NCBI GenBank assembly: GCA_963794325.1
Contig: CAWCDG010000004.1
Location: forward strand, 1,856,001 to 1,920,000
From: an uncultured delta proteobacterium
GTDB lineage: Bacteria > Desulfobacterota > Binatia > Binatales > Binataceae
DNA length: 64,000 nt
Reading direction: 5' to 3'
In this document: piece by piece, positions 1 through 64,000 of the stretch
Layout of the letters: every line of letters begins with the position of its first letter
Position numbering within the stretch: the first letter of the stretch is position 1
Position numbers and translations under genes: made by a program
Notes under the pieces: model-generated
Told to the model about the DNA's origin: nothing
Seen by the model: the letters and a program-made list of their open reading frames with translations, nothing else
Databases searched by the model: none

Positions 1-468
1 CTACCGCTTGGTTTCATACCGCGCCCGCAGGTCGTGACCCTCAGTCTGAACTTTGCGCCAGTAACCCCACGGATAGTGCACTAGCTCCAGCTTCATCCCG
101 TCGGGATCGGCGAAGAACACCGCATAATAATTTTCGCCATAGTGCGGATACTCGGCGGGAGTATCGAGCACGGTAATTCTCTCGCCTACCAGGAAATCGT
201 GGAACACGTCGATGTCGTCGCGCGAGCGTGCTCGCAGCGCGAGATGATGAAGTCCGACGCGGTAGCGGTCGAATTGTGCGTCGCGGTGCACGCCTGACGC
301 CTCGCGAATCGCAATCGTCATCTGCGCATTCGCCCAGTGGATGTAACCTTCGCCCTCGAATTTTTTAAATCCGAGTTGGCCGAGAACCTTGTCGTAGAAC
401 GCGCGCGACCGCGCGACATCGTTGACCGTCAGATCGATATGCTCGACACCTAATACTTCGATTGGCAT
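1..468 (-). CDS. VOC/glyoxalase family protein
   Basis: EHIDLTV..., GLHHLAL and YAVFFADPDGMKLELV motifs; start taken at MPIEVLG (ATG 468). Confidence 0.85.
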   Translation of the reverse strand: MPIEVLGVEHIDLTVNDVARSRAFYDKVLGQLGFKKFEGEGYIHWANAQMTIAIREASGVHRDAQFDRYRVGLHHLALRARSRDDIDVFHDFLVGERITVLDTPAEYPHYGENYYAVFFADPDGMKLELVHYPWGYWRKVQTEGHDLRARYETKR

Positions 469-481
469 AGATTGGGCCTCC

Positions 482-1015
482 CTAACCGCGGCGTTCTTGT
501 TCCAGGAAGTCGCGGGCGCGATAAAGCGCGACGATTGATTTCGCATCGACAATTTCGCCGCGACCAATCATCACGAAGGTTTCCTCGAAGGGCACGCGGC
601 TGACGCTGAGCACCTCGTCGTGATCGAGTGCGCCCATTCCCTCTGACAATTCGCGCGCGAGATACAGCTCGATTCGCTCGTCGCAGAAGCTTGGCACCGT
701 GATGATCGATCCAAGATGGTCCCATCGCGAGGCGGCGAGGCTCGCTTCCTCACCGAGCTCGCGCCGTGCACACGCGAGCGAGTCCTCGCCACTGTTGCGG
801 CATCCCGCGGGAATCTCGCGCATCCAGCCGCCGATGGTGTGACGATATTGACGCAGCATCGCCACCGTCAGGTCGGGATACAGCGCGACGATCGCGCTTG
901 CACCCGGATGACGGATGACCGGGAGATCGACCTGCACGCCAGTGGGCAGCGTCGCGCTCTCGACCCCGAAATCAACCACACCCAACTTTAGAACTGGCCG
1001 GCGATTTGAAGACAT
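482..1015 (-). CDS. NUDIX hydrolase (ADP-ribose pyrophosphatase-like)
   Basis: Nudix box EIPAG...ARRELGEEA; RQYRH motif. Confidence 0.85.
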   Translation of the reverse strand: MSSNRRPVLKLGVVDFGVESATLPTGVQVDLPVIRHPGASAIVALYPDLTVAMLRQYRHTIGGWMREIPAGCRNSGEDSLACARRELGEEASLAASRWDHLGSIITVPSFCDERIELYLARELSEGMGALDHDEVLSVSRVPFEETFVMIGRGEIVDAKSIVALYRARDFLEQERRG

Positions 1016-1103
1016 CGTCAATCCAGAATGTGCGCGGCGCGCGACTCACGCAAGCCGCTACGGTGCAACTTCGATCCTTCCAGCGCGGCGCGCTGTGCGA
1101 CAG

Positions 1104-3179
1104 TCACTTATCGAAATTGAGCTTCTTCAGCAGGGCGATGTAGCGCGGGTCTTTTCGCAGCGGGTCGAAAATCCGGTCCATCTTGAGCCAGCATTGCCAC
1201 TGCGAGTGCGCTGAATGTGCTTGTTCAAGGTAGTCCATCGCGCGGGCGTCATCGCCCATCCCAAGATAGATGATCGCCAGGTTGAAGGGCGGAATGTAGC
1301 CGTGCAGTGACATTTTGTTCTGCTCGTCGATTTGCGCGAGTGCCTGGGCGCGGTCGCCTGAGGCTCCATACGCATAGCCGAGCCAGGCGGCGGCGAACGT
1401 CGGCGCTTGCATCGAGGCCGACGTACGCAAATGTGGGATGGCGTCTTTGGCGTTGCCTTGTTCGAGATCGATCCACCCGGGCATGAATGGAGAAAAGAAG
1501 AAAGTCGAATCGAGATCTGCGGCGCGGCGGGCCTGCTCCAAGGCCCCCGGGTAATCACCTCTCCACGCAAACGCGAAGGCCGCATCGACTGGAATTTGGG
1601 GTGACAACGGGTCCAGTTCGGCGGCGCGCTTGCCTTCGGCGACCGCTTCGTCGAGCCGTCCCTGGAAGGCGAGCATTAGTCCAAACTGATCATGAGCGAA
1701 CGCATAGCTTGGATTAAGTGCTAGTGCGCGCCGAAACTCCTTTTCAGAGCCCGCCCAATCGAATTCATAGAAGGCATCGAATACGGCGAGCGAGGTGTGA
1801 GCTTCGGCGGAATTGTCGTCGAGCCGGAGAGCTCTCTCTGCTGCGGCTTTCGACTTCGGCATGGCGGCTGCGGACGTGATGATACTTTCGTTGTAGCCCG
1901 CCCACATCACAGCGTCTGACAATCCCGAGTATGCAGGCGCAAAGTTCGGATCGAGCCGGACAGCTTCCTCGAAGTCCGCGATCGCCTTCTTGAGATTCTC
2001 GTCATTCGGGCGGCTAAAGAAGTAGCGGCCTTTCAGGTAGGCGTCGTGCGCCTCGGGATTCACAGTCGGGGCGCTCGACAGGCGCGCCTGCTCGTTGGGC
2101 GTCAGTTGCACTTCGATCTCTTTCGCGATTGCCGAGGCCACCTCATCCTGCAGCGCCAGCACGTCTTTGGAGTCGCGCTCATAGCTCTTGGCCCACAGAT
2201 GCTTGTCGGCGGGCGCATCGATCAACTGGGCAGTGATGCGGACTTTGTCGCCAATCCGCAGCACCGAGCCTTCCACGACCGCATCGACGTTGAGCAGCTT
2301 GGCGATCTGCGGGGTCGGCGGGCGATGATCGCCCTTGAACTGCATCACCGAGCCGCGCGAGATCACGCGCAGCTGGCTTATGCTCGCGAGATCGGTCGTC
2401 AGTTCGTCGGTCATGCCGTCGGCGAAGTATTCCTGATTCGGATCGCCCGAGTAGTTGTCGAGCGGCAGCACCGCGATCGATCGGATGACATGGGGACCGC
2501 CGACCGACGCGGTGGTGGCGATCGGTGCGGAAGGCTTGCGCATCGCCAGGAAATATACGAGCGCCCCCATAGCGATCGCGCCGACGGCTGCCAGAGCTAC
2601 CCGGCGCATGCGGGCGCTGGTCAGGATTGAAGGTGCGCCCGCGTCCGTGGAATCGGGAGCCTCCGAAAGAACGTACACGCCGATCGGACGGCTTACGTTC
2701 TTAAGATGCTTCTGGCCCAGGTTCTTCGCGACCATCCCGGGCTTGTTGCGGATCTCGTCGTAAACGGTCGCTGAGACGCAAATCGAGCCGGGAACCGCGA
2801 GCGCGTGGATGCGTGACGCGATGTTGACGCCGTCGCCCCACGCGTTGTCGTCGGTGAACAGCACGTCACCGAGGTGGATGCCGATGCGTAACTGGAGGTC
2901 GGGCGAGTCCTTGAGCGCGGCCTGAGCCTGGCGGGCGCAATTCACCGCGTCCGATGCGCTATGGAAGCTGGTAAGAGTGCCGTCGCCGATTTCGCCGAGC
3001 ATTCTGCCATTGAACTTCGGCAACAGCATTCTGAGCAGCGCGCGATGCTCCGCCAACGCGCGCATCGCGCGCGCCTCGTCGCGGCCCATTATCGCAGTGT
3101 ACCCGGCGATATCGCTGAACATGATCGCGGCCAGCTCGCGTTTGGGGGCCGTCGCCTGCGTATCAGGAGGAGTCGCCAT
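1104..3179 (-). CDS. Class III adenylate/guanylate cyclase domain + TM + TolB-N-like domain + TPR repeats
   Basis: AAIMFSDIAGYT, IGDG, RIGIHLGDV, GDGVNIASR; TM helix; SIAVLPLDN...EYFADGMTDEL; TPR repeats. Confidence 0.9.
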   Translation of the reverse strand: MATPPDTQATAPKRELAAIMFSDIAGYTAIMGRDEARAMRALAEHRALLRMLLPKFNGRMLGEIGDGTLTSFHSASDAVNCARQAQAALKDSPDLQLRIGIHLGDVLFTDDNAWGDGVNIASRIHALAVPGSICVSATVYDEIRNKPGMVAKNLGQKHLKNVSRPIGVYVLSEAPDSTDAGAPSILTSARMRRVALAAVGAIAMGALVYFLAMRKPSAPIATTASVGGPHVIRSIAVLPLDNYSGDPNQEYFADGMTDELTTDLASISQLRVISRGSVMQFKGDHRPPTPQIAKLLNVDAVVEGSVLRIGDKVRITAQLIDAPADKHLWAKSYERDSKDVLALQDEVASAIAKEIEVQLTPNEQARLSSAPTVNPEAHDAYLKGRYFFSRPNDENLKKAIADFEEAVRLDPNFAPAYSGLSDAVMWAGYNESIITSAAAMPKSKAAAERALRLDDNSAEAHTSLAVFDAFYEFDWAGSEKEFRRALALNPSYAFAHDQFGLMLAFQGRLDEAVAEGKRAAELDPLSPQIPVDAAFAFAWRGDYPGALEQARRAADLDSTFFFSPFMPGWIDLEQGNAKDAIPHLRTSASMQAPTFAAAWLGYAYGASGDRAQALAQIDEQNKMSLHGYIPPFNLAIIYLGMGDDARAMDYLEQAHSAHSQWQCWLKMDRIFDPLRKDPRYIALLKKLNFDK

Positions 3180-3332
3180 TCAGAGGTTTGATCGATCGCC
3201 CCCCGGACCAGGCGATGACAGCGCAATAGTACAGGGTTGACACCGCGGCGCGAAACGCCAATGCCGCTCATACGGAGCGCGGGCTTCAATTGCAGGGAAC
3301 GCCAGAACCGGCGATTATCGAAGACAGCTATC

Positions 3333-3939
3333 ATGAGCCGGCTGCGCATTCCGATTTTTTTCGATTACGCCTCGACGCTTTGCTACATCGCATGGCGAAT
3401 CGTCACGCCGCTCGAAGACGAGCTCGGCTTCGAGGCGCTGTGGAAGGGCGTGCCGATCGCGACGCGCGATTTCCGCACCAAGCCCGGCCGCGTACTGGGC
3501 GAGCGCGAGCGGCAGAAAGTGCTGTTCGTCGCGGCGGAGACCGGGATTCGCGTCGCGCCGCCGTCGAGCTGGATCGATTCGGTTCCCGCGTTGCAAGGAT
3601 CGGAAATCGCACGCGATGCTGGCGTCTTCCGGGCATATCACGATGCGGTCTTTCGCGCCGCATTCGACGATGGCGCGGATATCGCGGATGCCAAAGTGCT
3701 CGACGCGATTGCGGAGCGCGCCGGCCTCGATCGGCTGAAGTTCCGCGCAGCGCTCGATAGCGGTGCGATGGCGTCGCGCCTCGACGATCACAAGCGCGAG
3801 GCCGACGAATTTTCCGCTCTCGGGCTACCCGACCTTCATCCTTGGCGACTTTCCGATGATCGGAATCCAGCCCGTCGAATCGATGCGCTTGCTACTCGGC
3901 CGCTTCATCCGCCAGCGCGCGGAAGAACCTCAAGCGTAG
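3333..3939 (+). pseudogene. DsbA/FrnE-family thioredoxin-fold protein with a +1 frameshift near 3822 (probably a sequencing error)
   Basis: FFDYASTLCY N-terminus; removing one G from CTCGGGCTAC restores [17 protein letters not shown]..., with the stop at 3937-3939 abutting the next gene. Confidence 0.75.
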
Positions 3940-4668
3940 CTAGGCTCGCGCGCATATCATCATAAACGTCGGGCGGCGGCTTTCCTCGCGAAGTTCGGGA
4001 CGCTCGCGAATCGCGTCCGCAGTCGCCTCGGGCTCGAGCAGCCGCACAATCGTGAAGCCATTGTCTATCAGCGTGTTCACGTAGGTCTCGACCGAGCGAT
4101 GGTACTTGATGACGTCGTCGGTGATCCATTGCGTGTGGCGAATTCCCTCGAACTTGTAGTTGTCGATCTCCCAATGTTGACCTTCATCCTTGCCGGCGAG
4201 GTACGCGCCGACCGGATACGCAGTTACCATCGGGTGCTCGACGGAAAACACGAACGCGCCTCCCGCGACCAGCCATGATTTCACGTTCGCGCAGATCGAC
4301 GCGTAGCGCTCGACATAATGAAGCGCGAGCGAGCTGACAACGACGTCGAAGCTGGCCGGCGCGAAGCTTAGATCCTCCAGCGCGGACTGGAGATAGTTGA
4401 TGCGCGGATCGGTGGTATCGTCGCGCGCCTTCGCGAGCATCTTCGTCGAGATGTCGACTCCGACTACGCTCGCAGCGCCTTGCTCGATTACATAACGGCA
4501 CATCTTGCCGAAGCCGCAGCCGAGGTCGAGCACCCGCTTGTTCGCGAGCGGCAAGATCAGCGAGCGCATCGCGGGCTGGTCCACCGCCATGTTGAGACCG
4601 CTCTCATGGCGGCGCAGTTGGCTGTAGCCCTCGAAGAATCGCGCGTCGTCGTAAATATTTTGCTTCAT
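3940..4668 (-). CDS. Class I SAM-dependent methyltransferase
   Basis: VLDLGCGFG, FDVVVSSLALHY, FVFSVEHP. Confidence 0.9.
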   Translation of the reverse strand: MKQNIYDDARFFEGYSQLRRHESGLNMAVDQPAMRSLILPLANKRVLDLGCGFGKMCRYVIEQGAASVVGVDISTKMLAKARDDTTDPRINYLQSALEDLSFAPASFDVVVSSLALHYVERYASICANVKSWLVAGGAFVFSVEHPMVTAYPVGAYLAGKDEGQHWEIDNYKFEGIRHTQWITDDVIKYHRSVETYVNTLIDNGFTIVRLLEPEATADAIRERPELREESRRPTFMMICARA

Positions 4669-4693
4669 GGGTGAATCGAAGCCGTCGCAAGAA

Positions 4694-5530
4694 CTAGCGC
4701 GCGAGGAACACCGGGCACGGCGAGTTGCGCAGCACGAACTCGGTGGTCGATCCGAGTACCATCTCGATGATCCTGCTGTGGCCGTAGGCGCCGATGAACA
4801 GCAGGTCGGCGTCGTACTCCTTGAGGAACTTCACGATTTCCTCGTTGGCGTGGCCCTGCAGCAGCTTGAAGTCGGCCTTGGGCGTGTAATTCTCGAAGTA
4901 GGTGCGCGCCTCGGCCAGCGTCCGCTCTCCCAACTTGGGATCGCGAGCGCAAGTAATGACGGTGATCGGAACGCCGAGGCCGTTGGCGACTTCCGCTGCC
5001 GAGCGCATCGCGCGCGACGCACGTTCGCTGCCGTCGTAGGCCAGCACGGGACGTTTGATCTCGCGAAATTTATTCGGCGAGATGAACACCTGGCGCGGAG
5101 ATTTCCGCGCGACGCTTTCCGCGGTCGATCCCAGCAGTCCGGTCGAGAATTTTTCGTTGACCCCGCGATGCCCGATCATCACGAGATCGGCGCTGCGCGC
5201 TCGATCGCAAATCTGGTTGGCGACGATCCCCATGTCGAGCACGGTCTCGACCGCCAGATTCTCGCGGCGCGCGGCGGCGGCAAATTCGTCGAGCACGCCA
5301 CGGCCGCGGGCGGTCAGCACCTCGCGCATCTTGGACGAGAAATCCAGATATGGTTCCAGCCCCAGCGAACCTGATATATCATGGAAAAACGAGCCTTCGA
5401 TCGACACGATATCGACGACATGCAATCCAATCAGCGAAGCATTGAAAACGCGCCCAAAGTAGAAGGCGTAGGCTTGCGCGTTGCGGGAGTGATCGGAGGT
5501 GTCGATGCCGACAAGGATTTTCTTGATCAA
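4694..5530 (-). CDS. Tandem-domain universal stress protein
   Basis: KILVGIDTS, two GSTAE/GSTTE motifs, GAYGHSR. Confidence 0.9.
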   Translation of the reverse strand: MIKKILVGIDTSDHSRNAQAYAFYFGRVFNASLIGLHVVDIVSIEGSFFHDISGSLGLEPYLDFSSKMREVLTARGRGVLDEFAAAARRENLAVETVLDMGIVANQICDRARSADLVMIGHRGVNEKFSTGLLGSTAESVARKSPRQVFISPNKFREIKRPVLAYDGSERASRAMRSAAEVANGLGVPITVITCARDPKLGERTLAEARTYFENYTPKADFKLLQGHANEEIVKFLKEYDADLLFIGAYGHSRIIEMVLGSTTEFVLRNSPCPVFLAR

Positions 5531-5634
5531 GCGCGTAACCTCCGCGTTAGGTATCGCGATAACATGCCGCGCGGTTGTGCCTCAAGAGGCAGCGCTATCG
5601 CAACCGAACTCGATTGCTCGGAGATGCAGGTGAG

Positions 5635-5928
5635 ATGAGCGAACTTAGCGAAGCGCGGATGATGAGAATCGTGGACGAGCTGGCCGAGGCTGCGCAGCGC
5701 GTCGGGCTCGAAGTCCGTCGCGAGAAGATCATGCGCGAAATCGGCTACCGGACCCGCGGTGGCGCATGCCGCCTGCGCGACAAGAACCTGGTCATCATAG
5801 ATCGCGATCAGCCCGCGGCGGAGCAGCTCGAAGTGATCGCCGAAGCGCTGCGCTCGCGCGATCTCGAATCCTTATACCTGTCTCCGGCGGCGCGGCGCGT
5901 CGTCCATCTCGGAGACGCCTCAACCTGA
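5635..5928 (+). CDS. Small conserved hypothetical protein upstream of fur
   Basis: ATG after AGGTGAG; GGACRL motif; same orientation and close spacing with the fur gene. Confidence 0.65.
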   Translation: MSELSEARMMRIVDELAEAAQRVGLEVRREKIMREIGYRTRGGACRLRDKNLVIIDRDQPAAEQLEVIAEALRSRDLESLYLSPAARRVVHLGDAST

Positions 5929-5936
5929 GTGCCGAG

Positions 5937-6443
5937 ATGCCGCGGCTCGGCGAAAGCGCGACGGCTGGCCACACCGTAATCGATCGCAAGCCGGCGATCA
6001 GTGCGGAAGAGCGGATGCTCACGTTCCACGCCCGCCTCAAAGAGCGCGGTCTCAAGTCCACCGGTCAGCGTGACGACATCGCGCGCGTGTTCTTCGATCA
6101 CGGTCATCATATCAGCGCCGAGGAACTGTACGCCCAGGTCAAGAAGATCAACCCGCACGTCGGCTATGCGACGATTTACCGGACGCTGCGGCTGCTCAAG
6201 GAATGCGCTCTCTTGTACGAGCGTCATTTCGACGAGGGACAGGCGCGTTACGAAGCGGTCGGCGAGCGCCATCACGATCATTTCATCTGCGAGCGATGCG
6301 GCCGGATCATCGAGTTCGAGAACGCCGCGATCGAGCGCATGCAAAATATCGTGGCGCGCGATCTCGGCGTTACGCTGACCCGGCACAAGATGGAACTGTA
6401 CGGAATCTGCCACGACTGCCACGCCCAGCAGCAAGGCATGTAG
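5937..6443 (+). CDS. fur: Fur family transcriptional regulator
   Basis: ATIYRTL, HHDHFICERCG, C-terminal CxxC; start uncertain. Confidence 0.85.
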   Translation: MPRLGESATAGHTVIDRKPAISAEERMLTFHARLKERGLKSTGQRDDIARVFFDHGHHISAEELYAQVKKINPHVGYATIYRTLRLLKECALLYERHFDEGQARYEAVGERHHDHFICERCGRIIEFENAAIERMQNIVARDLGVTLTRHKMELYGICHDCHAQQQGM

Positions 6444-6485
6444 CCGCTAACCCGATCCGAAGTTATATGTAGGGACCGGAATCAC

Positions 6486-6962
6486 GTGCCGGTCAAAACG
6501 AAAAAAGAAGCGCTCGATTTCGTCAAGCGTCACGGCGCAGTGCTCGAATCCGCTAAGGGCGCTATTCCGAGTCTTGCGCATGCGATCGCAGGCGAGCCGA
6601 TTCGCGGCAGTTGGTGGAGCCATCCGAAGGGCAATCAGATCTACATGCTGCTCAACGACGTTAGCGATTCGCCCGACGTAGTGAGATGCCGTCTGGTGGA
6701 CGGCAAGATCACCCTGGTGCATCGTCGCCTGTGGCCGGCCCTGGTAAAGATGGCGTCCGCCTTCGACTCGGAGCGGATGTCCTCGGTTCGCGAGGAACAC
6801 ACCGCGACCGGCGCGCATCGAATGACTACGGTGAAATTTCCCGACTGGGTATCCGATGACGTCCATGCGGCTGCAAAATCTATTTCCGTCGCGAAAGCGG
6901 AAGAGCAGTTGGGTCCACTACTTACTAGTCGAAGCACACGCAAATCGGAGGCACGGCGATGA
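6486..6962 (+). CDS. Hypothetical protein (AlkZ/winged-helix-related, GSWWSHP motif)
   Basis: GTG start; RLVDGKITLVHRRLWP motif; overlaps the start of the next gene. Confidence 0.6.
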   Translation: MPVKTKKEALDFVKRHGAVLESAKGAIPSLAHAIAGEPIRGSWWSHPKGNQIYMLLNDVSDSPDVVRCRLVDGKITLVHRRLWPALVKMASAFDSERMSSVREEHTATGAHRMTTVKFPDWVSDDVHAAAKSISVAKAEEQLGPLLTSRSTRKSEARR

Positions 6963-7327
6963 TCAAAGCGCGCGGATTGAGGCACATCAATCTTAACGTG
7001 AGGGACGTCGGTCGATCGCTCAAGTTCTACCAGGAAGCGTTCGGTCTCGAGGTTAAATTCTGGGAAGGGAAGAACCTGGTTTTCATTCATTCGCCGGGCG
7101 TGAACGAAACAATCACCCTGTGCCAGGCCAAGGCGGACGAACCGGTGGCCGGAGGCGGCGTTTCTCATTTCGGCTTCTCGATCCCCAAAAACAGTCTCGA
7201 CGAGATGGTGCGGCAGATCGAGAATGCCGGCGGAAAGCTGCAGAGCCGCGGCCAGCATGCGCCCGGCGTACCGTACGCATACCTCACCGATCCCGACGGC
7301 TACGTAATCGAACTGGGAAATTCGTAA
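6959..7327 (+). CDS. VOC/glyoxalase family protein
   Basis: RHINLNV, HFGF, YLTDPDGYVIEL. Confidence 0.85.
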   Translation: MIKARGLRHINLNVRDVGRSLKFYQEAFGLEVKFWEGKNLVFIHSPGVNETITLCQAKADEPVAGGGVSHFGFSIPKNSLDEMVRQIENAGGKLQSRGQHAPGVPYAYLTDPDGYVIELGNS

Positions 7328-7701
7328 TGAAGCACGCGGGACCCGATGCACTCGATCGGCTCGAGCCGATCCTCGAAGAGATTCGGCGGCTCGACGGGCT
7401 CAAAGAGAAAAAGCGCGGATCATTCTACTGCGGGTCGAGCGGATTCCTGCATTTCCACGAAGACCCTGCGGGATTTTTCGCCGACCTGAAAGTTGGCGAC
7501 GACTACGTGCGCCTGCCGATCAATTCCAGGACTCAAACGCAGACTTTTTTGCGACGTGCCGCGGCCTCTCTCAATGCCGCGAAGAACGGTCGCGCTAGTC
7601 CGGCGCCTGGATGGCCGCAGATCGGCGCGCGGCTCGAGGAATCGCCTCGGGGCCCGCGCGATGGCGAAACTTCATGTCGTTGCCGCAATGCGGACAGTTG
7701 A
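7327..7701 (+). CDS. Hypothetical protein (FLHFHED motif)
   Basis: TAATG coupling with upstream gene; C-terminus overlaps the convergent gene. Confidence 0.6.
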   Translation: MKHAGPDALDRLEPILEEIRRLDGLKEKKRGSFYCGSSGFLHFHEDPAGFFADLKVGDDYVRLPINSRTQTQTFLRRAAASLNAAKNGRASPAPGWPQIGARLEESPRGPRDGETSCRCRNADS

Positions 7702-7819
7702 CGTCGTCGTATTTGACGTAGCGTCCGCAGAACGGACACATGTAGCGGTGCCTCGCCTTCCAATAGAAGAACCCCGCCGTCATCGCGACCATCAGCAGTC
7801 CAACGATTGTTTGCCGCAC
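7595..7819 (-). CDS. Small membrane-anchored zinc-ribbon protein
   Basis: AAGGAG RBS then GTG; N-terminal TM; CPFC...CPHC. Confidence 0.65.
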   Translation of the reverse strand: MRQTIVGLLMVAMTAGFFYWKARHRYMCPFCGRYVKYDDVNCPHCGNDMKFRHRAGPEAIPRAARRSAAIQAPD

Positions 7820-7839
7820 CGCAGTTGCTCCTTGAGCGA

Positions 7840-9579
7840 TTAGAGCATCGGCACCACTGGACAATACGCGGCGCTGAAAATCGCATGACCGCTGAGCGCC
7901 GCATGAATCAGCTCGATCACCGGCTCGACGATTCGCGCCGCCGGACGCTGCGTGAACAACGCCGTCATCTTGCCCTTGCTAATCGATTGCAACAGTCCGG
8001 GCTGCGCCGGAAGTTCCATGATTCCGACCGGCTGATCCGGGGCGAGGCGCGCCAATCCCTTCGCCGCTGCCATCGCGTCATCAAGGCCGCCGAGCGAATC
8101 GACCAGCTTGAGCTTGATCGCCTGTTCGCCCGTCCAGACGCGTCCCTGCGCGACCGCATCGGCCTGCTCGACCGTGATATGACGCCCGTCGGCGACCAGT
8201 TTCACGAAGTACTGGTAGTTGCGCCCGATGTCGTCCTGGAACTGCTTCGATTGTGCCGGCGTAAAGTCGGTCCACATGTCGAACATGCCGACGTTCGCGC
8301 CACGGCTCACCGCGTCGGTGTTTGCGTAGATTTTTTGCGCGGCGGGCGTGATGTTGAATTTGCCGCCGAGCACGCCGATCGAGCCGGTGATCGTGCCGGG
8401 CTCGGCGACAATCTTCGCCGCCGGAATCGAGATCATATACCCGCCCGAAGCGGCGTATCCCGACATGCTGACCACCACCGGTTTCTTTTTGGCGGTGAGC
8501 TCGACCTCTCGATCGATGAGTTCTGACGCGAGCATCGATCCGCCGGGTGAATCGACTCGCAGGATCACGGCGCGAACATCATCGTCATCGCGCGCGGACT
8601 TGAGCGCTTCAGCCATGTCGTCGGAAGTCATCGCAGTCGTGTCGGGACCTGAAAATGGATTGATACCTTCGCCGCCGCGCTGAATCTCTCCCTCTCCGTA
8701 GATCACCGCGATTTGATCTCCGGTCAGATTGGAAAAGAGCCTGGCACGCGCGTAGTTGGTGTAGTCGACCTCTTTGTGGACCGAGCCGCCGTGATTTTTT
8801 ACACGCTCGCTGAATTGGTCTTCGTATTCGAGCCGATCCACCAGGTGCGCCTTCAGCCCCTGTTCCGCATGTATCGGCGCCTGATCGATCAAACTCTTAA
8901 CCGTGTCGGGACTCAAATTGCGCTCGGTGCTGATCGCGGCGACGATCTGATCGTACAAGCTGCCGGCCAGGCCTTCGTCCTCTTCTTTTTGCGCCTGCGA
9001 GAAATCCTTGTTGGTGAACATGTTGGCGGCGCTCTTGTACTGGCCCGCCGATGCGAAGTTCGGCGTGATTCCCATCCAGTCGAGCGTGCCGCGCATGAAC
9101 AGCTCGCGCAGCTGCACGCCCATCAGGTTGAGGTCGCCCTGCGGCATCAGCGAGACTTCGTCGGCGGCGCTCGCGACGATATAGGGCGTGTTGCCCAGGC
9201 CCGATTCACCGGCGGTCTCGATATAAGCCTCGGTCCATTTGCCGTGGCTCTTGAACGACTTGATCAGCGCGACGATCTCCTGCGCCTGCGCCAGCTCCAT
9301 CTCGGGATTGATCACCTTGAGTTCGAGGCCGACGATTTTCGGATCCTTGGCGCCCTGATCGAGCGCGTTGCGCAGCGTATTGAGCGCCGTCTGATTTTTG
9401 CTCAGCAGTCCAAGCACGCTGCTGTTGGCGCGTTCGACGACCGCTCCGTCAAGCTCGACGGTGAGAATCGAGTTGGGCTGCACGCGATGCGAGATGTGCT
9501 CCGAAATGGCGATGATCGCGACCAGCACCACGACGATGAGCACCGTTCGTAAAATCCATCGAAAAAAGCGTCTGATCAT
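7840..9579 (-). CDS. sppA: Signal peptide peptidase SppA (long form)
   Basis: LRVDSPGG, AASGGY, TITGSIGV, QGRVWTG. Confidence 0.95.
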   Translation of the reverse strand: MIRRFFRWILRTVLIVVVLVAIIAISEHISHRVQPNSILTVELDGAVVERANSSVLGLLSKNQTALNTLRNALDQGAKDPKIVGLELKVINPEMELAQAQEIVALIKSFKSHGKWTEAYIETAGESGLGNTPYIVASAADEVSLMPQGDLNLMGVQLRELFMRGTLDWMGITPNFASAGQYKSAANMFTNKDFSQAQKEEDEGLAGSLYDQIVAAISTERNLSPDTVKSLIDQAPIHAEQGLKAHLVDRLEYEDQFSERVKNHGGSVHKEVDYTNYARARLFSNLTGDQIAVIYGEGEIQRGGEGINPFSGPDTTAMTSDDMAEALKSARDDDDVRAVILRVDSPGGSMLASELIDREVELTAKKKPVVVSMSGYAASGGYMISIPAAKIVAEPGTITGSIGVLGGKFNITPAAQKIYANTDAVSRGANVGMFDMWTDFTPAQSKQFQDDIGRNYQYFVKLVADGRHITVEQADAVAQGRVWTGEQAIKLKLVDSLGGLDDAMAAAKGLARLAPDQPVGIMELPAQPGLLQSISKGKMTALFTQRPAARIVEPVIELIHAALSGHAIFSAAYCPVVPML

Positions 9580-9669
9580 TCAGTCCTCCGAAATGCGGAA
9601 AGCGCGCGATGCGTGGCGCGTTTCCTTGACAGTCGTAACTGGTATGAATAGCCAACCATACCCGATTGC

Positions 9670-10953
9670 ATGGAGCCAGTGGCTGAAAGAGAGCATTCCG
9701 AGCCTGCCGATACAGCAGCACCGCGCGAACTGCTGATGAACCAGCGCGAGGCCGGCGCGATCCATTTGAGGATCGTCGCGATTGCCTTCGCCGCGTGGAT
9801 TTTCGACTTCTACGATCTGGTGCTCTACTCGTTCCTGCTGGTCCCGGTCGCGCGCGAACTCCATCTGACGCCCGAGCAATCGTCGCTGGCGCTTGGAATG
9901 TCGCTACTGATGACGGCGATCGGCGGAGTCGGTTTCGGATTTCTAGGCGATCGCTTCGGGCGAAAACCGGCAATCGCAGCAACCGTCGCAATCTACGGCG
10001 TCGGCACGGCGCTGTGCGGATTCAGCCACAGTCTCACGCAGCTGATCGTCTTTCGATCGATCACCGGACTTGGCATGGGCGGCGGATGGGCTCCCGGGCA
10101 AAGCTTGATCGCCGAGAGCGTTCCGGCAGAGCGGCGCGCGCGATATGCGGCGTACGTGCAGACCGGCGCGCCGCTCGGCGTGTTGCTCGCGGCAGCGGCG
10201 GGCGGCTATGTCGCACCCGCAATCGGATGGCGCCTGACGTTCATGCTCTCCGGCGTACCCGCGATTTTCGTCGTCGCTGCCGTAATGAAGTGGCTGCCCG
10301 AGAGCGACGTATGGCGTCGCACCCGCACCGACGTGAATCACGGCGTCGATTTGCGCGCGATCCTGCTTTACCGGCGAATCTTTGCGCTGCTCTTCATCGT
10401 CGTGCTGCTCGACTCCGAAGCATACTGGTTCACGTATACCTGGATGCCTGGATATCTGGAGCTCAAGCGCGGGCTAACGGCGATAGCCGCGAGTCATCTA
10501 CTGATCAAGATGCAAATCGGCGGCGTGCTCGGATACCTGACGTTCGGACGCGTCGCGGACCGGTTCGGACGGCGTCCCGCGTTTTGCGCGTACGGTCTGC
10601 TGATGGCGGCCGGGACGATCCCGCCAACGATTCTGTGGAACTCAGCGGTGGCAGTGCCGGGACTAATCTCGGTCGCGATGTTCCTCGCGGGATTCGGCAC
10701 CGGCATCTGGGCGGGAGTCGCGCCGATGATAGCCGAATTGATGCCGACGCGAATTCGCAATACATCGCTCGGATTGCTGCTGAACGTCACGCGCGGATTC
10801 CAGTTCTTCACCCCGATTCTGATTGCGATACTCGGTGCGAAGTTCGGCTTCGGAGCAACGCTGTCGCTCGGCGCGGTCTTCTCGACGATGGGCGCCCTGT
10901 TGGTCTGGATTCTCCCGGAGACTCGGGGGCGGTCGATCACTGCGCTGGATTGA
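9670..10953 (+). CDS. MFS transporter
   Basis: GDRFGRK and ADRFGRR motifs, ~12 hydrophobic segments, PETRG. Confidence 0.9.
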   Translation: MEPVAEREHSEPADTAAPRELLMNQREAGAIHLRIVAIAFAAWIFDFYDLVLYSFLLVPVARELHLTPEQSSLALGMSLLMTAIGGVGFGFLGDRFGRKPAIAATVAIYGVGTALCGFSHSLTQLIVFRSITGLGMGGGWAPGQSLIAESVPAERRARYAAYVQTGAPLGVLLAAAAGGYVAPAIGWRLTFMLSGVPAIFVVAAVMKWLPESDVWRRTRTDVNHGVDLRAILLYRRIFALLFIVVLLDSEAYWFTYTWMPGYLELKRGLTAIAASHLLIKMQIGGVLGYLTFGRVADRFGRRPAFCAYGLLMAAGTIPPTILWNSAVAVPGLISVAMFLAGFGTGIWAGVAPMIAELMPTRIRNTSLGLLLNVTRGFQFFTPILIAILGAKFGFGATLSLGAVFSTMGALLVWILPETRGRSITALD

Positions 10954-10973
10954 CGCCGCGCTGGATCCGAGCT

Positions 10974-11060
10974 CCCTCACCCGCTCGCCGACATGAATGT
11001 CGTCGGACGACCTCTCTCGGCATGCGGCAAGCGACCAAAGTCGCTAGCCGCGGGAGAGGT
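10974..11060. repeat. CCCTCACCC...CCTCTC...GGGAGAGG REP-like palindromic repeat
   Basis: Same family as 48031-48187 and the copy split by the IS at 57567/58984. Confidence 0.6.
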
Positions 11061-11120
11061 AAATCCGTCGCCGCCAAGATTTCCTAACATGGACCCTACG
11101 AGTACTCAGAGTAAACTCCG

Positions 11121-11200
11121 TCCCGCATCTTTCTTTTCACTGGGTGCAGGGGTCACCCCTGCCCAAGGAAGTTTGAAACCCACGGCGGGTTTCATTTCAA
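11121..11200 (-). repeat. Composite repeat with GCAGGGGTGACCCCTGC core (copy 1)
   Basis: Reverse complement matches 41676-41724 and the starts of the copies at 36988 and 46598. Confidence 0.8.
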
Positions 11201-11992
11201 TTAAGTTCCTTCCGGTGCCGGTAGCCCGAACACGCGCGCCGCGTTGGCGATTACTTGTGCGCCCAGGATTGTCGCATCGACGCGGCGGAGATTCGCCAGC
11301 ATTTCGAGCGTGCGAGTTACGTAGGCCGGCTCGTTGCGCTTGCCGCGATACGGCTCGGGCGCGAGATACGGCGCGTCGGTTTCGACCATCACGCGGTCGT
11401 CGGGGACGATCGACGCGGCCTCGCGAATCGGTGCGGAATTTTTGAACGTGATGATGCCGGAGAACGAGATGCAGAATCCGAGCGCGAGAAACTCGCGCGC
11501 CGCATCGGAGTCGCCGGTGAAACAGTGGATCACTCCGCCGCGCGGTGGAATGCCGGCTTCGCGCACTATCTCGATGAGCCGGCGCTCCGCGTCGCGGCAA
11601 TGAATCACGATTGGCAGGTCGAGTTCCGCGGCCAGCGCGAGATGCGCGCGCAGTGACGCTTCCTGCGCGTCCGGCGGCGAATGCATGTAATGGAAATCGA
11701 GTCCGCTCTCGCCGATGGCGACGACATTTTTCGACGCGGCGAGATCGCGCAACTGCGCGATTCGATCGGACGTGCAATCCTTCGCGTCATGTGGATGCAC
11801 GCCGACGGCGGCGAAGATATTTTCGTGACGCTCCGCGATTTCAACGGTTAGGCGGTCGTTCTCGATCGGTCCGATCGCCCCGACCGAAATGATTTGCGCG
11901 ACGCCGGCGCCGGATGCGCGTTCGATCACGGCTTCGACGTCGTCGCAGAACTTCGCATCCGCGAGATGACAGTGCGTATCGATGACCATCAA
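11201..11992 (-). CDS. tatD: TatD family DNase
   Basis: IDTHCHL, GVHPH, AIGESGLD, HCFTG, ETDAPYL. Confidence 0.95.
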   Translation of the reverse strand: MMVIDTHCHLADAKFCDDVEAVIERASGAGVAQIISVGAIGPIENDRLTVEIAERHENIFAAVGVHPHDAKDCTSDRIAQLRDLAASKNVVAIGESGLDFHYMHSPPDAQEASLRAHLALAAELDLPIVIHCRDAERRLIEIVREAGIPPRGGVIHCFTGDSDAAREFLALGFCISFSGIITFKNSAPIREAASIVPDDRVMVETDAPYLAPEPYRGKRNEPAYVTRTLEMLANLRRVDATILGAQVIANAARVFGLPAPEGT

Positions 11993-13536
11993 GGGAGCGC
12001 TTTCTTTTCGACGCGCGGGAACAGCGGGGTGGTTGGATTTACGTGATGCCCCGGCTTGATGCCTGCGCCATACGGTGCGCGCGCTTGCGCTTCATCGACG
12101 TTCAGCAGCGCGAGGATCTTTTTTGACGTGATCGGCATGAACGGCTCGAGATTGTCGGCGACGACGCGCAGCCCTTCGACCAGGTTGGCGAGGATTTGTG
12201 CCACACGAGGAAGCTGCGCGGGATCTTTCGCGAGCGTGAATGGCGACGTCGCAACAATATATTTGTTGGCGGCGTCGAGCGCTTGCCAGATGGCTTCCAG
12301 GGCGCGATTGAAGGCGAGCTCTTCGACCAGCGGCCCGACTCGCGACGGTATCGAGGCGAATGTTTCGCTGAGCGCGATGTCTAACGGGTCGCCGCCGGCG
12401 CCTGGCGTCGCGGTGATCGCGCCTTCGAAGTATCGAGCCGCCATCGTGAGCACGCGGCTGGTTAGGTTGCCTAAGTCGTTCGCGAGGTCCGAGTTGTAGC
12501 GATCGATCACGCGCTGTTCGGTAAAGTCGCCATCGAGGCCGTAGGTGTATTCACGCAGGAGGAAGAACCGCAGCACGTCAGGCCCGAGCGTTTGCTGATA
12601 GGCGACGGGATCCTGAATGGTGCCGGAGCTCTTCGACATCTTCGCGCCACCGAAATTCAGATATCCGTGAACATTCAGATGACGATAAAGCGGCAAACCG
12701 GCTGACAGCAGCATCGCGGGCCAGTAGGTCGCATGAGTCTTAAGGATGTCCTTGCCAATGAAGTGCTCTGTCACTGGTAGGATCAGTTTCAATGACTCGT
12801 CGTCAGTGTTAGGCAGCTCGCTTAGGTAGGCCCAGAAGGCATCGTACCAGACATAGGTCACGTACTTGTCGTCGAACGGCAGCTCGATACCCCAATCGAG
12901 GCGCGCCTTGGGTCGCGAGATGCATAGGTCTTCCAATGGCTCATCGAGCATCCGCAGAGCTTCGTTACGATAGCGCTCGGGTCGGATAAAATCGGGATTG
13001 TTCTTGAAGTTTGCGCGGATAGCTTCGCGATGCTTCTCGAGCTTCAGGAAGTAGTTTCCTTCCTTGATACGCTCGACGGGAGTGTTATGCACCGGGCATA
13101 TGTTGTTGGGTAGCAGTTCCTTCTCGGTATAGAAGCGCTCGCATCCGACGCAGTAGAGACCTTCATAGTCCTTGAAGTAGATGTCGCCGCATTCATAGGA
13201 GCGCGCAAGCATCTTCCGCACTAAGGCTTGGTGCGCAGGATCAGTGGTGCGCACGAAGTAGTCATAGCTCACATCGAGCGCGGCCATTCCTTCGCGAAAC
13301 ATCGCGCTGATTCGGTCGGCGAATTCCTTGGGCTTCAGGCCGGCGGCCTCAGCCGAGCGCTTGTTCTTGTCGCCGTGCTCGTCGGTGCCGGTGACGAACG
13401 TAACGTTCGATGCGCCGAGCTTGCGCCTCTGAAAACGGGCGAACGCGTCGGTCGCCAGCGCTTCGTAGGCATGGCCGACGTGAGGCGGGCCGTTGCTGTA
13501 GGCGATCGCGGTCGTGATGTGGATGCGGGTGTCCAT
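11989..13536 (-). CDS. metG: Methionine--tRNA ligase (short form, no C-terminal Trbp domain)
   Basis: HVGH, GTDEHG, YVWYDA, KMSKS; start MDTRIHITTA. Confidence 0.95.
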   Translation of the reverse strand: MDTRIHITTAIAYSNGPPHVGHAYEALATDAFARFQRRKLGASNVTFVTGTDEHGDKNKRSAEAAGLKPKEFADRISAMFREGMAALDVSYDYFVRTTDPAHQALVRKMLARSYECGDIYFKDYEGLYCVGCERFYTEKELLPNNICPVHNTPVERIKEGNYFLKLEKHREAIRANFKNNPDFIRPERYRNEALRMLDEPLEDLCISRPKARLDWGIELPFDDKYVTYVWYDAFWAYLSELPNTDDESLKLILPVTEHFIGKDILKTHATYWPAMLLSAGLPLYRHLNVHGYLNFGGAKMSKSSGTIQDPVAYQQTLGPDVLRFFLLREYTYGLDGDFTEQRVIDRYNSDLANDLGNLTSRVLTMAARYFEGAITATPGAGGDPLDIALSETFASIPSRVGPLVEELAFNRALEAIWQALDAANKYIVATSPFTLAKDPAQLPRVAQILANLVEGLRVVADNLEPFMPITSKKILALLNVDEAQARAPYGAGIKPGHHVNPTTPLFPRVEKKALP

Positions 13537-13600
13537 CAGGAGATCGAGAATAGCTTGAGTGTCAGTCTCGTGCGACTGGGGCGCCTGACTGACCCTCGGA

Positions 13601-13700
13601 TTGACTGTGTAGCGGAGCAATGGAAAAATCGTCGAAACTTTTTTCAGGGCCGATTTCACCGGCCGAGAATTTGCCAACGCGGTTGTACGCGGCGCGCGGT
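13601..13700 (+). promoter_or_regulatory. Orphan promoter + degenerate leader unit of the array (no CDS)
   Basis: TTGACT-17-AAAAAT with extended TG; TTTGCCAACGCGGTTGTACGC at 13670; no SD or ORF follows. Confidence 0.55.
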
Positions 13701-13838
13701 GCGGCGTTAAGAGTAAGCTGGCACCGAAATCGTCGTCATATTCCTGAATGCGCGAGAAGAAGGTTGCGGGCGGGGTGTCAACGACACTCCGTCCGCGTTA
13801 TTTCGCGATGCATATGACGCTTTATCTACCCAAATGAA

Positions 13839-13937
13839 TTGACTGTAGCTTCACATAGTGCGAGATTAGGCGCGCCTGAATTAGTTGACTGAGTGAAATT
13901 TGCCAACGCGGCTGTACACGCCGCGGGGAGGGGTCCT
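13839..13937 (+). promoter_or_regulatory. Array unit 1 promoter and structured leader
   Basis: TTGACT-17-GAGATT; TTTGCCAA-CGCGGC...GCCGCG-GGGAGGGG. Confidence 0.65.
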
Positions 13938-15641
13938 ATGGCAGGTTCGAATCAGCGCTTCACAATCGCGGCGTTTGCCTTGCCGCTTCTGTTTCTTGCG
14001 ATGTCCGGGATGGCGCGCGCCACCAACATTATTGTCAATACCACCGACGGTGGCAGCGACTCTTTCCCGCTGTGCACGCTGCCCGACGCAGTCACCGCGC
14101 ATAACATGCAGATGGCGACGAACGGCTGCGCCGCGGGAACCGGTCACGACACGATACTGTTCGGCGTCACCGGAAAAATCTTTATCCAGGATTCGCTCGA
14201 AATCATGAACGGTACCCTGACCATCCAGGGACCTATCTTCGGCTGCTCGGGGCTGGGGCCATGCGGCATTACCATCGACGGTGGCGGCCACGTTCAGATA
14301 ATCAGAGCGGACTCGGGCACCACGGTCTTCCTGACTACCCTGACGTTTAACCATGGATTCGCCATCACCTCTCCAATCATACCCGACACCGGAGGCGGGG
14401 CCGTATACGCAGATGGCTCCGATTTGGAGATCAACGATTGCCTCTTCGTGAACAATAAAGCGAAGGGCGCAGCGCTCCCTACAGCACAGGTTTCCGGTCC
14501 CATAGTTCCCACGGTTGGTGGTTCGGGCGGGGCTATCTACGCAAATTCCGGTAACGTCGTCATCACGAACAGCACCTTTGCGAATAATACTGCCGTGTCG
14601 TCGACTCTACCCATATCACCGTTTGTTTTGATTTCCGAAAGCGAAGGTGGCGCAATCTATGACACCGACGCCAAGATGTACATTACCAACTGCACCATCG
14701 CGGATAACACTGCGCAGGAAGGTGGCGGCTTTGCCCAGGAGGTCTCGTCTCCCCTCCCCGGCATCAAAGGTACGATCTTTCAGAGCAACACGGTCGGCAA
14801 TTGTTCAGGATTAGCTGCCGGTGACATCGGCTACAATATATCGAGCGACGATAGCTGCCCGTTCCCCCTGATTACGAGCTCTACGATGACCGACTCGCTG
14901 TTGAAGCCGCTCGCCAACAACGGCGGACCGACTGATACCTTCGCACTTGATCCGATGAGCCCGGCACTCGGCCGGATTCCGGTCGCCAACTGCACCGATC
15001 AGCAGGCGATGCCGCAGCCGCTGGGAACTGACCAACGGCTCTTTGGCCGGCCTGATCCCTACTATCCTCCCGGGTGCGACAGCGGCGCCTACGAACTCGG
15101 CGCACAACCCCCTTACGTGCTGAACAGTGACCGCGTGCAGATAGCCCGCAAGCCTACCACTACAAATTCCGATCAGGTCAACATGGGCTTGACCTTCACC
15201 GCGAATGGCGATGACTCCTGCGACCTGGGTCCGCAGGGCGATGAGGACGCGCTTAATTTTGGCGTCGGTGTCGCGCTGGTTGAGGGTACCTGCGCCAACC
15301 TTCCCAACAGCGGATTGTTTGTGAACCTATTCCCGTTTGTGGTGCATACGGTCAACAAGCAGCAATACGGAACCCTGTTCCAGACCATTGGGCCCGAGCA
15401 GATCTCGGCCAGGATGGTAGCGTTTCCGCCACAGCCGGGGGTATGCGGCGAGTGGACGCTGAATCTCGAGGTGTCAGGTCTCAACACTCCGGCCTTGGGA
15501 CTCGGCGGCAGCAATCCGTTTGCGATATTGATCACCGACTTCGTTGACGCCGAGGGATGCTTCGACATCAACAACGCAATCGTCGGCAATCAGATTCCGA
15601 TACCTGGGCACGGCGTGCGACGCGGGGTGCATCGGCGGTAG
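13938..15641 (+). CDS. Secreted beta-helix / choice-of-anchor-Q-like protein, paralog 1
   Basis: Signal peptide (ARA); CTLPDA (CSLREA-like); GGAIY/FxxN repeats; LANNGGPT...DQR...CDSGAYE; PGHGVRR tail. Confidence 0.85.
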   Translation: MAGSNQRFTIAAFALPLLFLAMSGMARATNIIVNTTDGGSDSFPLCTLPDAVTAHNMQMATNGCAAGTGHDTILFGVTGKIFIQDSLEIMNGTLTIQGPIFGCSGLGPCGITIDGGGHVQIIRADSGTTVFLTTLTFNHGFAITSPIIPDTGGGAVYADGSDLEINDCLFVNNKAKGAALPTAQVSGPIVPTVGGSGGAIYANSGNVVITNSTFANNTAVSSTLPISPFVLISESEGGAIYDTDAKMYITNCTIADNTAQEGGGFAQEVSSPLPGIKGTIFQSNTVGNCSGLAAGDIGYNISSDDSCPFPLITSSTMTDSLLKPLANNGGPTDTFALDPMSPALGRIPVANCTDQQAMPQPLGTDQRLFGRPDPYYPPGCDSGAYELGAQPPYVLNSDRVQIARKPTTTNSDQVNMGLTFTANGDDSCDLGPQGDEDALNFGVGVALVEGTCANLPNSGLFVNLFPFVVHTVNKQQYGTLFQTIGPEQISARMVAFPPQPGVCGEWTLNLEVSGLNTPALGLGGSNPFAILITDFVDAEGCFDINNAIVGNQIPIPGHGVRRGVHRR

Positions 15642-15705
15642 GAACGCTGATGCCAGGTAAAAGGCTGATGCTGTTCCGTCTGTCTATTACAGTCGGTTTG
15701 CGACG

Positions 15706-15797
15706 TTGACACTAGCTCTGTCTGATGAAACAGTGTCTGGCCTAATTAACTGACGATATTTGCCAACGCGGCTATCATGCGCTGCGGGGAGGGGTCC
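15706..15797 (+). promoter_or_regulatory. Array unit 2 promoter and structured leader
   Basis: TTGACA-17-AACAGT; same leader motif at 15759. Confidence 0.65.
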
Positions 15798-17474
15798 ATG
15801 GCAATTTCGGTTCGGCGCTTTATGGTCGCGGCAGTTGTATTGCCGCTTTTTCTGCTGATGATATCGGGGCGGGCGCGCGCCGATCTTATCTTCGTCACTA
15901 CGCTCGATGGCAACAGCGATCCAGGGGCCTGCACGCTGCCCGATGCAATCGGATCGGCCAACACCGGCATACCCGAAGGCGGCTGCGTTATTTTACCGGT
16001 ATCCGGAGCTGATCAGATAGTCATCGGTCTAACCGGCACGATTTTCGTTGCCGCTGGCCGGCTTCCGCTGACCATTTCCGACACGGCTCTGGAGATCACC
16101 ACTTACGCCGACGGTCCGGTTGTGATCGACGCCGGTCTCAATGAGGTGGTGCCATCCGGGGGGATAATGTCGGTCACCTCACTCAACAAGTTTCTCAAGC
16201 TCACCAATCTGACGTTCGCGCACGGAAACTCCGAATTCGGCGGCGCCTTATACTCAGATACTGGCGGAGATGTGGATATCAAAGACTGCCTGTTTGTGAA
16301 CAATCAAACTACCCCTCAGAATAGTGTCTTAAGCGCGGGTGGGGCAATCTACGCGCATGCTGGCAGGATGGAGATCACCAACAGCACCTTTTACGAGAAT
16401 GACGCGCTGAAATACACCGCCACCATCGGTGGCGCTATCTTTGTCGACACTGCAGCGACGCTGAAGCTCACCAACTCGACCTTCGAGCATAACTACGCAC
16501 AAACCGGTAGTGCCATATACAATCAGGGAACCGCCGATGTTAAAGGTAACATCTTCGCCGACCACCTCGAGAAGGCGGGCACTGGCGTAGTGTCGCCTCT
16601 CGGCAACTGCGCCGGACTCACTGCCACGCCGGTGACCGACGAAAATTACAACGTCTCGGTCGACAATAGCTGCGGCTTTACCGCCGCTTCGAGCGTGAGC
16701 AACCAAACTGCTGCTCAGGTTGATCTGGATCCCGCAGGACTGGCGAACAATGGCGGGCCGTCGTTTACCGTCGCGATTCAACCCGGCAGTGTCGCGCTCG
16801 CCCGTATTCCGGTCGCGGATTGCACCGAACAGGATTCACACATGACTCCGCTGGGAACCGACCAGCGGCTCTTTGCCCGGCCCGATCCCCTCAACCTCTC
16901 CGCCTGCGACAGCGGCGCGTTCGAGTTTGGAGCGCTAGGGCCTTACACGCTGAATAGTCACCGGGTGCAGATAGCGCGAAACTCGAATATTGCAAATAGC
17001 GATATGGTCAACATCGGGATGACTTTCACGGCGAACGGCGATCCCGACTGCGACCTGGGAGTCGGTGGTGACGAAGACGCGCTGAATTATGGCGTCGGCA
17101 TCGGGCTCTTTCAGGGTACCTGCGCCTCGCTTCCATACGACGGACTGTTCCTGGTGCTGAGTCCTTTCGTGGTGCATACGGTTAATATGGAGCAATACGG
17201 AACTCTGTATCAGACGTTTGGACCGGTGACAGTCTCGGCCAGGATGGTAGCGTTCCCGCCGCAGATGGGGGTATGCGGCGAATGGACGCTGAACCTCGAA
17301 GTCGGTGGCCTCAATACCAAAAGCAGCAGCGTAAATCTTGGAGGCAGCAATCCGTTTGCGTTGCTAATCAGCGACCAGTACGACGTCGAGAGTTGCTTCG
17401 ACATCACCAATGCAATCGTCGGCAATCAGATCCCGACGCCGGGCCATGGCGTGAGGCGCGGGGTGCGGCGCTAG
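15798..17474 (+). CDS. Secreted beta-helix / choice-of-anchor-Q-like protein, paralog 2
   Basis: Same architecture as paralog 1; ATG follows GGGAGGGG. Confidence 0.85.
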   Translation: MAISVRRFMVAAVVLPLFLLMISGRARADLIFVTTLDGNSDPGACTLPDAIGSANTGIPEGGCVILPVSGADQIVIGLTGTIFVAAGRLPLTISDTALEITTYADGPVVIDAGLNEVVPSGGIMSVTSLNKFLKLTNLTFAHGNSEFGGALYSDTGGDVDIKDCLFVNNQTTPQNSVLSAGGAIYAHAGRMEITNSTFYENDALKYTATIGGAIFVDTAATLKLTNSTFEHNYAQTGSAIYNQGTADVKGNIFADHLEKAGTGVVSPLGNCAGLTATPVTDENYNVSVDNSCGFTAASSVSNQTAAQVDLDPAGLANNGGPSFTVAIQPGSVALARIPVADCTEQDSHMTPLGTDQRLFARPDPLNLSACDSGAFEFGALGPYTLNSHRVQIARNSNIANSDMVNIGMTFTANGDPDCDLGVGGDEDALNYGVGIGLFQGTCASLPYDGLFLVLSPFVVHTVNMEQYGTLYQTFGPVTVSARMVAFPPQMGVCGEWTLNLEVGGLNTKSSSVNLGGSNPFALLISDQYDVESCFDITNAIVGNQIPTPGHGVRRGVRR

Positions 17475-17505
17475 GAACGGCCTGAGTTCAGAACTGGTTC
17501 GATTT

Positions 17506-17546
17506 GCGGGCGAGATGCCAATAACGTCTCGCCCGCTCTATTTTTT
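17506..17546 (+). terminator. Intrinsic terminator, repeated after paralogs 2-4
   Basis: GCGGGCGAGA...TCTCGCCCGC hairpin + T-tract. Confidence 0.75.
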
Positions 17547-17578
17547 ACCTGGATGGTTGTTCCTTCTACTTTAAAGAA

Positions 17579-17681
17579 TTGACAGTGGGTCGCCGTAGTG
17601 GGAGACTGCGCGAGACACGCATCTAGCAATCTACTGACGATATTTGCCAACGCGGCCATCATGCGCCGCGGGGAGGGGTCC
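17579..17681 (+). promoter_or_regulatory. Array unit 3 promoter and structured leader
   Basis: TTGACA-17-GAGACT; leader motif at 17643. Confidence 0.65.
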
Positions 17682-19364
17682 ATGGCAATTTCGGATCGGC
17701 GCTTTATGGTTGCGGCACTTGTACTGCCGCTTTTTCTCCTCGTGATATCAGGGCGCGCGCGCGCCGATCTTATCTTCGTCGATACGCTCGATGGCAACAG
17801 CGATCCAGGGGCCTGCACGCTGCCCGATGCAATCGGATCGGCCAACAGCGCCATACCGGAAGGTGGCTGTTTCATTATCCCGGCACCCGGAGCTGATCAG
17901 ATACTAATCGGCCTGACCGGCACGATCTCCGTGGACGCTGCCCGGCTTCCGCTGATTATTTCCGACGAGGCTCTGGAGATCACCACTTACGGCGATGGTC
18001 CGGTTGTGATCAACGGCGCTGCCAAGGCGGGGGTCGACGGCGGGACGATGGTTGTTGAGCCGGACAACAAGTTTCTCAAGCTCACCCTGCTGACCTTCGC
18101 GAACGGGTTCGCCGAATACGGCGGCGCCATATTCTCACAGTCCGGCGGAGATGTGGATATTAAGGAATGCCTCTTCGAGAACAACACTGCGGAGTATTCC
18201 AGCGGTGGCGAGGGTGGGGCAGTCTTCGAGCAAGCCGGCAGGATGGAGATCACCAACAGCACCTTTTTTGGGAATGACGCCCTGAAATACTCCGGCACCG
18301 AGGGTGGCGCGGTCTATGTCAACCCATCCACGACCCTGAAGCTCACTAATTCCACTTTCGAGCATAACTACGCCAAATCGGGTAGTGCCGTGTTCAATAA
18401 CGACGGAACTGTCGACGCTAAGGGCAACATCTTCGCGGACCACCTTGAGGGTGCGGGTACCGGTATAGTGTCGCCGCTCGGCAACTGTGCCGGAACTGCT
18501 TCACCACCTGTTACCGACGAGAACTACAACGTCTCAGTCGACAATAGCTGCGGCTTCACCGCCGCTTCGAGCAAGAGCAACCAAACTGCTGCTGAGGTTG
18601 ATCTGGATCCCGCAGGATTGGCGAACAATGGCGGGCCGTCGTTTACCGTCGCGCTTCACGACACCAGCAGCGTCGCGTACGGCCTGATTCCGGTCGCTAG
18701 CTGCACCGAACAGGATTCACACATGACTCCGCTGGGAACCGACCAGCGGCTCTTTGCCCGGCCCGATGCCGGTGATCCTGATTTCTGCGACAGCGGCGCA
18801 TACGAGCTTGGAGCGCTAGGAGCCTACACGCTGGAAAGTCACAGGGTGCAGATAGCGCGAAACCCGGCTACCGGAAATAGCGATAAGGTCAACATAGGGA
18901 TGACCTTCGTCGCGAACGGCGACCCCGACTGCGACCTGGGTATGTATGGTGATGAAGACGCGCTGAACTATGGCGTCGGTATCGGGCTCTTTCAGGGCAC
19001 CTGCGCCTCGCTTCCGTATAACGGACTGTTCCTGGTCCTGAGTCCTTTCGTAGTGCATACGGTTAATAAGGAGCAATACGGAACTCTGTTCCAAACCAAT
19101 GGAACGGTGACGGTCTCTGCCAGGATGGTCTCGCTGTTCGCGTCGCCGCCACCTCCGGGAATATGCGGCGCATGGACGCTGAACCTCGAGGTTGCCGGAC
19201 TCAATACCAATAGCGCCAGCGTAAATCTGCCGGGCACCAATCCGTTTGCGCTGCTAATCAGCGACGGCTCCGACGCCGAGAGTTGCTTCGACATCACCAA
19301 TGCAATCGTCGGCAATCAGATACCCACGCCGGGCCATGGCGTGAGGCGCGTCCGGCGGCGCTAG
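17682..19364 (+). CDS. Secreted beta-helix / choice-of-anchor-Q-like protein, paralog 3
   Basis: Same architecture as paralog 1. Confidence 0.85.
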   Translation: MAISDRRFMVAALVLPLFLLVISGRARADLIFVDTLDGNSDPGACTLPDAIGSANSAIPEGGCFIIPAPGADQILIGLTGTISVDAARLPLIISDEALEITTYGDGPVVINGAAKAGVDGGTMVVEPDNKFLKLTLLTFANGFAEYGGAIFSQSGGDVDIKECLFENNTAEYSSGGEGGAVFEQAGRMEITNSTFFGNDALKYSGTEGGAVYVNPSTTLKLTNSTFEHNYAKSGSAVFNNDGTVDAKGNIFADHLEGAGTGIVSPLGNCAGTASPPVTDENYNVSVDNSCGFTAASSKSNQTAAEVDLDPAGLANNGGPSFTVALHDTSSVAYGLIPVASCTEQDSHMTPLGTDQRLFARPDAGDPDFCDSGAYELGALGAYTLESHRVQIARNPATGNSDKVNIGMTFVANGDPDCDLGMYGDEDALNYGVGIGLFQGTCASLPYNGLFLVLSPFVVHTVNKEQYGTLFQTNGTVTVSARMVSLFASPPPPGICGAWTLNLEVAGLNTNSASVNLPGTNPFALLISDGSDAESCFDITNAIVGNQIPTPGHGVRRVRRR

Positions 19365-19394
19365 GAACGGCCTGAGCTCATAACTGGCTCAATT

Positions 19395-19433
19395 GCGGGC
19401 GAGATGCCTATGGCGTCTCGCCCGCTCCATTTT
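19395..19433 (+). terminator. Intrinsic terminator (array unit 3)
   Basis: GCGGGCGAGATGCC-tat-GGCGTCTCGCCCGC + T-rich tail. Confidence 0.7.
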
Positions 19434-19446
19434 CTACCTTAAAGAA

Positions 19447-19546
19447 TTGACAGTGGGTCGCCGTAGTGGGAGACTGCGCGCAACACGCTTCTACCAATTT
19501 ACTGATAATTTGCCAACGCGGCTGTACGCGCCGCGGGGAGGGGTCC
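19447..19546 (+). promoter_or_regulatory. Array unit 4 promoter and structured leader
   Basis: TTGACA-17-GAGACT identical to unit 3; leader motif at 19509. Confidence 0.65.
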
Positions 19547-21292
19547 ATGGCAGATCGGAATCGGCGGTATACGGTTGCGGCAATTGCGCTGCCGTTTTTT
19601 TTAATGGTGATGTCGGGACTGGCGCGCGCCAATCTTATCTTTGTCACTTCTCTCGATGGCGACACCGATGCAGGCGCATGCACCCTGCCCGATGCAATCG
19701 GATCGGCCAACACCGGGACCCCTGAGGGCGGCTGTTTTATTTTATTGGCACCCGGAGCTGATCAGATAGTCGTCGCCCTTACCGGTACGATCTTCGTGAA
19801 CGCTGCCCGGCTTCCGCTGACTATTTCCGACGAGGTTCTGGAGATCAGCACCTTCGGCGACGGCCCGGTTGTGATCGACGGCGGCTCACATGGCATTCCA
19901 CAGGGTGGGATAATGTATGTCTCATCGCTGAACAAGTTTCTCAAGCTGAGCAACCTGACGTTCGCGCACGGCCTCGCCGAACAGGGCGGCGCCATATTCT
20001 CAGAAACTGGCGGAGATGTGGATATTAAGGACGACCTTTTCGTGGACAATACCGCGGAGGTTACTCCCGCGCTCTGCGTTATCCCGATCTTAGGTGGCGA
20101 GGGTGGGGCGATTTTCGCCGCTGCTGGCAGGATGGAGGTCACCAACAGCACCTTTTACGAGAATGATGCGCTGCAATACAACGAAACTTACGGTGGCGCC
20201 ATCTACGTCGCGGGCGAACCGTTCTGCTCCCCGGCCGGGGATGCCGCGTGTGTCGGTGTCATCGATGGCATCTTGGGTGCGAGCTTGAAGCTCACCAACG
20301 CCACCTTCGAGCATAACTACGCAAAATTCGGCAGCGCCATCTACAATGCGGGCACCGCCGACGTTAAAGGCACAATCTTCGCGGACCACCTTGATAAGGC
20401 AGGCACTGGTGTTGTGTCGCCGGTCGGCAACTGCGCCGGGCTCAATTCACCGCCGGTGACCGACGAGAACTACAACGTCTCAGTCGATAACAGCTGCGCC
20501 TTTACCGCCGCTTCGAGCAAGAACAACCAAACTGCTGCTCAGGTTGATCTCGATCCCCTGGGATTGCAGAACAATGGCGGGCCGTCATTTACCGTCGCGC
20601 TTCACGACACCAGCAGCGTCGCGTACGGTCTGATTCCGGTCGCAGATTGCACCGAACAGGATTCACACATGACTCCGCTGGGAACCGACCAGCGGCTCTT
20701 TGGGCGTCCCGATTCCGGTGATCCCGATGCCTGCGACAGCGGCGCATACGAGCTTGGGGCGTTAGGGGCTTACACGCTAAATAGTGACAGGGTGCAGGTA
20801 GCGCGAAAGCCGACTGCCGCAAATAGCGACATGGTCAACATCGGGATGACCTTCACCGCGAACGGCGACCCGGATTGCGACCTCGACGAAGACGCGCTGA
20901 ATTCTGGCGTCAATATCGAGCTCTTCCAGGGCACCTGCGCCTCGCTTCCGCTTAACGGACTGTTGGTGGAACTGAATCCTTTCGTCGTGCATACGGTTAA
21001 TAAGGAGCAATACGGAACTTTCTACCAAACGTATGGACCGGTGACAGTCTCGGCCAGGATGGTAGCGTTTCCGCCACAGATGGGGGTATGCGGCGAATGG
21101 ACGCTGAACCTCGAAGTCGGTGGCCTTAATACCAAGAGCCCGAACGTAAATCTGCCGGGCACCAATCCGTTTGCGCTGATAATCTTCGACTCGGCCGACG
21201 ATGGCCAGAGCTGCTTTGACATCAACAATGCGATCGTCGGCAATCAGATCCCGATACCGGGCCATGGCGTAAGGCGCGGGGTGCGACGATAG
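19547..21292 (+). CDS. Secreted beta-helix / choice-of-anchor-Q-like protein, paralog 4
   Basis: Same architecture plus two Cys-containing loop insertions. Confidence 0.85.
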   Translation: MADRNRRYTVAAIALPFFLMVMSGLARANLIFVTSLDGDTDAGACTLPDAIGSANTGTPEGGCFILLAPGADQIVVALTGTIFVNAARLPLTISDEVLEISTFGDGPVVIDGGSHGIPQGGIMYVSSLNKFLKLSNLTFAHGLAEQGGAIFSETGGDVDIKDDLFVDNTAEVTPALCVIPILGGEGGAIFAAAGRMEVTNSTFYENDALQYNETYGGAIYVAGEPFCSPAGDAACVGVIDGILGASLKLTNATFEHNYAKFGSAIYNAGTADVKGTIFADHLDKAGTGVVSPVGNCAGLNSPPVTDENYNVSVDNSCAFTAASSKNNQTAAQVDLDPLGLQNNGGPSFTVALHDTSSVAYGLIPVADCTEQDSHMTPLGTDQRLFGRPDSGDPDACDSGAYELGALGAYTLNSDRVQVARKPTAANSDMVNIGMTFTANGDPDCDLDEDALNSGVNIELFQGTCASLPLNGLLVELNPFVVHTVNKEQYGTFYQTYGPVTVSARMVAFPPQMGVCGEWTLNLEVGGLNTKSPNVNLPGTNPFALIIFDSADDGQSCFDINNAIVGNQIPIPGHGVRRGVRR

Positions 21293-21322
21293 GAACGGCC
21301 TGAGTTCATAACTGGCTCGACT

Positions 21323-21361
21323 GCGGGCGGGACGCCAATAACGTCTCGCCCGCGCTATTTT
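21323..21361 (+). terminator. Intrinsic terminator (array unit 4)
   Basis: GCGGGCGGGACG...CGTCTCGCCCGC + TATTTT. Confidence 0.65.
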
Positions 21362-21383
21362 GAGACGCGGCGGTTGTGGCGAT

Positions 21384-22229
21384 CTACTGGGGGCGCGACG
21401 CGACCAGATCTTCGAGGGTTACTTCGACGACGCCGCCGTCTTCTTCGCGCTGAATCAGGACGGTCTGCTTGAGGATATTCTGGCGGACCACCTTGCCGTC
21501 GCCCTTAACGCATTGCACGCGCTTGCCGAGGTTCGGTAGTGCTCGCTTGAGTTCGACGTAAGTGGCGTACTCGTAGCGCAGGCAGCACTTCAGGCGCCCG
21601 CACATCCCGGCCAGCCGCGACGGATTGAGCGCGAGGCCTTGCTCACGCGCCATCTTGACCGTGACCGCCTCGAAGTCGCGCAGCCAGCTCGAGCAGCATA
21701 GCTCGCGTCCGCACGGACCCAGCCCGCCAGTGACCTTGGTCTCATCGCGCGCGCCAATCTGTTTCATCTCGACCCGCACGCGCAGCGTGTTGGCGAGATC
21801 GCGCACCAGGTCGCGGAAATCGACGCGCCCCTCGGCGACGAAATAAAAGGTGACCTTGCGCCCGTCAAATGTGTAGTCGGCGTTAACCAGCTTCATCTGG
21901 ATGCGCCGCTCGCGGATCCGCTCGATACACATGCGGCGCGCGTTCGCCTCCCGCGTGAGGTTTTCCTTTTCGAGGTAAAAGTCGTTGTCGCTCGCGATCC
22001 GGATGATCGGACGCAACTGCGAAAGATCGATCGTCTGCGCGGGTTCATGCGGCTCGATCTCGACGGTGCCGACGCGCGCGCCCGCCTCGCTCTCGACCAG
22101 GACGCGCTCACCGCGCCGCAGCGGCCGGTCGCCGGCCAGAAAATTATACAGATGACCAGTCTGCTGCAGACTGACCGCAATAATCTTCGGCAGCGACGGC
22201 GCGCCTTCAAATGGATCGATATCTGACAC
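21384..22229 (-). CDS. ricT: PSP1/RicT (YaaT) family protein
   Basis: RVDFRDLV, GPCGRELCC, GMCGRLKCCL. Confidence 0.92.
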   Translation of the reverse strand: MSDIDPFEGAPSLPKIIAVSLQQTGHLYNFLAGDRPLRRGERVLVESEAGARVGTVEIEPHEPAQTIDLSQLRPIIRIASDNDFYLEKENLTREANARRMCIERIRERRIQMKLVNADYTFDGRKVTFYFVAEGRVDFRDLVRDLANTLRVRVEMKQIGARDETKVTGGLGPCGRELCCSSWLRDFEAVTVKMAREQGLALNPSRLAGMCGRLKCCLRYEYATYVELKRALPNLGKRVQCVKGDGKVVRQNILKQTVLIQREEDGGVVEVTLEDLVASRPQ

Positions 22230-22235
22230 TATCTA

Positions 22236-23315
22236 TTACTCACCCCGCATCGCATGCCCGGCGATGCTCCACCAATTCTCCGCCTGCATGCGCGGATTGG
22301 CGTTATCCCCAACCGCCGCGCTGGCGCGCACCGCAGCGTCGATACATTTCGCGATCGCATCTACACTAAGACTATCCGCCAGGCTCACCAAGCGCGACTG
22401 CGCCTCGGGCGGGAACGCGACGAAGTCCGTCTTCAGCAGCTTGTAGCATAGTATTTCTTCGAGCAGCCTGGCGAGCAGCTCGAAGTTGCCGGCAGCCGCG
22501 TCGCGATTGGCAAAAAACTCCTGCGCGATCGATTGCGCGCGCGCAAAGTCGATCGATTTGCCATGGCTAAGAGCGTCGATCAGCTCTTTCATCGGCGGCT
22601 CGTCGCCGTCTGACAGCGCGATCGCATTTGCAGCGCTGCCTCGCGCCAGCAACGCAAGCGCACTCGCGCGGGCTTTGTCGATGACGCCATGGGTGGCGAG
22701 TATCTGTTCGATCTCAGCGACCTGCAGCGCTGGAAATCGCACCGTCCGCGTCCGCGATCGAACCGTGTCGAGCAGCGCCCGCTCGCTGGCCGACACCATG
22801 ATGATGATCGCGTGGCCGGGCGGCTCCTCGAGCGTCTTCAGCAGCGCGTTCTGCGCGGGTTCACCGAGCACCTCGGCATCGTCGATGATTGCCATGCGAA
22901 CCGACGATCGCGACGGCCGGATTCCGAGTCGCGCAATCAGATCGCGGACCTGATCAATCAAAACTTCAGAACGGCCAACCGGCTTCGACACGTATGTGAA
23001 ATCCGGATGCACGCCCGTCGCAATTTGCACGCATGCCGAACAGCAATCGCAATGCGGCGCGTCGGCGTCGCCGGCGCGCGCACGAGTGCGCTCAGTCTGC
23101 GGCGCAAGGCGTACGGGGCATCGCGCTGTCGTGCAGCAAAAATTCTCGCCGGGCGATCGCTCGCACATCATCGCGTGTACCAGGCTGGTCGCGACGATCG
23201 CCTTGCCGACGCCGCGCGGCCCCGAGAAGAGATAGGCATGCGATGGACGCGCGCGAATCTCGGCGAGCAACCGCGCTGCGATTTCGCGATGGCCAAGGAT
23301 CGAACTTATCGGCAT
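22236..23315 (-). CDS. holB: DNA polymerase III delta-prime subunit
   Basis: HAYLFSGPRGVGK, HPDF, NALLKTLEEPP, TVRSR; lies downstream of tmk. Confidence 0.9.
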   Translation of the reverse strand: MPISSILGHREIAARLLAEIRARPSHAYLFSGPRGVGKAIVATSLVHAMMCERSPGENFCCTTARCPVRLAPQTERTRARAGDADAPHCDCCSACVQIATGVHPDFTYVSKPVGRSEVLIDQVRDLIARLGIRPSRSSVRMAIIDDAEVLGEPAQNALLKTLEEPPGHAIIIMVSASERALLDTVRSRTRTVRFPALQVAEIEQILATHGVIDKARASALALLARGSAANAIALSDGDEPPMKELIDALSHGKSIDFARAQSIAQEFFANRDAAAGNFELLARLLEEILCYKLLKTDFVAFPPEAQSRLVSLADSLSVDAIAKCIDAAVRASAAVGDNANPRMQAENWWSIAGHAMRGE

Positions 23316-23325
23316 GGCGATTCAA

Positions 23326-23967
23326 TCATCGGCGAGCGAGCATCTCGCCGACTGCCCGGCGAATGTCGGCGGTGACGGCGGCCACCGGTCGGTCGGCGTC
23401 GATCACGACGACGCGCGCCGGTTCGGCTTTCGCGATCGCCAGAAAACCGTCCCGCACCTTGCGATGGAACTCCGCGCGCTCGCCCTCGAAGCGATCGGAT
23501 CCGCGGCCGGTACCTTTCGCACGCGCGCGAGTGCGCTCTAGTCCCGTCTCGACTTTCAGATCCAGCACGATCGTGAGATCAGGCGTTACGTTATCGGTCG
23601 CGAGCCGGTTCAACTCGCCGAGCACTTTGAGATCGACGCCGCGTGCGTAACCCTGGTAGGCCGTAGTCGAGTCGGAATAGCGATCGGAAATCACGATCTC
23701 GCCGGATGCCAACGCGGGCCGCAGTTTCTCGCGCACATGCTGCGCGCGATCGGCAAGCACCAGCAGCAGTTCCGCGGCGACGTCCAGTGAAACCGCAGGA
23801 TCGAGAAAAATCGCGCGGATCGTTTCGCCGGCGCGGGTCCCGCCCGGCTCGTGCGTGACCGTTACTACGTGACCATCTTTGCGTAGCGCGTCGCCGAGAA
23901 TCGCGGCCTGCGTCGTCTTGCCACTTCCTTCGACGCCTTCGAGCGTGATGAATACACCGGCCGGCAT
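23326..23967 (-). CDS. tmk: Thymidylate kinase
   Basis: FITLEGVEGSGKTT, EPGGT, DRYSDST.AYQG. Confidence 0.97.
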   Translation of the reverse strand: MPAGVFITLEGVEGSGKTTQAAILGDALRKDGHVVTVTHEPGGTRAGETIRAIFLDPAVSLDVAAELLLVLADRAQHVREKLRPALASGEIVISDRYSDSTTAYQGYARGVDLKVLGELNRLATDNVTPDLTIVLDLKVETGLERTRARAKGTGRGSDRFEGERAEFHRKVRDGFLAIAKAEPARVVVIDADRPVAAVTADIRRAVGEMLARR

Positions 23968-23969
23968 TG

Positions 23970-24809
23970 CTATCGGCTAAAATACCAGTGCGCCAATTGT
24001 GGCTGAAAGAGCGCGAACACGCCGGCGGCCAGCGCCAGGTACGGGCCGAACGGAACTTCGGTTTTCAGAATCGAGACGTCGGCTTCCTCTGGATCGGTAG
24101 CGGGTTCGCCGAGCGGACTGGGCGAAGTCGAACCGCCGCCAGTTAGCGCGAATGCAATTCCGCCCACTGCGCCGATTACCGAACCAAAAAACATCGTGAA
24201 GAAAACTCCCGGCCAGCCGAGAAATCCGCCCACCATCCCGAGCAGCCACACGTCGCCAAGGCCGACGCCCTCGCGCCCGCGCACCAGTTGGTAGAAGTAG
24301 CCGGTGCCCCACAGGACGCCGCCGCCGACGATGATTCCGATAAGCGAACTCTTCCAGCCGACGTCGGGCATCATCGTCGCCGCCGCGATAAATCCCACCA
24401 GCGTGCCGGGCCAGGTGATGATGTTCGGGATGAGCCGCCAGTCGTAGTCGATGATCGCGACGATCCACAGCGCGGCACATAAGACGAAGCGGGCGATCGC
24501 GTCGGGCAGAGGAAACGCGAAGTAGAGATACAGCGCGATGAGCGCCAGTCCGAGTTCGGCGAGGAAATGCCGGAACGGAATCGGCGCGCCGCACATCACG
24601 CATCGCCCTTTCAATCCGAGATAGGCCAGAATCGGGATGTTCGCCCACCATGGAATCGCGCGCTCGCAACTCTCGCAATACGATCGCGGCGTGACGATCG
24701 AAAGATCGCGTGGCAGCCGATAACCAACCATGCAGACGAAGCTGCCGACGCACGCGCCGAACACGAACGCAATCGCGCCGCCGATTCCGGTGGGCATGTC
24801 CATTGTCAT
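23970..24809 (-). CDS. pilD: Prepilin peptidase (A24A)
   Basis: GSF, two CxxC, NIPIL, GLGD, PFGPYL. Confidence 0.92.
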   Translation of the reverse strand: MTMDMPTGIGGAIAFVFGACVGSFVCMVGYRLPRDLSIVTPRSYCESCERAIPWWANIPILAYLGLKGRCVMCGAPIPFRHFLAELGLALIALYLYFAFPLPDAIARFVLCAALWIVAIIDYDWRLIPNIITWPGTLVGFIAAATMMPDVGWKSSLIGIIVGGGVLWGTGYFYQLVRGREGVGLGDVWLLGMVGGFLGWPGVFFTMFFGSVIGAVGGIAFALTGGGSTSPSPLGEPATDPEEADVSILKTEVPFGPYLALAAGVFALFQPQLAHWYFSR

Positions 24810-24833
24810 CGCGTCACCATAACATACCCGGCC

Positions 24834-26270
24834 TCAATGCCGCGCGGCGCAGAGGTCCATCGTCAAATCGTAGGTGGCTTTGATCCCGCGATTCAGATTG
24901 TCGACGGACAGTCGCTCGTCGTCACCGTGGATGCGCGAAATTTCTCCCTCGCCGAGAATCACCGGGACGAATCCGTACGCCGGCACGCCCTTGGCGCGGA
25001 TAAAGCGCGAGTCGGTGCCGCCGGTCGTCATCCACGGCACGACCCGCGCGTCTTCGAAATCGCTCGCAACGACGCGTTTGATCGCGTCCCACGCCTCGCC
25101 GGAACTCGGTGACGGCGGAGCGTCATCGGGCCGCTGTAAATAGTCGATCGTGAAGTCGCCGGGGCCGAGCAGATCGCGCAGGCGTTTCATGAACGCGCCG
25201 GCGTCGGTTCCGGGCAGCAGTCGGCAATCGAGTCCAGCCTCGGCCACCGTCGGCACGACGTTCACCTTGACCCCCGCGTTGAGCATCGTCAGCGAAATCG
25301 TATCGCGCATGAGCGCCTGGATGCTGTATGGGCTGAGCACGCCTTCCATCGCGGCATTCGCAACCCCGGGCCGTTCGAGATGCGCCAACTGGAACGACGC
25401 CGGACTCGGCTCGAGCGGCGCGATCGATTCCATCGCGTCGGCGAATATTTTGGTGATTCGAATCGGCGGCTGTTTCTCCAACAGCCGATGCAGCGCGTTG
25501 ATCAGAATCAGATTCGGATTGTCGGGCTTCGGCACCGATCCATGCCCGCCCTTGCCGCGGACGCTGATGTGCAGCCAGTTCACGCGCTTCTCCGAGACCG
25601 CGACGTTGAACGTGATGCCCTTGAGTCCGAGCCAGTCGGGCGCGCCTTCGCCGCCTTCGTTGAACGCAAACGCCGGATGGATCGCGTCCCAATGATTTTT
25701 CACCATCCATCCCGCGCCGTTCTCTCCGCCCGCCTCTTCGTCGGGATTGATCATCATCTCGACGCCGCGCCTGAGCGCGACGTGATTGCGCTTGAGCGCG
25801 AGCAGCGTCATCAGCGCCATGATCCCGTGCGCCTTGTTGTCGATCGCGCCGCGCGCGTACACGTAGCCGTCGGCGATGTCGGCGCCGAACGGCTTATGCG
25901 TCCAGTTGGCGGCGACTGTCGGCACCACATCGCCATGCGACATCAGCAGCAGCGGTTTCACGCCGGCGGGACCGGGGATTCGCGCGACGAGCGTCACCAT
26001 CCCGGGCTTGCTTTCGAAAGTTTCGCTCGCGATCCCCTCCTTGTCGAGAATCGATTTGAGATAGCCCATCGCTGCCGCAGTGTTGCTCGGCGGATTGGTG
26101 GTATCGAAGCGCAGATAGGTGCGGAAATCTTCGAGCGCCTCGGAATTTACTTTGTTCCAATCAATCTGCGGCGCACTCTGGGCAAAAGACGTAGCCGCGA
26201 AAGCGAGCAGCGCGGCCATTGCGCAAAAAAGTCTCACTACAATGTCGGATCGGCAGATCATCGCTGGCAT
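24834..26270 (-). CDS. Secreted M20 family metallopeptidase
   Basis: HGDVV, GAIDNK, DEEAGG, GGTDSR, IHGDDE; start uncertain. Confidence 0.88.
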   Translation of the reverse strand: MPAMICRSDIVVRLFCAMAALLAFAATSFAQSAPQIDWNKVNSEALEDFRTYLRFDTTNPPSNTAAAMGYLKSILDKEGIASETFESKPGMVTLVARIPGPAGVKPLLLMSHGDVVPTVAANWTHKPFGADIADGYVYARGAIDNKAHGIMALMTLLALKRNHVALRRGVEMMINPDEEAGGENGAGWMVKNHWDAIHPAFAFNEGGEGAPDWLGLKGITFNVAVSEKRVNWLHISVRGKGGHGSVPKPDNPNLILINALHRLLEKQPPIRITKIFADAMESIAPLEPSPASFQLAHLERPGVANAAMEGVLSPYSIQALMRDTISLTMLNAGVKVNVVPTVAEAGLDCRLLPGTDAGAFMKRLRDLLGPGDFTIDYLQRPDDAPPSPSSGEAWDAIKRVVASDFEDARVVPWMTTGGTDSRFIRAKGVPAYGFVPVILGEGEISRIHGDDERLSVDNLNRGIKATYDLTMDLCAARH

Positions 26271-27091
26271 TTCGGACAATAGAAACTCGCGCGCTGGCCC
26301 ACGATTACATTTCTAATCGGCGTCGAGCATGTGTAGCACGGTTCTCCCTCGCGACCGTACACGCGCAGGCGCGTCGCGAATCGCCCCGGCTGTCCGCGCG
26401 AATCGCGGTAGCTGCGAAACGTCGTGCCGTTGCCGCCGATCGCAGCGCGCAGAATAACCGGCACCGCTGCCGCGATTTTTTCGATCTCGCTTCGCGTCAC
26501 GCGGCCGGCACGCCTCGTCGGACGCACTCCCGCCCGAAATAAAATCTCGGACGCGTAGATATTTCCGATACCGGCGACGATTCGCTGATCCATTATCAAA
26601 TTCTTGATCGCGCCGGTTCGGCCGCGCGCTTTGTCGCCAAGATAATTGGCATTGAATGCTCGCGACAACGGCTCGGGGCCAAGGCCCTTGAGCTCCGCGG
26701 TGGAAGCCAACGCGGCGCGCTCGACCAGCAGGACCATCCCGAAGCGCCGCGGATCGTTGTAAACCAGCTGCGACGCGTCGTCCAGCGAAAATTCGAGATG
26801 GTCGTGGCGTGGATCGAAGTCGCCGGCGTCGAAGCCGCGGTGCCGATGCGTCAAGCTGCCGGACATTCCGAGGTGTACGAGGATCACGTGGTCGCCGTCG
26901 AGTTCGATGATCAGATATTTCGCGCGCCGCGACAGCTTCACGATTCGCCGGCCTTCCACGGTTGCGGAAAAATCCTGAGTGACGCGGCGGCGCAGCCGCT
27001 TCTCGCCGATTCGCACGCTCACGATCGTTCGGCCGACCGCGGTGCGAACCAGTATCCGGCGCAGCGATTCGACTTCCGGCAGTTCAGGCAT
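26258..27091 (-). CDS. mutM: Formamidopyrimidine-DNA glycosylase
   Basis: MPELPEVE, HLGMSG, GIGNIYASE, C-terminal zinc finger. Confidence 0.97.
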   Translation of the reverse strand: MPELPEVESLRRILVRTAVGRTIVSVRIGEKRLRRRVTQDFSATVEGRRIVKLSRRAKYLIIELDGDHVILVHLGMSGSLTHRHRGFDAGDFDPRHDHLEFSLDDASQLVYNDPRRFGMVLLVERAALASTAELKGLGPEPLSRAFNANYLGDKARGRTGAIKNLIMDQRIVAGIGNIYASEILFRAGVRPTRRAGRVTRSEIEKIAAAVPVILRAAIGGNGTTFRSYRDSRGQPGRFATRLRVYGREGEPCYTCSTPIRNVIVGQRASFYCPKCQR

Positions 27092-27971
27092 CGCGCGCGA
27101 CGATCCTGCCGTTTAGTTCGATGCGCAGCGCATGCGCGAGTCTCAGAAAATCCGGCACGCCGAGCTTCTCCGCGCGCGTGCCAGGATCGATCGCTGCGCG
27201 TTCGATCGCCCGCACGGTCCGGGTGCTGTCGATTCCCAGCGCATGGCTGATCGCGTTGCGAATCGTCTTGCGCGGCGCAGAGAACGACGCGCGCACGGTC
27301 TCGAGCACGTCGCGCTCGTCATCGTCAGCAAACCACCGCTTCGCATGGGGCGCGAACGCCAGAACTTCGGCATCAACCTTCGGCCGCGGATGGAAGCTGC
27401 CGGCGGCGACGGTGAAATGCAGATCGATCTTCCAATACAGCGCGGTGAACACGCTGAGCGCGCCATACGCATCGTCGCCGGCCGTCGCGCGGATTCGCGC
27501 GGCGACCTCGCGCTGGAACATCAGCACCATTCTGGAAATCAGGCGCGAGTTGTCGCTCAGCTTCCGCAGGATCGCAGCCGCGACGTTGAACGGGAGATTG
27601 CCGATTACCTTGACCGCCGAATCGCTCACCAGTGCCGCGAAATCGATAGCGAGAAAATCCGCGTTGACCACGCGAACGTCAGCGAAGCGCTCCTGGAGCC
27701 GAGCTGCGAGACGCGCGTCAAGTTCCACCAGCGTTAGCGAGCGTCGCGGCCGCGTTACGATTTTTTCAGTCAGGATGCCGAGGCCCGGGCCTATCTCGAT
27801 GACCGAATCCGTTTCGGATAGCCGCGCCGCGGCGACAATTCGATCTGCGACGCCGGTGCTGGTCAAAAAATTCTGGCCGCGCGACTTTGCCGGACGTACG
27901 CCGACTCGCGCCAACGCTGGCGCTGGACGCGACGGTGTCTCGAGTACGTGCGATTTTCGTGCGGTCGTCAT
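27084..27971 (-). CDS. rsmA: 16S rRNA dimethyladenosine transferase
   Basis: GQNFL, EIGPGLG, GNLPF, F.PRPKVD. Confidence 0.95.
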   Translation of the reverse strand: MTTARKSHVLETPSRPAPALARVGVRPAKSRGQNFLTSTGVADRIVAAARLSETDSVIEIGPGLGILTEKIVTRPRRSLTLVELDARLAARLQERFADVRVVNADFLAIDFAALVSDSAVKVIGNLPFNVAAAILRKLSDNSRLISRMVLMFQREVAARIRATAGDDAYGALSVFTALYWKIDLHFTVAAGSFHPRPKVDAEVLAFAPHAKRWFADDDERDVLETVRASFSAPRKTIRNAISHALGIDSTRTVRAIERAAIDPGTRAEKLGVPDFLRLAHALRIELNGRIVARDA

Positions 27972-27981
27972 CGATTCGATT

Positions 27982-28986
27982 TCACAGCGCGAGATTCGCT
28001 TCCGCGTCGATGCTCAAGGCGTCGCGCTCCCCGCGCATCAAGCGGTAGCTGCCCGCGAGCGCGATCATCGCCGCATTGTCGGTGCAGTATTTCAGCGCCG
28101 GTGCGACCAGCCGGCGTCCGTCAGCCGCCGCGGCTTCGGCGAGCCTGTCGCGCAATCTCGAATTTGCCGCAACGCCGCCGGTCAGCGCGATGGTGTCCGC
28201 GCCCAGCTCGCGCGCCGCCGCGATCGTTGGCTTCACCAGCATCTCGACGACCGCTTCCTGAAAGCTCGCCGCGAGATCCTCAGGCCGCTCGGCGCGCCCG
28301 TTCTCGCTCGCCAGAATCGTCGCGACTGCGGTCTTCACGCCGCTGAAACTGAAATCCATCGGCGCGCCTTTGACGTGCGCCCGCGGGATTCGCACACTCT
28401 TTCGATTTCCGCGGCGCGACAGTTCGTCGATCGCGCGACCGCCCGGGTAGCCGAGCCCCATCAGTTTCGCGACCTTGTCGAACGCTTCGCCGGCCGCATC
28501 GTCGCGCGTGCGTCCGATACGCCGGTAGCGTCCGAAATCCTCGACTGCGAACAGCGCAGTGTGACCGCCCGACACGACCAGCGCCAGGTACGGCATCGCG
28601 ATTCGATTCTCGAGCAACGGCGCCAGCAGATGCCCTTCGATATGATTCACGCCGACCATAGCGACTCCGCTCGCCTGCGCCAGGCCCTTCGCGAACATCA
28701 GGCCGACCAGCAGCGAGCCGACCAGGCCCGGACCGCGCGTCACCGCGATTCCCTCGACGTCGCTGAGGCGGCGTCCGGCGGCGTCAAGCGCGCGCTCGAT
28801 CACGGGCGCGATCGTGATGACGTGATTGCGCGACGCGAGTTCCGGCACGATACCGCCGTATGCGCGATGGATGTCGTCCTGGTTCGCGACGGTGCTCGAG
28901 CGAATTTCCGCGATACCCGGCGTACTCGTTTCGATCACCGCGGCCGCAGCGTCATCGCATGAAGATTCAATTCCCAGTATCAGCAT
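27982..28986 (-). CDS. tsaD: tRNA t6A synthesis protein TsaD
   Basis: ILGIESSCD, GGIVPELASR, NHIEGH, CTDNAAMIA. Confidence 0.97.
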   Translation of the reverse strand: MLILGIESSCDDAAAAVIETSTPGIAEIRSSTVANQDDIHRAYGGIVPELASRNHVITIAPVIERALDAAGRRLSDVEGIAVTRGPGLVGSLLVGLMFAKGLAQASGVAMVGVNHIEGHLLAPLLENRIAMPYLALVVSGGHTALFAVEDFGRYRRIGRTRDDAAGEAFDKVAKLMGLGYPGGRAIDELSRRGNRKSVRIPRAHVKGAPMDFSFSGVKTAVATILASENGRAERPEDLAASFQEAVVEMLVKPTIAAARELGADTIALTGGVAANSRLRDRLAEAAAADGRRLVAPALKYCTDNAAMIALAGSYRLMRGERDALSIDAEANLAL

Positions 28987-29237
28987 CGCAAGTTTGATCA
29001 GAATGACACAAAAAGACGACGACACAAAAAGTGCGAGAGCAGGCTTTCGCAGAACTGTCACTATCCCGCGTGCAACAGTTTGTAGAAGACGTGCTACTAA
29101 AAGTAGTCGTAGCACGTCTCATTCCGAATGACTAAATCCGAAAAAACCACCGAAATCAAAAACGATTCTGCGCCATGTGAATTTCTTACTTTTGTCTGGC
29201 ACTGAGATTGCGATTCAAGGGGCTGAGGGAGGTACCC

Positions 29238-29786
29238 ATGAAATTACAAAACATCCGAACAACCACCGCCGCCGGGGCCCTCGTCATCGCCGCGCTGATA
29301 GGCGCGTCACCGGCCCATGCCCAATCGCAACCGGCCTCGGATAGCGGGGCCGTTCCAGTGGCGTACGCACCACCGGTGGCGAAAACGACGCTGCGGCAAA
29401 AGGTCAATACGCTAATCACCAAGCTCACTCCCGAGCGAATCAAGCGCGACATCGAATTCCGGAAGGCGTCCGCGCTGTTCCCGGACTTTTGCAAACATTG
29501 GGAGCAGGATTTGCACGAGCGTGAGACGAATAATCTGTCGAAATTGGAATTCGTTCCAAGAGAAGGTTTCGAGACCGCGACCTATACCGGCTATGGGAAG
29601 ATTACGGCCTGCGAATCACATCAATCCAGGGACGGCTACTCGATCGGAAAGGTTACCTACGAGGAATACACCTACTCCCTCTCCGGCAAGTCTGCGGACG
29701 AAGCCCGGCACGCGGCGCCGAAGGCGATCAACGACCTTCGCACCACGGAAATTTTCCGCTGGGACAAGGACAAGTGGTTCTACTAG
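29238..29786 (+). CDS. Secreted hypothetical protein
   Basis: GGGAGG RBS, signal peptide (AHA), two Cys, aromatic C-terminus. Confidence 0.7.
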   Translation: MKLQNIRTTTAAGALVIAALIGASPAHAQSQPASDSGAVPVAYAPPVAKTTLRQKVNTLITKLTPERIKRDIEFRKASALFPDFCKHWEQDLHERETNNLSKLEFVPREGFETATYTGYGKITACESHQSRDGYSIGKVTYEEYTYSLSGKSADEARHAAPKAINDLRTTEIFRWDKDKWFY

Positions 29787-29795
29787 GCCACCAAA

Positions 29796-30758
29796 TCAGT
29801 TCGCGGTTGGCGGAGGCGCCGATGATGGCGCCGGCGGAACGGGCGGTTCGTCGGGCGCCGTCGGAATTGCGGGACCCGCGGGCGCCGGCTGGTCGAGATC
29901 GCCGACGGGCCCGGCAGGTGCCGCCGCGCTAGTTGAGGCCGGCAGGAATGCCGACAGCCGCGTGACGCCGACGCGCGCCGTCAGGTTGCCCGGACTCGCG
30001 CCGAGCGCCTTCTGATATGCAGCGACCGCGTCCGCGGATTTGCCTACCTGCTCGAGGCACACACCCTCGAACGCGTAGGTCTCACCGAGCCACGCGGAAT
30101 TTGACGCGACGCCGATTTCCGCGCGTTTGAAAAACGTCAGCGCCTGCCCGTAGTCCTTGCGCGCGATGTACGCGCGGCCCAAATAAAAGTACGCGTACGA
30201 GTTGCTCGGATCGATCGAGATCGCATGCGCCAGCTCGCGAATCGCGTCGTCAACGTGCCCGCGGTCGAGCTCGATACGCTGCTGTTCGGTGATTCTCAAG
30301 GACGCGGCGCGCGCGGGAGTTGGCGCAGTATCGATCAGCGGCGCGAGCGACGAGTCGCTGATTTGCGGCGTGGTCGCGATCGATCCGACGTCTATCGCCG
30401 GCGCAACATCGGCGGGATTTACCGGTGACGCCTGTGCCGCAGGTTGCACCTGATTGGAGGCCGGCGATTGAGGCTCATCGGGCGCCGCCTTTCCGGGAGG
30501 CACCGAGACCCACTCGCCGGAATCAGAATTTGCATCGGGATTTGTATCGGCGCCGGGGGATGACACCGCGGCGGGACTCGTTACCGCAGCGGGACTAGCT
30601 CCAGCGGCGGGACTTGGCGCCGCGAGATCCTGCGCCGGAATCGATTCCTCGTGCAATTCCGCCAGGACTATTGGGCGTCCTGCCGCGAATGACACGCCCG
30701 CAGAAATCGGCAGCATCGAGAGAATTATTGCGACAGCAAATTGGCCCAATCGCATCAT
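29796..30758 (-). CDS. Periplasmic TPR protein with Pro/Ala-rich linkers
   Basis: Signal peptide, TPR helices; directly downstream of PBP1b. Confidence 0.75.
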   Translation of the reverse strand: MMRLGQFAVAIILSMLPISAGVSFAAGRPIVLAELHEESIPAQDLAAPSPAAGASPAAVTSPAAVSSPGADTNPDANSDSGEWVSVPPGKAAPDEPQSPASNQVQPAAQASPVNPADVAPAIDVGSIATTPQISDSSLAPLIDTAPTPARAASLRITEQQRIELDRGHVDDAIRELAHAISIDPSNSYAYFYLGRAYIARKDYGQALTFFKRAEIGVASNSAWLGETYAFEGVCLEQVGKSADAVAAYQKALGASPGNLTARVGVTRLSAFLPASTSAAAPAGPVGDLDQPAPAGPAIPTAPDEPPVPPAPSSAPPPTAN

Positions 30759-30766
30759 CGCGCACA

Positions 30767-33133
30767 CTAATCATTCGGATCAGCTACCGGATTTGGCTCC
30801 GCCGGCATCTTGTGATCCACGGCCGTCAACGACGTCGGTGAAGTATGATACGGGCAGTCTTGAGTTGGCGCCATCCCCTCCGGAAACACGCCCTCCATCG
30901 TGATCGGGCAATAGGGCGTCGCCAGGTAGCCGGTGGTCGGATCGATTTTTACCTCGACGATTCCCGGTGGAGCGGTGAAATCGAGCGCAGGACGCGACGC
31001 CGTCGCCGCCTTCATGAAAGCGGTCCAGGCCGGCAGTGATGCTTGCGCGCCGGTCAGCCCCAGCTCTTCTTTTTGATCGAATCCGGTCCAGACCACCGTC
31101 AGAAGATTCGGCGTGAAGCCCGCGAACCACGCATCCTTGGCGTCGTTGGTGGTGCCGGTCTTGCCGGCGGCCGGCCGCATGAATCCCATCGTGCGCGCGC
31201 CCGCGCCGGTGCCGTGATTGATCACGTTTTCGAGCATGAACTGCATCATGTAGGCGAGCTGGGGCGAGATGACCTGCTGCGCCGCAAGTTCGTGACCCTC
31301 GATCACCTTGTTGTTCTCGTCCACGACTGAGGTGACGGCGTAAGGCTGGATTTCCATTCCGTCGTTGGCAATCACCGCGTAGGCGCGCGCGACCTGCATC
31401 GGCGAGACTTCGATTCCGCCGAGCACGATCGATGGATACGCAGGCAAGTCGCCAAAGCCGAGCTTCGACGCCATCGCGCGGATTCGATCGAGTCCGACAC
31501 TGTTGGCCAGCCGCGCCGTCGCGGAGTTGAGCGACTCGCCGAGCGCGAACTCGAGCGTGACGTGCCCGAAGAATCGATCGCGATAGTTATTCGGTGTCCA
31601 GCTCATGTCGCCGTACTGCCAGGTGAACGGCGCGTCCTCGATATAGGTAGTCGGGAAAAACTTTTCCGCGCCTCCCGACAGAGTCTCGTCGAAGGCCGCA
31701 AGGTACGTCACCGGCTTGAAGACCGAACCGGGCTGACGTTTGGACTGAGTAACGCGATTGAACTGGCTCGCGCGGTAATCGCGTCCACCGGCCATCGCGC
31801 GGATCTTGCCGCTCTGCGGCTCGAGCGAGACCAGGCAGGACTCGAGGCGCTGATTCGCCTCGCGCCGGACCAGCTTGGGATGCTTGGCTTCGAGGTCACT
31901 GAGATTGTGTGCGATCGAGGCCTCGGCGAGCTTCTCCAGGTGCACATCGAGCGAGGTGAAGATGCGCAAACCCTCGCCGTTCAGCACCTGCGCGGGATAT
32001 CGCTCGGCGAGTTCCTTCTTGACGTAGTCGACGAAGTAGGGCGCGTCGTTGCCCTCGGCATAAACTTCGCGCGCATGCAGCGGCTCGCTGACCGCGGCGT
32101 CGTAAGCGGTCTTGTCGATGTACCCGTCCTCGAGCATCGAGGCGAGCACCTCGTCGCGTCGCGGACGCGCGGCGTCAGGATGGTGCAAAGGGTTCAGTCG
32201 ATTCGGCGAGCTAATCAGTCCCGCGATAGTAGCCATTTCGCCAATAGTCAGATCGCGCGGCTCTTTCGAGAAGTAGTACTCACTTGCTTCCCAGACGCCG
32301 TATATACCTTCCTGCCCGCGCTGCCCCAGGTATATATCGTTAATATAGTTCTCGAGGATTTCGTCCTTCGAGTAATCGCGCTCCGCGATGTACGCCATCA
32401 TCGCTTCCTTGAGCTTGCGCTTGTAGCTTCGCTCGCGCGTCAGGAAAAAGTTCTTCATCAACTGTTGCGTAAGCGTCGACCCGCCTTGGCGAACGTGTCC
32501 CGAAGTAAAATCGATGTATGCCGCCTTGATGGTGCGCACGATGTCGACGCCGTGATGCTCGTAGAAGCGATGATCCTCGGCGGCGAGGATCGCGTTGATC
32601 ATCGTTGGCGGAATCTGGCCGAGCCGCACCAGCCTGCGCTGCTCCCATTCGCCCTCGAAGATGCCGCTGATGAGTTCGGGCTCGAGCTCGATAGAGAAGA
32701 TCGGTTTATGCGTCACCGGATCGCTCATCGACTCGATCGTATCTCCCTTCAGAGTCAGCGTGACGAATTCGCCGCCGAAGTTGTCGTACGGATACGCGAA
32801 GCTATGCAGAAAAATGTCGAGCTTGCCGTGCTTGCGGTCGAAACTGTACTCGCCGCGCGAGCTGACCTTGCCGGGATCGACCGGATGGTAATTGAGGCGC
32901 GCGAGCCGCTCGAAGAAGCCAAGGTCGTCCAGATTCTGGCCGGGGTAAATCAGGATCGAGTCTGAAAAAATGCGCGACGGGATGTTCCATCGCTTGCCTG
33001 AGAAGCGCGCGACGACTTCATTTTCGAGCTGATGGTAGTAGCTGAAGAACAGCCACAGGGTCGGAGGCACCGCGAACAAAATGATTGCGCCCACGCCGAT
33101 CAGCGCGAATTTCAGAACTCTTTTCAGGGACAT
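30767..33133 (-). CDS. mrcB: Penicillin-binding protein 1B (class A, with UB2H-like domain)
   Basis: EDHRFYEHHG, GGSTLTQQL, GSVFK, SLN, KTG. Confidence 0.9.
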   Translation of the reverse strand: MSLKRVLKFALIGVGAIILFAVPPTLWLFFSYYHQLENEVVARFSGKRWNIPSRIFSDSILIYPGQNLDDLGFFERLARLNYHPVDPGKVSSRGEYSFDRKHGKLDIFLHSFAYPYDNFGGEFVTLTLKGDTIESMSDPVTHKPIFSIELEPELISGIFEGEWEQRRLVRLGQIPPTMINAILAAEDHRFYEHHGVDIVRTIKAAYIDFTSGHVRQGGSTLTQQLMKNFFLTRERSYKRKLKEAMMAYIAERDYSKDEILENYINDIYLGQRGQEGIYGVWEASEYYFSKEPRDLTIGEMATIAGLISSPNRLNPLHHPDAARPRRDEVLASMLEDGYIDKTAYDAAVSEPLHAREVYAEGNDAPYFVDYVKKELAERYPAQVLNGEGLRIFTSLDVHLEKLAEASIAHNLSDLEAKHPKLVRREANQRLESCLVSLEPQSGKIRAMAGGRDYRASQFNRVTQSKRQPGSVFKPVTYLAAFDETLSGGAEKFFPTTYIEDAPFTWQYGDMSWTPNNYRDRFFGHVTLEFALGESLNSATARLANSVGLDRIRAMASKLGFGDLPAYPSIVLGGIEVSPMQVARAYAVIANDGMEIQPYAVTSVVDENNKVIEGHELAAQQVISPQLAYMMQFMLENVINHGTGAGARTMGFMRPAAGKTGTTNDAKDAWFAGFTPNLLTVVWTGFDQKEELGLTGAQASLPAWTAFMKAATASRPALDFTAPPGIVEVKIDPTTGYLATPYCPITMEGVFPEGMAPTQDCPYHTSPTSLTAVDHKMPAEPNPVADPND

Positions 33134-33149
33134 CGGAACCGTCCCCGGC

Positions 33150-34653
33150 TCAGGCCTCCGGCTTGACAGTCACGTAGATCGTATTGTCGCCGCGCCTGAC
33201 CAGCAGCAGGACGATTTTGCCTTTGGCGGTCGTCTTCAGCGCAGCCTGATACGCATCAACGTCCTTGACCGCCGCGCGATTCACTTCGAGGATCACGTCG
33301 CGCGCGCGGAGCCCCGCCTCGTCGGCGCGGCTGCCGGGCTGGACCGACGAAATCACAACCCCGCCGGGCGCATCGAGCCCGAGTTCTTTGGCGAGATCGG
33401 GGCTGAGGTCTTTAACGTGCAGGCCGAACGGAGAGACGGCGCCGAGGTCGGGCTTCTCGGTCTTTTGTTCTGATGCAAGTATTTCGGGCTCACGCGACTG
33501 GGTAATCGTGACCGGCAAGATCAATCGTCTGCTTGTCGCGAATCACCTTGAGCGTCCCTTTATGCCCAAGGTCGGTGCGCCCAACCAGCAGCGGCAATTC
33601 GCGCGAGTCGGAGACCTGCTGATTGTCGAACGCGACAATCACGTCGCCGCGTTTGACGCCCGCCAATTTCGCGGGCCCGTTGTCGAGCACCTTAGCGACC
33701 AGCGCGCCGCGCGAGTCCTCGAGTCCAAGCGACTCGGCCAGCTCCGGCGTCACTTTCTGGATATATACGCCGAGCCATCCGCGCACGACTTTGCCCGAGG
33801 CCTTCAGTTGCGGCAGCTCTTCCTTGACCAGGTCAATTGGAACCGCGAAACCGATTCCCATGCTGGCGCCGGTGTGCGTGTAGATCGCGCAATTGACGCC
33901 GATCACGTTGCCGCGCAGATCGATTAGCGGGCCGCCCGAGTTGCCGGGATTTATCGACGCGTCGGTCTGGATGAAATCCTCGTAGTTGCCCGGAATGAAA
34001 CGTCCCTTGGCGCTGACGATTCCCGCCGTCACCGAATGATCGAAGCCGAACGGATTCCCAATCGCCATCACCCATTCGCCGACTCGCAAGTCTCCCGAGT
34101 TGCCGAGCGGCGCGACCGCCAGGTCATGCTTCGCATCGATCTTCAGCAGCGCGATGTCGCTCTTCTCGTCATGCCCGACAATCTTCGCGATGTAGTTGCG
34201 GCCGTCCTGCGTGGTCACCGTGACTTTGCCCGGACTGTCGACCACGTGCTCGTTGGTCAGGATGTAGCCGTCCTTGGTGATGATGAAGCCGCTGCCCAGC
34301 GCCTTGGCGTGCGGCGCGCCGCCGAACTCCTCCAACGGTCCCCCCGAGTGCGGCTGGAGCGGACTGTGCGGCGACTCTTCGGGCGATTCTTCGCTGGCGG
34401 CCGGCTCGTCGGCCTCGTCGGTCGAGATATTGACGACGGCGGGACTGAGCTTGGCGGCCAGGTCGACGAAGTCGGGCATCGTCTGCGCTTTCGGCGCGTG
34501 CGCGGGATCGGCAATCTCGGTCCAGAAGTGCGCGGGCGTCGGCGGTGCGGAATCCGCCGCGCGCGCCTGCATTCGAGAGCTAATCAGAGTGAGGGTCGCC
34601 GCAAAGATCGCGACGCCCGTGAAGGCGATGGGTCGAAACAACTGATTCGTCAT
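33150..34653 (-). pseudogene. degP: DegP/DegQ serine protease (two PDZ) with a +1 frameshift near 33518 (probably a sequencing error)
   Basis: TNEHV, DIAL, GNSGG; second PDZ continues in the next frame (LPVTITQSRE...). Confidence 0.85.
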
Positions 34654-34677
34654 GTGTGATTAAACGAAGACGGCCGC

Positions 34678-35157
34678 TCAACGGTTCGGCTGTCTCGCCA
34701 GTTCAACGTACTTCATTTGCAGAGTGGAAAGAATCTCTTTGAGCATCGCTTGTTCGTGGGGGTCGAGGTTCCCGCGCGTCTTGTCGCGCAGCATCGCGAT
34801 TATATCGATCATCTGCTGCGCCACGACGAGGTCGCGAGAAACCTGGCCGCTCGACGGGTCCGGCACTTCGCCCAGCGCCGCCAATGCCTGCTCGGACAGG
34901 CTCCATAGAAATGCGGCGAAGGTCAGCTCGACTGGCGGCTCGCTGGATTGGCGGCTCGGAGCGGATGGCTGCGATTGCTGCGACGACGTCTGCGCCGGCC
35001 CGGACGCGGCCGGCCCGGATTTCAGATCGATCGACTCGCTGCTCGCCGGCGGCGCTTCGGCGCCTTCCTTGGTCTCGCCCTCCGAGGAAAATCGCCGGCG
35101 ATCCTGAACCTTGAATCCGCGCTTATCTTCGTGTTCTTCCATCGAGGTCACCGTCAC
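34678..35157 (-). CDS. DUF1844 family protein
   Basis: IDIIAMLRDKTRGNL motif. Confidence 0.85.
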   Translation of the reverse strand: MTVTSMEEHEDKRGFKVQDRRRFSSEGETKEGAEAPPASSESIDLKSGPAASGPAQTSSQQSQPSAPSRQSSEPPVELTFAAFLWSLSEQALAALGEVPDPSSGQVSRDLVVAQQMIDIIAMLRDKTRGNLDPHEQAMLKEILSTLQMKYVELARQPNR

Positions 35158-36011
35158 CCTTGCGCGACCTGTCCCGACGCCATCTGCTCGAGCCGATGGA
35201 TTCGCTCCTCGATCGGCGGATGGGTCGAGAACAGCCGCGAAATTCCCGCCGCGCTCAGCGGATTCACGATGAACATATGAGCCGTCGCGGGGCTGGCATC
35301 CAGCGGCATCCGCTCGTTGGCGGCCTCGAGCTTGCGGAGCGCGCTGGCCAGATACAGCGGATTGTGCGTGAGCTTGGCGCCGCTCGCATCAGCCTGGTAC
35401 TCGCGCGTGCGCGAAATCGCGAGCTGGATGAGAGTCGCGGCAATCGGTGCGAGGATGCCGGCGACCAGCAATCCCGCGATGCCGTGATCCTCGTCGTCGC
35501 GGCTACCGAGTCCGAAAATCGCGCCAAATCGAATCATCGAGCCGATCATCATCACGGCGCCGGCGAGCGTCGCGGCGATCGAGCTGGTCAAAATATCGTG
35601 ATTGGTCACGTGCGAGAGTTCATGGCCGATGACGCCCTTCAATTCCTCGCGCGTGCAGATTCGCATGATGCCGCGGGTCACGGCGACGGCGGCATGATGC
35701 ACGTTGCGGCCGGTCGCGAACGCGTTAGGTGTGTCGGAATCGATGAGGTAGAGCCGCGGCATCGGGATTCCCGCGGAATGCGCCAGCTCGTTTACGATCG
35801 AGTAGAGCTCGGGCGCCGACGACGCGTCGAGTTCCTTCGCGCCGTACGCCTTGAGCACGATCTTGTCGGAGAACCAGTAGCTGAAGAAGTTCATCACTGC
35901 GGCGATGAAGAAAAAGATCACGACGCCGTGCCGGCCTCCGAGCAGGCCGCCTATCAGCATCAACAACCCCGTCATCAGCCCCAGCAGCATCGTCGTCTTG
36001 AAGAAGCTCAT
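35154..36011 (-). CDS. htpX: Zinc metalloprotease HtpX
   Basis: PNAFATG, HELSH, SRTREY.AD, STHPP. Confidence 0.95.
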   Translation of the reverse strand: MSFFKTTMLLGLMTGLLMLIGGLLGGRHGVVIFFFIAAVMNFFSYWFSDKIVLKAYGAKELDASSAPELYSIVNELAHSAGIPMPRLYLIDSDTPNAFATGRNVHHAAVAVTRGIMRICTREELKGVIGHELSHVTNHDILTSSIAATLAGAVMMIGSMIRFGAIFGLGSRDDEDHGIAGLLVAGILAPIAATLIQLAISRTREYQADASGAKLTHNPLYLASALRKLEAANERMPLDASPATAHMFIVNPLSAAGISRLFSTHPPIEERIHRLEQMASGQVAQG

Positions 36012-36024
36012 GGGCGACAGTCTA

Positions 36025-36970
36025 TTATCTTTGAGGCTGCTCCACAAATTTCGAGAGAGCGCCGGCGACCTCGCGAACCTCGACTGAATCGATGGGCTCA
36101 CGCCTGAGGATGTCGATGCGTCCAGACCCCCGCGGACCCCATCGCGCAGGATCAGTCGGCCCGAAAATCACAACGCCCGACGCACCGACTGCCGCCGCAA
36201 GATGCGACACGCCCGAATCGTTGCCGACGAAAATTGAGGCCAGCCGCGCGATAGCCGCGACGGTCGGCAGATCGAGATCGCGCAAGACGGGAACGCGAGC
36301 ATCGCGAAAGACAGGCTCAATCGAAGTCTCAGCCGGCCCAAGAACGACAACGATGCTCGCTCGTTTCGATAACGAGGATGCGAGCGCTGCGAACCTATCC
36401 GCCGGCCAGTTCTTGGCGGGACTGCCACTGCCGGGAAAGATCACAATCAGATTCGAGCGGTCGCATTTGGATTTCGCCAGCACGCGCGAAGCCGCCGCGA
36501 GATCATCGGGCGTCGGCTCAAGGCGCGTATCGATTGGTCGAAGCGGCCTCGCCGATAGCGCGCAGATAGCCCGCCGATACATGGCCGCCGCCATCGGGGC
36601 GGAACGGATGGAACGACACGTCGGCGTCGGTCGCCTCTGCCAGGCGCGCGCGAAAGCGCGGATCGTCAGAGGCAAAGAATGAATAGATCCGATCGAACTC
36701 GGCGAATAAACGTCGAGCACCGCCCGACGTTCCAGCAGCGAACAACTCCCCGACCTCGCGCGTATCGATCGAATGCGCGCGCGCAACGACGCTGCGCCCC
36801 GCCACAAGCTGCGCCAGCTCGAGCCGCGCCATCAGCTCGACCGACGCGCCCGGATGCCGCCGCGAAATCGCGGCAAGCGCCGGCATCAGGCACATCAGAT
36901 CGCCAAGCGCGCCGGGAAAGATGACCAGCACGCGATTGATGGAACGCGCACTGCGCGGGGCAGGTCTCAT
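36025..36970 (-). pseudogene. GT9 heptosyltransferase-like glycosyltransferase with a +1 frameshift near 36536
   Basis: PGALGD N-terminus in one frame; PGSGS..KNWP, GNDSGVSHLAA, FGPTDP in the next. Confidence 0.8.
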
Positions 36971-36987
36971 GTAGGACAGCCTACCAT

Positions 36988-37163
36988 TTGAATGTGAAAC
37001 CCGCCGTGGGTTTGCAGGGGTGACCCCTGTACCCAGTGAGAAGCGCAAAATGGCGAGGACGCCCTTTTGCTCTCAGGGTCCTGATTTTGGTGGCAAAGGC
37101 TTTAGCCTGTGATTTTTTGGTCAATATATCCACGAAAGAATCACAGGCTAAAGCCTGTGCCAC
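36988..37163 (+). repeat. Composite repeat (copy 2) ending in an inverted GTGGCA.AGGCTTTAGCCTGTG REP doublet
   Basis: Near-identical to 46598-46785. Confidence 0.85.
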
Positions 37164-37276
37164 TCGGATGCCGGTAACATCGAGTTGATCGGCACCGACC
37201 GATCGTCGCATTTAATTGATGCGATTTCCGGGATTTCAGATCTCGCAAGTACCTGATTTTGTTTGCTATTTCGGCG

Positions 37277-37300
37277 AAAACGTTTCACGTGAAACGTTTT
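37277..37300. promoter_or_regulatory. parS: parS centromere-like site
   Basis: Perfect 24-bp palindrome AAAACGTTTCACGTGAAACGTTTT containing the GTTTCACGTGAAAC consensus. Confidence 0.8.
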
Positions 37301-37390
37301 TGGCAATAAAAGTTCAGGAGAACAAAACACGAATCGTTTTCCGGCTTGGCGTTGATAGCGAAACCGAGCAGACTCCGAGTTTTTCTTAAT

Positions 37391-37960
37391 CTTCCCCTCT
37401 CCCGACGGGAGAAGATTGAAGAGCCTGCCCTGAGCCCTGCCGAAGGGAGAGGGACCTTGTGCAGCGCGCATTCGTCGCGCGCGATTCAAGATTCTGCGTC
37501 TGTATTCTTTGCGCGCCCGCTTCTCATCTTTGTGTCATCCCGACCCCTTCGACTGCGCTCGGGGCAGGCTCTTCATCCCCTCCCTCGCAGGAGACCTTTG
37601 CATAACCGCGCGCCGGTGGCGCGAAGCGAGACGCGCTGCGCGCGAGATCTTTCGCTGCGCTCAGGATGACACAAACAACAGGACGACTTCTTGTGTCATT
37701 CTGAGCGAAAGCTGCTGTAGCGAAGAATCTCGACGGACGCTCCTGCGGCTTGCGTTATTTACGCAAAGCTCCCTTCGCAGGGAGAGGGGAAGAAGGAGCC
37801 GGGATTCTTTCTCTTTCGGCTGCGTTCAGGGCTTCGGCGGGTGGATGCGGAGCATCCAGGTGCGCTCTGAATGACACAAGGAAGTTGAGCGGGCGGGCGT
37901 CGTGGATGAGCCTGAGAACCTAACCCCTAACCCCTTCCCGAGCGGGAAGGGGGACCGGAT
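37391..37960. repeat. Cluster of nested REP-like palindromes from several families
   Basis: Inverted pair 37417-37447/37545-37574; TGTCAT(C/T)CTGAGCG-type copies; CCCTAACCCCTTCCC...GGGAAGGGG. Confidence 0.7.
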
Positions 37961-38023
37961 AAACAAAGAGAGTCCGCTTCGCTACATTCCAACCATCGGC
38001 GGTTTCTGGATAGAATCGGGGGC

Positions 38024-38959
38024 ATGCCGGTTAGTGTTGCGCAATCGCCGCTTGAGTTGATTGGGAATACTCCTGTTGTTCGGCTTAATCGGATTCCGGG
38101 GAAAGATGATGCCGAGATTTGGGCCAAGCTCGAGAATTTCAATCCCGGGGGGAGTGTTAAAGATCGGATTTGTCTTGCGATGATCGAGGCGGCTGAGAAG
38201 TCCGGCAAGCTGAAACCCGGCGACACGATTGTCGAGCCTACCTCGGGGAATACCGGGATTGGGCTGGCGCTGGTGGCTGCGGTTAAGGGTTACAAGCTTA
38301 TCCTGACGATGCCCGATACTATGAGCGAGGAGCGGCGGTCGCTGCTGGTTGCTTACGGGGCGAAGCTGGTGCTGACGCCGGATACACGCGGGATGCATGG
38401 CGCGATCGCGAAGGCCGAGGAACTATGCCGCGAGAATCCCGGCTACTTTATGCCGCAGCAGTTCAGCAATAGCGCGAATCCCGATATCCATTATCGATGC
38501 ACCGGGCCGGAGCTGCTCCAGCAATTCAAGCGTATCGACGCATTCGTGGCCGGCGTCGGGACCGGCGGGACAATCACGGGCGCGGGGCATTATTTGCGAG
38601 AGCATCTCGATAACAAGGTGCTGATCGTCGCGGTCGAGCCGAAGAACTCGCCCGTGCTGTCGGGCGGCGAGCCGGGGTTCCATAAGATACAGGGGATTGG
38701 CGCGGGGTTCGTGCCGACCAATCTCGACACCAAAGTTTATGATGAGATAATTCCGGTCAGCGACGAGGATGCGACGCTGTTCTCGCGGCGGCTCGCGCGC
38801 GAGGAAGGGCTGCTGGTCGGGATTTCGTCGGGGGCGCATTGCTGCGCGGCGTTGCAGGTGGCGCGGAGGCTCGGGAAGGGCAATGTCGTGGTGGTGGTTT
38901 TTTGCGATACCGGGGAGCGGTATTTGACGACGGATCTTTTTCAGGCTGAGGGTATTTAG
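38024..38959 (+). CDS. cysK: Cysteine synthase A
   Basis: [31 protein letters not shown]. Confidence 0.95.
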
Positions 38960-39016
38960 CTGTGGAGGGCAGGGAGAGCTCGGCCAAAAGACTTAAGTGT
39001 TGTGCGTCGGCAAGCA

Positions 39017-39079
39017 TTGCACCTCTCCTGCAGCGCTCCTTCGGCGCGCTGCGACCTCCCCTCGGACAAGGGGAGGTTA
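39017..39079. repeat. Solo copy of the ACCTCCCC-N8-GGGGAGGT repeat
   Basis: Matches the arms of 41758-41996. Confidence 0.75.
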
Positions 39080-39120
39080 TTCGAGCGAGCAACCGCCAGT
39101 TATGCAGAGGTTTGAGGTAG

Positions 39121-39966
39121 GTGAATACATCCGAAGCTCTTAACGCGAAACTCGAGCGGATGCGGGCGGGTTTTGCGCCGGGGCGCAGTGTTATCGTTGC
39201 GTTTTCGGGTGGGGTTGATTCTACCTTTGTTTTGAAAGTTGCGTTTGAGATCCTGAGGGATTCGGTGATTGCGTTGACTACCACTTCGCCGACGATGCCT
39301 GATGAGGATCGGGAGTCGGCGCTTTCGATGGCGCGGCTGATAGGGGCTCGCCACTTAGTCGTCGAGTCCAATGAGCTCGAGATTCCCGGGTACGCGGCGA
39401 ATCCGATCAATCGATGCTACCTGTGCAAGCACAATCTGTTCACGGTTTGCGAGGCGAAGGCGGCCGAGCTGGGTATCGACGAGATTGTCGATGGGCTCAA
39501 TCTCGACGACCTGCATGATTATCGGCCCGGGATGCAGGCGGCCAGCGAGAAGCGCGTGCGGCATCCGCTGGTCGAGGCTGAGATGACCAAGGCTGACGTG
39601 CGTGAGTTGTCGCGCGCGATGGGATTGCCGACGTGGGATCGGGCCGCGTCGCCATGCCTGTCGTCGCGCTTTCCGTATGGGACCGAGATAACGCCGGACG
39701 GGCTCAGGAAAGTTGCGGCCGGCGAGAAGCTGCTCCATTCGATGGGGTTTGCGATTGCGCGCGTGCGGTACCATGGCGAGGTCGCGCGGCTCGAGCTGGA
39801 GCAAAGTGAGATCGCGCGGGTGTTCGAGCCTGCGACGCGCGAGACTATCGATCGCGAATTCAGAAAGATCGGGTTTCGGTTCGTGGCGATCGATCTGAAG
39901 GGCTTCCGATCGGGATCGCTCAACGAAGGCCTGATTGCGAATAATCCGTTGCGCAATCAAGCCTGA
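39121..39966 (+). CDS. larE: ATP-dependent sulfur transferase LarE
   Basis: AFSGGVDS, RCYLCK, DYRPG, SPCLSSRFPYG, GFRSGS. Confidence 0.92.
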   Translation: MNTSEALNAKLERMRAGFAPGRSVIVAFSGGVDSTFVLKVAFEILRDSVIALTTTSPTMPDEDRESALSMARLIGARHLVVESNELEIPGYAANPINRCYLCKHNLFTVCEAKAAELGIDEIVDGLNLDDLHDYRPGMQAASEKRVRHPLVEAEMTKADVRELSRAMGLPTWDRAASPCLSSRFPYGTEITPDGLRKVAAGEKLLHSMGFAIARVRYHGEVARLELEQSEIARVFEPATRETIDREFRKIGFRFVAIDLKGFRSGSLNEGLIANNPLRNQA

Positions 39967-39970
39967 GCTT

Positions 39971-41626
39971 ATGGCGGATAGCACAATCGATGAATCGTCG
40001 CGGCTGGGTGGCCGGTGGGTGTCGATTTTTGAATCGACCAATCTGCGCGAACCGCCGAGCGTTCTGAGGGCCGCCGCCTTCGCCGCGGTCACGACCGCAT
40101 TACTCTACACACTGGCGGGAATGGATTCGGGATTGTGGCTATGCGCGCTGTTCGCGCCGCTGCCGATTCTCGCGATAGCACCTGAAATCCGGCTGGAGAC
40201 CGGGGCCGAGCTGGCGTGTGCGGCGTTCCTGATCGGGAACCTGGCCGCATGGGGCGGCGAGAGTTTCGCGGTTCCGATAGTCACGATGCTCGCGTCGCAT
40301 ATCGCGGGCGCGATCGTGTTTGCGACCTTCGTTGCGTGCGCGGCCGAGGCGACGCGGCGCTGGTCGGGGGTGCTGGCGGCGCTGGTGTTCCCGACCTTTG
40401 AAACCGCCTTCTACTACTCGCTCTCGATGCAATCACCGCACGGCACGTGGGGCAGCCCGGCATACACGCAAGTCGATTTTATTCCGCTGCTGCAGACGGC
40501 ATCGTGGATCGGAATGTGCGGCGTGATGTTTATCATGACGCTGTTGCCGTCGGGGCTGGCGGTCGCGTGGTACCGGCGGCGCTGGAACATGGAGTGGAAG
40601 AATCCCGCGATCATGGCGTTCAGCGTTTTCGCGCTGGCGGTCTTGTTTGGATCGACTCGGGTGGTGCTGACGCCGCGGACTCCGGTGGTGCGGGTCGGAA
40701 TGGTTGCGATCGAGCGGCTGATACCGGAGTCGGAGTCGACCGATCCAACCGACGCGGCGGATATCATGGCGCGTTACGCGAAAATGGTGCGTCAGGCGGC
40801 GGCCAGCGGCGCGCAAATCGTCGTGATGCCGGAGAAGATCATCGGCGTGGCGCCGAGCTACGAATGGGACGTGGTGCTCGGACTCCAGCAAATCGCAAAG
40901 ATGTCGCATGTATGGCTGGTAGTCGGGCTCAACCAGATTGGGCGATCGCCGAAGAGAAATATCGCGGTGGTATTCGCTCCCGACGGCACGCTGGCGGCGA
41001 GCTACGCCAAGCATCATCTGATCCCCAGTCTCGAATGGGACTACAAGGCGGGCACCAAGCCGGCGATTTTCGACGCGCCGTGGGGACGCACCGCGGTGCT
41101 GATTTCGCAGGACCTGGATTTTCCGGAGACCGCGCGCGAGCTCGCGGCGTATGACGTGCGGATGGTGGTCGCGCCCGCATCGGATTGGCGGGGATCGGAA
41201 GTGATTCATCAGCGGATGGCGGTAGTGCGCGGAGTCGAATCGGGATTCTCGCTAGCACGCGCGGCGCGCGGTGGGATCCTGTCGGCGAATGATTCGCGCG
41301 GCCGGCTGATCGCGGCGCGCGCGCCGGTGCATGGCGAAGATACGATGGCGGTTACCGACCTGCCGATTGGCGCGGGTCGAACCGTCTATTCGCGCACCGA
41401 CGATTGGTTCGGGCGGCTATGCGTGCTGTTCACGATCCTGCTGATGCTGCGGCTGGCGGTGAGTGTCGGGTACTCGATGCGAACGCGGCGGCGCGGCGCT
41501 GCGAAGGGGATCAAGCGACCGAGCGGGGTGGTATCGGTTGATTTGAATCAGACGGAACCGGAAGCGGAGAAAGTCGAGGAGCCGGCGCAGGATATCTATC
41601 GGCCACCGCCGCGGCCGCGCGAGTAG
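39971..41626 (+). CDS. Membrane nitrilase-superfamily protein (apolipoprotein N-acyltransferase-like)
   Basis: Multiple TMs, PHGTWGS.AYTQ, VVMPEK, YAKHHL; nucleophile position reads ISQD. Confidence 0.8.
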   Translation: MADSTIDESSRLGGRWVSIFESTNLREPPSVLRAAAFAAVTTALLYTLAGMDSGLWLCALFAPLPILAIAPEIRLETGAELACAAFLIGNLAAWGGESFAVPIVTMLASHIAGAIVFATFVACAAEATRRWSGVLAALVFPTFETAFYYSLSMQSPHGTWGSPAYTQVDFIPLLQTASWIGMCGVMFIMTLLPSGLAVAWYRRRWNMEWKNPAIMAFSVFALAVLFGSTRVVLTPRTPVVRVGMVAIERLIPESESTDPTDAADIMARYAKMVRQAAASGAQIVVMPEKIIGVAPSYEWDVVLGLQQIAKMSHVWLVVGLNQIGRSPKRNIAVVFAPDGTLAASYAKHHLIPSLEWDYKAGTKPAIFDAPWGRTAVLISQDLDFPETARELAAYDVRMVVAPASDWRGSEVIHQRMAVVRGVESGFSLARAARGGILSANDSRGRLIAARAPVHGEDTMAVTDLPIGAGRTVYSRTDDWFGRLCVLFTILLMLRLAVSVGYSMRTRRRGAAKGIKRPSGVVSVDLNQTEPEAEKVEEPAQDIYRPPPRPRE

Positions 41627-41675
41627 GTGTAGAAGAACCTAGCCCCAATCAAGAATAATCGCCTGCGCGGCGGGC

Positions 41676-41724
41676 GGCAGGGGTGACCCCTGCACCCAGT
41701 GAAAGAAAAATAAAGATGCGGGAC
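41676..41724 (+). repeat. Composite repeat core (copy 3)
   Basis: GGCAGGGGTGACCCCTGCACCCAGTGAAA...AAAGATGCGGGAC. Confidence 0.8.
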
Positions 41725-41757
41725 TTCGTCCCTGTTAGAAGTTTGTGGGGCGGATGG

Positions 41758-41996
41758 GATCTTAACCTCCCCTTGTCCGAGGGGAGGTCGGCGCGCGCCG
41801 AAGGAGTGCGACGGGTGGGGTGCAACGCCGGCCGTCGCCACCGCGTCCGTTGTGCTGCTGTCGAGCGGCGAACGCGTGCCTATGCGTTGAGATTAAACGA
41901 GTCGGGGTTGGTGGGATTTCGCACGTTGCACCTCTCCCGGCGACACCGCTGCGCGGCTTTCGCCGACCTCCCCTCGGACAAGGGGAGGTTAGGATC
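41758..41996. mobile_element. MITE/REPIN-like element with a 31-bp perfect inverted repeat
   Basis: 41763-41793 is the exact reverse complement of 41961-41991; non-coding interior. Confidence 0.65.
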
Positions 41997-42075
41997 TGAG
42001 GTCGCGATTGATCGTGCTTCGCGAAACCTCTAAATGTGCGGCGCGTGATTTAATCCTGAAAAAAGGGAATTGGTG

Positions 42076-43068
42076 ATGTTGAAGTTTGAGGATATTGATC
42101 TCGATCGGATGGTTGAAGAAGTTCTGGCTGGAAAAGAAATCGCGCGCGAGACGGCGGCGGCGATTCTGAATTGTCCCGATGAGCGGCTGGGGGATTTGCT
42201 TGGCGCGACGCGCACGGTGCGTGAGGCTGCGTTCGGGCGGCGGGTGAAGATATGCATGCTGCGCAATGCGCAGAGCGGCATCTGTCCCGAGGATTGCTCG
42301 TACTGCTCGCAATCGAAGATCTCGAAGGCCGAGATTCCGGTGTACAAGATGCAGAGCGTCGAGAAGTTGATCGAGGGCGCGCGAATCGCGGTCGAGAGCG
42401 GGGCGCGCCGTTACTGCATGGTGTGCAGCATGCGCGGGCCGGCGCGGCAGGACGTCGAGCATCTCGGGGAGGCCTGCGATCGAATCCGCGCTGAGCTGCC
42501 GGGGCTCGAGCTGTGCCTGTCGATTGGCCTGATGAATCGTGAGCAGGCGGATGAGCTCAAGAGCGCGGGCGCTGGATGGATAAATCACAACCTCAACACG
42601 AGCCGGCGGTTCTATCCGCAGATTTGCACGACGCATACGTATGACGATCGGATCGAGACGATCGAGTACGTGCGCGCGGCGGGACTGTCGACGTGCTCGG
42701 GCGGAATTATCGGGATGGGCGAGACTGACGAGGACATTTTGGACCTCGCGTACTCGACGCGGCGGCTCGCGATCGATTCGGTGCCGCTGAATTTTCTGCA
42801 TCCTATAAAAGGCACGCCGCTCGAGGCGAAGCGCGCGCTGACGCCGGAGAAATGCCTGAAGGCGGCGTGCCTGTTTCGTTTGCTGAATCCGCGCAGTGAG
42901 GTTCGCGCGGCGGGCGGCCGGGAATTGAACGTCGGGGCGCGGCAGGCGGATTTGTTCAATGCGGTGAATTCGATTTTCGTCAACGGGTATCTGACGACTG
43001 CGGGATGGGATTGGACGCGGACGCGGGAGTTGATCGAGCGGGCGGGGTATGAGGCGGAGGTGGGGTGA
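42076..43068 (+). CDS. bioB: Biotin synthase
   Basis: CPEDCSYCSQS, NHNLNT, CSGGIIGMGE, NSIF..GYLTT. Confidence 0.95.
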   Translation: MLKFEDIDLDRMVEEVLAGKEIARETAAAILNCPDERLGDLLGATRTVREAAFGRRVKICMLRNAQSGICPEDCSYCSQSKISKAEIPVYKMQSVEKLIEGARIAVESGARRYCMVCSMRGPARQDVEHLGEACDRIRAELPGLELCLSIGLMNREQADELKSAGAGWINHNLNTSRRFYPQICTTHTYDDRIETIEYVRAAGLSTCSGGIIGMGETDEDILDLAYSTRRLAIDSVPLNFLHPIKGTPLEAKRALTPEKCLKAACLFRLLNPRSEVRAAGGRELNVGARQADLFNAVNSIFVNGYLTTAGWDWTRTRELIERAGYEAEVG

Positions 43069-43100
43069 AGGAGCGGTGCGGGCGGCGCTGCGATGCGAGC

Positions 43101-43144
43101 AACCTAACCCCTAACCCCTTCCCATAGTGGGAAGGGGAATCGGA
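43101..43144. repeat. AACCTAACCCCTAACCCCTTCCC...GGGAAGGGG repeat
   Basis: Second copy of 37917-37959; lies between convergent genes. Confidence 0.75.
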
Positions 43145-43172
43145 AACGAAAGTCATCTCGGGGCTCGCTTTG

Positions 43173-43865
43173 TCAGGATGACAGGGACGCGAGGATTGCT
43201 TCTACGATTGCCAGATCGGATGGGGTCGTGATCTTGATGTTGGTGGTGGAGGCTTCGACTACTTCGACGCGGGTGCCGGTGCGTTCTACCAGGTCGGCGT
43301 CGTCGGTGGCGATGATTTTGTTTTTGTTGTGGACGGCGCGTTGATGAGCGGCGACAATCAAGTCGCGGCGGAATGCTTGCGGGGTTTGTGCTTGCCATAG
43401 GGTTGCGCGGGCGATGGTCTCAACGATTGCGCCGCTATCGACGCGCTTGAGGGTGTCGGATACCGGGATTGCCGCGATTGCGGCGCCGGCGCGCGTCGCG
43501 GCGTTCAGGCATGACTCGAAGATTGCGACTGTCGCGAGAGGGCGCGCGGCGTCATGCACGATAACCAGATCGCTCTCCGCACTTGTGAGTTCCAGCGCGA
43601 GTCGAACCGAGTCCTGACGCTCGATTCCGCCCACGGTAATTTTGACTGGTATGGAGAGGCCGGCTGCTGCGACTTCGGTGCGCGCCGCGTTTTCGAATCC
43701 ATCCGGGACAGCGATCACCAGTTCGCCGATAGAGTTGATTTGGCGGACGGTGGCGAGCGAGTAGGAGAGCATCGTGCGGCCATAGATCTTCACGAACGCC
43801 TTGGGCACATCGGAGCCGAGGCGGACGCCGCTGCCTGCTGCGACGATGATTGCCGAAGCTTTCAA
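43173..43865 (-). CDS. ispD: MEP cytidylyltransferase
   Basis: AAGSGVR, RQDSV, VHDAARP, QTPQ, TDDA, NIKITT. Confidence 0.95.
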   Translation of the reverse strand: MKASAIIVAAGSGVRLGSDVPKAFVKIYGRTMLSYSLATVRQINSIGELVIAVPDGFENAARTEVAAAGLSIPVKITVGGIERQDSVRLALELTSAESDLVIVHDAARPLATVAIFESCLNAATRAGAAIAAIPVSDTLKRVDSGAIVETIARATLWQAQTPQAFRRDLIVAAHQRAVHNKNKIIATDDADLVERTGTRVEVVEASTTNIKITTPSDLAIVEAILASLSS

Positions 43866-45175
43866 TTCGATTTCGCTTGAGACGGCGGCGCGCCGCCTGC
43901 GTTTGCGATGAAGCTTGCGATCGTGCCGATAACTCCCACGTCAACGTGGCCCGGCGCGAAGTATTCGGCGGGGTCTGGCTTGCCGGTGCTCGCGATGAAG
44001 AGATGGTTGAGCGAGGGCAGGGTCTTGACCTGCACTTTCGCGTTTCCCTTGAGTCCGGTCTGCCAATCGCGGAGGTCTCCGCCGACCGCCGGGTAGTCGT
44101 TCGAGCCGTGCAGAATCAGGATCGGCAGGTCGAGGCCGCGCGCGATCGCGACTTCGTCGCGCGCCTGGAGGTCGTAGTAGTAGGATGCGGGCGCGCCGAA
44201 GAAGGTCTGCGTCGCGGGCAATTTATGGGTTGAAAGTGCGTCGGCTTGCTGCTCGATCAGGGTCAATTGATCGGTCGGTTCCTGTGCCAAAAATCGCGCC
44301 TGCTCAGCCATCAACTGCGGCAAGTTGCGGCCCGACGGCGCCAGCATCACGATTCCAGCAACCTTCGATGCTTTTTTGGCAATCTCCGGCGCCAGCATCG
44401 CGCCCAGGCTATGCCCGATGATGAAAATTCGATCCTTCGAGACGTCGCGCCGCGCCTGAAGTATGCGCAGTGCGGCGACGGCGTCCTGGATGATCTCGCC
44501 ATCCACCGTGGCCTTCTGCGAATCGAGGTTTCGGTACGCATAGGTGCGCTTGTCGTATCGAAGCGCGATGATGCCGCGAGAGCTGAGACCTTCCGCGATG
44601 TCGGCGAAGGGATGATTGGCGCCGACGGTTTCATCGCGATCGTTTGGGCCCGACCCCTGAATCAGAACTACCGCCGGAAAAGGACCTTTGCCTTTTGGGA
44701 TGGTCAGCGTGCCGGGCAACTTGTAGGCGCCCACGGTTACATCGCGGGAGTCGAACTTTGCGGGATCCGCGTATGGAGGCGCAGTCGCCGGGAGCTTGAA
44801 TAGTACGGACGTAATCTCATGGGTCTTGTAGTTCACGACGATAATCGAATTCGCGGTCGAGCGACGGAACCTGAGTTGCACGCTTACTTCGTCGCGGTCG
44901 TTGGGAGTGTTGTGGTGCTCGAAAATTTTCCAACTGAGCATCGGGCCCTGGTTGGCGTAAACCTGGTCCCAGGAACCCTTTAGACCCGCCGGCGACAATG
45001 CTTTCATCCTGGTGCTGAAATGTTCGGTCGCCGCTTTGAAATTACCGTCGCGGATCGCCGAGAAGAAATGATTTACGATGGCGTCGTCAGCGGTGGCCTC
45101 GGCGGCGCATCGAGTTGCGGGAAGAATCGCGAGCGTCAGGAGAACGGCGCTCAGCACTGATATTCGCTTCAGCAT
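43862..45175 (-). CDS. Secreted alpha/beta hydrolase with DUF3887-like N-domain (paralog B)
   Basis: GSGPNDRDE, RYDKR, GHSLG, LNHLF. Confidence 0.85.
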   Translation of the reverse strand: MLKRISVLSAVLLTLAILPATRCAAEATADDAIVNHFFSAIRDGNFKAATEHFSTRMKALSPAGLKGSWDQVYANQGPMLSWKIFEHHNTPNDRDEVSVQLRFRRSTANSIIVVNYKTHEITSVLFKLPATAPPYADPAKFDSRDVTVGAYKLPGTLTIPKGKGPFPAVVLIQGSGPNDRDETVGANHPFADIAEGLSSRGIIALRYDKRTYAYRNLDSQKATVDGEIIQDAVAALRILQARRDVSKDRIFIIGHSLGAMLAPEIAKKASKVAGIVMLAPSGRNLPQLMAEQARFLAQEPTDQLTLIEQQADALSTHKLPATQTFFGAPASYYYDLQARDEVAIARGLDLPILILHGSNDYPAVGGDLRDWQTGLKGNAKVQVKTLPSLNHLFIASTGKPDPAEYFAPGHVDVGVIGTIASFIANAGGAPPSQAKSN

Positions 45176-45187
45176 CGGTGCAGATTC

Positions 45188-46534
45188 TCAGACTCGGGGG
45201 CCCTGTTCAATAAAGTTTGCGATCGCTCCGATCACGGCGCCGTCAACGTGACCCGGCGTATTGTACTCGGCCGGGCCCGGCCGGCCAGTCCCGACGATGA
45301 ACAGATGATTGAGTGACGGGAAGGTCTCGACCTTGACCCTGGCGTCGCCGTTCAGGCCGGTTTGCCAGTTGCGGATATCGTTGTCGATGACCTGGTAATC
45401 GCGGCCTCCGTGCAAGATGAGGATTGGCAGGTCGAGGCTCCGAGCGACGGCGACCTCGTCGCGCGCGTCGAGGTCGTAGTAGTACGAGGCGGGCGCGCCG
45501 AAGAAAAATTGCGCCGGCGGCGTTTTGTGCGCCGCGATCGCGTCGGCCTGGCGCTCGAGCTGCGCAATTTCGTCGGGCGACGCCTGGCCGAGGTATCTCA
45601 TCTGCTGGACGATCACGGCGGGCAGCTTGCGGCCAAGCGGCGCGAGCATCACGACTCCGGCAACCGGCGACGCTTTCTTCGCGACTTCCGGCGCGAGCAT
45701 CGCGCCAAGGCTGTGCCCGAGGACGAAAATCCGGTCATGTGCTACTTCGTTTCGCCCGCGCAGCAGATTAACCGCCGCGACACCGTCGTCGATGACCTCT
45801 TCCTTGACGGTGATCTTCTGCGGATCGAGCGTCTTATACGCGTAAGTGCGTTTGTCGTATCGGAGGACGACGATTCCGCGCGAGCTCAGACCTTCCGCGA
45901 GATCCTTGAAGACGTGATTCGCGCCGACTGACTCGTCGCGATCATTCGGGCCCGAACCCGCCAGCATCACGACTGCGGGGAACGGGCCGTCGCCGGTGGG
46001 AATGGTCAGGGTGCCCGGCAACTTCCAGGGATCTTCGCCGACGGTGACCGCTACGGAACGGAACTTCGACGCGTCGGCATACGGCGGCGAAGTTGCCGGT
46101 GAGGACGATGCCTTCGTCTCGACGGTCATCGGTTTGAGATAGAGCCCCGCGATCTCGCCGGTCTGCGGCCTGACTGACACGGTCGCCATCAGCTTGCCGT
46201 GATCGAAAGCCAGCACGACGCTGAGCACGTTGGTCCCCGCCAGCATCCCCTGCGACAGGACTTTCCAATTGTCGAGCTTGCCTTCGGTGGCGACAACTTG
46301 CAGCCATACTGCTGAGAGTTGATCCGCGGACAACGCCTTTTTCATCGTGGGGTCGAAATGAGCTGTCGCGTCGGTGAACCTTTGGTCGCGAAGCGCGGAG
46401 AAAAGTTGATCGACGGGGGCGTTAGCGTCGGCATTTGCCGGAAGGATTCGGACGATGACGGCCTCCATCACGAAGATTAGCGCAAGGGCGAGAATTCGCT
46501 TTCGGTGTATCGCCATGGCCAGCGAGATTCGCAT
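45188..46534 (-). CDS. Secreted alpha/beta hydrolase with DUF3887-like N-domain (paralog A)
   Basis: Same motifs; tandem paralog of 43862-45175. Confidence 0.85.
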   Translation of the reverse strand: MRISLAMAIHRKRILALALIFVMEAVIVRILPANADANAPVDQLFSALRDQRFTDATAHFDPTMKKALSADQLSAVWLQVVATEGKLDNWKVLSQGMLAGTNVLSVVLAFDHGKLMATVSVRPQTGEIAGLYLKPMTVETKASSSPATSPPYADASKFRSVAVTVGEDPWKLPGTLTIPTGDGPFPAVVMLAGSGPNDRDESVGANHVFKDLAEGLSSRGIVVLRYDKRTYAYKTLDPQKITVKEEVIDDGVAAVNLLRGRNEVAHDRIFVLGHSLGAMLAPEVAKKASPVAGVVMLAPLGRKLPAVIVQQMRYLGQASPDEIAQLERQADAIAAHKTPPAQFFFGAPASYYYDLDARDEVAVARSLDLPILILHGGRDYQVIDNDIRNWQTGLNGDARVKVETFPSLNHLFIVGTGRPGPAEYNTPGHVDGAVIGAIANFIEQGPRV

Positions 46535-46597
46535 ACCGAATCTTCGGCTTCAACACAGGAGAGAGAGAGGAATCGGGAAGGGGAAATCACTTTATTT

Positions 46598-46785
46598 AAT
46601 GCGGAACCCACCGTGGGTTCCGCACCTCGTTGGGCAGGGGTGACCCCTGCACCCGGTGAGAATCGCAAAATGGCGAGGACGCCCTTTTGCTCACAGGTTC
46701 TTGATTTTGGTGGCACAGGCTTTAGCCTGTGATTTTCTGGTCCATGCAAATCGAGGAAAGAATCACAGGCTGAAGCCTGTGCCAC
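46598..46785 (+). repeat. Composite repeat (copy 4) with REP doublet
   Basis: Near-identical to 36988-37163. Confidence 0.85.
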
Positions 46786-46802
46786 GAGGAGGCAGAGTAA
46801 TG

Positions 46803-46831
46803 AAAAAAAGGCCGGTGGAGATCCCGGCCTT
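46803..46831 (-). terminator. Intrinsic terminator of carD
   Basis: AAGGCCGG/CCGGCCTT stem followed by a T-run on the minus strand. Confidence 0.75.
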
Positions 46832-46859
46832 GGTCACTGATTTAAATTACGAGCGACGG

Positions 46860-47354
46860 CTAGTTTGCGAAGATCATCTTTAGCTCTTCCATGATTTTTT
46901 CTTCTGGATGAGCTTTGGCGATCGACAATTCCTTGACGAGCAAAGAGCGCGCCGTGTCGAGCATCTTGCGCTCGCCGAACGACAATTCCTTATCGCTCTT
47001 GAGCACGAGGAGATCGCGCAGCACTTTGGCGATTTCCAACGGAGAACCGGTTTTGATTTTTTCGGTGTATTCGCGATAGCGGCGGTTCCAGGTTTGCGTA
47101 TCGACTTCGACCTTGCGCTGACGCAGGATACGGTAGATTTTTTCGACCATATCTTTGCCGATGACGCGGCGGAGGCCGACCGACTCGACGTTCTCGGTTG
47201 GAATCATGATGGTCATTTTTTCGGTGCCGAGAATTCGCAGCATGTAGAAACGTCGCTCGGTACCGGAAATGACGCGCATCTGGATGTCTTCGATTACGGC
47301 AACCCCATGGGCGGGGTAAACCACCTTTTCGCCCTTCTTGAACGGCAAACTCAT
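46860..47354 (-). CDS. carD: CarD/CdnL family RNA polymerase-binding regulator
   Basis: VVYPAHGV, TWNRRYR, LSFGERKML. Confidence 0.95.
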   Translation of the reverse strand: MSLPFKKGEKVVYPAHGVAVIEDIQMRVISGTERRFYMLRILGTEKMTIMIPTENVESVGLRRVIGKDMVEKIYRILRQRKVEVDTQTWNRRYREYTEKIKTGSPLEIAKVLRDLLVLKSDKELSFGERKMLDTARSLLVKELSIAKAHPEEKIMEELKMIFAN

Positions 47355-47557
47355 TGTAATTTTGGCATTCGACGCCAGGCCATGGATTTCGGACATGGGT
47401 TGATGACCGCGCAGTCATGGGTTCATCACCGTTCCGATCAGCCTTGAATGTGAAATAGATTATGGCACAAAATTAGTTGATTTGTAACCCCAGTATCAAA
47501 AGGAAACTGAAATTGTCAGAATGATAGAACATCGTTCGGAATTAGCTGCCGAAAAGG

Positions 47558-48010
47558 TCAATCGAACCGCAGTTCCATGATGATCGCGTCCTCGCCGGGG
47601 CCATAGTAGTGGCGCCTCAAACGGCGTTCTTCGAATTCGAATTTACGATACAACTGTCGAGCGGGCAGGTTGGAACGGCGAACTTCCAGCGTAACTACGC
47701 CTGCGCCAGCCGATTTAGCCTCGGAAATTGCCTCCCCAAGCAGCACAGTGCCGATCCCGAGCCTTCGAGAGTCGGGATGGACCGCGATATTGAGGACGTG
47801 GCATTCGTCGGCGATGAGCCATCTGCATAGAAACCCGGCAATCGGGGCGGCGCCGGCTTCGGCGGGAATCGCCAGCATGATGCGGGAGAAAGGCAGGGTC
47901 AGTTCGCGCTCGAATGACGCCAAAGTCCATGGCGAGGGGAAGGCGAGGCGCTCGATCTCGATGATCCGGGGCAGGTCGCGACCTGTGGCGTTCCGAATGT
48001 GGATCGCCAT
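47558..48010 (-). CDS. rimI: Ribosomal protein S18 N-acetyltransferase
   Basis: FPSPW, NIAVHP..RRLG, LEVRRSN, YY..GEDA. Confidence 0.9.
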   Translation of the reverse strand: MAIHIRNATGRDLPRIIEIERLAFPSPWTLASFERELTLPFSRIMLAIPAEAGAAPIAGFLCRWLIADECHVLNIAVHPDSRRLGIGTVLLGEAISEAKSAGAGVVTLEVRRSNLPARQLYRKFEFEERRLRRHYYGPGEDAIIMELRFD

Positions 48011-48030
48011 CTGAAACTCAACTGAACACG

Positions 48031-48187
48031 TTTTGCCTCGCCCTCTGTGGGGAGAGGCCGACGCTCGTCTTCGAGCGGCGGGTGAGGGACCAAAATTTTT
48101 CGAGATTCCGAATGTGCGGCGCAACAGACAACCGCGCCGCACAAATGTCCCTCACCCTAACCCTCTCCCCACGAGGGGCGAGGGAAC
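48031..48187. repeat. Inverted pair of CCCTCACCC...CCTCTCCCC REP-like repeats
   Basis: 48031-48090 (minus) and 48148-48187 (plus). Confidence 0.75.
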
Positions 48188-48231
48188 CAGAACGCTTCGC
48201 TCGCGAATGCACAAAACGCGTACGGTTTGGT

Positions 48232-49671
48232 TCAGGCGGCGTTTTGTAGCTGGGCCGCGTCTGCTTTGAGAACGATAACCTCGAGCACTTTTTCGCGCAT
48301 CCGATGCTTGAACCCACCGACCGGCTTGCCGAACTCGATTCGCGAGGTGAAGTCGGCCGGGAACGACGACGAGACGTAGGAAAGCCGGCGGATGGTTTCG
48401 CCGCGGACGCTCGCGCTAATCGCAATCACGTTGTCGCCGAGCATGATGTTGTAGTCGTAGTCGGGCATATCGTCGGGAAGATTCCACAGGCGCTTGAGTG
48501 AAGAGGGCGGCAACTTGCGCGGCATCTCGAGCCGCACCAGGTAGGCGTTGGAATATTCGGCGACGGTGTACACGGTTCCGTAGCGGCGATCGCGCTCGGT
48601 CTTGTCCTCATGCATGGTGCCCTCGAAACCATCGAAGGCGACTTTGCGCTCGGTGCGGCGGCCCGCGCCTCCGGCGCGCACGAGAATCGAGCCGAGTGGC
48701 GCCAGTGCGAGTCCGTACCAGCATCCGCGATAGGTCAGCTGATCGGCGGGCTTGGCGTGAACGACGCCCTCACGCAAACGCCACGCGGCTTCACCCGCGG
48801 CGATCAATAAGCCGAGCATGATCCATCCGCCGGTGTGCTGAGAAAACAATCTGTCGCCCAACACTTCAACCGAGAACGCAGTCAGGAGCACGGGATACAG
48901 AATCAGGTTGAAAATCATATTGAGCGCGGTCGAGCGGATCCGCGAAAATCCCGCAGTGCTGCCGACCGCGTGCTCGAGGTCGGACTTCACGCCGTCGGGC
49001 ATCGCGCCGAGAATCGGCTCGGCCAGCCGAAACGCAAATTGGACCGGGCCGGGCGCGGTGCGGATCGGGGACGCATCAACGGTGGCCAGGACCGCGTCGA
49101 AGTCAGCATCGAGCTCGCCGGGAAAATGTTTCTCGCCGATTGGGCCGGGCAATGCGCCGATGTCTTTCGGCAGATGCATCATCGCGAGTCCCGCCGCTGC
49201 CACCGGAGCGGTCGCCACCGGTGCTGGAGCTGCCGCTGGCTTGGGTGCTGCCGGCGCCGCCGCAGGCTTCGCCGCGACTGCGGCGCCATTGGTTGCAGCT
49301 TCCGCACCTCCTGAGGCAGGAGCAGGTGCGCCGGGGGCCTCCTTGCGAAAGCGCGATGGCGCGTCGTCGGGGAAGGTCGTCTCAGGATGCAACTCGCGAG
49401 CGCGAGCGAGCAATACACCTTCGGTCTCGAGGTTGGCGGGATCGGGGATGCAGCAATCTACCGGGCATACCGCGGCGCAGGCTTCATGATCGTGGAAGCC
49501 GACGCATTCGGTGCACTTGGACGGCACGATGTAATAGATGTCCTGGGCGATTGCGGCGCCCGGGGTGCCGTTTAGTTCCCACGGCACTCCGCCCGCATAG
49601 ATCGCGGTATTGGGACATTCGGGTTCACATGCGCCGCAATTGATACATTCGCTTGTGATCGTCGTCGCCAT
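48232..49671 (-). CDS. YfhL-type 2[4Fe-4S] ferredoxin fused to an Ala/Pro linker, TM helices and an Hsp20-like C-domain
   Basis: CINCGACEPECP and CTECVGFHD..ACAAVCPVDC; hydrophobic helices; alpha-crystallin-like strand pattern at the C-terminus. Confidence 0.8.
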   Translation of the reverse strand: MATTITSECINCGACEPECPNTAIYAGGVPWELNGTPGAAIAQDIYYIVPSKCTECVGFHDHEACAAVCPVDCCIPDPANLETEGVLLARARELHPETTFPDDAPSRFRKEAPGAPAPASGGAEAATNGAAVAAKPAAAPAAPKPAAAPAPVATAPVAAAGLAMMHLPKDIGALPGPIGEKHFPGELDADFDAVLATVDASPIRTAPGPVQFAFRLAEPILGAMPDGVKSDLEHAVGSTAGFSRIRSTALNMIFNLILYPVLLTAFSVEVLGDRLFSQHTGGWIMLGLLIAAGEAAWRLREGVVHAKPADQLTYRGCWYGLALAPLGSILVRAGGAGRRTERKVAFDGFEGTMHEDKTERDRRYGTVYTVAEYSNAYLVRLEMPRKLPPSSLKRLWNLPDDMPDYDYNIMLGDNVIAISASVRGETIRRLSYVSSSFPADFTSRIEFGKPVGGFKHRMREKVLEVIVLKADAAQLQNAA

Positions 49672-49980
49672 CTTCGGAACCGAACCTCTTCTTCTTTTTC
49701 AGGAAAGTGTTTTCAGGAAAGTGCGCCATACAGCTCGCTGGCCGCGTTGAACATTAACTGCTGAAAGTTTTGTCTGTCAATCACACCCAATTCAAGTCTG
49801 CTAATAGTGTAGCGCGTGAGATGTCCCGAACAGAACCGCCGAGGATTTATCGCCTTGCGTTCGCAAACGGGTTTTGCAACTATTGGCGGGATTACTGGTC
49901 CAGCCCTGAACTGTCGGATCGATACACATGGTGCAGGGGACTGGCTCTTTTACCTGAACCACTGCTGGAGGATAGCTCGG

Positions 49981-50262
49981 ATGAAAACAATCCTGAAAGT
50001 ACTTGGTGTTGTGGCTGTGACTGCGCTGGTGACAGCGTGCGGCCCGGACATGAAGACGATCAACAACGCCACCGATCGCGCGACGGCGGATGCCCAAAAG
50101 GCGGAAGCATCGGCGAACGCCGCGGAAGCCTCGGCTAATCAGGCTGCGCAAGCCGCATCGCAGGCAGACGCGGCGGCGAGCCAGTCAGAGGACGCGGTCC
50201 GTCGTGCGAACGACGCAGTGTCGCGCCTCGAGGCGGCATTCTCGACGTCGGTTACGAAGTAA
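49981..50262 (+). CDS. Lpp/OprI-like alanine-zipper lipoprotein
   Basis: GGAGG RBS, lipobox VTAC, Ala-rich heptads, C-terminal Lys. Confidence 0.8.
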   Translation: MKTILKVLGVVAVTALVTACGPDMKTINNATDRATADAQKAEASANAAEASANQAAQAASQADAAASQSEDAVRRANDAVSRLEAAFSTSVTK

Positions 50263-50301
50263 GCGATCAGAATCGTTTACTGAGCTAGTCAGTTAGTAAA
50301 A

Positions 50302-50341
50302 GAGCGGTGGCGGAAGGAGAAGCTCCATTCGCCACCGCTTA
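50302..50341 (+). terminator. Hairpin terminator after the lipoprotein gene
   Basis: AGCGGTGGCG...CGCCACCGCT stem. Confidence 0.65.
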
Positions 50342-50413
50342 GTCTTGTCTGAAGCGATCCAAATAAGTTTTTCACGGGGCGCGTAACGTCCTGAATTCAA
50401 GGAGCATCGACCG

Positions 50414-51397
50414 ATGCGACCAATCAAATTTAATGTCGGACTTCCCAACGGCGATCCTGCCGCGACCATTGCGACTGCGCGGCGGGCCGAGGAGCTCGGG
50501 TACTATTCGGTTTCTATCGACGATCATTTTTTCATGCGCGGACTGATGGCTGATGTGCGCGCGCCGCATTGCGAATGCTTCACGATGCTTAGCGCGGTCG
50601 CGGCGGCAACCAGGAGCATCAGGATGCTGCCACTGGTCACGTCGATGTCCTATCGGAATCCGTCGTTGCTGGCGAAGACGATGGCGTCGATCGACAAGCT
50701 CAGCGGTGGGCGCTTTACCGCGGGGATCGGCGCCGGCTGGTTCAAAGAAGAATACGACGCCTACGGGTTTCCGTATCCGTCGAATGCCGAGCGAATCGAG
50801 CAGATGGGTGATGGGATCAAAGTGTTGAAGGCGATGTGGACGCAGGACGAGCCGACCTATCATGGGAAGTATTTCAAAATTGAAAAGGCCTATTGCGATC
50901 CCAAGCCGGTGCAGCGGCCTCATCTGCCGATCCTGATCGGCGGCGGCGGCAAGCGCGTCCTGGAAATCGCGGCGCAGGAAGCGGACATCCTGAATCTGAA
51001 CCCGCCGGTGACCAAGGGTTACGTCGATATCGCCGAGGCGCTGAAGTTCGATCGGGCCAAGGTGCTGAAGCGGATCGAGATGATTCGCGGCTTCGTGAAA
51101 GCGTCGGGGCGCGCCTCGGATGCGCTCGAGCTGTCGGGCGGAGGGTTCGTGCTGATCGCGAAGGATCGCACGACGGCCGATGCTATGGCGTCGGCGACGG
51201 CGCAGAGTCTTGGCGTCGAGAACAACGATAGCGTGCGTAGTTCGCTGCAGGTGCTTATAGGCACTCCCGACGACATCGAGAAGGAGTTGTCGGTAAGAAT
51301 CGAGAAGTTCGGCATGACTTACTTCTTCCTGAACTTCATGATGCCAGATTCTATCGAGATGTTTGCCAAGGAAGTAATGCCGGCGTTCGCGCGCTGA
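50414..51397 (+). CDS. LLM class flavin/F420-dependent oxidoreductase
   Basis: DDHF, YRNPSLLAK, GIGAGW...EY, PKPVQ.PH.PILIGGGG. Confidence 0.9.
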   Translation: MRPIKFNVGLPNGDPAATIATARRAEELGYYSVSIDDHFFMRGLMADVRAPHCECFTMLSAVAAATRSIRMLPLVTSMSYRNPSLLAKTMASIDKLSGGRFTAGIGAGWFKEEYDAYGFPYPSNAERIEQMGDGIKVLKAMWTQDEPTYHGKYFKIEKAYCDPKPVQRPHLPILIGGGGKRVLEIAAQEADILNLNPPVTKGYVDIAEALKFDRAKVLKRIEMIRGFVKASGRASDALELSGGGFVLIAKDRTTADAMASATAQSLGVENNDSVRSSLQVLIGTPDDIEKELSVRIEKFGMTYFFLNFMMPDSIEMFAKEVMPAFAR

Positions 51398-51402
51398 GTC
51401 CT

Positions 51403-51668
51403 ATGGGTGATCCAAGCATCATCGCAGAGCCTCATCCGCCGAAGGCGTCGATCGAAACGATCGAGCGTGGGCTGCGAAATCATAATTTGGTTGCCACCGG
51501 GATGCGATCGAGCAACTTGCGATCGAACGCGGATGCGTCGGCTCCTACCTGGACACCTTCAGTTTCCAGGGGCGCCCGCTTTACGAGAAGATTGGCTATA
51601 AGGTCTTTGGTACGTTGGAAGACCATCCGAAAGGACATAGCCACTACTTCATGAAGAAGAGTCTTTGA
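51403..51668 (+). pseudogene. GNAT acetyltransferase remnant with an internal deletion
   Basis: N-terminus IERGLRNHN in one frame; AIERGCVGSYLDTFSFQGRPLYEKIGY...HYFMKKSL* in another; central part absent. Confidence 0.75.
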
Positions 51669-52092
51669 TCTCACTTTAAGAAACCAAACGCCACTGATCG
51701 ATTGCGAAAGCCCTTCCTGGGTCAGCGGGTCTCTCGCGCTTTTCTTGCGAAGCAGACGGTATTTTCTACACACGTTCTCCTATTTTTACGCTGTAAAAGT
51801 TTCCGAGTTTCACGCGCGGAATCCGCGCTAACTCTCAAATAAGCGTTGAAAATCCAAGAAAAAGGTCGTGAGGCCTCAAAATTGCTTACCGGACGGTCGG
51901 ACTGATGACGAAATAAGCCGACGGAGAAGTTTAGCCGGAGGCCTGCTGCACACATCGGAGGGGTATGTGCTTACGTGTCGATGGCTGGATCGCTCTGCCC
52001 GAGCGTCACTGGATTCGCGTTCCCGGCATTCAAGCCTGTCACGCATCAACCTTTCGCTCGCCCACTCCGGCAGATTCGCGGGAGCGAGGGAT

Positions 52093-55000
52093 ATGCGTTC
52101 TAATTCAAATATTGGAAATGTCGTGCGTGCGACGATGCGGGTGGGAGTATTCGCGGCGGTCGCACTCGCGTTGACGTCGCTCGCGCTGGCCACGGCTGCG
52201 ATTGCCGGCGTTACTGGAGATCCCGCCGAGTTTAATCTGTGCCCAATCAACTTCACGCCGCCGAACGGCGATCCGTTTTTCTGCTCTCACAGCGAGACAA
52301 CCGGCGGGCAGCTCACTATCGGCAACTCGACCGTGACTATCTCCAATAACCCCGACACCGTGGACCTGGGCGCTTACAGCACCAGTGGTCTGGGACTTTT
52401 TGGCGTCGAAGTGATCGTTACTCCGACCAACGGTCAGGTATTCGGCGGTCCGGCGCAAGTCGTGCCGGGCGGCCTGCTCGGGCTCACTGGGACTTTGGCA
52501 CCGCTCTCCCAACCGCTCGATCCGATCAATCAGGTGACGTCCTCGATCGAGCTGGCGGGTCCGATTACACCGGCGACGGTGGTCGATCCGACCGCCACCA
52601 TGGCGTTCTTCTGCGGGGGCGGACCAGTGGGGAGCTGTTTGGACGGACCGGATCCGTTCAGTGTGGTCACGGTCCCAATCAAGGTTCATCTTCACAATGA
52701 CGCGGTGCTCGGTCCTAGCTGTTATATCGGATCGGACGCCGATCCGATTGTCCTCAACCTGGTGGAAACCCCGACGAGTTCGCCGGTGCTCGCTTCAGGC
52801 GGACCCGGGGGCAACGCGCTCATATCCACCGGCGTGGAGGTGGCTGATAACACTTTCGCGGTTCCGGGGGCGAACGGCTGTGGACTTCTCGGGGCGCTCG
52901 ACGCGGCGCTCGACCTGAAGGTTGGACTGCCTTCGCCGTCGGGCAAGAATTCGGCGCTGATCGATGAGAACGGCGAGGTCGAAGCCGCCCAATTTCTGTT
53001 GCCTCCAACCCCCACTCCAACCCCGACGCTGACCGCGACAGCAACTGCCACACCAACGGCGGTCCCGACTATAGGTGCGACGGCCACCGCCACTGCCACG
53101 GCAACTGTGACTGAGACGGTCACGGCTTCAACCGCAACTCCAACTGCGACGGCAACTCCGACGGTCACCGGCACGGCGACGCCGACCGCGACGCCGACTC
53201 CGGGAAAGTTGACCGTCAATCCACTTGCGCTGTCATTCGCGCAGCAGGAAGTGGGGACTACCTCGGCCGCCAAGAATGTAACTCTAACCAACCCGAACCG
53301 AACTTCATTGCAGATTAACACCATCACGAATACAGGAGATTTCAGCATCTCGAGCGATGGCTGCAGTGGGACCAGCCTTGCGCCCAGCGCGAATTGCGTT
53401 GTGAGCGTCGACTTCGGACCGACCCAGACCGGAACCCGCACGGGGGTCTTGACGATCACCGACACCGCGTCGAACAGTCCTCAGGCGGCAAATCTTTCGG
53501 GCACAGGCATCCTGGTGAAGCCGACTTTTTCGCCGACACACCTGAGTTTCGGCGACCGGCCGGTGGAGGTTGCCAGCGCCCCGCAGACCGTCACCTTGAC
53601 CAACCCCAACAGCATTGCGCTGAGCGTGACCAGCGCCGTGCCATCGGGTGATTATACGGTGACCAATGATACCTGCAGCGGAACGCAGGTCGCGGCGAGC
53701 GGGACCTGCACGTTCGATGTGATATTCACTCCGTCCCAGACGGGGACCAGAAGCGGAAAAATCATCATCACCGACAACGCGACCCCATCGACCCAAACCT
53801 ACATGGTGGCCGGAGCGGGCATTTTGGTGACTCCGACGGTGTCGCCGAAATCCCTGTCGTACGGCAAGGTCCAGGTGAATACCGTTTCGCCGCCGCAGAC
53901 GGTAACGCTGTCCAATTCCAACCAGGTAGAGGTGACTTTCTCTTCAATCGCGACCAGTGGTCCATATGCGATAACGGCGAACAGTTGCGACTCGTCGGTT
54001 CCCGCGAATTCGAGCTGCCAGGTCTCGGTGACTTTCAATCCGACTACTGACAGCAAAGTCAATGGAACCACCGAAACCGGCAAGCTGGTCTTCACTGATA
54101 ACGGGCAGTCGCCCACGCAGACAGTGACTCTAAGCGGAATCGCGTTTGGTAACCCGGCGACGGCAACCCCGAGCAACACGCCGACTCCGACTGCTACTGC
54201 AACCGGAGCGACACCGACCGCGACTGCAACAGCGACCGCGACGGTAGCAGCGACGGCAACTGCAACGGCCACCGCAACCCGAACGGCCACTGCAACTGCG
54301 ACGGCAACTGCGACGCGGACCGCAACAGCGACAGCTACCACGACCGCGACCGCCACGCAGACCGCAACGTCGACGGCCACAGTGACCGCGACTGCTACAC
54401 CGACGGTGACTGCGACGTCGACCACGACTGCCACCGCGACGGCAACTGCGGGTGGGTCGTCCACTCCGTCGGCAACCCCGACCAGCACGCCGGGGCCCGA
54501 GGCGGGCAGCGTCCTGATTGCGGGGGGAGATGAGGGCGGCCAGCTGGGCGGATTCATCAACCTGGCGACCGATACTGTTTCGAGCAACAACGCGCAGGTC
54601 TTCAACGCCTCGACCGACACCTTCCTGCTGGTCGGGAACATGAACAGCCCGCGCGAATCGGCGGTGGCAGTTCCGCTGCCCAACGGGCTGACCCTGATCG
54701 TTGGCGGTCAGTCGTGTTCGGCCAAGACAGTGGGCGGACAGAGCGGGTTCCAGTGCGACGCGCTGCAGACCTCGGAGCTATACAACGAGAACACCCGGGC
54801 GTTCACCTTGGCCGGCAGCGGCAGCGGCGGCTTGATGACGATCGCGCGCAGCGGCCCGAGCGCAACTCTGATTTCGGGCAGCGGCACCGCGCTGGACGGC
54901 CAGGTGCTGATAGTGGGCGGCTCGACCGGCAGTTCGTTCCTGAGCATCACGGCGCCGACCCCGGGACCGGGAGTCCCGACTGGGCAGGTGGCGTTGAGCA

Positions 55001-56238
55001 CGGCCGAGGTGTACAACCCGGCGACCGACGCGTTTACCGCGACCACCAACTCGATACCGGGATGCCCGGCGGGCACCTCCCCGCCGGCCTGCACCACCGG
55101 CCTGGCCTCGATCTGCGCCGGAGCTACCAGTAACGTCAGTACCGCCAGTGAGAGCGGGACCACCGTAACCATCACGATGAGCTCGGCCAATCCGACCGGC
55201 CTGACGGTGGGAGACGGGGTGACGATATCCAACCTGCAGTGCCCAACCTGTGCGGGGACCAACACCTACGACGGATCGTTCACCGTGTTGACGATTCCCG
55301 ACAGCACCCATTTCACTTATACCTCGCCCTTCTCAGGCTTGACCGCGGGCTCGGGTGGAACGGCGGCGTCCGACACATTCGAGTGCGGCATGGTGGACCA
55401 GGGCGCAGCGCTGATCCCCAACGACAACGGCAAGGTGCTGCTAACCGGCGGCGACATCCTGACCTTCCTTGGCCAAGCGTCGAACACCGCGTTCCTGTTC
55501 GATCCGGCAACCCAGACCTTCAGCCGGACCGGCTCGATGACCAATGCGCGCGAGTTGTTCCCGCTGATAGCGCTGGATCCGGCGGTGGTCACCGGCGCGC
55601 TGTCGGGACAAGTGGTGGCCTATGGTGGCATCCAGGCAACCTCGCACGTCTGTCTCAACAATCCGAACAAGCCGGTGTTGGTGACGACGCTTAACAGTGC
55701 CGAAGTGTACAACCCTGCGACGGGTACCTGGAGTGCGGCGGCCAACACCATGGGGGTGAAGCGTGCGGCGCTGGCAACCCTGATCGAGGCCGGCAGTCTG
55801 GCGGGCGAGGTGATTCTGCCCGGCGGCGTCGATGTTGAGGCAGGCACCGCGCCTTCTACCTGCGTGACAACCACCGGCATCAAGCAGGCGGCGGAGGCTG
55901 AGACCGATCTGTACGATCCGGCGACCGGGACCGGCGGAACGTTTGCCGCGACCGGCTCGCTCAACCAGGCGCGCGAAGGCCAGGGCCAAGGTGAGATCGG
56001 AGCGGGAACCGAGGTTACCGAGATACTGGCAGCGGGTGGCGCGTGCACGACAACGACGCCGAGTTTGCAGTCGGTGCCGATCGGCACCTCGCAGGCGGCT
56101 ACCACCTGCAGCAGCTCGAACGCGCAGAACGATTACTCGGAGCTGTACAGCCAGTCGACCGGAACCTGGACGGTTGGACCGGCGCCGGCCAGCGGCTTTA
56201 CGCCGACCAACGCGCCGGCAGCGGCGGTGCTTCCATAG
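52093..56238 (+). CDS. Large secreted multidomain surface protein (N-domain, Thr/Ala stalk, 3 choice-of-anchor-D/Ig domains, Thr/Ala stalk, kelch-like propeller)
   Basis: Signal peptide; repeated LSF...S..VTLTN...C...C.V.F.P...G domains; (TA)n tracts; VLIxGG / E.YNP repeats. Confidence 0.85.
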   Translation: MRSNSNIGNVVRATMRVGVFAAVALALTSLALATAAIAGVTGDPAEFNLCPINFTPPNGDPFFCSHSETTGGQLTIGNSTVTISNNPDTVDLGAYSTSGLGLFGVEVIVTPTNGQVFGGPAQVVPGGLLGLTGTLAPLSQPLDPINQVTSSIELAGPITPATVVDPTATMAFFCGGGPVGSCLDGPDPFSVVTVPIKVHLHNDAVLGPSCYIGSDADPIVLNLVETPTSSPVLASGGPGGNALISTGVEVADNTFAVPGANGCGLLGALDAALDLKVGLPSPSGKNSALIDENGEVEAAQFLLPPTPTPTPTLTATATATPTAVPTIGATATATATATVTETVTASTATPTATATPTVTGTATPTATPTPGKLTVNPLALSFAQQEVGTTSAAKNVTLTNPNRTSLQINTITNTGDFSISSDGCSGTSLAPSANCVVSVDFGPTQTGTRTGVLTITDTASNSPQAANLSGTGILVKPTFSPTHLSFGDRPVEVASAPQTVTLTNPNSIALSVTSAVPSGDYTVTNDTCSGTQVAASGTCTFDVIFTPSQTGTRSGKIIITDNATPSTQTYMVAGAGILVTPTVSPKSLSYGKVQVNTVSPPQTVTLSNSNQVEVTFSSIATSGPYAITANSCDSSVPANSSCQVSVTFNPTTDSKVNGTTETGKLVFTDNGQSPTQTVTLSGIAFGNPATATPSNTPTPTATATGATPTATATATATVAATATATATATRTATATATATATRTATATATTTATATQTATSTATVTATATPTVTATSTTTATATATAGGSSTPSATPTSTPGPEAGSVLIAGGDEGGQLGGFINLATDTVSSNNAQVFNASTDTFLLVGNMNSPRESAVAVPLPNGLTLIVGGQSCSAKTVGGQSGFQCDALQTSELYNENTRAFTLAGSGSGGLMTIARSGPSATLISGSGTALDGQVLIVGGSTGSSFLSITAPTPGPGVPTGQVALSTAEVYNPATDAFTATTNSIPGCPAGTSPPACTTGLASICAGATSNVSTASESGTTVTITMSSANPTGLTVGDGVTISNLQCPTCAGTNTYDGSFTVLTIPDSTHFTYTSPFSGLTAGSGGTAASDTFECGMVDQGAALIPNDNGKVLLTGGDILTFLGQASNTAFLFDPATQTFSRTGSMTNARELFPLIALDPAVVTGALSGQVVAYGGIQATSHVCLNNPNKPVLVTTLNSAEVYNPATGTWSAAANTMGVKRAALATLIEAGSLAGEVILPGGVDVEAGTAPSTCVTTTGIKQAAEAETDLYDPATGTGGTFAATGSLNQAREGQGQGEIGAGTEVTEILAAGGACTTTTPSLQSVPIGTSQAATTCSSSNAQNDYSELYSQSTGTWTVGPAPASGFTPTNAPAAAVLP

Positions 56239-56339
56239 CCCGTTCGTTCGTGGCGGGGAAAGTGGCGATGCCGTCCCTCGAAAGGGGGGCGGCATCGTTG
56301 CATCTGGACGGCGCGCGCGGCCGGCGGTAAAGCAGCAGA

Positions 56340-57519
56340 ATGAACAACACCTCTGGCGAATATTATTTCACGCGGCTCGAGACAGTGGTCTTTGGAGTCG
56401 GCAAAGTTGAAACGATCGGGCGCGAACTGTCGCGGCGCGGGGCGAAGCGCGCATTGATCGTGACAGGGAAGACGCTCGGCCGATCGAAACTGCTGGACAA
56501 GGTCAAACTGGCGGCGGGATCCGCGCTGGCGGGAGTGTTCGCGGGCGCCGCACAGCATGTGCCGTCGCAAACAGTGACCGAACTGGTCGCCGAGGCGCGA
56601 AGGGTCGGCGCGGATGCGATGATCAGTTTCGGCGGCGGCAGTCCGATCGACACGGTGAAAAACGCGGCGTGGCAGTTGATGGGCGGCCGTGCGGGCTCGC
56701 GCACGATCGATCTCGGCCCATCCACCGCAGGGGCTGCAAGCGGCAGTGAGATTCTGCATATCGCGATACCGACGACACTGTCGGCGGGCGAATTCACGCC
56801 GGCGGGCGGCGTCACCGACGAGTCGAGCAGAGTGAAAGGAGGAGTTGCCGACCCGCGGCTGCAGGCTCAGATCGGTGATTCTCGATCCGGCGCTGACGGT
56901 TGAGACACCGGCGTGGCTGTGGGCGTCGACCGGGATGCGCGCGCTCGATCACGCGGTCGAGGGTTCCTATTCGACGCGGCATCAGGTGGTTACCGACACG
57001 CTGGCGGCGAAGGCGATAAAGCTGCTGAATGCGCATCTGCTGCCTTCGCTGCAAACGCATGGCGACGACGAGCTCGAGCATCGCGTGCAATGCCAGCTTG
57101 CGGCGTGGCTCTCGATTTTCGGCATGTCGAATACGCGCGGCGGAATCTCGCACGCGCTGGGCCATCAGATTGGACCGATGTGGAACGTCCCGCACGGCGT
57201 CACGTCATGCATCACGCTGCCGCATGTGATGCGCTTCATGGCCGGCGTCGCGGCGGATCGCTTCGCACCGATCGCGGAGGGATTCGACGTGCGTTTCGAT
57301 GCAAGGAATCCACACTCGTCGGCGATGGAATGCGCGGAGCGCGCGGCTAAATTTATCGGCAAGTTCGAAGTGCCGACGCGGCTGCGTGATGTAGGAGTGC
57401 CGCGCGAGGAAATATCGCGCATCGCGGGGACAGTGCTCGAAGAAGTGAAGCGGTCGAATACGGTGGGCGTCGAGGTGACGCAGGAGGAGTTGGTGAAGAT
57501 CCTGGAGGGCGCGTATTGA
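56340..57519 (+). pseudogene. Iron-containing alcohol dehydrogenase / maleylacetate reductase-like, +1 frameshift near 56864
   Basis: GGGSPIDTVK, IPTTLSAGE in frame 1; ILDPALT, ALDHAVE, HALGH, VPHG in frame 2. Confidence 0.85.
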
Positions 57520-57594
57520 GTGGGATGCGGTATTGCGCAGCACACCCAGAATCTTAAGCAAATTCGGTCCCTCACCCGCCGCGCGCGGACGCGC

Positions 57595-58950
57595 TGAGCG
57601 ACCGGGATGATCGGTAACACTTTAGACCGGCATGATAGGTAACACTATTTCTGAGTTTGACGGGGAGGAGCGCGAGGGGGCTGCCCCCCTCGCCCGACTG
57701 TGGAACTGCTGGCAGGCTGCAGGCGGCGCAGTTTTAAGCTGACGCCGTCGATGAGCCCGAGTATCAGCGGTCCGTAGTAGGCCACCGCATCTCCCTCATC
57801 GGTTTCAACTATTCCTACTACCTCATTGCTCAAAGTCTCGCTCAGGAAGACCGATTCCCCCTGCCATTTGATATCGCCGGTGTGGCGCACGCGCCGCGGC
57901 TGGTAGTCGGCCGGATAGGCGGGATCCTCGAGCCTGGACGGATAGCTGCGCGGCGACGGTGTATAGTGCGTCGCCGGCGCGGTCTGACCCAGCGCCTCGT
58001 GTGGCCGCTGCTGATTGAACTCTTCGCGGAACTGATCGAAGCGATTCTGCTGCGAGCCACGGTCGGCTTGCGGCGGACTGGCGCATTCGGCCTTGAGCGT
58101 CTTGTGCATCCGTTCGTGCCGCCCGTTCTGCTCTGGCCTGCCCGGTTCGATCCGCTCCGGCATGATGCCGAGCTTTAGCCACCACACCGACAGCCGACTG
58201 AGTCCGGTCACCCCGCTCGAGGCGAACGGTGGACCGTTATCCGAGCGGATCGCGCGTGGCAGGCCGTACTCCCGAAACACCCGCTCCAGCTCGCTGCGGC
58301 AGTCGTCGTAGCCAGCTTTATTGACCGCCTTGACGCATAACAGGTAGCGGCTGTAGGCGTCGGTCAGAGTGAAGGGATCGCAGCGCATGCCGTCCTGGGT
58401 ATGGAACGGGCCCTTGAAATCGGTACACCAGATGTCGTTGGGCGCCAATGCCGTGCGCAAGGGGATCGGCGACGGTCGCGCGCTGCGCCGCCGCTTGCGC
58501 GGCTGGCTGAGTTGTTCGCGGCGCAGCAACTCTCCGATGGTGCTCGGCGCCGGCCAGCTCTGGTTGGGCGCGCTTTGGCTGAGTCTGGCGCGCAGCTTCT
58601 TCGGTCCCCAACTCGGATGCGCCCGGCGCACTGCGATGATCGCCTCGGCCTGGGCGTCGCATATCGCCCATGGCACCAGCGCCGGCGCGTGCGATCGTTC
58701 CTTCAGTCCCTCAGGGCCGAACTGCCGGTAACGCGCCCACCACTTGTACGCGGTCTTGCGGCTGATGCCGAAGTCCTCGCACAGCTCCGTCACGCTCTCC
58801 TCTTCGGCCGACAGCGCCACCATCAACCGCATCTTCTCGTCCATCGAACAGACCTCCCGCCACGGCATCGCTTCGCTCCTCCTGCCGTAGCATTCAATCT
58901 GTTACCCATCCTGCCGGTCTATTCTGTTACCGATCCTCCCGGTCTGTACC
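57595..58950 (-). mobile_element. IS481-family insertion sequence
   Basis: ~50-bp imperfect IRs, each with two GACCGG.A.GAT.GGTAACA subrepeats (57595-57644, 58900-58950); apparent 3-bp CGC duplication. Confidence 0.85.
57645..58868 (-). CDS. IS481-family DDE transposase
   Basis: HTH FGISRKTAYKW, WGPKKL, WCTDFKG, IRSDNG, QNGRHER. Confidence 0.92.
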   Translation of the reverse strand: MPWREVCSMDEKMRLMVALSAEEESVTELCEDFGISRKTAYKWWARYRQFGPEGLKERSHAPALVPWAICDAQAEAIIAVRRAHPSWGPKKLRARLSQSAPNQSWPAPSTIGELLRREQLSQPRKRRRSARPSPIPLRTALAPNDIWCTDFKGPFHTQDGMRCDPFTLTDAYSRYLLCVKAVNKAGYDDCRSELERVFREYGLPRAIRSDNGPPFASSGVTGLSRLSVWWLKLGIMPERIEPGRPEQNGRHERMHKTLKAECASPPQADRGSQQNRFDQFREEFNQQRPHEALGQTAPATHYTPSPRSYPSRLEDPAYPADYQPRRVRHTGDIKWQGESVFLSETLSNEVVGIVETDEGDAVAYYGPLILGLIDGVSLKLRRLQPASSSTVGRGGQPPRAPPRQTQK

Positions 58951-58989
58951 CGCGTCGACCTCTCCCCGCGTGGGGAGAGGGGATTCGCG

Positions 58990-59367
58990 CTAGGGGAGGG
59001 TGGGGCCGATGTCGTGGGAGTAGGGGGTTTGATCGGTGACGCCCCATTGCGAGCCGGGGAGGTTTGGGAGGGGGGTGTCGCTCGGCGCGTCGGGGCCGTC
59101 AACCGTAACTGCGCCGCCGCCTGGAATTGGAATCGTCACCGTGTCCGGATTGGGCGCATCGTCGGCCGGGGGCATCGTGAGATCGGTCGGCGACGGATAG
59201 CTGGCGGCATTGTCGCCGTAAGAGGCGTCGGGAAGCGGGACCGCGCCTTCTTGCGCGCGCGCGATTCCGGCGGCGAATAACAGTATCGCGGCAATTGCGA
59301 ATAAAAGTCTCGCGTGTCGTAATGACAGCGCGATCGATCTTTGCGCACGTTGAGCGAGAGGTCGCAT
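58990..59367 (-). CDS. Secreted Pro/Asp-rich hypothetical protein
   Basis: Signal peptide ending ARA; low-complexity mature part. Confidence 0.6.
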   Translation of the reverse strand: MRPLAQRAQRSIALSLRHARLLFAIAAILLFAAGIARAQEGAVPLPDASYGDNAASYPSPTDLTMPPADDAPNPDTVTIPIPGGGAVTVDGPDAPSDTPLPNLPGSQWGVTDQTPYSHDIGPTLP

Positions 59368-59416
59368 TCATTGGATCGTATCAATTGGGAGCCTTTTGGA
59401 AAACCGGGAGGAACGG

Positions 59417-60016
59417 ATGATTAAGCTGTACGGATCGTCGATGTCGCGTGCGGGGCGAAGCCTGTGGGCGTTGGAAGAGACCGGTGTGAAATTCGAGCAG
59501 GTGATAGTGGGTGAGACGCGAACGCCGGAATATTTGAAGATAAATCCGAACGGGCATGTCCCGGCGCTCGACGACAACGGGACGATAATCTGGGAGTCGA
59601 TGGCGATAAATCTGTACCTCGCGGAAAAATACGGGAAGGCGCCGCTGTGGCCGTCAACCGTCGAGGGTCATGGCGCGTGCTACCAGTGGAGTCTTTGGGC
59701 CATGACCGAAATCGAAACGCCGATGATCAATATTTTTCTACATCGACTGATGCTGCCGGCCGAGCAGCGGGACGAGAAGGTGGCGCTGGCCGGAATCGAG
59801 ACGCTGAAGGCGCCATTCAAGGTGATCGACGATCAGTTGCGCAAGTCGGAATATCTGCTGGGCAAGGAATTCACGATTGCGGATCTCAATGTTGCGTCGG
59901 TGATGAGTATCACGCAGTACCTGCAACTGGATCTTTCGGCGATTCCAACGGCGCAAAAGTGGTTGCAGAAGTGCGTGGAGCGTCCAGCGAATCAGCGAGT
60001 GCGCGCGATGAAATAG
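59417..60016 (+). CDS. Glutathione S-transferase family protein
   Basis: INPNGHVP, WESMAINLYL, FTIADLNV. Confidence 0.92.
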   Translation: MIKLYGSSMSRAGRSLWALEETGVKFEQVIVGETRTPEYLKINPNGHVPALDDNGTIIWESMAINLYLAEKYGKAPLWPSTVEGHGACYQWSLWAMTEIETPMINIFLHRLMLPAEQRDEKVALAGIETLKAPFKVIDDQLRKSEYLLGKEFTIADLNVASVMSITQYLQLDLSAIPTAQKWLQKCVERPANQRVRAMK

Positions 60017-60203
60017 CGTGGAGAGGCCCCCCGGCGCAGGGTTAATTTTCGCCAGCCGTATTGACTTTGGGGGCCTTGGCTGTAGCTTTCATGTCTGTAG
60101 AATCGTCGGTGGCATTTCTGCTCAGCCAAAGGGTCATATTGAGAGTAGCTAGCGATTTTTCGCGAATCCCGAGAAAATTTGGCGCTATGGTCAAGGTGAT
60201 CTG

Positions 60204-60923
60204 ATGCCTGCATGTGGGCATTGCGGCAAAGATAGCCCCGAAGGCACGGTATTCTGTGGATACTGTGCGGCTCCGCTGATGAGTCCATCGGGCTGGCCGA
60301 AACCGGCTGGCAGGCCGATTGTCGCGCCTCAGATACGCGGAGGATCTCCTACTCCTGCGCCGCCGGCCAAACCGCCCAAGCCGGAAATTCGCATGCCCGT
60401 TCAGGCTACGCCGCCAAGCGGAGCGGGCAGAGGCAAGGGCCGATTCGAGCTGCTTCCGTGGAGCGAACTTTCCGCGGGTCAGCGAGCGGGCCGAGTAGGA
60501 GCGGGTGCGATCGCATTGTTCGTAATACTTTTCCTGGTTCGCGGGATGCTGCACAGCATGATTGGGTCGAACGCGAGCGGCCCTGCGCCCACCGCGTACG
60601 GCGCGAACCTTCCTATTGCCGAAGGCGATCGTAAAGAGGGGATCGAATCGTTGTGCAAGGTATTTCAAATCTACGGGCTGCCGAACAACGACAGCGGCGC
60701 GACCGAAGCGGTACACAACGCCGTGGGAATATTCAAACTCGCGGACAATCAGTCGCCCGAGCGCAGCAGGTATATTCTGATTTCGCTCCTAGGAGAGTTC
60801 CGCGGCGGCAAATTGAGCGAGGCTGACTGCGCGCAAGCGGGAGCGCCACTTGCAAAGGTTGCTTCCCCCGGTGCGGGATCCACCCCCAGCTTCGATGAAG
60901 CAAAACACGCATTCGTCTATTAG
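60204..60923 (+). CDS. Zinc-ribbon single-pass membrane protein, paralog 1
   Basis: CGHC...CGYC, Pro-rich linker, TM helix. Confidence 0.8.
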   Translation: MPACGHCGKDSPEGTVFCGYCAAPLMSPSGWPKPAGRPIVAPQIRGGSPTPAPPAKPPKPEIRMPVQATPPSGAGRGKGRFELLPWSELSAGQRAGRVGAGAIALFVILFLVRGMLHSMIGSNASGPAPTAYGANLPIAEGDRKEGIESLCKVFQIYGLPNNDSGATEAVHNAVGIFKLADNQSPERSRYILISLLGEFRGGKLSEADCAQAGAPLAKVASPGAGSTPSFDEAKHAFVY

Positions 60924-60999
60924 CTGAGACCCCGGATGGGACTTACTTACAGAGCACACTCATGTCGTGTAAAAGTTCAGCGGCGGCGAAGGTGATCTG

Positions 61000-61719
61000 A
61001 TGCCTGCGTGTGGACATTGCGGCAAAGATAATCCGGAAGACACGGCATTCTGCGGATACTGTGCGGCTCCGCTGATGAGTCCATCCGGCGAGCAGAAGCC
61101 GGCTGGCAGGCCGATTGTCGCGCCTCAAATCCGCGGAGGCTCCCCTCCGCCGGCATCGCCGCCCAAGCCGCCCAAGCCGGAAATTCGCACGCCCACGTTG
61201 CAGGCTCCGCCGCCAGGTGGCGCCGGCAGAGGCAAGGGCGGATTCGAATTGCTTCCGTGGAGCGAACTTTCCTTCGGTCAGCGGGCGGGACGAGTGGTCG
61301 CTGGCGCGATCGTCGTGTTCCTGATTCTTTTCTTTGTGCGTGGAATGTTACACGGGCTGATTGCATCGAGCACGAGCGGACCGGCGCCCGCTGCGGAAGG
61401 ATCGAACCCTCCGATTACGGAAGGCGATCGCAAGGACGGAATCGAGTCGTTGTGCAAGGTATTTCAGATCTATGGGTTGCCCAAAAACGACAGCGGTGCG
61501 ACCGAAGCGGTACACAACGCGGTAGAACTGTTCAAGCTCGCCGGCAACCAGTCGCCCCAGCGCAGCACCTATATCCTGACTTCGATCGTTGCAGAGTTCC
61601 GCGGCGGTAAACTGGGTCAGGCCGACTGCGCGCAAGCGGGAGCGCCCATCCCCACCAACTCGGAAGAGAGCCCGGACAACTCGAATCCCGATGTCCAGAG
61701 AGAAAACGGCCAGCAGTAG
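61000..61719 (+). CDS. Zinc-ribbon single-pass membrane protein, paralog 2
   Basis: Tandem duplicate of 60204-60923, including the upstream AAGGTGATCTG. Confidence 0.8.
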   Translation: MPACGHCGKDNPEDTAFCGYCAAPLMSPSGEQKPAGRPIVAPQIRGGSPPPASPPKPPKPEIRTPTLQAPPPGGAGRGKGGFELLPWSELSFGQRAGRVVAGAIVVFLILFFVRGMLHGLIASSTSGPAPAAEGSNPPITEGDRKDGIESLCKVFQIYGLPKNDSGATEAVHNAVELFKLAGNQSPQRSTYILTSIVAEFRGGKLGQADCAQAGAPIPTNSEESPDNSNPDVQRENGQQ

Positions 61720-63204
61720 TTATCGCGGGGCAGAACCGCGCCGGGCGGTCGTCCAGTAGTAAATCGGGATGCCGCTCAAGGCGATCAACAATCCCGCCCA
61801 ACTGGCAAGTGGCTTCAGGATCAGCAAATCGACCATAAGCGCGGAGGCCGCGACGACATAAAGCGCGGGAACGATTGGGTAGCCCCATGCTCGGTACGGA
61901 CGCGGCGCGTCGGGAAGGCGGCGACGCAGCACGAAGACCGCCGAGACCGTCAGCACGTAAAACATCAGCTGCGCAAAGATCACGTAGTCGAGCAGATCAG
62001 AATAAGTCCCCGACAAGGTCAGGGCCGCAGCCCAGATTCCCTGCATCACGAGTGCGACTGCGGGCACCCTCGCGCGATTGAGACGTCCGGCCGCGGCGAA
62101 GAAGACCCGGTCCTGCGACATCGCGTAGATGACGCGAGCGCCCGTCAGTATCAGTCCGTTGGCGCATCCGAAGGTGGAGATCATCACCAGGATTGCGGTT
62201 ATCTTCGCGCCCGCGCCGCCCCATACTACCTCCATCGCGGCGGCTGCGACGCGATCGCTCGATGCGTGCGCGATTCCCCGTCCCACTACCGTCGCGGCGT
62301 CGGCGGCACCCGAGGCCGGCAGCTCGCAGAGGTAGGCGAGGTTGCTGAGGATATAGAGCGCGATCACCAGGCCGGTCCCGAACGCGAGCGCCAGTGGAAG
62401 ATCGCGCTTGGGATTGCGCACCTCGGTGGCAACGAAGGTGGCGCTCGCCCACGCGTCGGCTGAGAACAATGCGCCGACCATCGCGGCGCCGAAAATCCCG
62501 GCTCCGGCGATCGACATCGAAGGGCTGCCGAAGAAGGCGGTCGAGCTGCCGAAGTTCGCGTGAATCGCGGTGGGATTCGGCGCGAGGATGCATCCGACGG
62601 CGACGATCAAACATAGCGAGAGAATTTTCGCGGTGGTGAAGGAGTTCTGCAGCCATTTGCCCATGTCGAGGCCGCGCAGATTGGCCGCGGTGAGAATTGC
62701 GATAACTGCAATCGCGCCGGCGCGCTCGCCTGACAATCCAGCGCCGCCGACACCGAACCACAGGCTCGAGCCAAGCACCGGCCACATCACTCCGGCGAAT
62801 CGCGCGAACGCAACTGCGACCGCCGCGATGGTGCCGGTCTGGATGACGAGCAGGAGCGTCCAGCCGAACATGAACGCCCACATCCCGCTGTAAGCCTCGC
62901 GCAGATAGACGTACTGGCCGCCCGCGGCGGGCATCATCGCGGCGAGCTCGCCGTACGCGAGTGCGCCCGCAATCGTCATCACGCCGGCGATCAGCCAGAT
63001 CATCAGCAGGGCGAAAGGGGTGCCGACCTGGCGCGTGATATCGGCGGAGACGATGAAGATGCCCGAGCCGATCATCGAGCCGGCGACCAGAGTCACCGAG
63101 TCGAAGAGAGAGAGGCCTCGTTTCAGCTGTTCGGAGGAAGGTCCAACTTGAGGAGCGGTCGCCATCGCGACGAGCATCGTAGCAGTAGTGGCGGGCGCCT
63201 GCAT
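61720..63204 (-). CDS. APC family amino acid permease
   Basis: GSMIGSGIF, GGQYVYLREAY, EVRNPKRDLP, RPYRAWGYP. Confidence 0.92.
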   Translation of the reverse strand: MQAPATTATMLVAMATAPQVGPSSEQLKRGLSLFDSVTLVAGSMIGSGIFIVSADITRQVGTPFALLMIWLIAGVMTIAGALAYGELAAMMPAAGGQYVYLREAYSGMWAFMFGWTLLLVIQTGTIAAVAVAFARFAGVMWPVLGSSLWFGVGGAGLSGERAGAIAVIAILTAANLRGLDMGKWLQNSFTTAKILSLCLIVAVGCILAPNPTAIHANFGSSTAFFGSPSMSIAGAGIFGAAMVGALFSADAWASATFVATEVRNPKRDLPLALAFGTGLVIALYILSNLAYLCELPASGAADAATVVGRGIAHASSDRVAAAAMEVVWGGAGAKITAILVMISTFGCANGLILTGARVIYAMSQDRVFFAAAGRLNRARVPAVALVMQGIWAAALTLSGTYSDLLDYVIFAQLMFYVLTVSAVFVLRRRLPDAPRPYRAWGYPIVPALYVVAASALMVDLLILKPLASWAGLLIALSGIPIYYWTTARRGSAPR

Positions 63205-63295
63205 CTAAGCGACGGGAGAATCATCCACATTGATCTAATCGGCCAACCGGACTTAGCTGGAAATCCCAGCAAATGCTTGCAAGCGGAGGCCCGCG

Positions 63296-63838
63296 ATGCC
63301 GACAAAGAAAAAACCGATGACAAGAAGGAAGGCTGCCAAGAAAAATCCCGCGCCCAGGCAACTCGCGCAGTTACGCAAGACCGTAAAGGAACTGCGCGTC
63401 AAGCTCGAGCGCGAGACGAAGGCGCGAAAGATCGAGGTGCGGGTGAAGAGCGAAGCGCAGAAAGCGCGCGCGCAACTGGCGTCGCAGATCGCGGCATTGC
63501 GCGAGCAGGGGCGCCGCCTCGCCAGCAATCTGAAGACGGCGCTGGGTGACGCCAGCAAGCGCGACGCGGCGCGTCAGCAGGCGATCTCGAAAATTGCGGA
63601 GCTCAAGGCTGAGTATGCCAGGAAGTCAGCGGGTATGAGGTCGGAATTATCGCGCGCCACGGCGGCGCTGTCGCGCAAATCCGAGGAGCTGAGGAAGCTC
63701 GCGGGAGAAGCGGCGCATCGCGCAGTCGAGATAATTCGCAGCGAAGAGCCTCACGCGGCACCGGAGGTGCAAGGCACCAGCGGTTCAGAGCCCGTCGGCG
63801 CGATGGACGACGAAAAGGACCCTGACGAAGAGCAGTAG
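63296..63838 (+). CDS. Basic coiled-coil hypothetical protein with acidic tail
   Basis: GGAGG RBS, Lys/Arg/Ala-rich heptads. Confidence 0.7.
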   Translation: MPTKKKPMTRRKAAKKNPAPRQLAQLRKTVKELRVKLERETKARKIEVRVKSEAQKARAQLASQIAALREQGRRLASNLKTALGDASKRDAARQQAISKIAELKAEYARKSAGMRSELSRATAALSRKSEELRKLAGEAAHRAVEIIRSEEPHAAPEVQGTSGSEPVGAMDDEKDPDEEQ

Positions 63839-64000
63839 CTGGAGGATGAGGATTGAAACGGGCCGGACGACGCCTGGCTCACTTTCATCCGCGTAAAACG
63901 GATTCGGTGGATTCTCTCCAGCGCCGTTCAGCGAGTCTCCCGCGCGCCGTCGGCTCTTGCGGCGCGCGGGAACCCGCTCAGGAAACGAAGTTAATTACGG

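Follow-up and report, generated by a model that had tools for sequence, protein, structure and literature searches.

A tandem array of genes for predicted exported beta-helix proteins with a conserved leader in Candidatus Binatus

Organization of the locus

The window, a stretch of 64,000 nucleotides from the genome of Candidatus Binatus, an uncultured soil bacterium, contains an array of four paralogous + strand genes at 13938–21292. The first-pass annotation had placed four paralogs at 13938, 15798, 17682, and 19547; open reading frames are present at all four starts and on the same strand, and its description of the array as a whole is borne out. The array is flanked by metG and by a gene for a PSP1-domain protein, after which comes a DNA polymerase III delta′ (holB-like) gene. 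The names of the flanking genes stem from a reading of the translations rather than from a family scan. Queried from a start near 13536, metG is 81–90% identical across relatives. The features of the locus are as follows.

11989..13536, − strand: metG (likely start near 13536; the listed ORF extends to 13677)
13598..13700, + strand: unit 0, promoter (TTGACT..AAAAAT, 13601-13629) and 5′ half of the leader (from about 13667)
13689..13800, + strand: unit 0, last codons of the deleted CDS, tail, and hairpin with T-run (hairpin 13765-13797)
13839..13867, + strand: unit 1 promoter, TTGACT-N-TGC-GAGATT (pattern match, sequence reading)
13897..13952, + strand: unit 1 leader (covariance model R1, E 1.6e-20; leader alignment)
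13938..15641, + strand: unit 1 CDS, 567 aa, older subfamily (ORF, Pfam, NCBIfam, alignment)
15706..15734, + strand: unit 2 promoter (pattern match)
15757..15812, + strand: unit 2 leader (R1, E 1.5e-17)
15798..17474, + strand: unit 2 CDS, 558 aa (ORF, Pfam, NCBIfam; protein chosen for the AF2 model)
17475..17536, + strand: unit 2 tail (GGAACGGCCTGAG) and hairpin terminator (hairpin 17506-17536)
17579..17607, + strand: unit 3 promoter, TTGACA-N-TGG-GAGACT (pattern match)
17641..17696, + strand: unit 3 leader (R1, E 1.3e-18)
17682..19364, + strand: unit 3 CDS, 560 aa (ORF, Pfam, NCBIfam, alignment)
19365..19425, + strand: unit 3 tail and hairpin terminator (hairpin 19395-19425)
19447..19475, + strand: unit 4 promoter (pattern match)
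19507..19561, + strand: unit 4 leader (R1, E 6.9e-23)
19547..21292, + strand: unit 4 CDS, 581 aa, with an extra Cys-flanked helix insert (ORF, Pfam, NCBIfam, alignment)
21293..21354, + strand: unit 4 tail and hairpin (hairpin 21322-21354)
21384..22229, − strand: PSP1-domain protein gene (ORF list; present in 5/5 related genomes searched; synteny)

As had been proposed, the repeating element is the whole transcription unit, consisting of a predicted promoter, the leader, and the coding sequence, to which units 2–4 add a predicted tail and terminator. A TTGACA / TGn / −10 pattern (extended −10 type promoter) lies upstream of all four units, in line with the claim that each paralog has a promoter of its own. 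Across relatives, 35 of 38 units show the same pattern, at a near-constant distance to the leader (mode 34 nt). The tail and terminator module ascribed to units 2–4 was seen 3′ of all three, where TAGGAACGGCCTGAG is followed by a 12–14-bp GC-rich hairpin and a T-run. In unit 4, 30 nt separate this hairpin from the point at which the convergent PSP1-domain gene ends. At the empty site of L045, a similar hairpin was seen by eye 3′ of the PSP1-domain gene. Unit 1 is without the shared tail and terminator, and a terminator-like site was not found within 15641–15706; units 1 and 2 could therefore be co-transcribed.

A fifth, metG-proximal unit (unit 0, 13598–13800) is reduced to the promoter, half of the leader, the tail of the coding sequence, and the hairpin. 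Its promoter and leader match the intact metG-proximal unit of three related genomes (L013, L026, and L028) at 75–77%, and its 3′ part matches the 3′ end of the first L013 unit together with the hairpin that follows it (72% over 95 nt). The entire coding sequence, about 1.5 kb in the relatives, is missing.

Predicted architecture of the proteins

Identity to unit 1 is 54–56% for units 2–4, and unit 2 matches unit 3 at 77% and unit 4 at 70–80%. The domain features read in the first-pass annotation were recovered throughout. A signal peptide is predicted from the sequence and from an N-terminal helix in the AF2 model (residues 2–24), and the CTLPDA cap is invariant in 4/4 proteins (C46–A51). The GGA(I/V)/FxxN repeats score above the cut-off of Pfam Chlam_PMP (PF02415, 20.6 bits) in all four units (30.8, 29.0, 21.6, and 25.9 bits), and Pfam Beta_helix is above its cut-off in three of them. 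The choice-of-anchor Q segment matches NCBIfam choice_anch_Q (NF041518) with 44.5, 37.0, 26.7, and 27.5 bits, all exceeding the 25-bit curated cut-off, and is accompanied by a shared C-domain of ∼170 C-terminal amino acids with conserved cysteines. The alignment also shows the variable stretch that was quoted as following LFxxN and the additional Cys-flanked insert in unit 4.

The full AF2 model of the unit 2 protein has a mean pLDDT of 84.4 and a pTM of 0.79. Modeled separately (pLDDT 90.3), the C-domain is a beta-sandwich and is predicted to be Ig-like, with four conserved cysteines and no clear relative. The C terminus reads ..IPxPGHGVRRGVRR and has no hydrophobic stretch, and neither an autotransporter barrel nor another membrane anchor was found in the four units (Pfam, E ≤ 1; AF2 model). 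Nor was a dedicated secretion partner identified. As no anchor is present, surface display is a step that we infer. Judged by their sequences, the proteins are probably exported and extracellular and are of the Pmp-repeat beta-helix type, as had been suggested.

Among solved structures, the best match is the beta-helix of Rhombotarget A (RbtA; 9cdv/9cdu), which takes the top four Foldseek PDB rows (E 1.8e-8 to 1.4e-6, prob 1.00, TM 0.34–0.45). A beta-helix could also serve as a lyase or hydrolase scaffold. In that case, the proteins would be secreted polysaccharide-active enzymes, the paralogs an expansion of the substrate range for soil or cell-wall glycans, and the Ig-like module a carbohydrate-binding or spacer domain. 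The Foldseek list does include PL6 alginate lyases (7dmk, prob 1.00, E 1.4e-2; 7o77), pectate lyase Pel9A (1ru4), chondroitinase B, and many tailspike depolymerases, and the organism is soil-dwelling according to the run labels. However, these fold matches are weak (TM 0.13–0.31) and rank far below RbtA, and searches of Pfam and NCBIfam (E ≤ 1) gave no lyase or hydrolase family. The structural neighbors of the C-domain include Ig-like domains of GH2 enzymes, but at Z values of 5–6, which is background level. We regard an enzymatic role as unlikely.

The conserved leader and variation of the array

A conserved 55-nt leader (ATTTGCCAACGCGGC..GCCGCGGGGAGGGGTCC(T)ATGG) directly precedes 4/4 units and consists of a hairpin, a very strong Shine-Dalgarno sequence (GGGGAGGGG), and the start codon. 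The predicted 5′ UTR is about 65–70 nt long, and the three conserved elements occupy its last ∼40 nt. The covariance model of the leader (R1) includes 15 coding nucleotides. The genome and its relatives were searched with R1, in the direction of a check for leader plus gene that the first-pass annotation had put forward: in this genome, 7/7 R1 matches lie immediately upstream of family genes, and 25 of 47 genomes of the genus have matches. Among 151 genomes of the class, clear matches occur only in 2 genus genomes, with marginal matches (E 6–8e-4) in 3 others, which belong to other families. Rfam gave no match at E ≤ 1 on either strand of 13500–21500.

The leader had been described as conserved and structured. 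Its conservation holds, whereas the structure is only compatible with the sequences. Covariation is weak, with double changes in 2/11 pairs, a number that 72 of 500 shuffles reach; the single-sequence fold z-scores are an unremarkable −1.0 to −2.0, and the minimum-energy fold changes in a longer, 106-nt context. These results, together with the coding nucleotides within the model and the gene conversion that the array does undergo, would suit a leader without regulatory meaning, that is, a very strong ribosome-binding region plus conserved N-terminal codons kept alike through gene conversion. Yet the leader is nearly identical among paralogs with 45–55% protein identity and dS of about 1, and it is almost invariant across species and between unlinked loci of contig C4 (95–98 kb, 1.87 Mb, and 1.93 Mb), whereas the hairpin loop and the adjacent part of the 5′ UTR vary freely. 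Moreover, a 5–7-bp hairpin is kept in 38/38 copies, double changes from G-C to A-U were seen three times, and in 11 of the 38 the stability of the inner-stem extension exceeds that of at least 90% of loop shuffles. The predicted pairing (UUUGCCA/UGGCAG) covers the start codon. Conservation devoid of regulatory meaning thus seems to us somewhat improbable.

The site of the array, bounded by the PSP1-domain gene and metG, is variable. Copy number, whose fixity across strains would have spoken against the initial proposal, is not fixed: related species have 0, 1, 2, 3, 4, or 6 units at this site, namely one in G001, two in G003 and G007, three in G016, four in G011 and G049, and six in G060. The gap without a unit measures 174 bp in G018 and 60 bp in G006, and G012, G002, and G009 have other DNA there. 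The family comprises 523 proteins at E ≤ 1e-3 among 8000 candidates scored. Named members are called “choice-of-anchor Q domain-containing protein” and come nearly all from Candidatus Binatus, to which the family is so far restricted. The array had been put forward as an undescribed system; this label has to be dropped, since the family already bears a generic public name and involves no partner genes.

In a quick tree, units 2–4 form one clade (SH-aLRT 100) with the single gene of G011 and G049 as sister, and unit 1 groups apart. The dS values are 0.35–0.41 among units 2–4 and about 1.0 versus unit 1. Runs of shared polymorphic sites connect units 2 and 4 (19153–19199) and units 3 and 4 (17573–17611), neither being reached in 2000 permutations, and units 2 and 3 (p = 0.035). 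From these sequence comparisons, units 2–4 appear to be a lineage-specific triplication, mosaic with gene-conversion-like tracts.

Pairwise dN/dS is 0.32–0.42, which speaks against positive selection, and pN/pS approaches 1 in alignment columns 91–210 for some pairs. Among units 2–4, the helix is the least conserved part (83%), compared with 91–93% in the choice-of-anchor Q segment and 85–92% in the C-domain. The proposal that variation is concentrated in loops holds for indels, with large ones in helix turns, but not for substitutions, which show no enrichment outside strands in the helix region (Fisher p = 1.0 for units 2–4 and 0.66 for units 1–4).

The units had further been proposed to be expressed one at a time. 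Exclusive or switching expression would make them a variable surface coat of alternative antigenic or adhesive variants for evading phages, predators, or antibodies. Several self-contained units with Pmp-type repeats, the divergence peak and large indels in the helix, the conversion-like tracts, and a copy number that differs between species would all be in keeping with such a repertoire. However, 13500–21450 contains no tandem or simple-sequence repeats, and no promoter-flanking inverted repeats are common to the units, the sole flanking pair being confined to unit 4, with 73% complementarity. No promoterless silent copies exist here. Each unit comes with the same complete promoter and leader, so an arrangement of one expression site plus silent cassettes is absent. 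Since neither a repeat tract nor an invertible promoter nor a silent cassette was found, expression one at a time is unsupported; the overall dN/dS and the absence of a visible membrane anchor also argue against a switching coat, which we consider very unlikely. Judging from the sequences, expression is most likely equally strong or coordinated for all copies, owing to the promoter and leader that they share, rather than exclusive.

Proposed role and relation to known systems

The array is probably a tandem birth-and-death expansion of a Candidatus Binatus family of exported, co-expressed, RbtA/Pmp-like beta-helix binding proteins. Each unit would be an autonomous gene with a sigma-70 type promoter (TTGACA, extended −10), leader, and coding sequence, to which the young units 2–4 add the tail and an intrinsic terminator. 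The protein would be exported through Sec and fold into an N-terminal cap and a right-handed beta-helix of the Pmp-repeat/Rhombotarget A type, followed by the Cys-rich choice-of-anchor Q segment, the C-terminal Ig-like beta-sandwich, and a disordered basic tail (GHGVRRGVRR). Unequal recombination between units would let the array grow and shrink, segments would be exchanged between units, and the metG-proximal unit would have lost its whole coding sequence. Divergence would affect the helix faces, with leader, cap, choice-of-anchor Q segment, and C-domain remaining conserved. Most likely, the products are co-expressed and together serve as binding proteins outside the cytoplasm, either adhesin-like or glycan-binding, a role that we infer from the fold class alone. 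From the earlier interpretation, the whole-unit repeat, the predicted exported beta-helix, and the varying copy number stand, whereas the undescribed system, the one-at-a-time repertoire, and the loop-enriched substitutions do not.

The leader resembles Rfam-type leader motifs and RNA thermometers of paralogous families in being short and associated with a single gene family. As in RNA thermometers that occlude the Shine-Dalgarno sequence or AUG, its hairpin lies beside the Shine-Dalgarno sequence, with predicted start-codon pairing. In contrast to known cis-regulatory 5′ UTR motifs, it has neither an Rfam match at E ≤ 1 nor more than weak covariation. The array also differs from phase- and antigenic-variation loci, which rely on simple-sequence repeat tracts, invertible promoters, or a single expression site with silent cassettes.

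Chlamydial Pmps are type V autotransporters encoded by paralog families of 9–21 genes. The Binatus proteins share with them the GGA(I/L/V)/FxxN motifs, PF02415 matches, and a right-handed beta-helix, and likewise belong to a lineage-specific multi-copy family that is partly tandem. However, neither a Pmp middle domain nor an autotransporter beta-barrel was found in the four units (Pfam, E ≤ 1), the C-terminal 170 amino acids are modeled as a soluble Ig-like sandwich (pLDDT 90), and the host is a free-living soil bacterium.

RbtA (TIGR04212) is described as a cell-surface protein of Acinetobacter baumannii (PMC12643943). Like RbtA, the array proteins combine a predicted N-terminal signal sequence with a Pmp-like beta-helix; their modeled fold has RbtA as its closest solved structure, and about 85–130 residues match TIGR04212 weakly (E 1e-7 to 2e-4). 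In contrast, the best TIGR04212 score is 30.7 bits versus an equivalog cut-off of 295, unit 1 has no match, and the units are without a GlyGly-CTERM (no NCBIfam match at E ≤ 1) or transmembrane tail. In its place they have the choice-of-anchor Q segment, the Ig-like domain, and the basic tail.

By both NF041518 score (4/4 units) and public annotation, the proteins are choice-of-anchor Q proteins, a type of which no mention was found in the literature searched. NF041518 spans only about 58 residues, and the C-domain, leader, and tandem organization lie outside its scope. The name “choice-of-anchor” conveys the idea of an interchangeable C terminus. In G009, leader-bearing relatives have the same N-terminal part and a different C-terminal Ig domain (choice-of-anchor D / ASH), which fits this idea.

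Architecture and divergence of the array proteins

The four + strand paralogs of the array (units 1–4) start where the first-pass annotation had placed them, with ORFs of 567, 558, 560, and 581 amino acids running from the ATGs at 13938, 15798, 17682, and 19547. Units 2–4 share 54–56% identity with unit 1; relative to unit 2, identity is 77% for unit 3 and 70–80% for unit 4. The segments that had been recognized by eye are recovered by alignment and profile searches. The CTLPDA cap motif is unchanged in all four units, the GGA(I/V)/FxxN repeats score above the cut-off of Pfam Chlam_PMP in all four (and of Beta_helix in three), and NCBIfam choice_anch_Q is above its cut-off throughout. The shared Cys-containing C-domain is the best-conserved part; it spans the last ∼170 residues, keeps its 4 cysteines, and is without any Pfam or NCBIfam family match. 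A shared tail and terminator was also found 3′ of each of units 2–4, where GGAACGGCCTGAG is followed by a 12–14-bp GC-rich hairpin and a T-run. In the 3′ flank of unit 1, neither a GGAACGGCCTGAG-type tail nor a hairpin was found.

The AF2 model of the unit 2 protein (57 homologues in the input; mean pLDDT 84.4, pTM 0.79) comprises the following regions.

Regions of the unit 2 protein in the AF2 model (residues)
2–24: N-terminal helix, taken as signal peptide (RR, hydrophobic core, ARA)
C-terminal to the CTLPDA motif: cap helix
to about 255: beta-helix
about 260–380: choice-of-anchor Q region, strand-poor and Cys-rich
381–548: beta-sandwich
550–558: basic tail, disordered (pLDDT below 50)

In unit 4, the signal-peptide coding region contains a run of eight T (19593–19600); in the rest of the units T runs do not exceed T5, and the feature is thus not shared.

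The best matches among solved structures are to the beta-helix domain of Rhombotarget A (RbtA; 9cdv/9cdu, E 1.8e-8 to 1.4e-6), a newly identified protein on the cell surface of A. baumannii according to PMC12643943. Lyases and tailspikes follow further down with much weaker scores, and a sequence-profile search of the PDB returned one weak repeat match, to the Tetrahymena protein 7w5z (E 6.9e-8).

Modeled alone, the C-domain forms an Ig-like sandwich (pLDDT 90.3). The best of 48,161 chains, archaellum FlaF/FlaG (Z 6.8), was rejected as a fold relative because it falls inside the background of 7–8, and an ESM Atlas search with the C-domain gave no usable match. The sequence is rare, with 93 matches at E ≤ 1e-3 among 1.84 billion cluster representatives. 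These matches nearly always run to the C terminus of the protein hit, and some are short proteins that consist of a signal-like N terminus and the C-domain. Such stand-alone genes include one in the source genome (G000:C4:1492007-1492561, locus L019), which is without the leader and without a Pfam or NCBIfam match, and those of proteins P0169–P0172, P0192, and P0193. The 4 cysteines are kept by 90% or more of the C-domain sequences in the alignment, consistent with an oxidizing, extracytoplasmic location of this domain. In the source genome, the GHGVRR..RR ending is confined to the seven full-length family proteins. That the tail might be a sorting signal in general use was rejected, as 33 of the 40 regular-expression matches in this genome are arginine-rich off-frame ORFs and the other 7 are the family itself. 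The leader-bearing relatives in genome G009 carry a choice-of-anchor D/ASH Ig domain in place of the C-domain, indicating that the C-terminal module is interchangeable. Our literature search found nothing that mentions choice-of-anchor Q, and among the papers listed for choice-of-anchor domains none deals with the protein family of the array.

Pairwise dN/dS among the units is 0.32–0.42; in some pairs, windows within alignment columns 91–210 reach a pN roughly the same as pS. Variation had been proposed to concentrate in loops. This holds for length changes, most of the larger indels lying in or beside turns, but not for substitutions. With DSSP state as a crude proxy for exposure, 46 of 113 helix columns outside strands vary among units 2–4 compared with 48 of 120 inside (Fisher p = 1.0; p = 0.66 for units 1–4), and an enrichment of substitutions in loops over strands was rejected. 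Mean column identity among units 2–4 is 83–84% in the helix, 91–93% in the choice-of-anchor Q region, and 85–92% in the C-domain. Taken together, column identities, strand test, and indel positions describe a domain-wise divergence with length changes in turns.

Gain, loss, and exchange of units at one site

Among 8000 candidates scored, 523 match the family at E ≤ 1e-3, many of them on common contigs. The array itself is flanked by a convergent PSP1-domain gene (then holB-like and tmk-like genes) on one side and a divergent metG–tatD pair on the other, the names being read from translations. At this PSP1–metG junction, the number of units is not fixed and ranges from 0 to 6 per species.

Content of the PSP1–metG junction in genomes of relatives
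Empty: G018 (174 bp), G006 (60 bp)
Unrelated DNA: G012 (1055 bp), G002 (817 bp), G009 (1915 bp)
1 unit: G001
2 units: G003, G007
3 units: G016
4 units: G011, G049
6 units: G060
At least 1 unit and the end of a second at the contig edge: G024 (unpublished)

The junction looks like a hot spot for insertions in general. By eye, the unrelated DNA includes an ORF resembling a membrane protein in G012 (locus L044) and one resembling a glutathione S-transferase in G002 (L048); the fill in G009 (L046) measures 1.9 kb. Also by eye, a hairpin 3′ of the PSP1-domain gene at the empty site of G018 (L045:940-1113) resembles the reverse complement of the hairpin at 21322–21354 of the array. Possibly, the terminator of the array originated as that of the PSP1-domain gene and was then duplicated together with the units.

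A fifth, metG-proximal unit, now a remnant (unit 0, 13598–13800), has lost its whole CDS. In three relatives the first unit is intact; positions 13537–13700 align to its promoter and leader, and 13689–13778 to its last codons and hairpin. Located in the metG upstream region, unit 0 keeps a promoter-like site, half of the leader, and a hairpin with a T-run; if active, it would yield a short non-coding RNA of roughly 150–200 nt. In addition, among the 38 units with a leader, at least 10 in relatives have an ORF of less than 220 amino acids from the conserved ATG, with the remainder of the gene in another frame. These units could be pseudogenes or assembly indel errors.

Leader-bearing units with a short ORF (locus:position)
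L013:9343
L014:5552
L020:2259
L021:3898
L026:585
L026:4421
L030:1265
L038:2267
L040:2386
L041:2461

A quick maximum-likelihood search (28 rows) left out 9 of 37 ORFs (5 unrelated or partial, 3 extending into upstream sequence, and 1 with masked residues). In this tree, units 2, 3, and 4 form one clade (SH-aLRT 100) whose sister is a single gene of G011 and G049, and unit 1 falls in an older subfamily. dS is 0.35–0.41 within units 2–4 and about 1.0 relative to unit 1. The nearest pair shifts along the units, and runs of shared polymorphic sites between units 2 and 4 (19153–19199) and units 3 and 4 (17573–17611) exceed all 2000 permutations, which points to exchange between units. The runs listed for the region 13601–21400 are four soil metagenomes from a single study, all of DNA, with fragmentary contig cover. 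Two back-joints were seen there, from 20644 to 16818 (run X3) and from 21047 to 15403 (run X2), each in one contig at a depth of about 5; they may represent recombined arrays or false joins of short reads at repeats.

Promoter, leader, and expression of the units

Each unit had been assigned its own promoter, and all four indeed carry a TTGACA/TGn/−10-like pattern. Among 38 distinct leader-bearing units from the source genome and relatives, 35 possess TTGACA (at most 1 mismatch) and, after a 14–16-nt spacer, TGn with a −10-like hexamer; the distance of this pattern from the leader is nearly constant (mode 34 nt). We infer a 5′ UTR of ∼65–70 nt. Its 5′ part varies by subfamily, and the final ∼40 nt are almost invariant, comprising in order UUUGCCAAC, a hairpin (CGCGGC-loop-GCCGCG) whose loop varies freely, GGGGAGGGG, UCC, and AUGGCAG.

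The proposal of a conserved structured leader stands for sequence conservation, which is strong, and for the hairpin, which is credible and folds in all 38 copies. RNAalifold predicts two helices, this hairpin and an outer one (UUUGCCA/UGGCAG) over the start codon, and 98.8% of alignment cells pair; the outer helix stands as a prediction, and covariation is weak. Variation is mostly one-sided; double changes occur at 2 of 11 pairs, a count matched by 72 of 500 shuffles, and the covariation score is reached in 6 of 500. Single-sequence folds give z-scores of only −1.0 to −2.0 and differ in a 106-nt context. In 11 of 38 copies, the variable inner part adds pairs whose stability exceeds that of 90% or more of the loop shuffles.

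The leader covariance model (R1) has seven matches in the source genome, all directly 5′ of family genes (four in the array, two at 95–98 kb, and one at 1.93 Mb of contig C4), and nothing further at E ≤ 1. A genome-wide repeat (REP or MITE-like) was rejected as an explanation of hairpin and leader, since no hairpin of the exact type lies outside the array and no leader lies away from family genes. Within the genus, R1 matches in 25 of 47 genomes (1–9 copies apiece). Across the class (151 genomes), matches are clear in two genomes only, both of the genus, and marginal in three (E 6–8e-4); among the 17 genomes of the family set f1 other than the source, the one match is G059, of the same genus. 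An Rfam scan of the array region gave no match at E ≤ 1. The unpublished G024 enters the site unit count, one row each of the leader alignment (A4), the R1 model, and the tree, and tallies that include the genus count of R1.

Expression of one unit at a time had been suggested, and the array offers nothing in its favor: we found no tandem repeats at score ≥ 30 in the array region, no unit-common inverted repeats around promoters, and no promoterless copies, the pattern being present in all four units. The uniform promoter and leader instead suggest, at the level of sequence, a common control of the units. An in our judgment improbable scenario joins these elements. It casts the leader as a new cis-acting RNA element, restricted to the genus, that would gate translation of all paralogs through pairing of UUUGCCA with the start-codon region UGGCAG beside the hairpin and Shine–Dalgarno sequence, and would respond to a trans factor or physical cue. 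Unit 0, with its lone promoter, leader, and terminator (13598–13800), would then yield a small decoy transcript with half the leader element, and recombination between units would complete a co-ordinately switched, fast-diversifying repertoire of exoproteins in this free-living soil bacterium.

Novelty and relation to known systems

Candidatus Binatus and the Binatota are a widespread uncultured soil lineage. The array is a genuine, well-organized tandem family with rapid turnover. It encodes RbtA/Pmp-like beta-helix proteins that are putatively exported and whose function and location we infer, and the family is so far specific to Candidatus Binatus. The designation as an undescribed system does not hold, as there is no multi-gene system and public annotation already names the family after the choice-of-anchor Q segment. 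What is new is a leader particular to this family, a previously undescribed C-domain that ends in a basic tail, and the documented gain, loss, and exchange of units at one site. A term search of a genomic survey of the Binatota (PMC8262859) gave no mention of adhesins, beta-helix proteins, or secretion systems.

Elsewhere in the window, GC skew rises to 0.14–0.19 over 6 kb (38001–44000) compared with about 0 in the remainder. A motif scan also revealed GTCGC/GGTGGC-rich near-repeats on the minus strand at about 54400–54600, which may encode a low-complexity Thr/Ala/Val-rich segment.

The locus provides a clean natural case of duplication, loss, and exchange of whole transcription units at a defined hot spot with 0–6 units. 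Its leader, conserved, family-specific, and absent from Rfam, is testable as a translational control element, and its C-domain with basic tail adds an undescribed, rare Ig-like module. These findings are of value as description and as a starting point for experiments; current ideas are not overturned. The array proteins differ from chlamydial Pmp in not being Pmp autotransporters and are not equivalogs of RbtA; as an RbtA/Pmp-like set from a non-pathogen, they could help to reveal the ligands of such beta-helices.

Follow-up and report, generated by a model that had tools for sequence, protein, structure and literature searches.

The four genes and their leaders

Four paralogous genes lie in tandem on the plus strand of the window, by which is meant the whole 64,000-nucleotide stretch of DNA that was analysed. 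Gene 1 (13938..15641) encodes a secreted choice-of-anchor-Q / right-handed beta-helix protein of 567 aa, and genes 2 (15798..17474), 3 (17682..19364) and 4 (19547..21292) encode paralogs of 558, 560 and 581 aa, respectively. The array is neighboured by a metG-like gene and by PSP1, holB and tmk, with no regulator gene among them. An intrinsic terminator follows gene 2 (17506..17536, plus strand), and similar ones are found at 19395-19425 and 21322-21354; with terminators behind genes 2, 3 and 4, every gene is therefore a separate transcription unit. A promoter-like site with a 17-nt spacer precedes each gene on the plus strand, at 13839..13867 for gene 1 (TTGACT, (TGc)GAGATT), 15706..15734 for gene 2 (TTGACA, (TGa)AACAGT), and 17579..17607 and 19447..19475 for genes 3 and 4 (both TTGACA, (TGg)GAGACT).

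All four leaders have the same order of parts: a 5' box (AAUUUGCCA), the hairpin CGCGGC-loop-GCCGCG (P2, the inner hairpin), the SD GGGAGGGG, UCC, and AUG GCA. Exact matches to TTTGCCAACGCGG were found at 13899, 15759, 17643 and 19509, with one more at 13670, and exact matches to GCGGGGAGGGGTCC at 13923, 15784, 17668 and 19533. With up to two mismatches allowed, TTTGCCAACGCGG matched nine times, a count reached by none of 100 shuffles (mean 3.23). The exact matches and the shuffle test bear out an earlier sequence-only reading of this DNA, which had placed the motif upstream of all four genes and had overlooked the copy at 13670.

The leader core of gene 1 (13897..13947, plus strand as are the others; covariance-model match 79 bits) begins with its 5' box at 13897-13905, followed by the predicted P2 (13907-13912 with 13920-13925, loop 13913-13919), the SD at 13926-13933, the AUG at 13938 and the 3' strand of the outer helix, P1 (UGGCAGGUU), at 13939-13947. 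In gene 2 (15757..15804; 69.6 bits) the 5' box is at 15759-15765, P2 at 15767-15772 with 15781-15786 (loop 15773-15780), the SD at 15787-15794, the AUG at 15798 and the P1 3' strand at 15799-15804. The corresponding positions in gene 3 (17641..17688; 74.1 bits) are 17643-17649 for the 5' box, 17651-17656 with 17665-17670 for P2 (loop 17657-17664), 17671-17678 for the SD, 17682 for the AUG and 17683-17688 for the P1 3' strand. Gene 4 (19507..19555) gave the best covariance-model match, 88.6 bits, with the 5' box at 19509-19515, P2 at 19517-19522 with 19530-19535 (loop 19523-19529), the SD at 19536-19543, the AUG at 19547 and the P1 3' strand (UGGCAGAU) at 19548-19555. The SD lies 3-4 nt upstream of the start codon in these copies. 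As had been read from the letters, the P2 stem is kept while its loop varies (TGTACAC, TATCATGC, CATCATGC and TGTACGC in genes 1 to 4), and the sole change in the stem turns one pair of gene 2 into G-U. The complementarity of UUGCCA to UGGCA(A/G) across the start codon was likewise confirmed; it is longest in gene 1 (9 bp), followed by gene 4 (8 bp) and by genes 2 and 3 (6 bp each). The second codon of all four genes is GCA.

The additional match at 13670 belongs to a ghost copy (13601..13812, plus strand) in which a promoter (13601-13629), a 5' box (13670-13682) and the first part of P2 are fused to what is left of a lost paralog, namely its final codons, its stop codon and its terminator (13765-13797), as seen by alignment with the 3' ends of genes 2-4. 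Judged by this alignment, it is a deletion remnant of a lost paralog, adjoining the array.

Distribution within the genus

Further copies of the motif precede three paralogs elsewhere in the genome. A covariance-model search of related genomes, which had been suggested along with the original motif, found 85 copies in 25 of the 47 genomes of the genus, all within that one genus, and no credible leader copy in other genera. The leader copies examined lie 5' of one family of secreted choice-of-anchor-Q beta-helix proteins, which has up to nine members per genome, with genes in tandem arrays. Among the 41 genomes searched for both leader and protein, both were present in 18 and neither in 20, with the leader alone in two and the protein alone in one. 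One homolog (L099) keeps AUGGCGGAUC without a 5' box or P2. The leader core is more than 90% conserved, whereas the paralogs have merely 41-78% protein identity to gene 3; each of the eight SD columns carries the consensus base in 73-82 of the 85 copies.

Of 67 homologous leaders, 59 have a predicted sigma70-like promoter layout, with an extended -10 TG in 45, and the predicted leader length is approximately 70 nt. P2 is followed by GGGAGGGG and by no U-run, so the layout is not that of a transcription attenuator. Terminator-like hairpins within the coding sequences showed no covariation in 65 homologs. Rfam yielded no family for the leader, either at the gathering score or with E relaxed to 1, in agreement with the earlier statement that no known riboswitch class is recognisable here. 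Among the literature matches listed, judged by title and abstract, none described a cis-regulatory RNA for Binatota, and 'choice-of-anchor Q' gave no match. The leader is a real, new, genus-restricted cis-acting 5'-UTR element, undescribed before and found in one uncultured soil-bacterial genus, where it marks a co-regulated secreted-protein family in about half of the species-level genomes.

The inner hairpin and the outer helix

P2 is G+C-rich, 6-8 bp long and directly abuts the SD. In the genus set 94.4% of its cells were paired, and double changes were present in five of six pairs, a result reached by 1 of 500 shuffles; its further pair types were reached by 0 of 500. The metagenome set gave 97.7% paired cells and double changes in four of six pairs, again reached by 1 of 500, so that the covariation test proposed with the motif was significant for the inner hairpin in two data sets. 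A P2 hairpin of at least 5 bp was folded by 62 of 65 leaders (median -10.1 kcal/mol). The stem register shifts in some copies, and the loop varies freely in length and sequence, with GAAA, CCAAG and TGTACGC among the loops. Since G-U cells outnumber A-C cells 61 to 6, P2 works as sense-strand RNA. These results support P2 as a selected RNA structure.

P1, formed by the 5' box and the start region, is conserved as complementarity. Loss of this pairing had been named as grounds for rejecting the proposed switch, and all six core pairs were retained in 70 of the 85 copies, with five of six in another 13. When the 40 nt upstream were scanned against the first 45 coding nt, P1 was the sole helix of at least 5 bp with at least 70% pairing per position, and 53 of 65 leaders include it in their minimum-free-energy fold. 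Its G-U and A-C cells number 134 and 11. Swapping the native 5'/3' pairs lowered stability slightly, from -16.67 to -16.08 kcal/mol, and 30 of 2000 permutations did as well as the native pairing. Among metagenomic leaders with the 3' box held fixed, the 5' core was intact in 45 of 49 distinct leaders, and two of the other four carried a wobble-compatible change. Codon 2 is GCA in 71 of the 85 copies, GCG in seven, GCC or GCU in none and a non-GCN codon in seven; in this genome GCA makes up 11.6% of internal Ala codons and 22% of those at codon 2.

Covariation did not extend to this outer helix. Its double changes, in two pairs, were reached by 179 of 500 shuffles and its further pair types by 241, so that here the proposed covariation test went against the sequence-only reading. 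Of 500 shuffles, 9 had at least as large a share of paired cells as P1 and 24 at least as high a covariation score, measures on which unconstrained alignments do as well in 5-25% of cases according to the tool; a control helix (the P2 3' strand with CGGCG at +16) gave 220 and 180 of 500. At least one core pair is broken in 15 of the 85 copies, on the 5' side as UUGACA, UUACCA or UUGCAG and on the 3' side as AUGCC (three copies), GUGAC, AUGGG or AUGGU, and most of these changes are uncompensated. Only in L152, the sole compensated case among the seven non-GCN copies, is the helix re-formed, as CUGAC/GUCAG in a shifted register. Because the start codon and the Ala codon already dictate the 3' strand of P1, its conservation requires no RNA reason; the major-codon fraction is 0.89 at codon 2 and 0.53-0.86 at other synonymous sites of the signal-peptide region, which are conserved as well. 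Of the proposed helix over the start codon, then, the complementarity stands, the 5' box being the sole conserved long-range complement of the start region, but covariation does not support it.

In each of the four window copies, the minimum-free-energy fold of the short leader had P1, P2 and also a mini-stem of 3 bp (GGA/UCC). Fold stability was unremarkable against dinucleotide shuffles (z of -0.94, -0.10, 0.01 and 0.01 for the four), and RNAalifold predicted P2 and not P1 from the wider alignment. In the full UTR the predicted P1 occupancy of genes 2 and 3 was just 0.02-0.60. An SD lying between two helices, as originally described, agrees with the folds in which it is unpaired, but it may instead be held by the 3-bp GGA/UCC stem.

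Possible roles of the leader

Our preferred reading, tentative as it is, is of a structured 5' UTR, specific to this family, that acts in cis and as RNA, with P1 gating the start codon. In vivo the 5' box would fold back onto the U-G of the AUG and codons 2-3 (P1, 6-9 bp). The junction closed by P1 and P2 would keep the start codon paired but leave the SD exposed, or weakly bound in the GGA/UCC stem. P1 may thereby lower or gate 30S initiation identically across the paralogs, and could be opened by a ribosome that has bound at the exposed SD or by a factor that acts in trans and reads the invariant 5' box. Such a leader, at approximately 50 nt and two helices, would be a compact, testable case of start-codon gating with the SD left open. 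Fold-back leaders that occlude the translation start include the rpoS leader, which is opened by small RNAs, and the alternative structures of lambda cIII. They share with the present leader a conserved upstream 5'-UTR arm complementary to the start region, but here pairing would be confined to codons 2-3 and the U-G of the AUG, with the SD largely open; no activating small RNA was found in this genome, and the pairing lacks covariation. Rfam cis-regulatory leader motifs are similarly conserved structures before one gene family, although none matches. The novel translational switch suggested by the sequence-only reading is plausible as a role: the mRNA leader does contain a conserved cis element, but it is accompanied neither by predicted thermometer-like melting nor by signs of a ligand. 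The switch is hypothetical because the element is small and the proteins secreted and structural in type, with no hint of a ligand. A bolder version, which we consider rather unlikely, is a new class of translational riboregulator in which a three-way junction of P1, P2 and GGA/UCC locks the AUG until a dedicated trans factor reading AAUUUGCCA opens it; if true, a whole family of secreted beta-helix proteins in an uncultured phylum, as many as nine per genome, would be under one post-transcriptional switch.

Among the alternatives, a constitutive stabiliser or enhancer is the one that we take most seriously, doubtful though it is. P2 and the strong SD, with P1 incidental and ribosomes landing on the A/U-rich 5' box, would guard the mRNA from 5'-dependent decay and keep the SD single-stranded, giving high steady expression of abundant secreted proteins. 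The very strong SD, near-consensus -35, extended -10 and strong terminator of each gene fit this well, as does solid covariation in P2 alone. According to PMC7509114, the ompA 5' UTR and the aprE leader owe their stability to a 5' stem-loop together with the binding of ribosomes, not to translation, and PMC5737220 describes a strong hbs SD that blocks RNase J1. The present leader resembles ompA and aprE in its stem-loop, strong ribosome-binding site, secreted or surface protein, and strong promoter and terminator; however, its hairpin adjoins the SD and lies away from the predicted 5' end, the predicted -10 box ending approximately 36 nt ahead of the 5' box in the majority of copies (12 nt in one), and there is an extra invariant 5' box. 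Stabilisation also leaves unexplained the near-invariant GCCA of that box and its unique complementarity to the start region. If merely a stabiliser or enhancer, the leader would be ordinary, though unannotated. Less probable than either this or the riboregulator is a site, with or without P1, at which the 5' box on a P2 scaffold binds a protein or an rpoS-like small RNA, co-regulating the whole paralog family. The box is common to all paralogs, its conservation exceeds the need of a helix arm (in the metagenomic leaders its core is kept and its flanks vary), and its spacing to the promoter is fixed, mostly 31-41 nt. However, an exact complement of the 11-nt box is absent outside the leaders in this genome (85% complete), matches with one mismatch look random, and neither a known binding factor nor a regulator gene beside the array speaks for it.

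The remaining explanations are all improbable. An RNA thermometer, in which P1 melts with heat and frees the start codon, would suit a short, G-U-containing helix that covers the AUG, and thermometer classes show little sequence conservation between them according to PMC11182007. Small size and a short G-U-bearing helix at the initiation region are also features of the fourU, ROSE and cyanobacterial hsp17 thermometers. Yet P1 is not predicted to melt from 10 to 55 C, its pair probability staying at 0.98-0.93 in genes 1 and 4 and increasing with temperature in genes 2 and 3. Neither a U-run nor a ROSE-type motif pairs with the SD, thermometer models from Rfam gave no match at E up to 1, and the downstream genes are not heat-shock, virulence or stress genes. 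A DNA operator or promoter element, in which a transcription factor binds the inverted repeats as DNA, was the rival offered by the sequence-only reading and is no more probable than a thermometer. CGCGGC-N7-GCCGCG is a 6-N7-6 inverted repeat downstream of a promoter, and the motif of gene 2 is overlapped by another sigma70-like match (CTGACG-17-TATCAT). The operator is disfavoured because of the asymmetry between G-U and A-C cells in P2, expected of sense RNA and not of a DNA palindrome; the freely varying loop, in which the -10-like sequence is not conserved, and the shifting stem register also argue against it. Least likely of all is a metabolite-binding riboswitch: a conserved structured leader without an Rfam family might suggest one, but there are two short helices only, the conserved unpaired nucleotides are the SD itself, the alternative (switching) helix is the control that lacked covariation, and the distribution is one genus and one secreted beta-helix family rather than metabolic or transport genes. 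Nearly as improbable, and disfavoured, is a leader with no function of its own, alike among paralogs through recent duplication or gene conversion. The tandem arrays, the recombination remnant adjoining this one, and the upstream regions of genes 3 and 4, similar along their entire intergenic length, are consistent with such events. However, the leader is kept in 25 species-level genomes and shared by paralogs whose proteins are 41-54% identical, the stretch from promoter to 5' box diverges between copies, and P2 carries compensatory changes.

The leader, its genes and a decayed copy

The conserved leader precedes all four tandem genes, with TTTGCCAACGCGG located exactly at 13899, 15759, 17643 and 19509 and GCGGGGAGGGGTCC at 13923, 15784, 17668 and 19533, both in numbers far exceeding the shuffle expectation. 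The second codon is GCA at each of the four start codons (13938, 15798, 17682 and 19547), the loops of the four hairpins all differ, and the sole stem change produces a G-U pair, as the sequence-only reading had described. Its count of four copies of the 5' half was correct for these genes and overlooked a fifth exact copy at 13670. This copy is part of a ghost paralog (13601-13812) whose promoter, 5' box and initial hairpin bases run straight into the final codons, stop and terminator of a lost gene, a fusion that apparently arose by deletion between short CGCGG-type repeats. Another covariance-model match in the window (24541-24586, E 0.36) was dropped as weak. In genes 2 and 3 the hairpin loop includes an ATG (15777-15779 and 17661-17663) in frame with the gene, from which the ORF would be 7 codons longer; since neither gene 1 nor gene 4 has it, and most homologs lack it too, it is probably unused.

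The ORFs of genes 1 to 4 are 567, 558, 560 and 581 aa long, their translations each contain an N-terminal signal-peptide-like region, and all four match right-handed beta-helix and PMP-repeat models and a choice-of-anchor-Q domain. A full-text literature search for 'choice-of-anchor Q' returned no paper. Three further leader-bearing paralogs are found elsewhere in the genome (C4:98.8 kb, C4:97.1 kb and C4:1.932 Mb), along with two more distant relatives that have no leader; identity of the paralogs to gene 3 is 41-78%. A conserved and strongly basic tail (...GHGVRR..RR stop; for example 17436-17474, 19326-19364 and 21254-21292) closes every paralog, and near-identical terminator hairpins come after genes 2 to 4 and the ghost copy. 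Together with the conserved leaders, these tails and terminators indicate that the gene ends are more conserved than the middle. The array is flanked by a methionyl-tRNA-synthetase-like gene (11989-13677, minus strand) and by a block encoding PSP1, DNA polymerase III delta', thymidylate kinase and prepilin peptidase (21384-24809, minus strand), and appears to have been inserted among housekeeping genes.

By sequence match, a sigma70-like promoter precedes each of genes 1 to 4. TTGACN, 16-18 nt and NANNNT were found upstream in 59 of 67 leaders examined, 45 of these 59 with an extended -10 TG, and the distance from the end of the -10 box to the 5' box was mostly 31-41 nt (mode 36). This spacing gives a predicted 5' UTR of about 70 nt and places the box some 29 nt from a transcription start that is itself predicted from the promoter-like site. 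A hairpin scan placed a terminator-like hairpin after each of genes 2, 3 and 4, and a fourth at 13765-13797, after the ghost copy and upstream of gene 1. About 30 nt into each gene lies a coding-region hairpin, GCGGCA-N7-UGCCGC, followed by a U-run (13968-13986, 15828-15846, 17712-17730 and 19577-19595), which in gene 4 is spelled by the codons TTT TTT TTA. These terminator-like hairpins were rejected: 79.5% of pair positions across 65 homologs (cells) are paired, yet covariation is absent, and they may be a by-product of Ala-Ala...Leu-Pro-Phe/Leu coding. An extra hairpin, P0 (CGCCAG-AGUURGUUNA-CUGGUG), lies between promoter and 5' box in a subset of homologous copies, such as L107, L120 and L110. 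It was likewise set aside: over 67 rows, 60.1% of its cells are paired, without covariation, and it was not found on reading the window copies.

Distribution of the leader

Related genomes were searched with a covariance model trained on 25 leaders, and the leader turned up in 19 of 151 family genomes, essentially within one genus. In a census of that genus, 85 copies were found in 25 of 47 genomes. Homologs from species-representative genomes belong to MAGs labelled Candidatus Binatus, Binataceae or 'uncultured delta proteobacterium', and the genus is probably Candidatus Binatus. Protein-based retrieval from the same kind of genomes showed the leader before close homologs and none before more distant ones (approximately 30-36% identity). 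Among 41 genus genomes searched for both leader and protein family, 18 contained both, 20 neither, two the leader only and one the protein only, the protein match in this last genome being distant. Two weak hits in other genera were discarded: L117 (E 0.0013), which by its ORF translation lies upstream of an HtrA-like protease, as chance, and the G+C-rich L118 (E 0.007) as doubtful. An 18-mer from the SD-start block, which anchors the search on the 3' side of the leader rather than on the 5' box, was scanned against metagenomes and returned 104 stretches, with 58 strong leader matches among the 80 listed.

No Rfam family matched the leader at its gathering score or at E up to 1, in line with the earlier impression that no known riboswitch class was involved; the leader belongs to none of the described families that could be tested. 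It is small and restricted to a single genus, where it accompanies a single gene family. Among the Binatota and Binatus papers listed as matches, none was on RNA regulation judging by title and abstract. The leader is a clean, unannotated RNA motif, backed by covariation, in an uncultured phylum.

The inner hairpin

Evidence for a selected RNA structure comes from the inner hairpin, P2 (CGCGGC-loop-GCCGCG). In the genus census (85 rows) 94.4% of its cells pair, double changes occur in five of the six pairs, a value reached by 1 of 500 shuffled alignments, and neither the further pair types nor the covariation score was reached by any of the 500. The metagenome set gave 97.7% paired cells and double changes in four of six pairs (1/500 shuffles). 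G-U cells outnumber A-C cells 61:6, an excess that points to the sense-strand RNA and fits neither an antisense transcript nor a DNA palindrome. When leaders were folded one by one, 62 of 65 formed a hairpin of 5 bp or more between box and SD (median -10.1 kcal/mol), with a loop variable in length and sequence and a stem register that is shifted in some copies. Covariation in both sets therefore identifies the proposed inner hairpin as a selected RNA structure. An alternative helix between the P2 3' strand and CGGCG at +16 was rejected: 88.6% of its cells are paired, and 220 and 180 of 500 shuffles reach its values.

The truncated or decayed copies L136 and L153:205 were excluded from the individual-fold counts and from the P1 position scan described below. 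Five weak or truncated rows were excluded from the metagenome reading of the 5' core and kept in the P2 metagenome covariation set. Rows L108 and L123 (genome G142, unpublished) are within row sets A5, A6, A7 and A9, and the conclusions are independent of both.

The outer complementarity and possible modes of action

The sequence-only reading had also placed an outer helix, P1, over the start codon, formed by the 5' box (UUGCCA) and the U-G of AUG with codons 2-3. Its complementarity is conserved. When the 40 upstream nt were scanned against the first 45 nt of coding sequence, P1 was the sole helix to reach 5 bp or more, its positions pairing in 82-97%; all pairs of its 6-bp core are intact in 70 of the 85 copies, and 15 copies have a break, 13 of them a single one. 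It appears in the minimum-free-energy fold of 53 of 65 leaders, its G-U to A-C ratio is 134:11, and native partners have a marginal stability advantage over swapped ones (equalled in 30 of 2000 permutations). Codon 2 is the rare codon GCA in 71 copies and GCG in seven, both with third bases able to pair with the opposite U, and GCC or GCU in none. Covariation is not significant, with the two double-change pairs reached by 179 and the ten further pair types by 241 of 500 shuffles, and most codon-2 breaks are uncompensated: codon 2 is not Ala in seven copies, only one of which was read as re-forming a helix, in a shifted register. RNAalifold on a wider alignment predicted P2 and not P1, and fold z-scores of the leaders were unremarkable. 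With the full predicted UTR, predicted P1 occupancy was about 0.97 for genes 1 and 4 and 0.02-0.60 for genes 2 and 3. The P1 3' strand is fixed by the AUG and the Ala codon, synonymous sites near codon 2 are fairly conserved as well, and one homolog lacking box and hairpin nevertheless starts AUGGCGGAUC. Some folds suggested that P1 extends into codons 4-8; this extension was dropped, being absent from the position scan and equalled by 605 of 2000 permutations in a flank-only swap. At the sequence level, P1 is a conserved complementarity and a putative helix, and the chances that it forms in vivo appear roughly even.

The best-supported reading is that the leader acts as an RNA: across the whole family it sets how translation starts, and possibly how long the mRNA lasts, much as known structured leaders of the initiation region do. 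Its fold-back version is one we hold tentatively, as somewhat short of an even bet: the 5' box would pair with the U-G of AUG and codons 2-3, P2 would be the scaffold placing the box beside the initiation region, and the strong SD would be kept open for a standby 30S subunit or freed by a factor reading the invariant box. Start-codon gating of this kind is a testable hypothesis. The main rival, a constitutive stabiliser or enhancer modelled by analogy on the ompA and aprE leaders (PMC7509114), requires only P2 and the SD, the parts actually proven, and leaves the invariant 5' box without explanation; we consider it rather unlikely. That box could instead be the binding site of a trans-acting factor, with P1 not forming, a possible though less likely reading: no exact 11-nt complement of the box was found outside the leaders in this 85% complete genome, and no regulator gene adjacent to the array.

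Of the switching proposed earlier, the evidence here gives no support. An RNA thermometer is disfavoured by predicted thermodynamics, in which P1 does not melt between 10 and 55 C, and Rfam models at E up to 1 found no thermometer motif. A metabolite riboswitch is unlikely given the size of the leader, its conserved content and its gene context.

Several homologous copies (L030 2494-, L032 53-, L025 4451- and L124) contain 1-2 nt indels in codons 3-6, with the surrounding nucleotides conserved, so that the AUG is out of frame with the protein. The same insertion is present at two separate loci, L030 and L032; the out-of-frame copies may reflect pseudogenes, unusual starts or errors of assembly.
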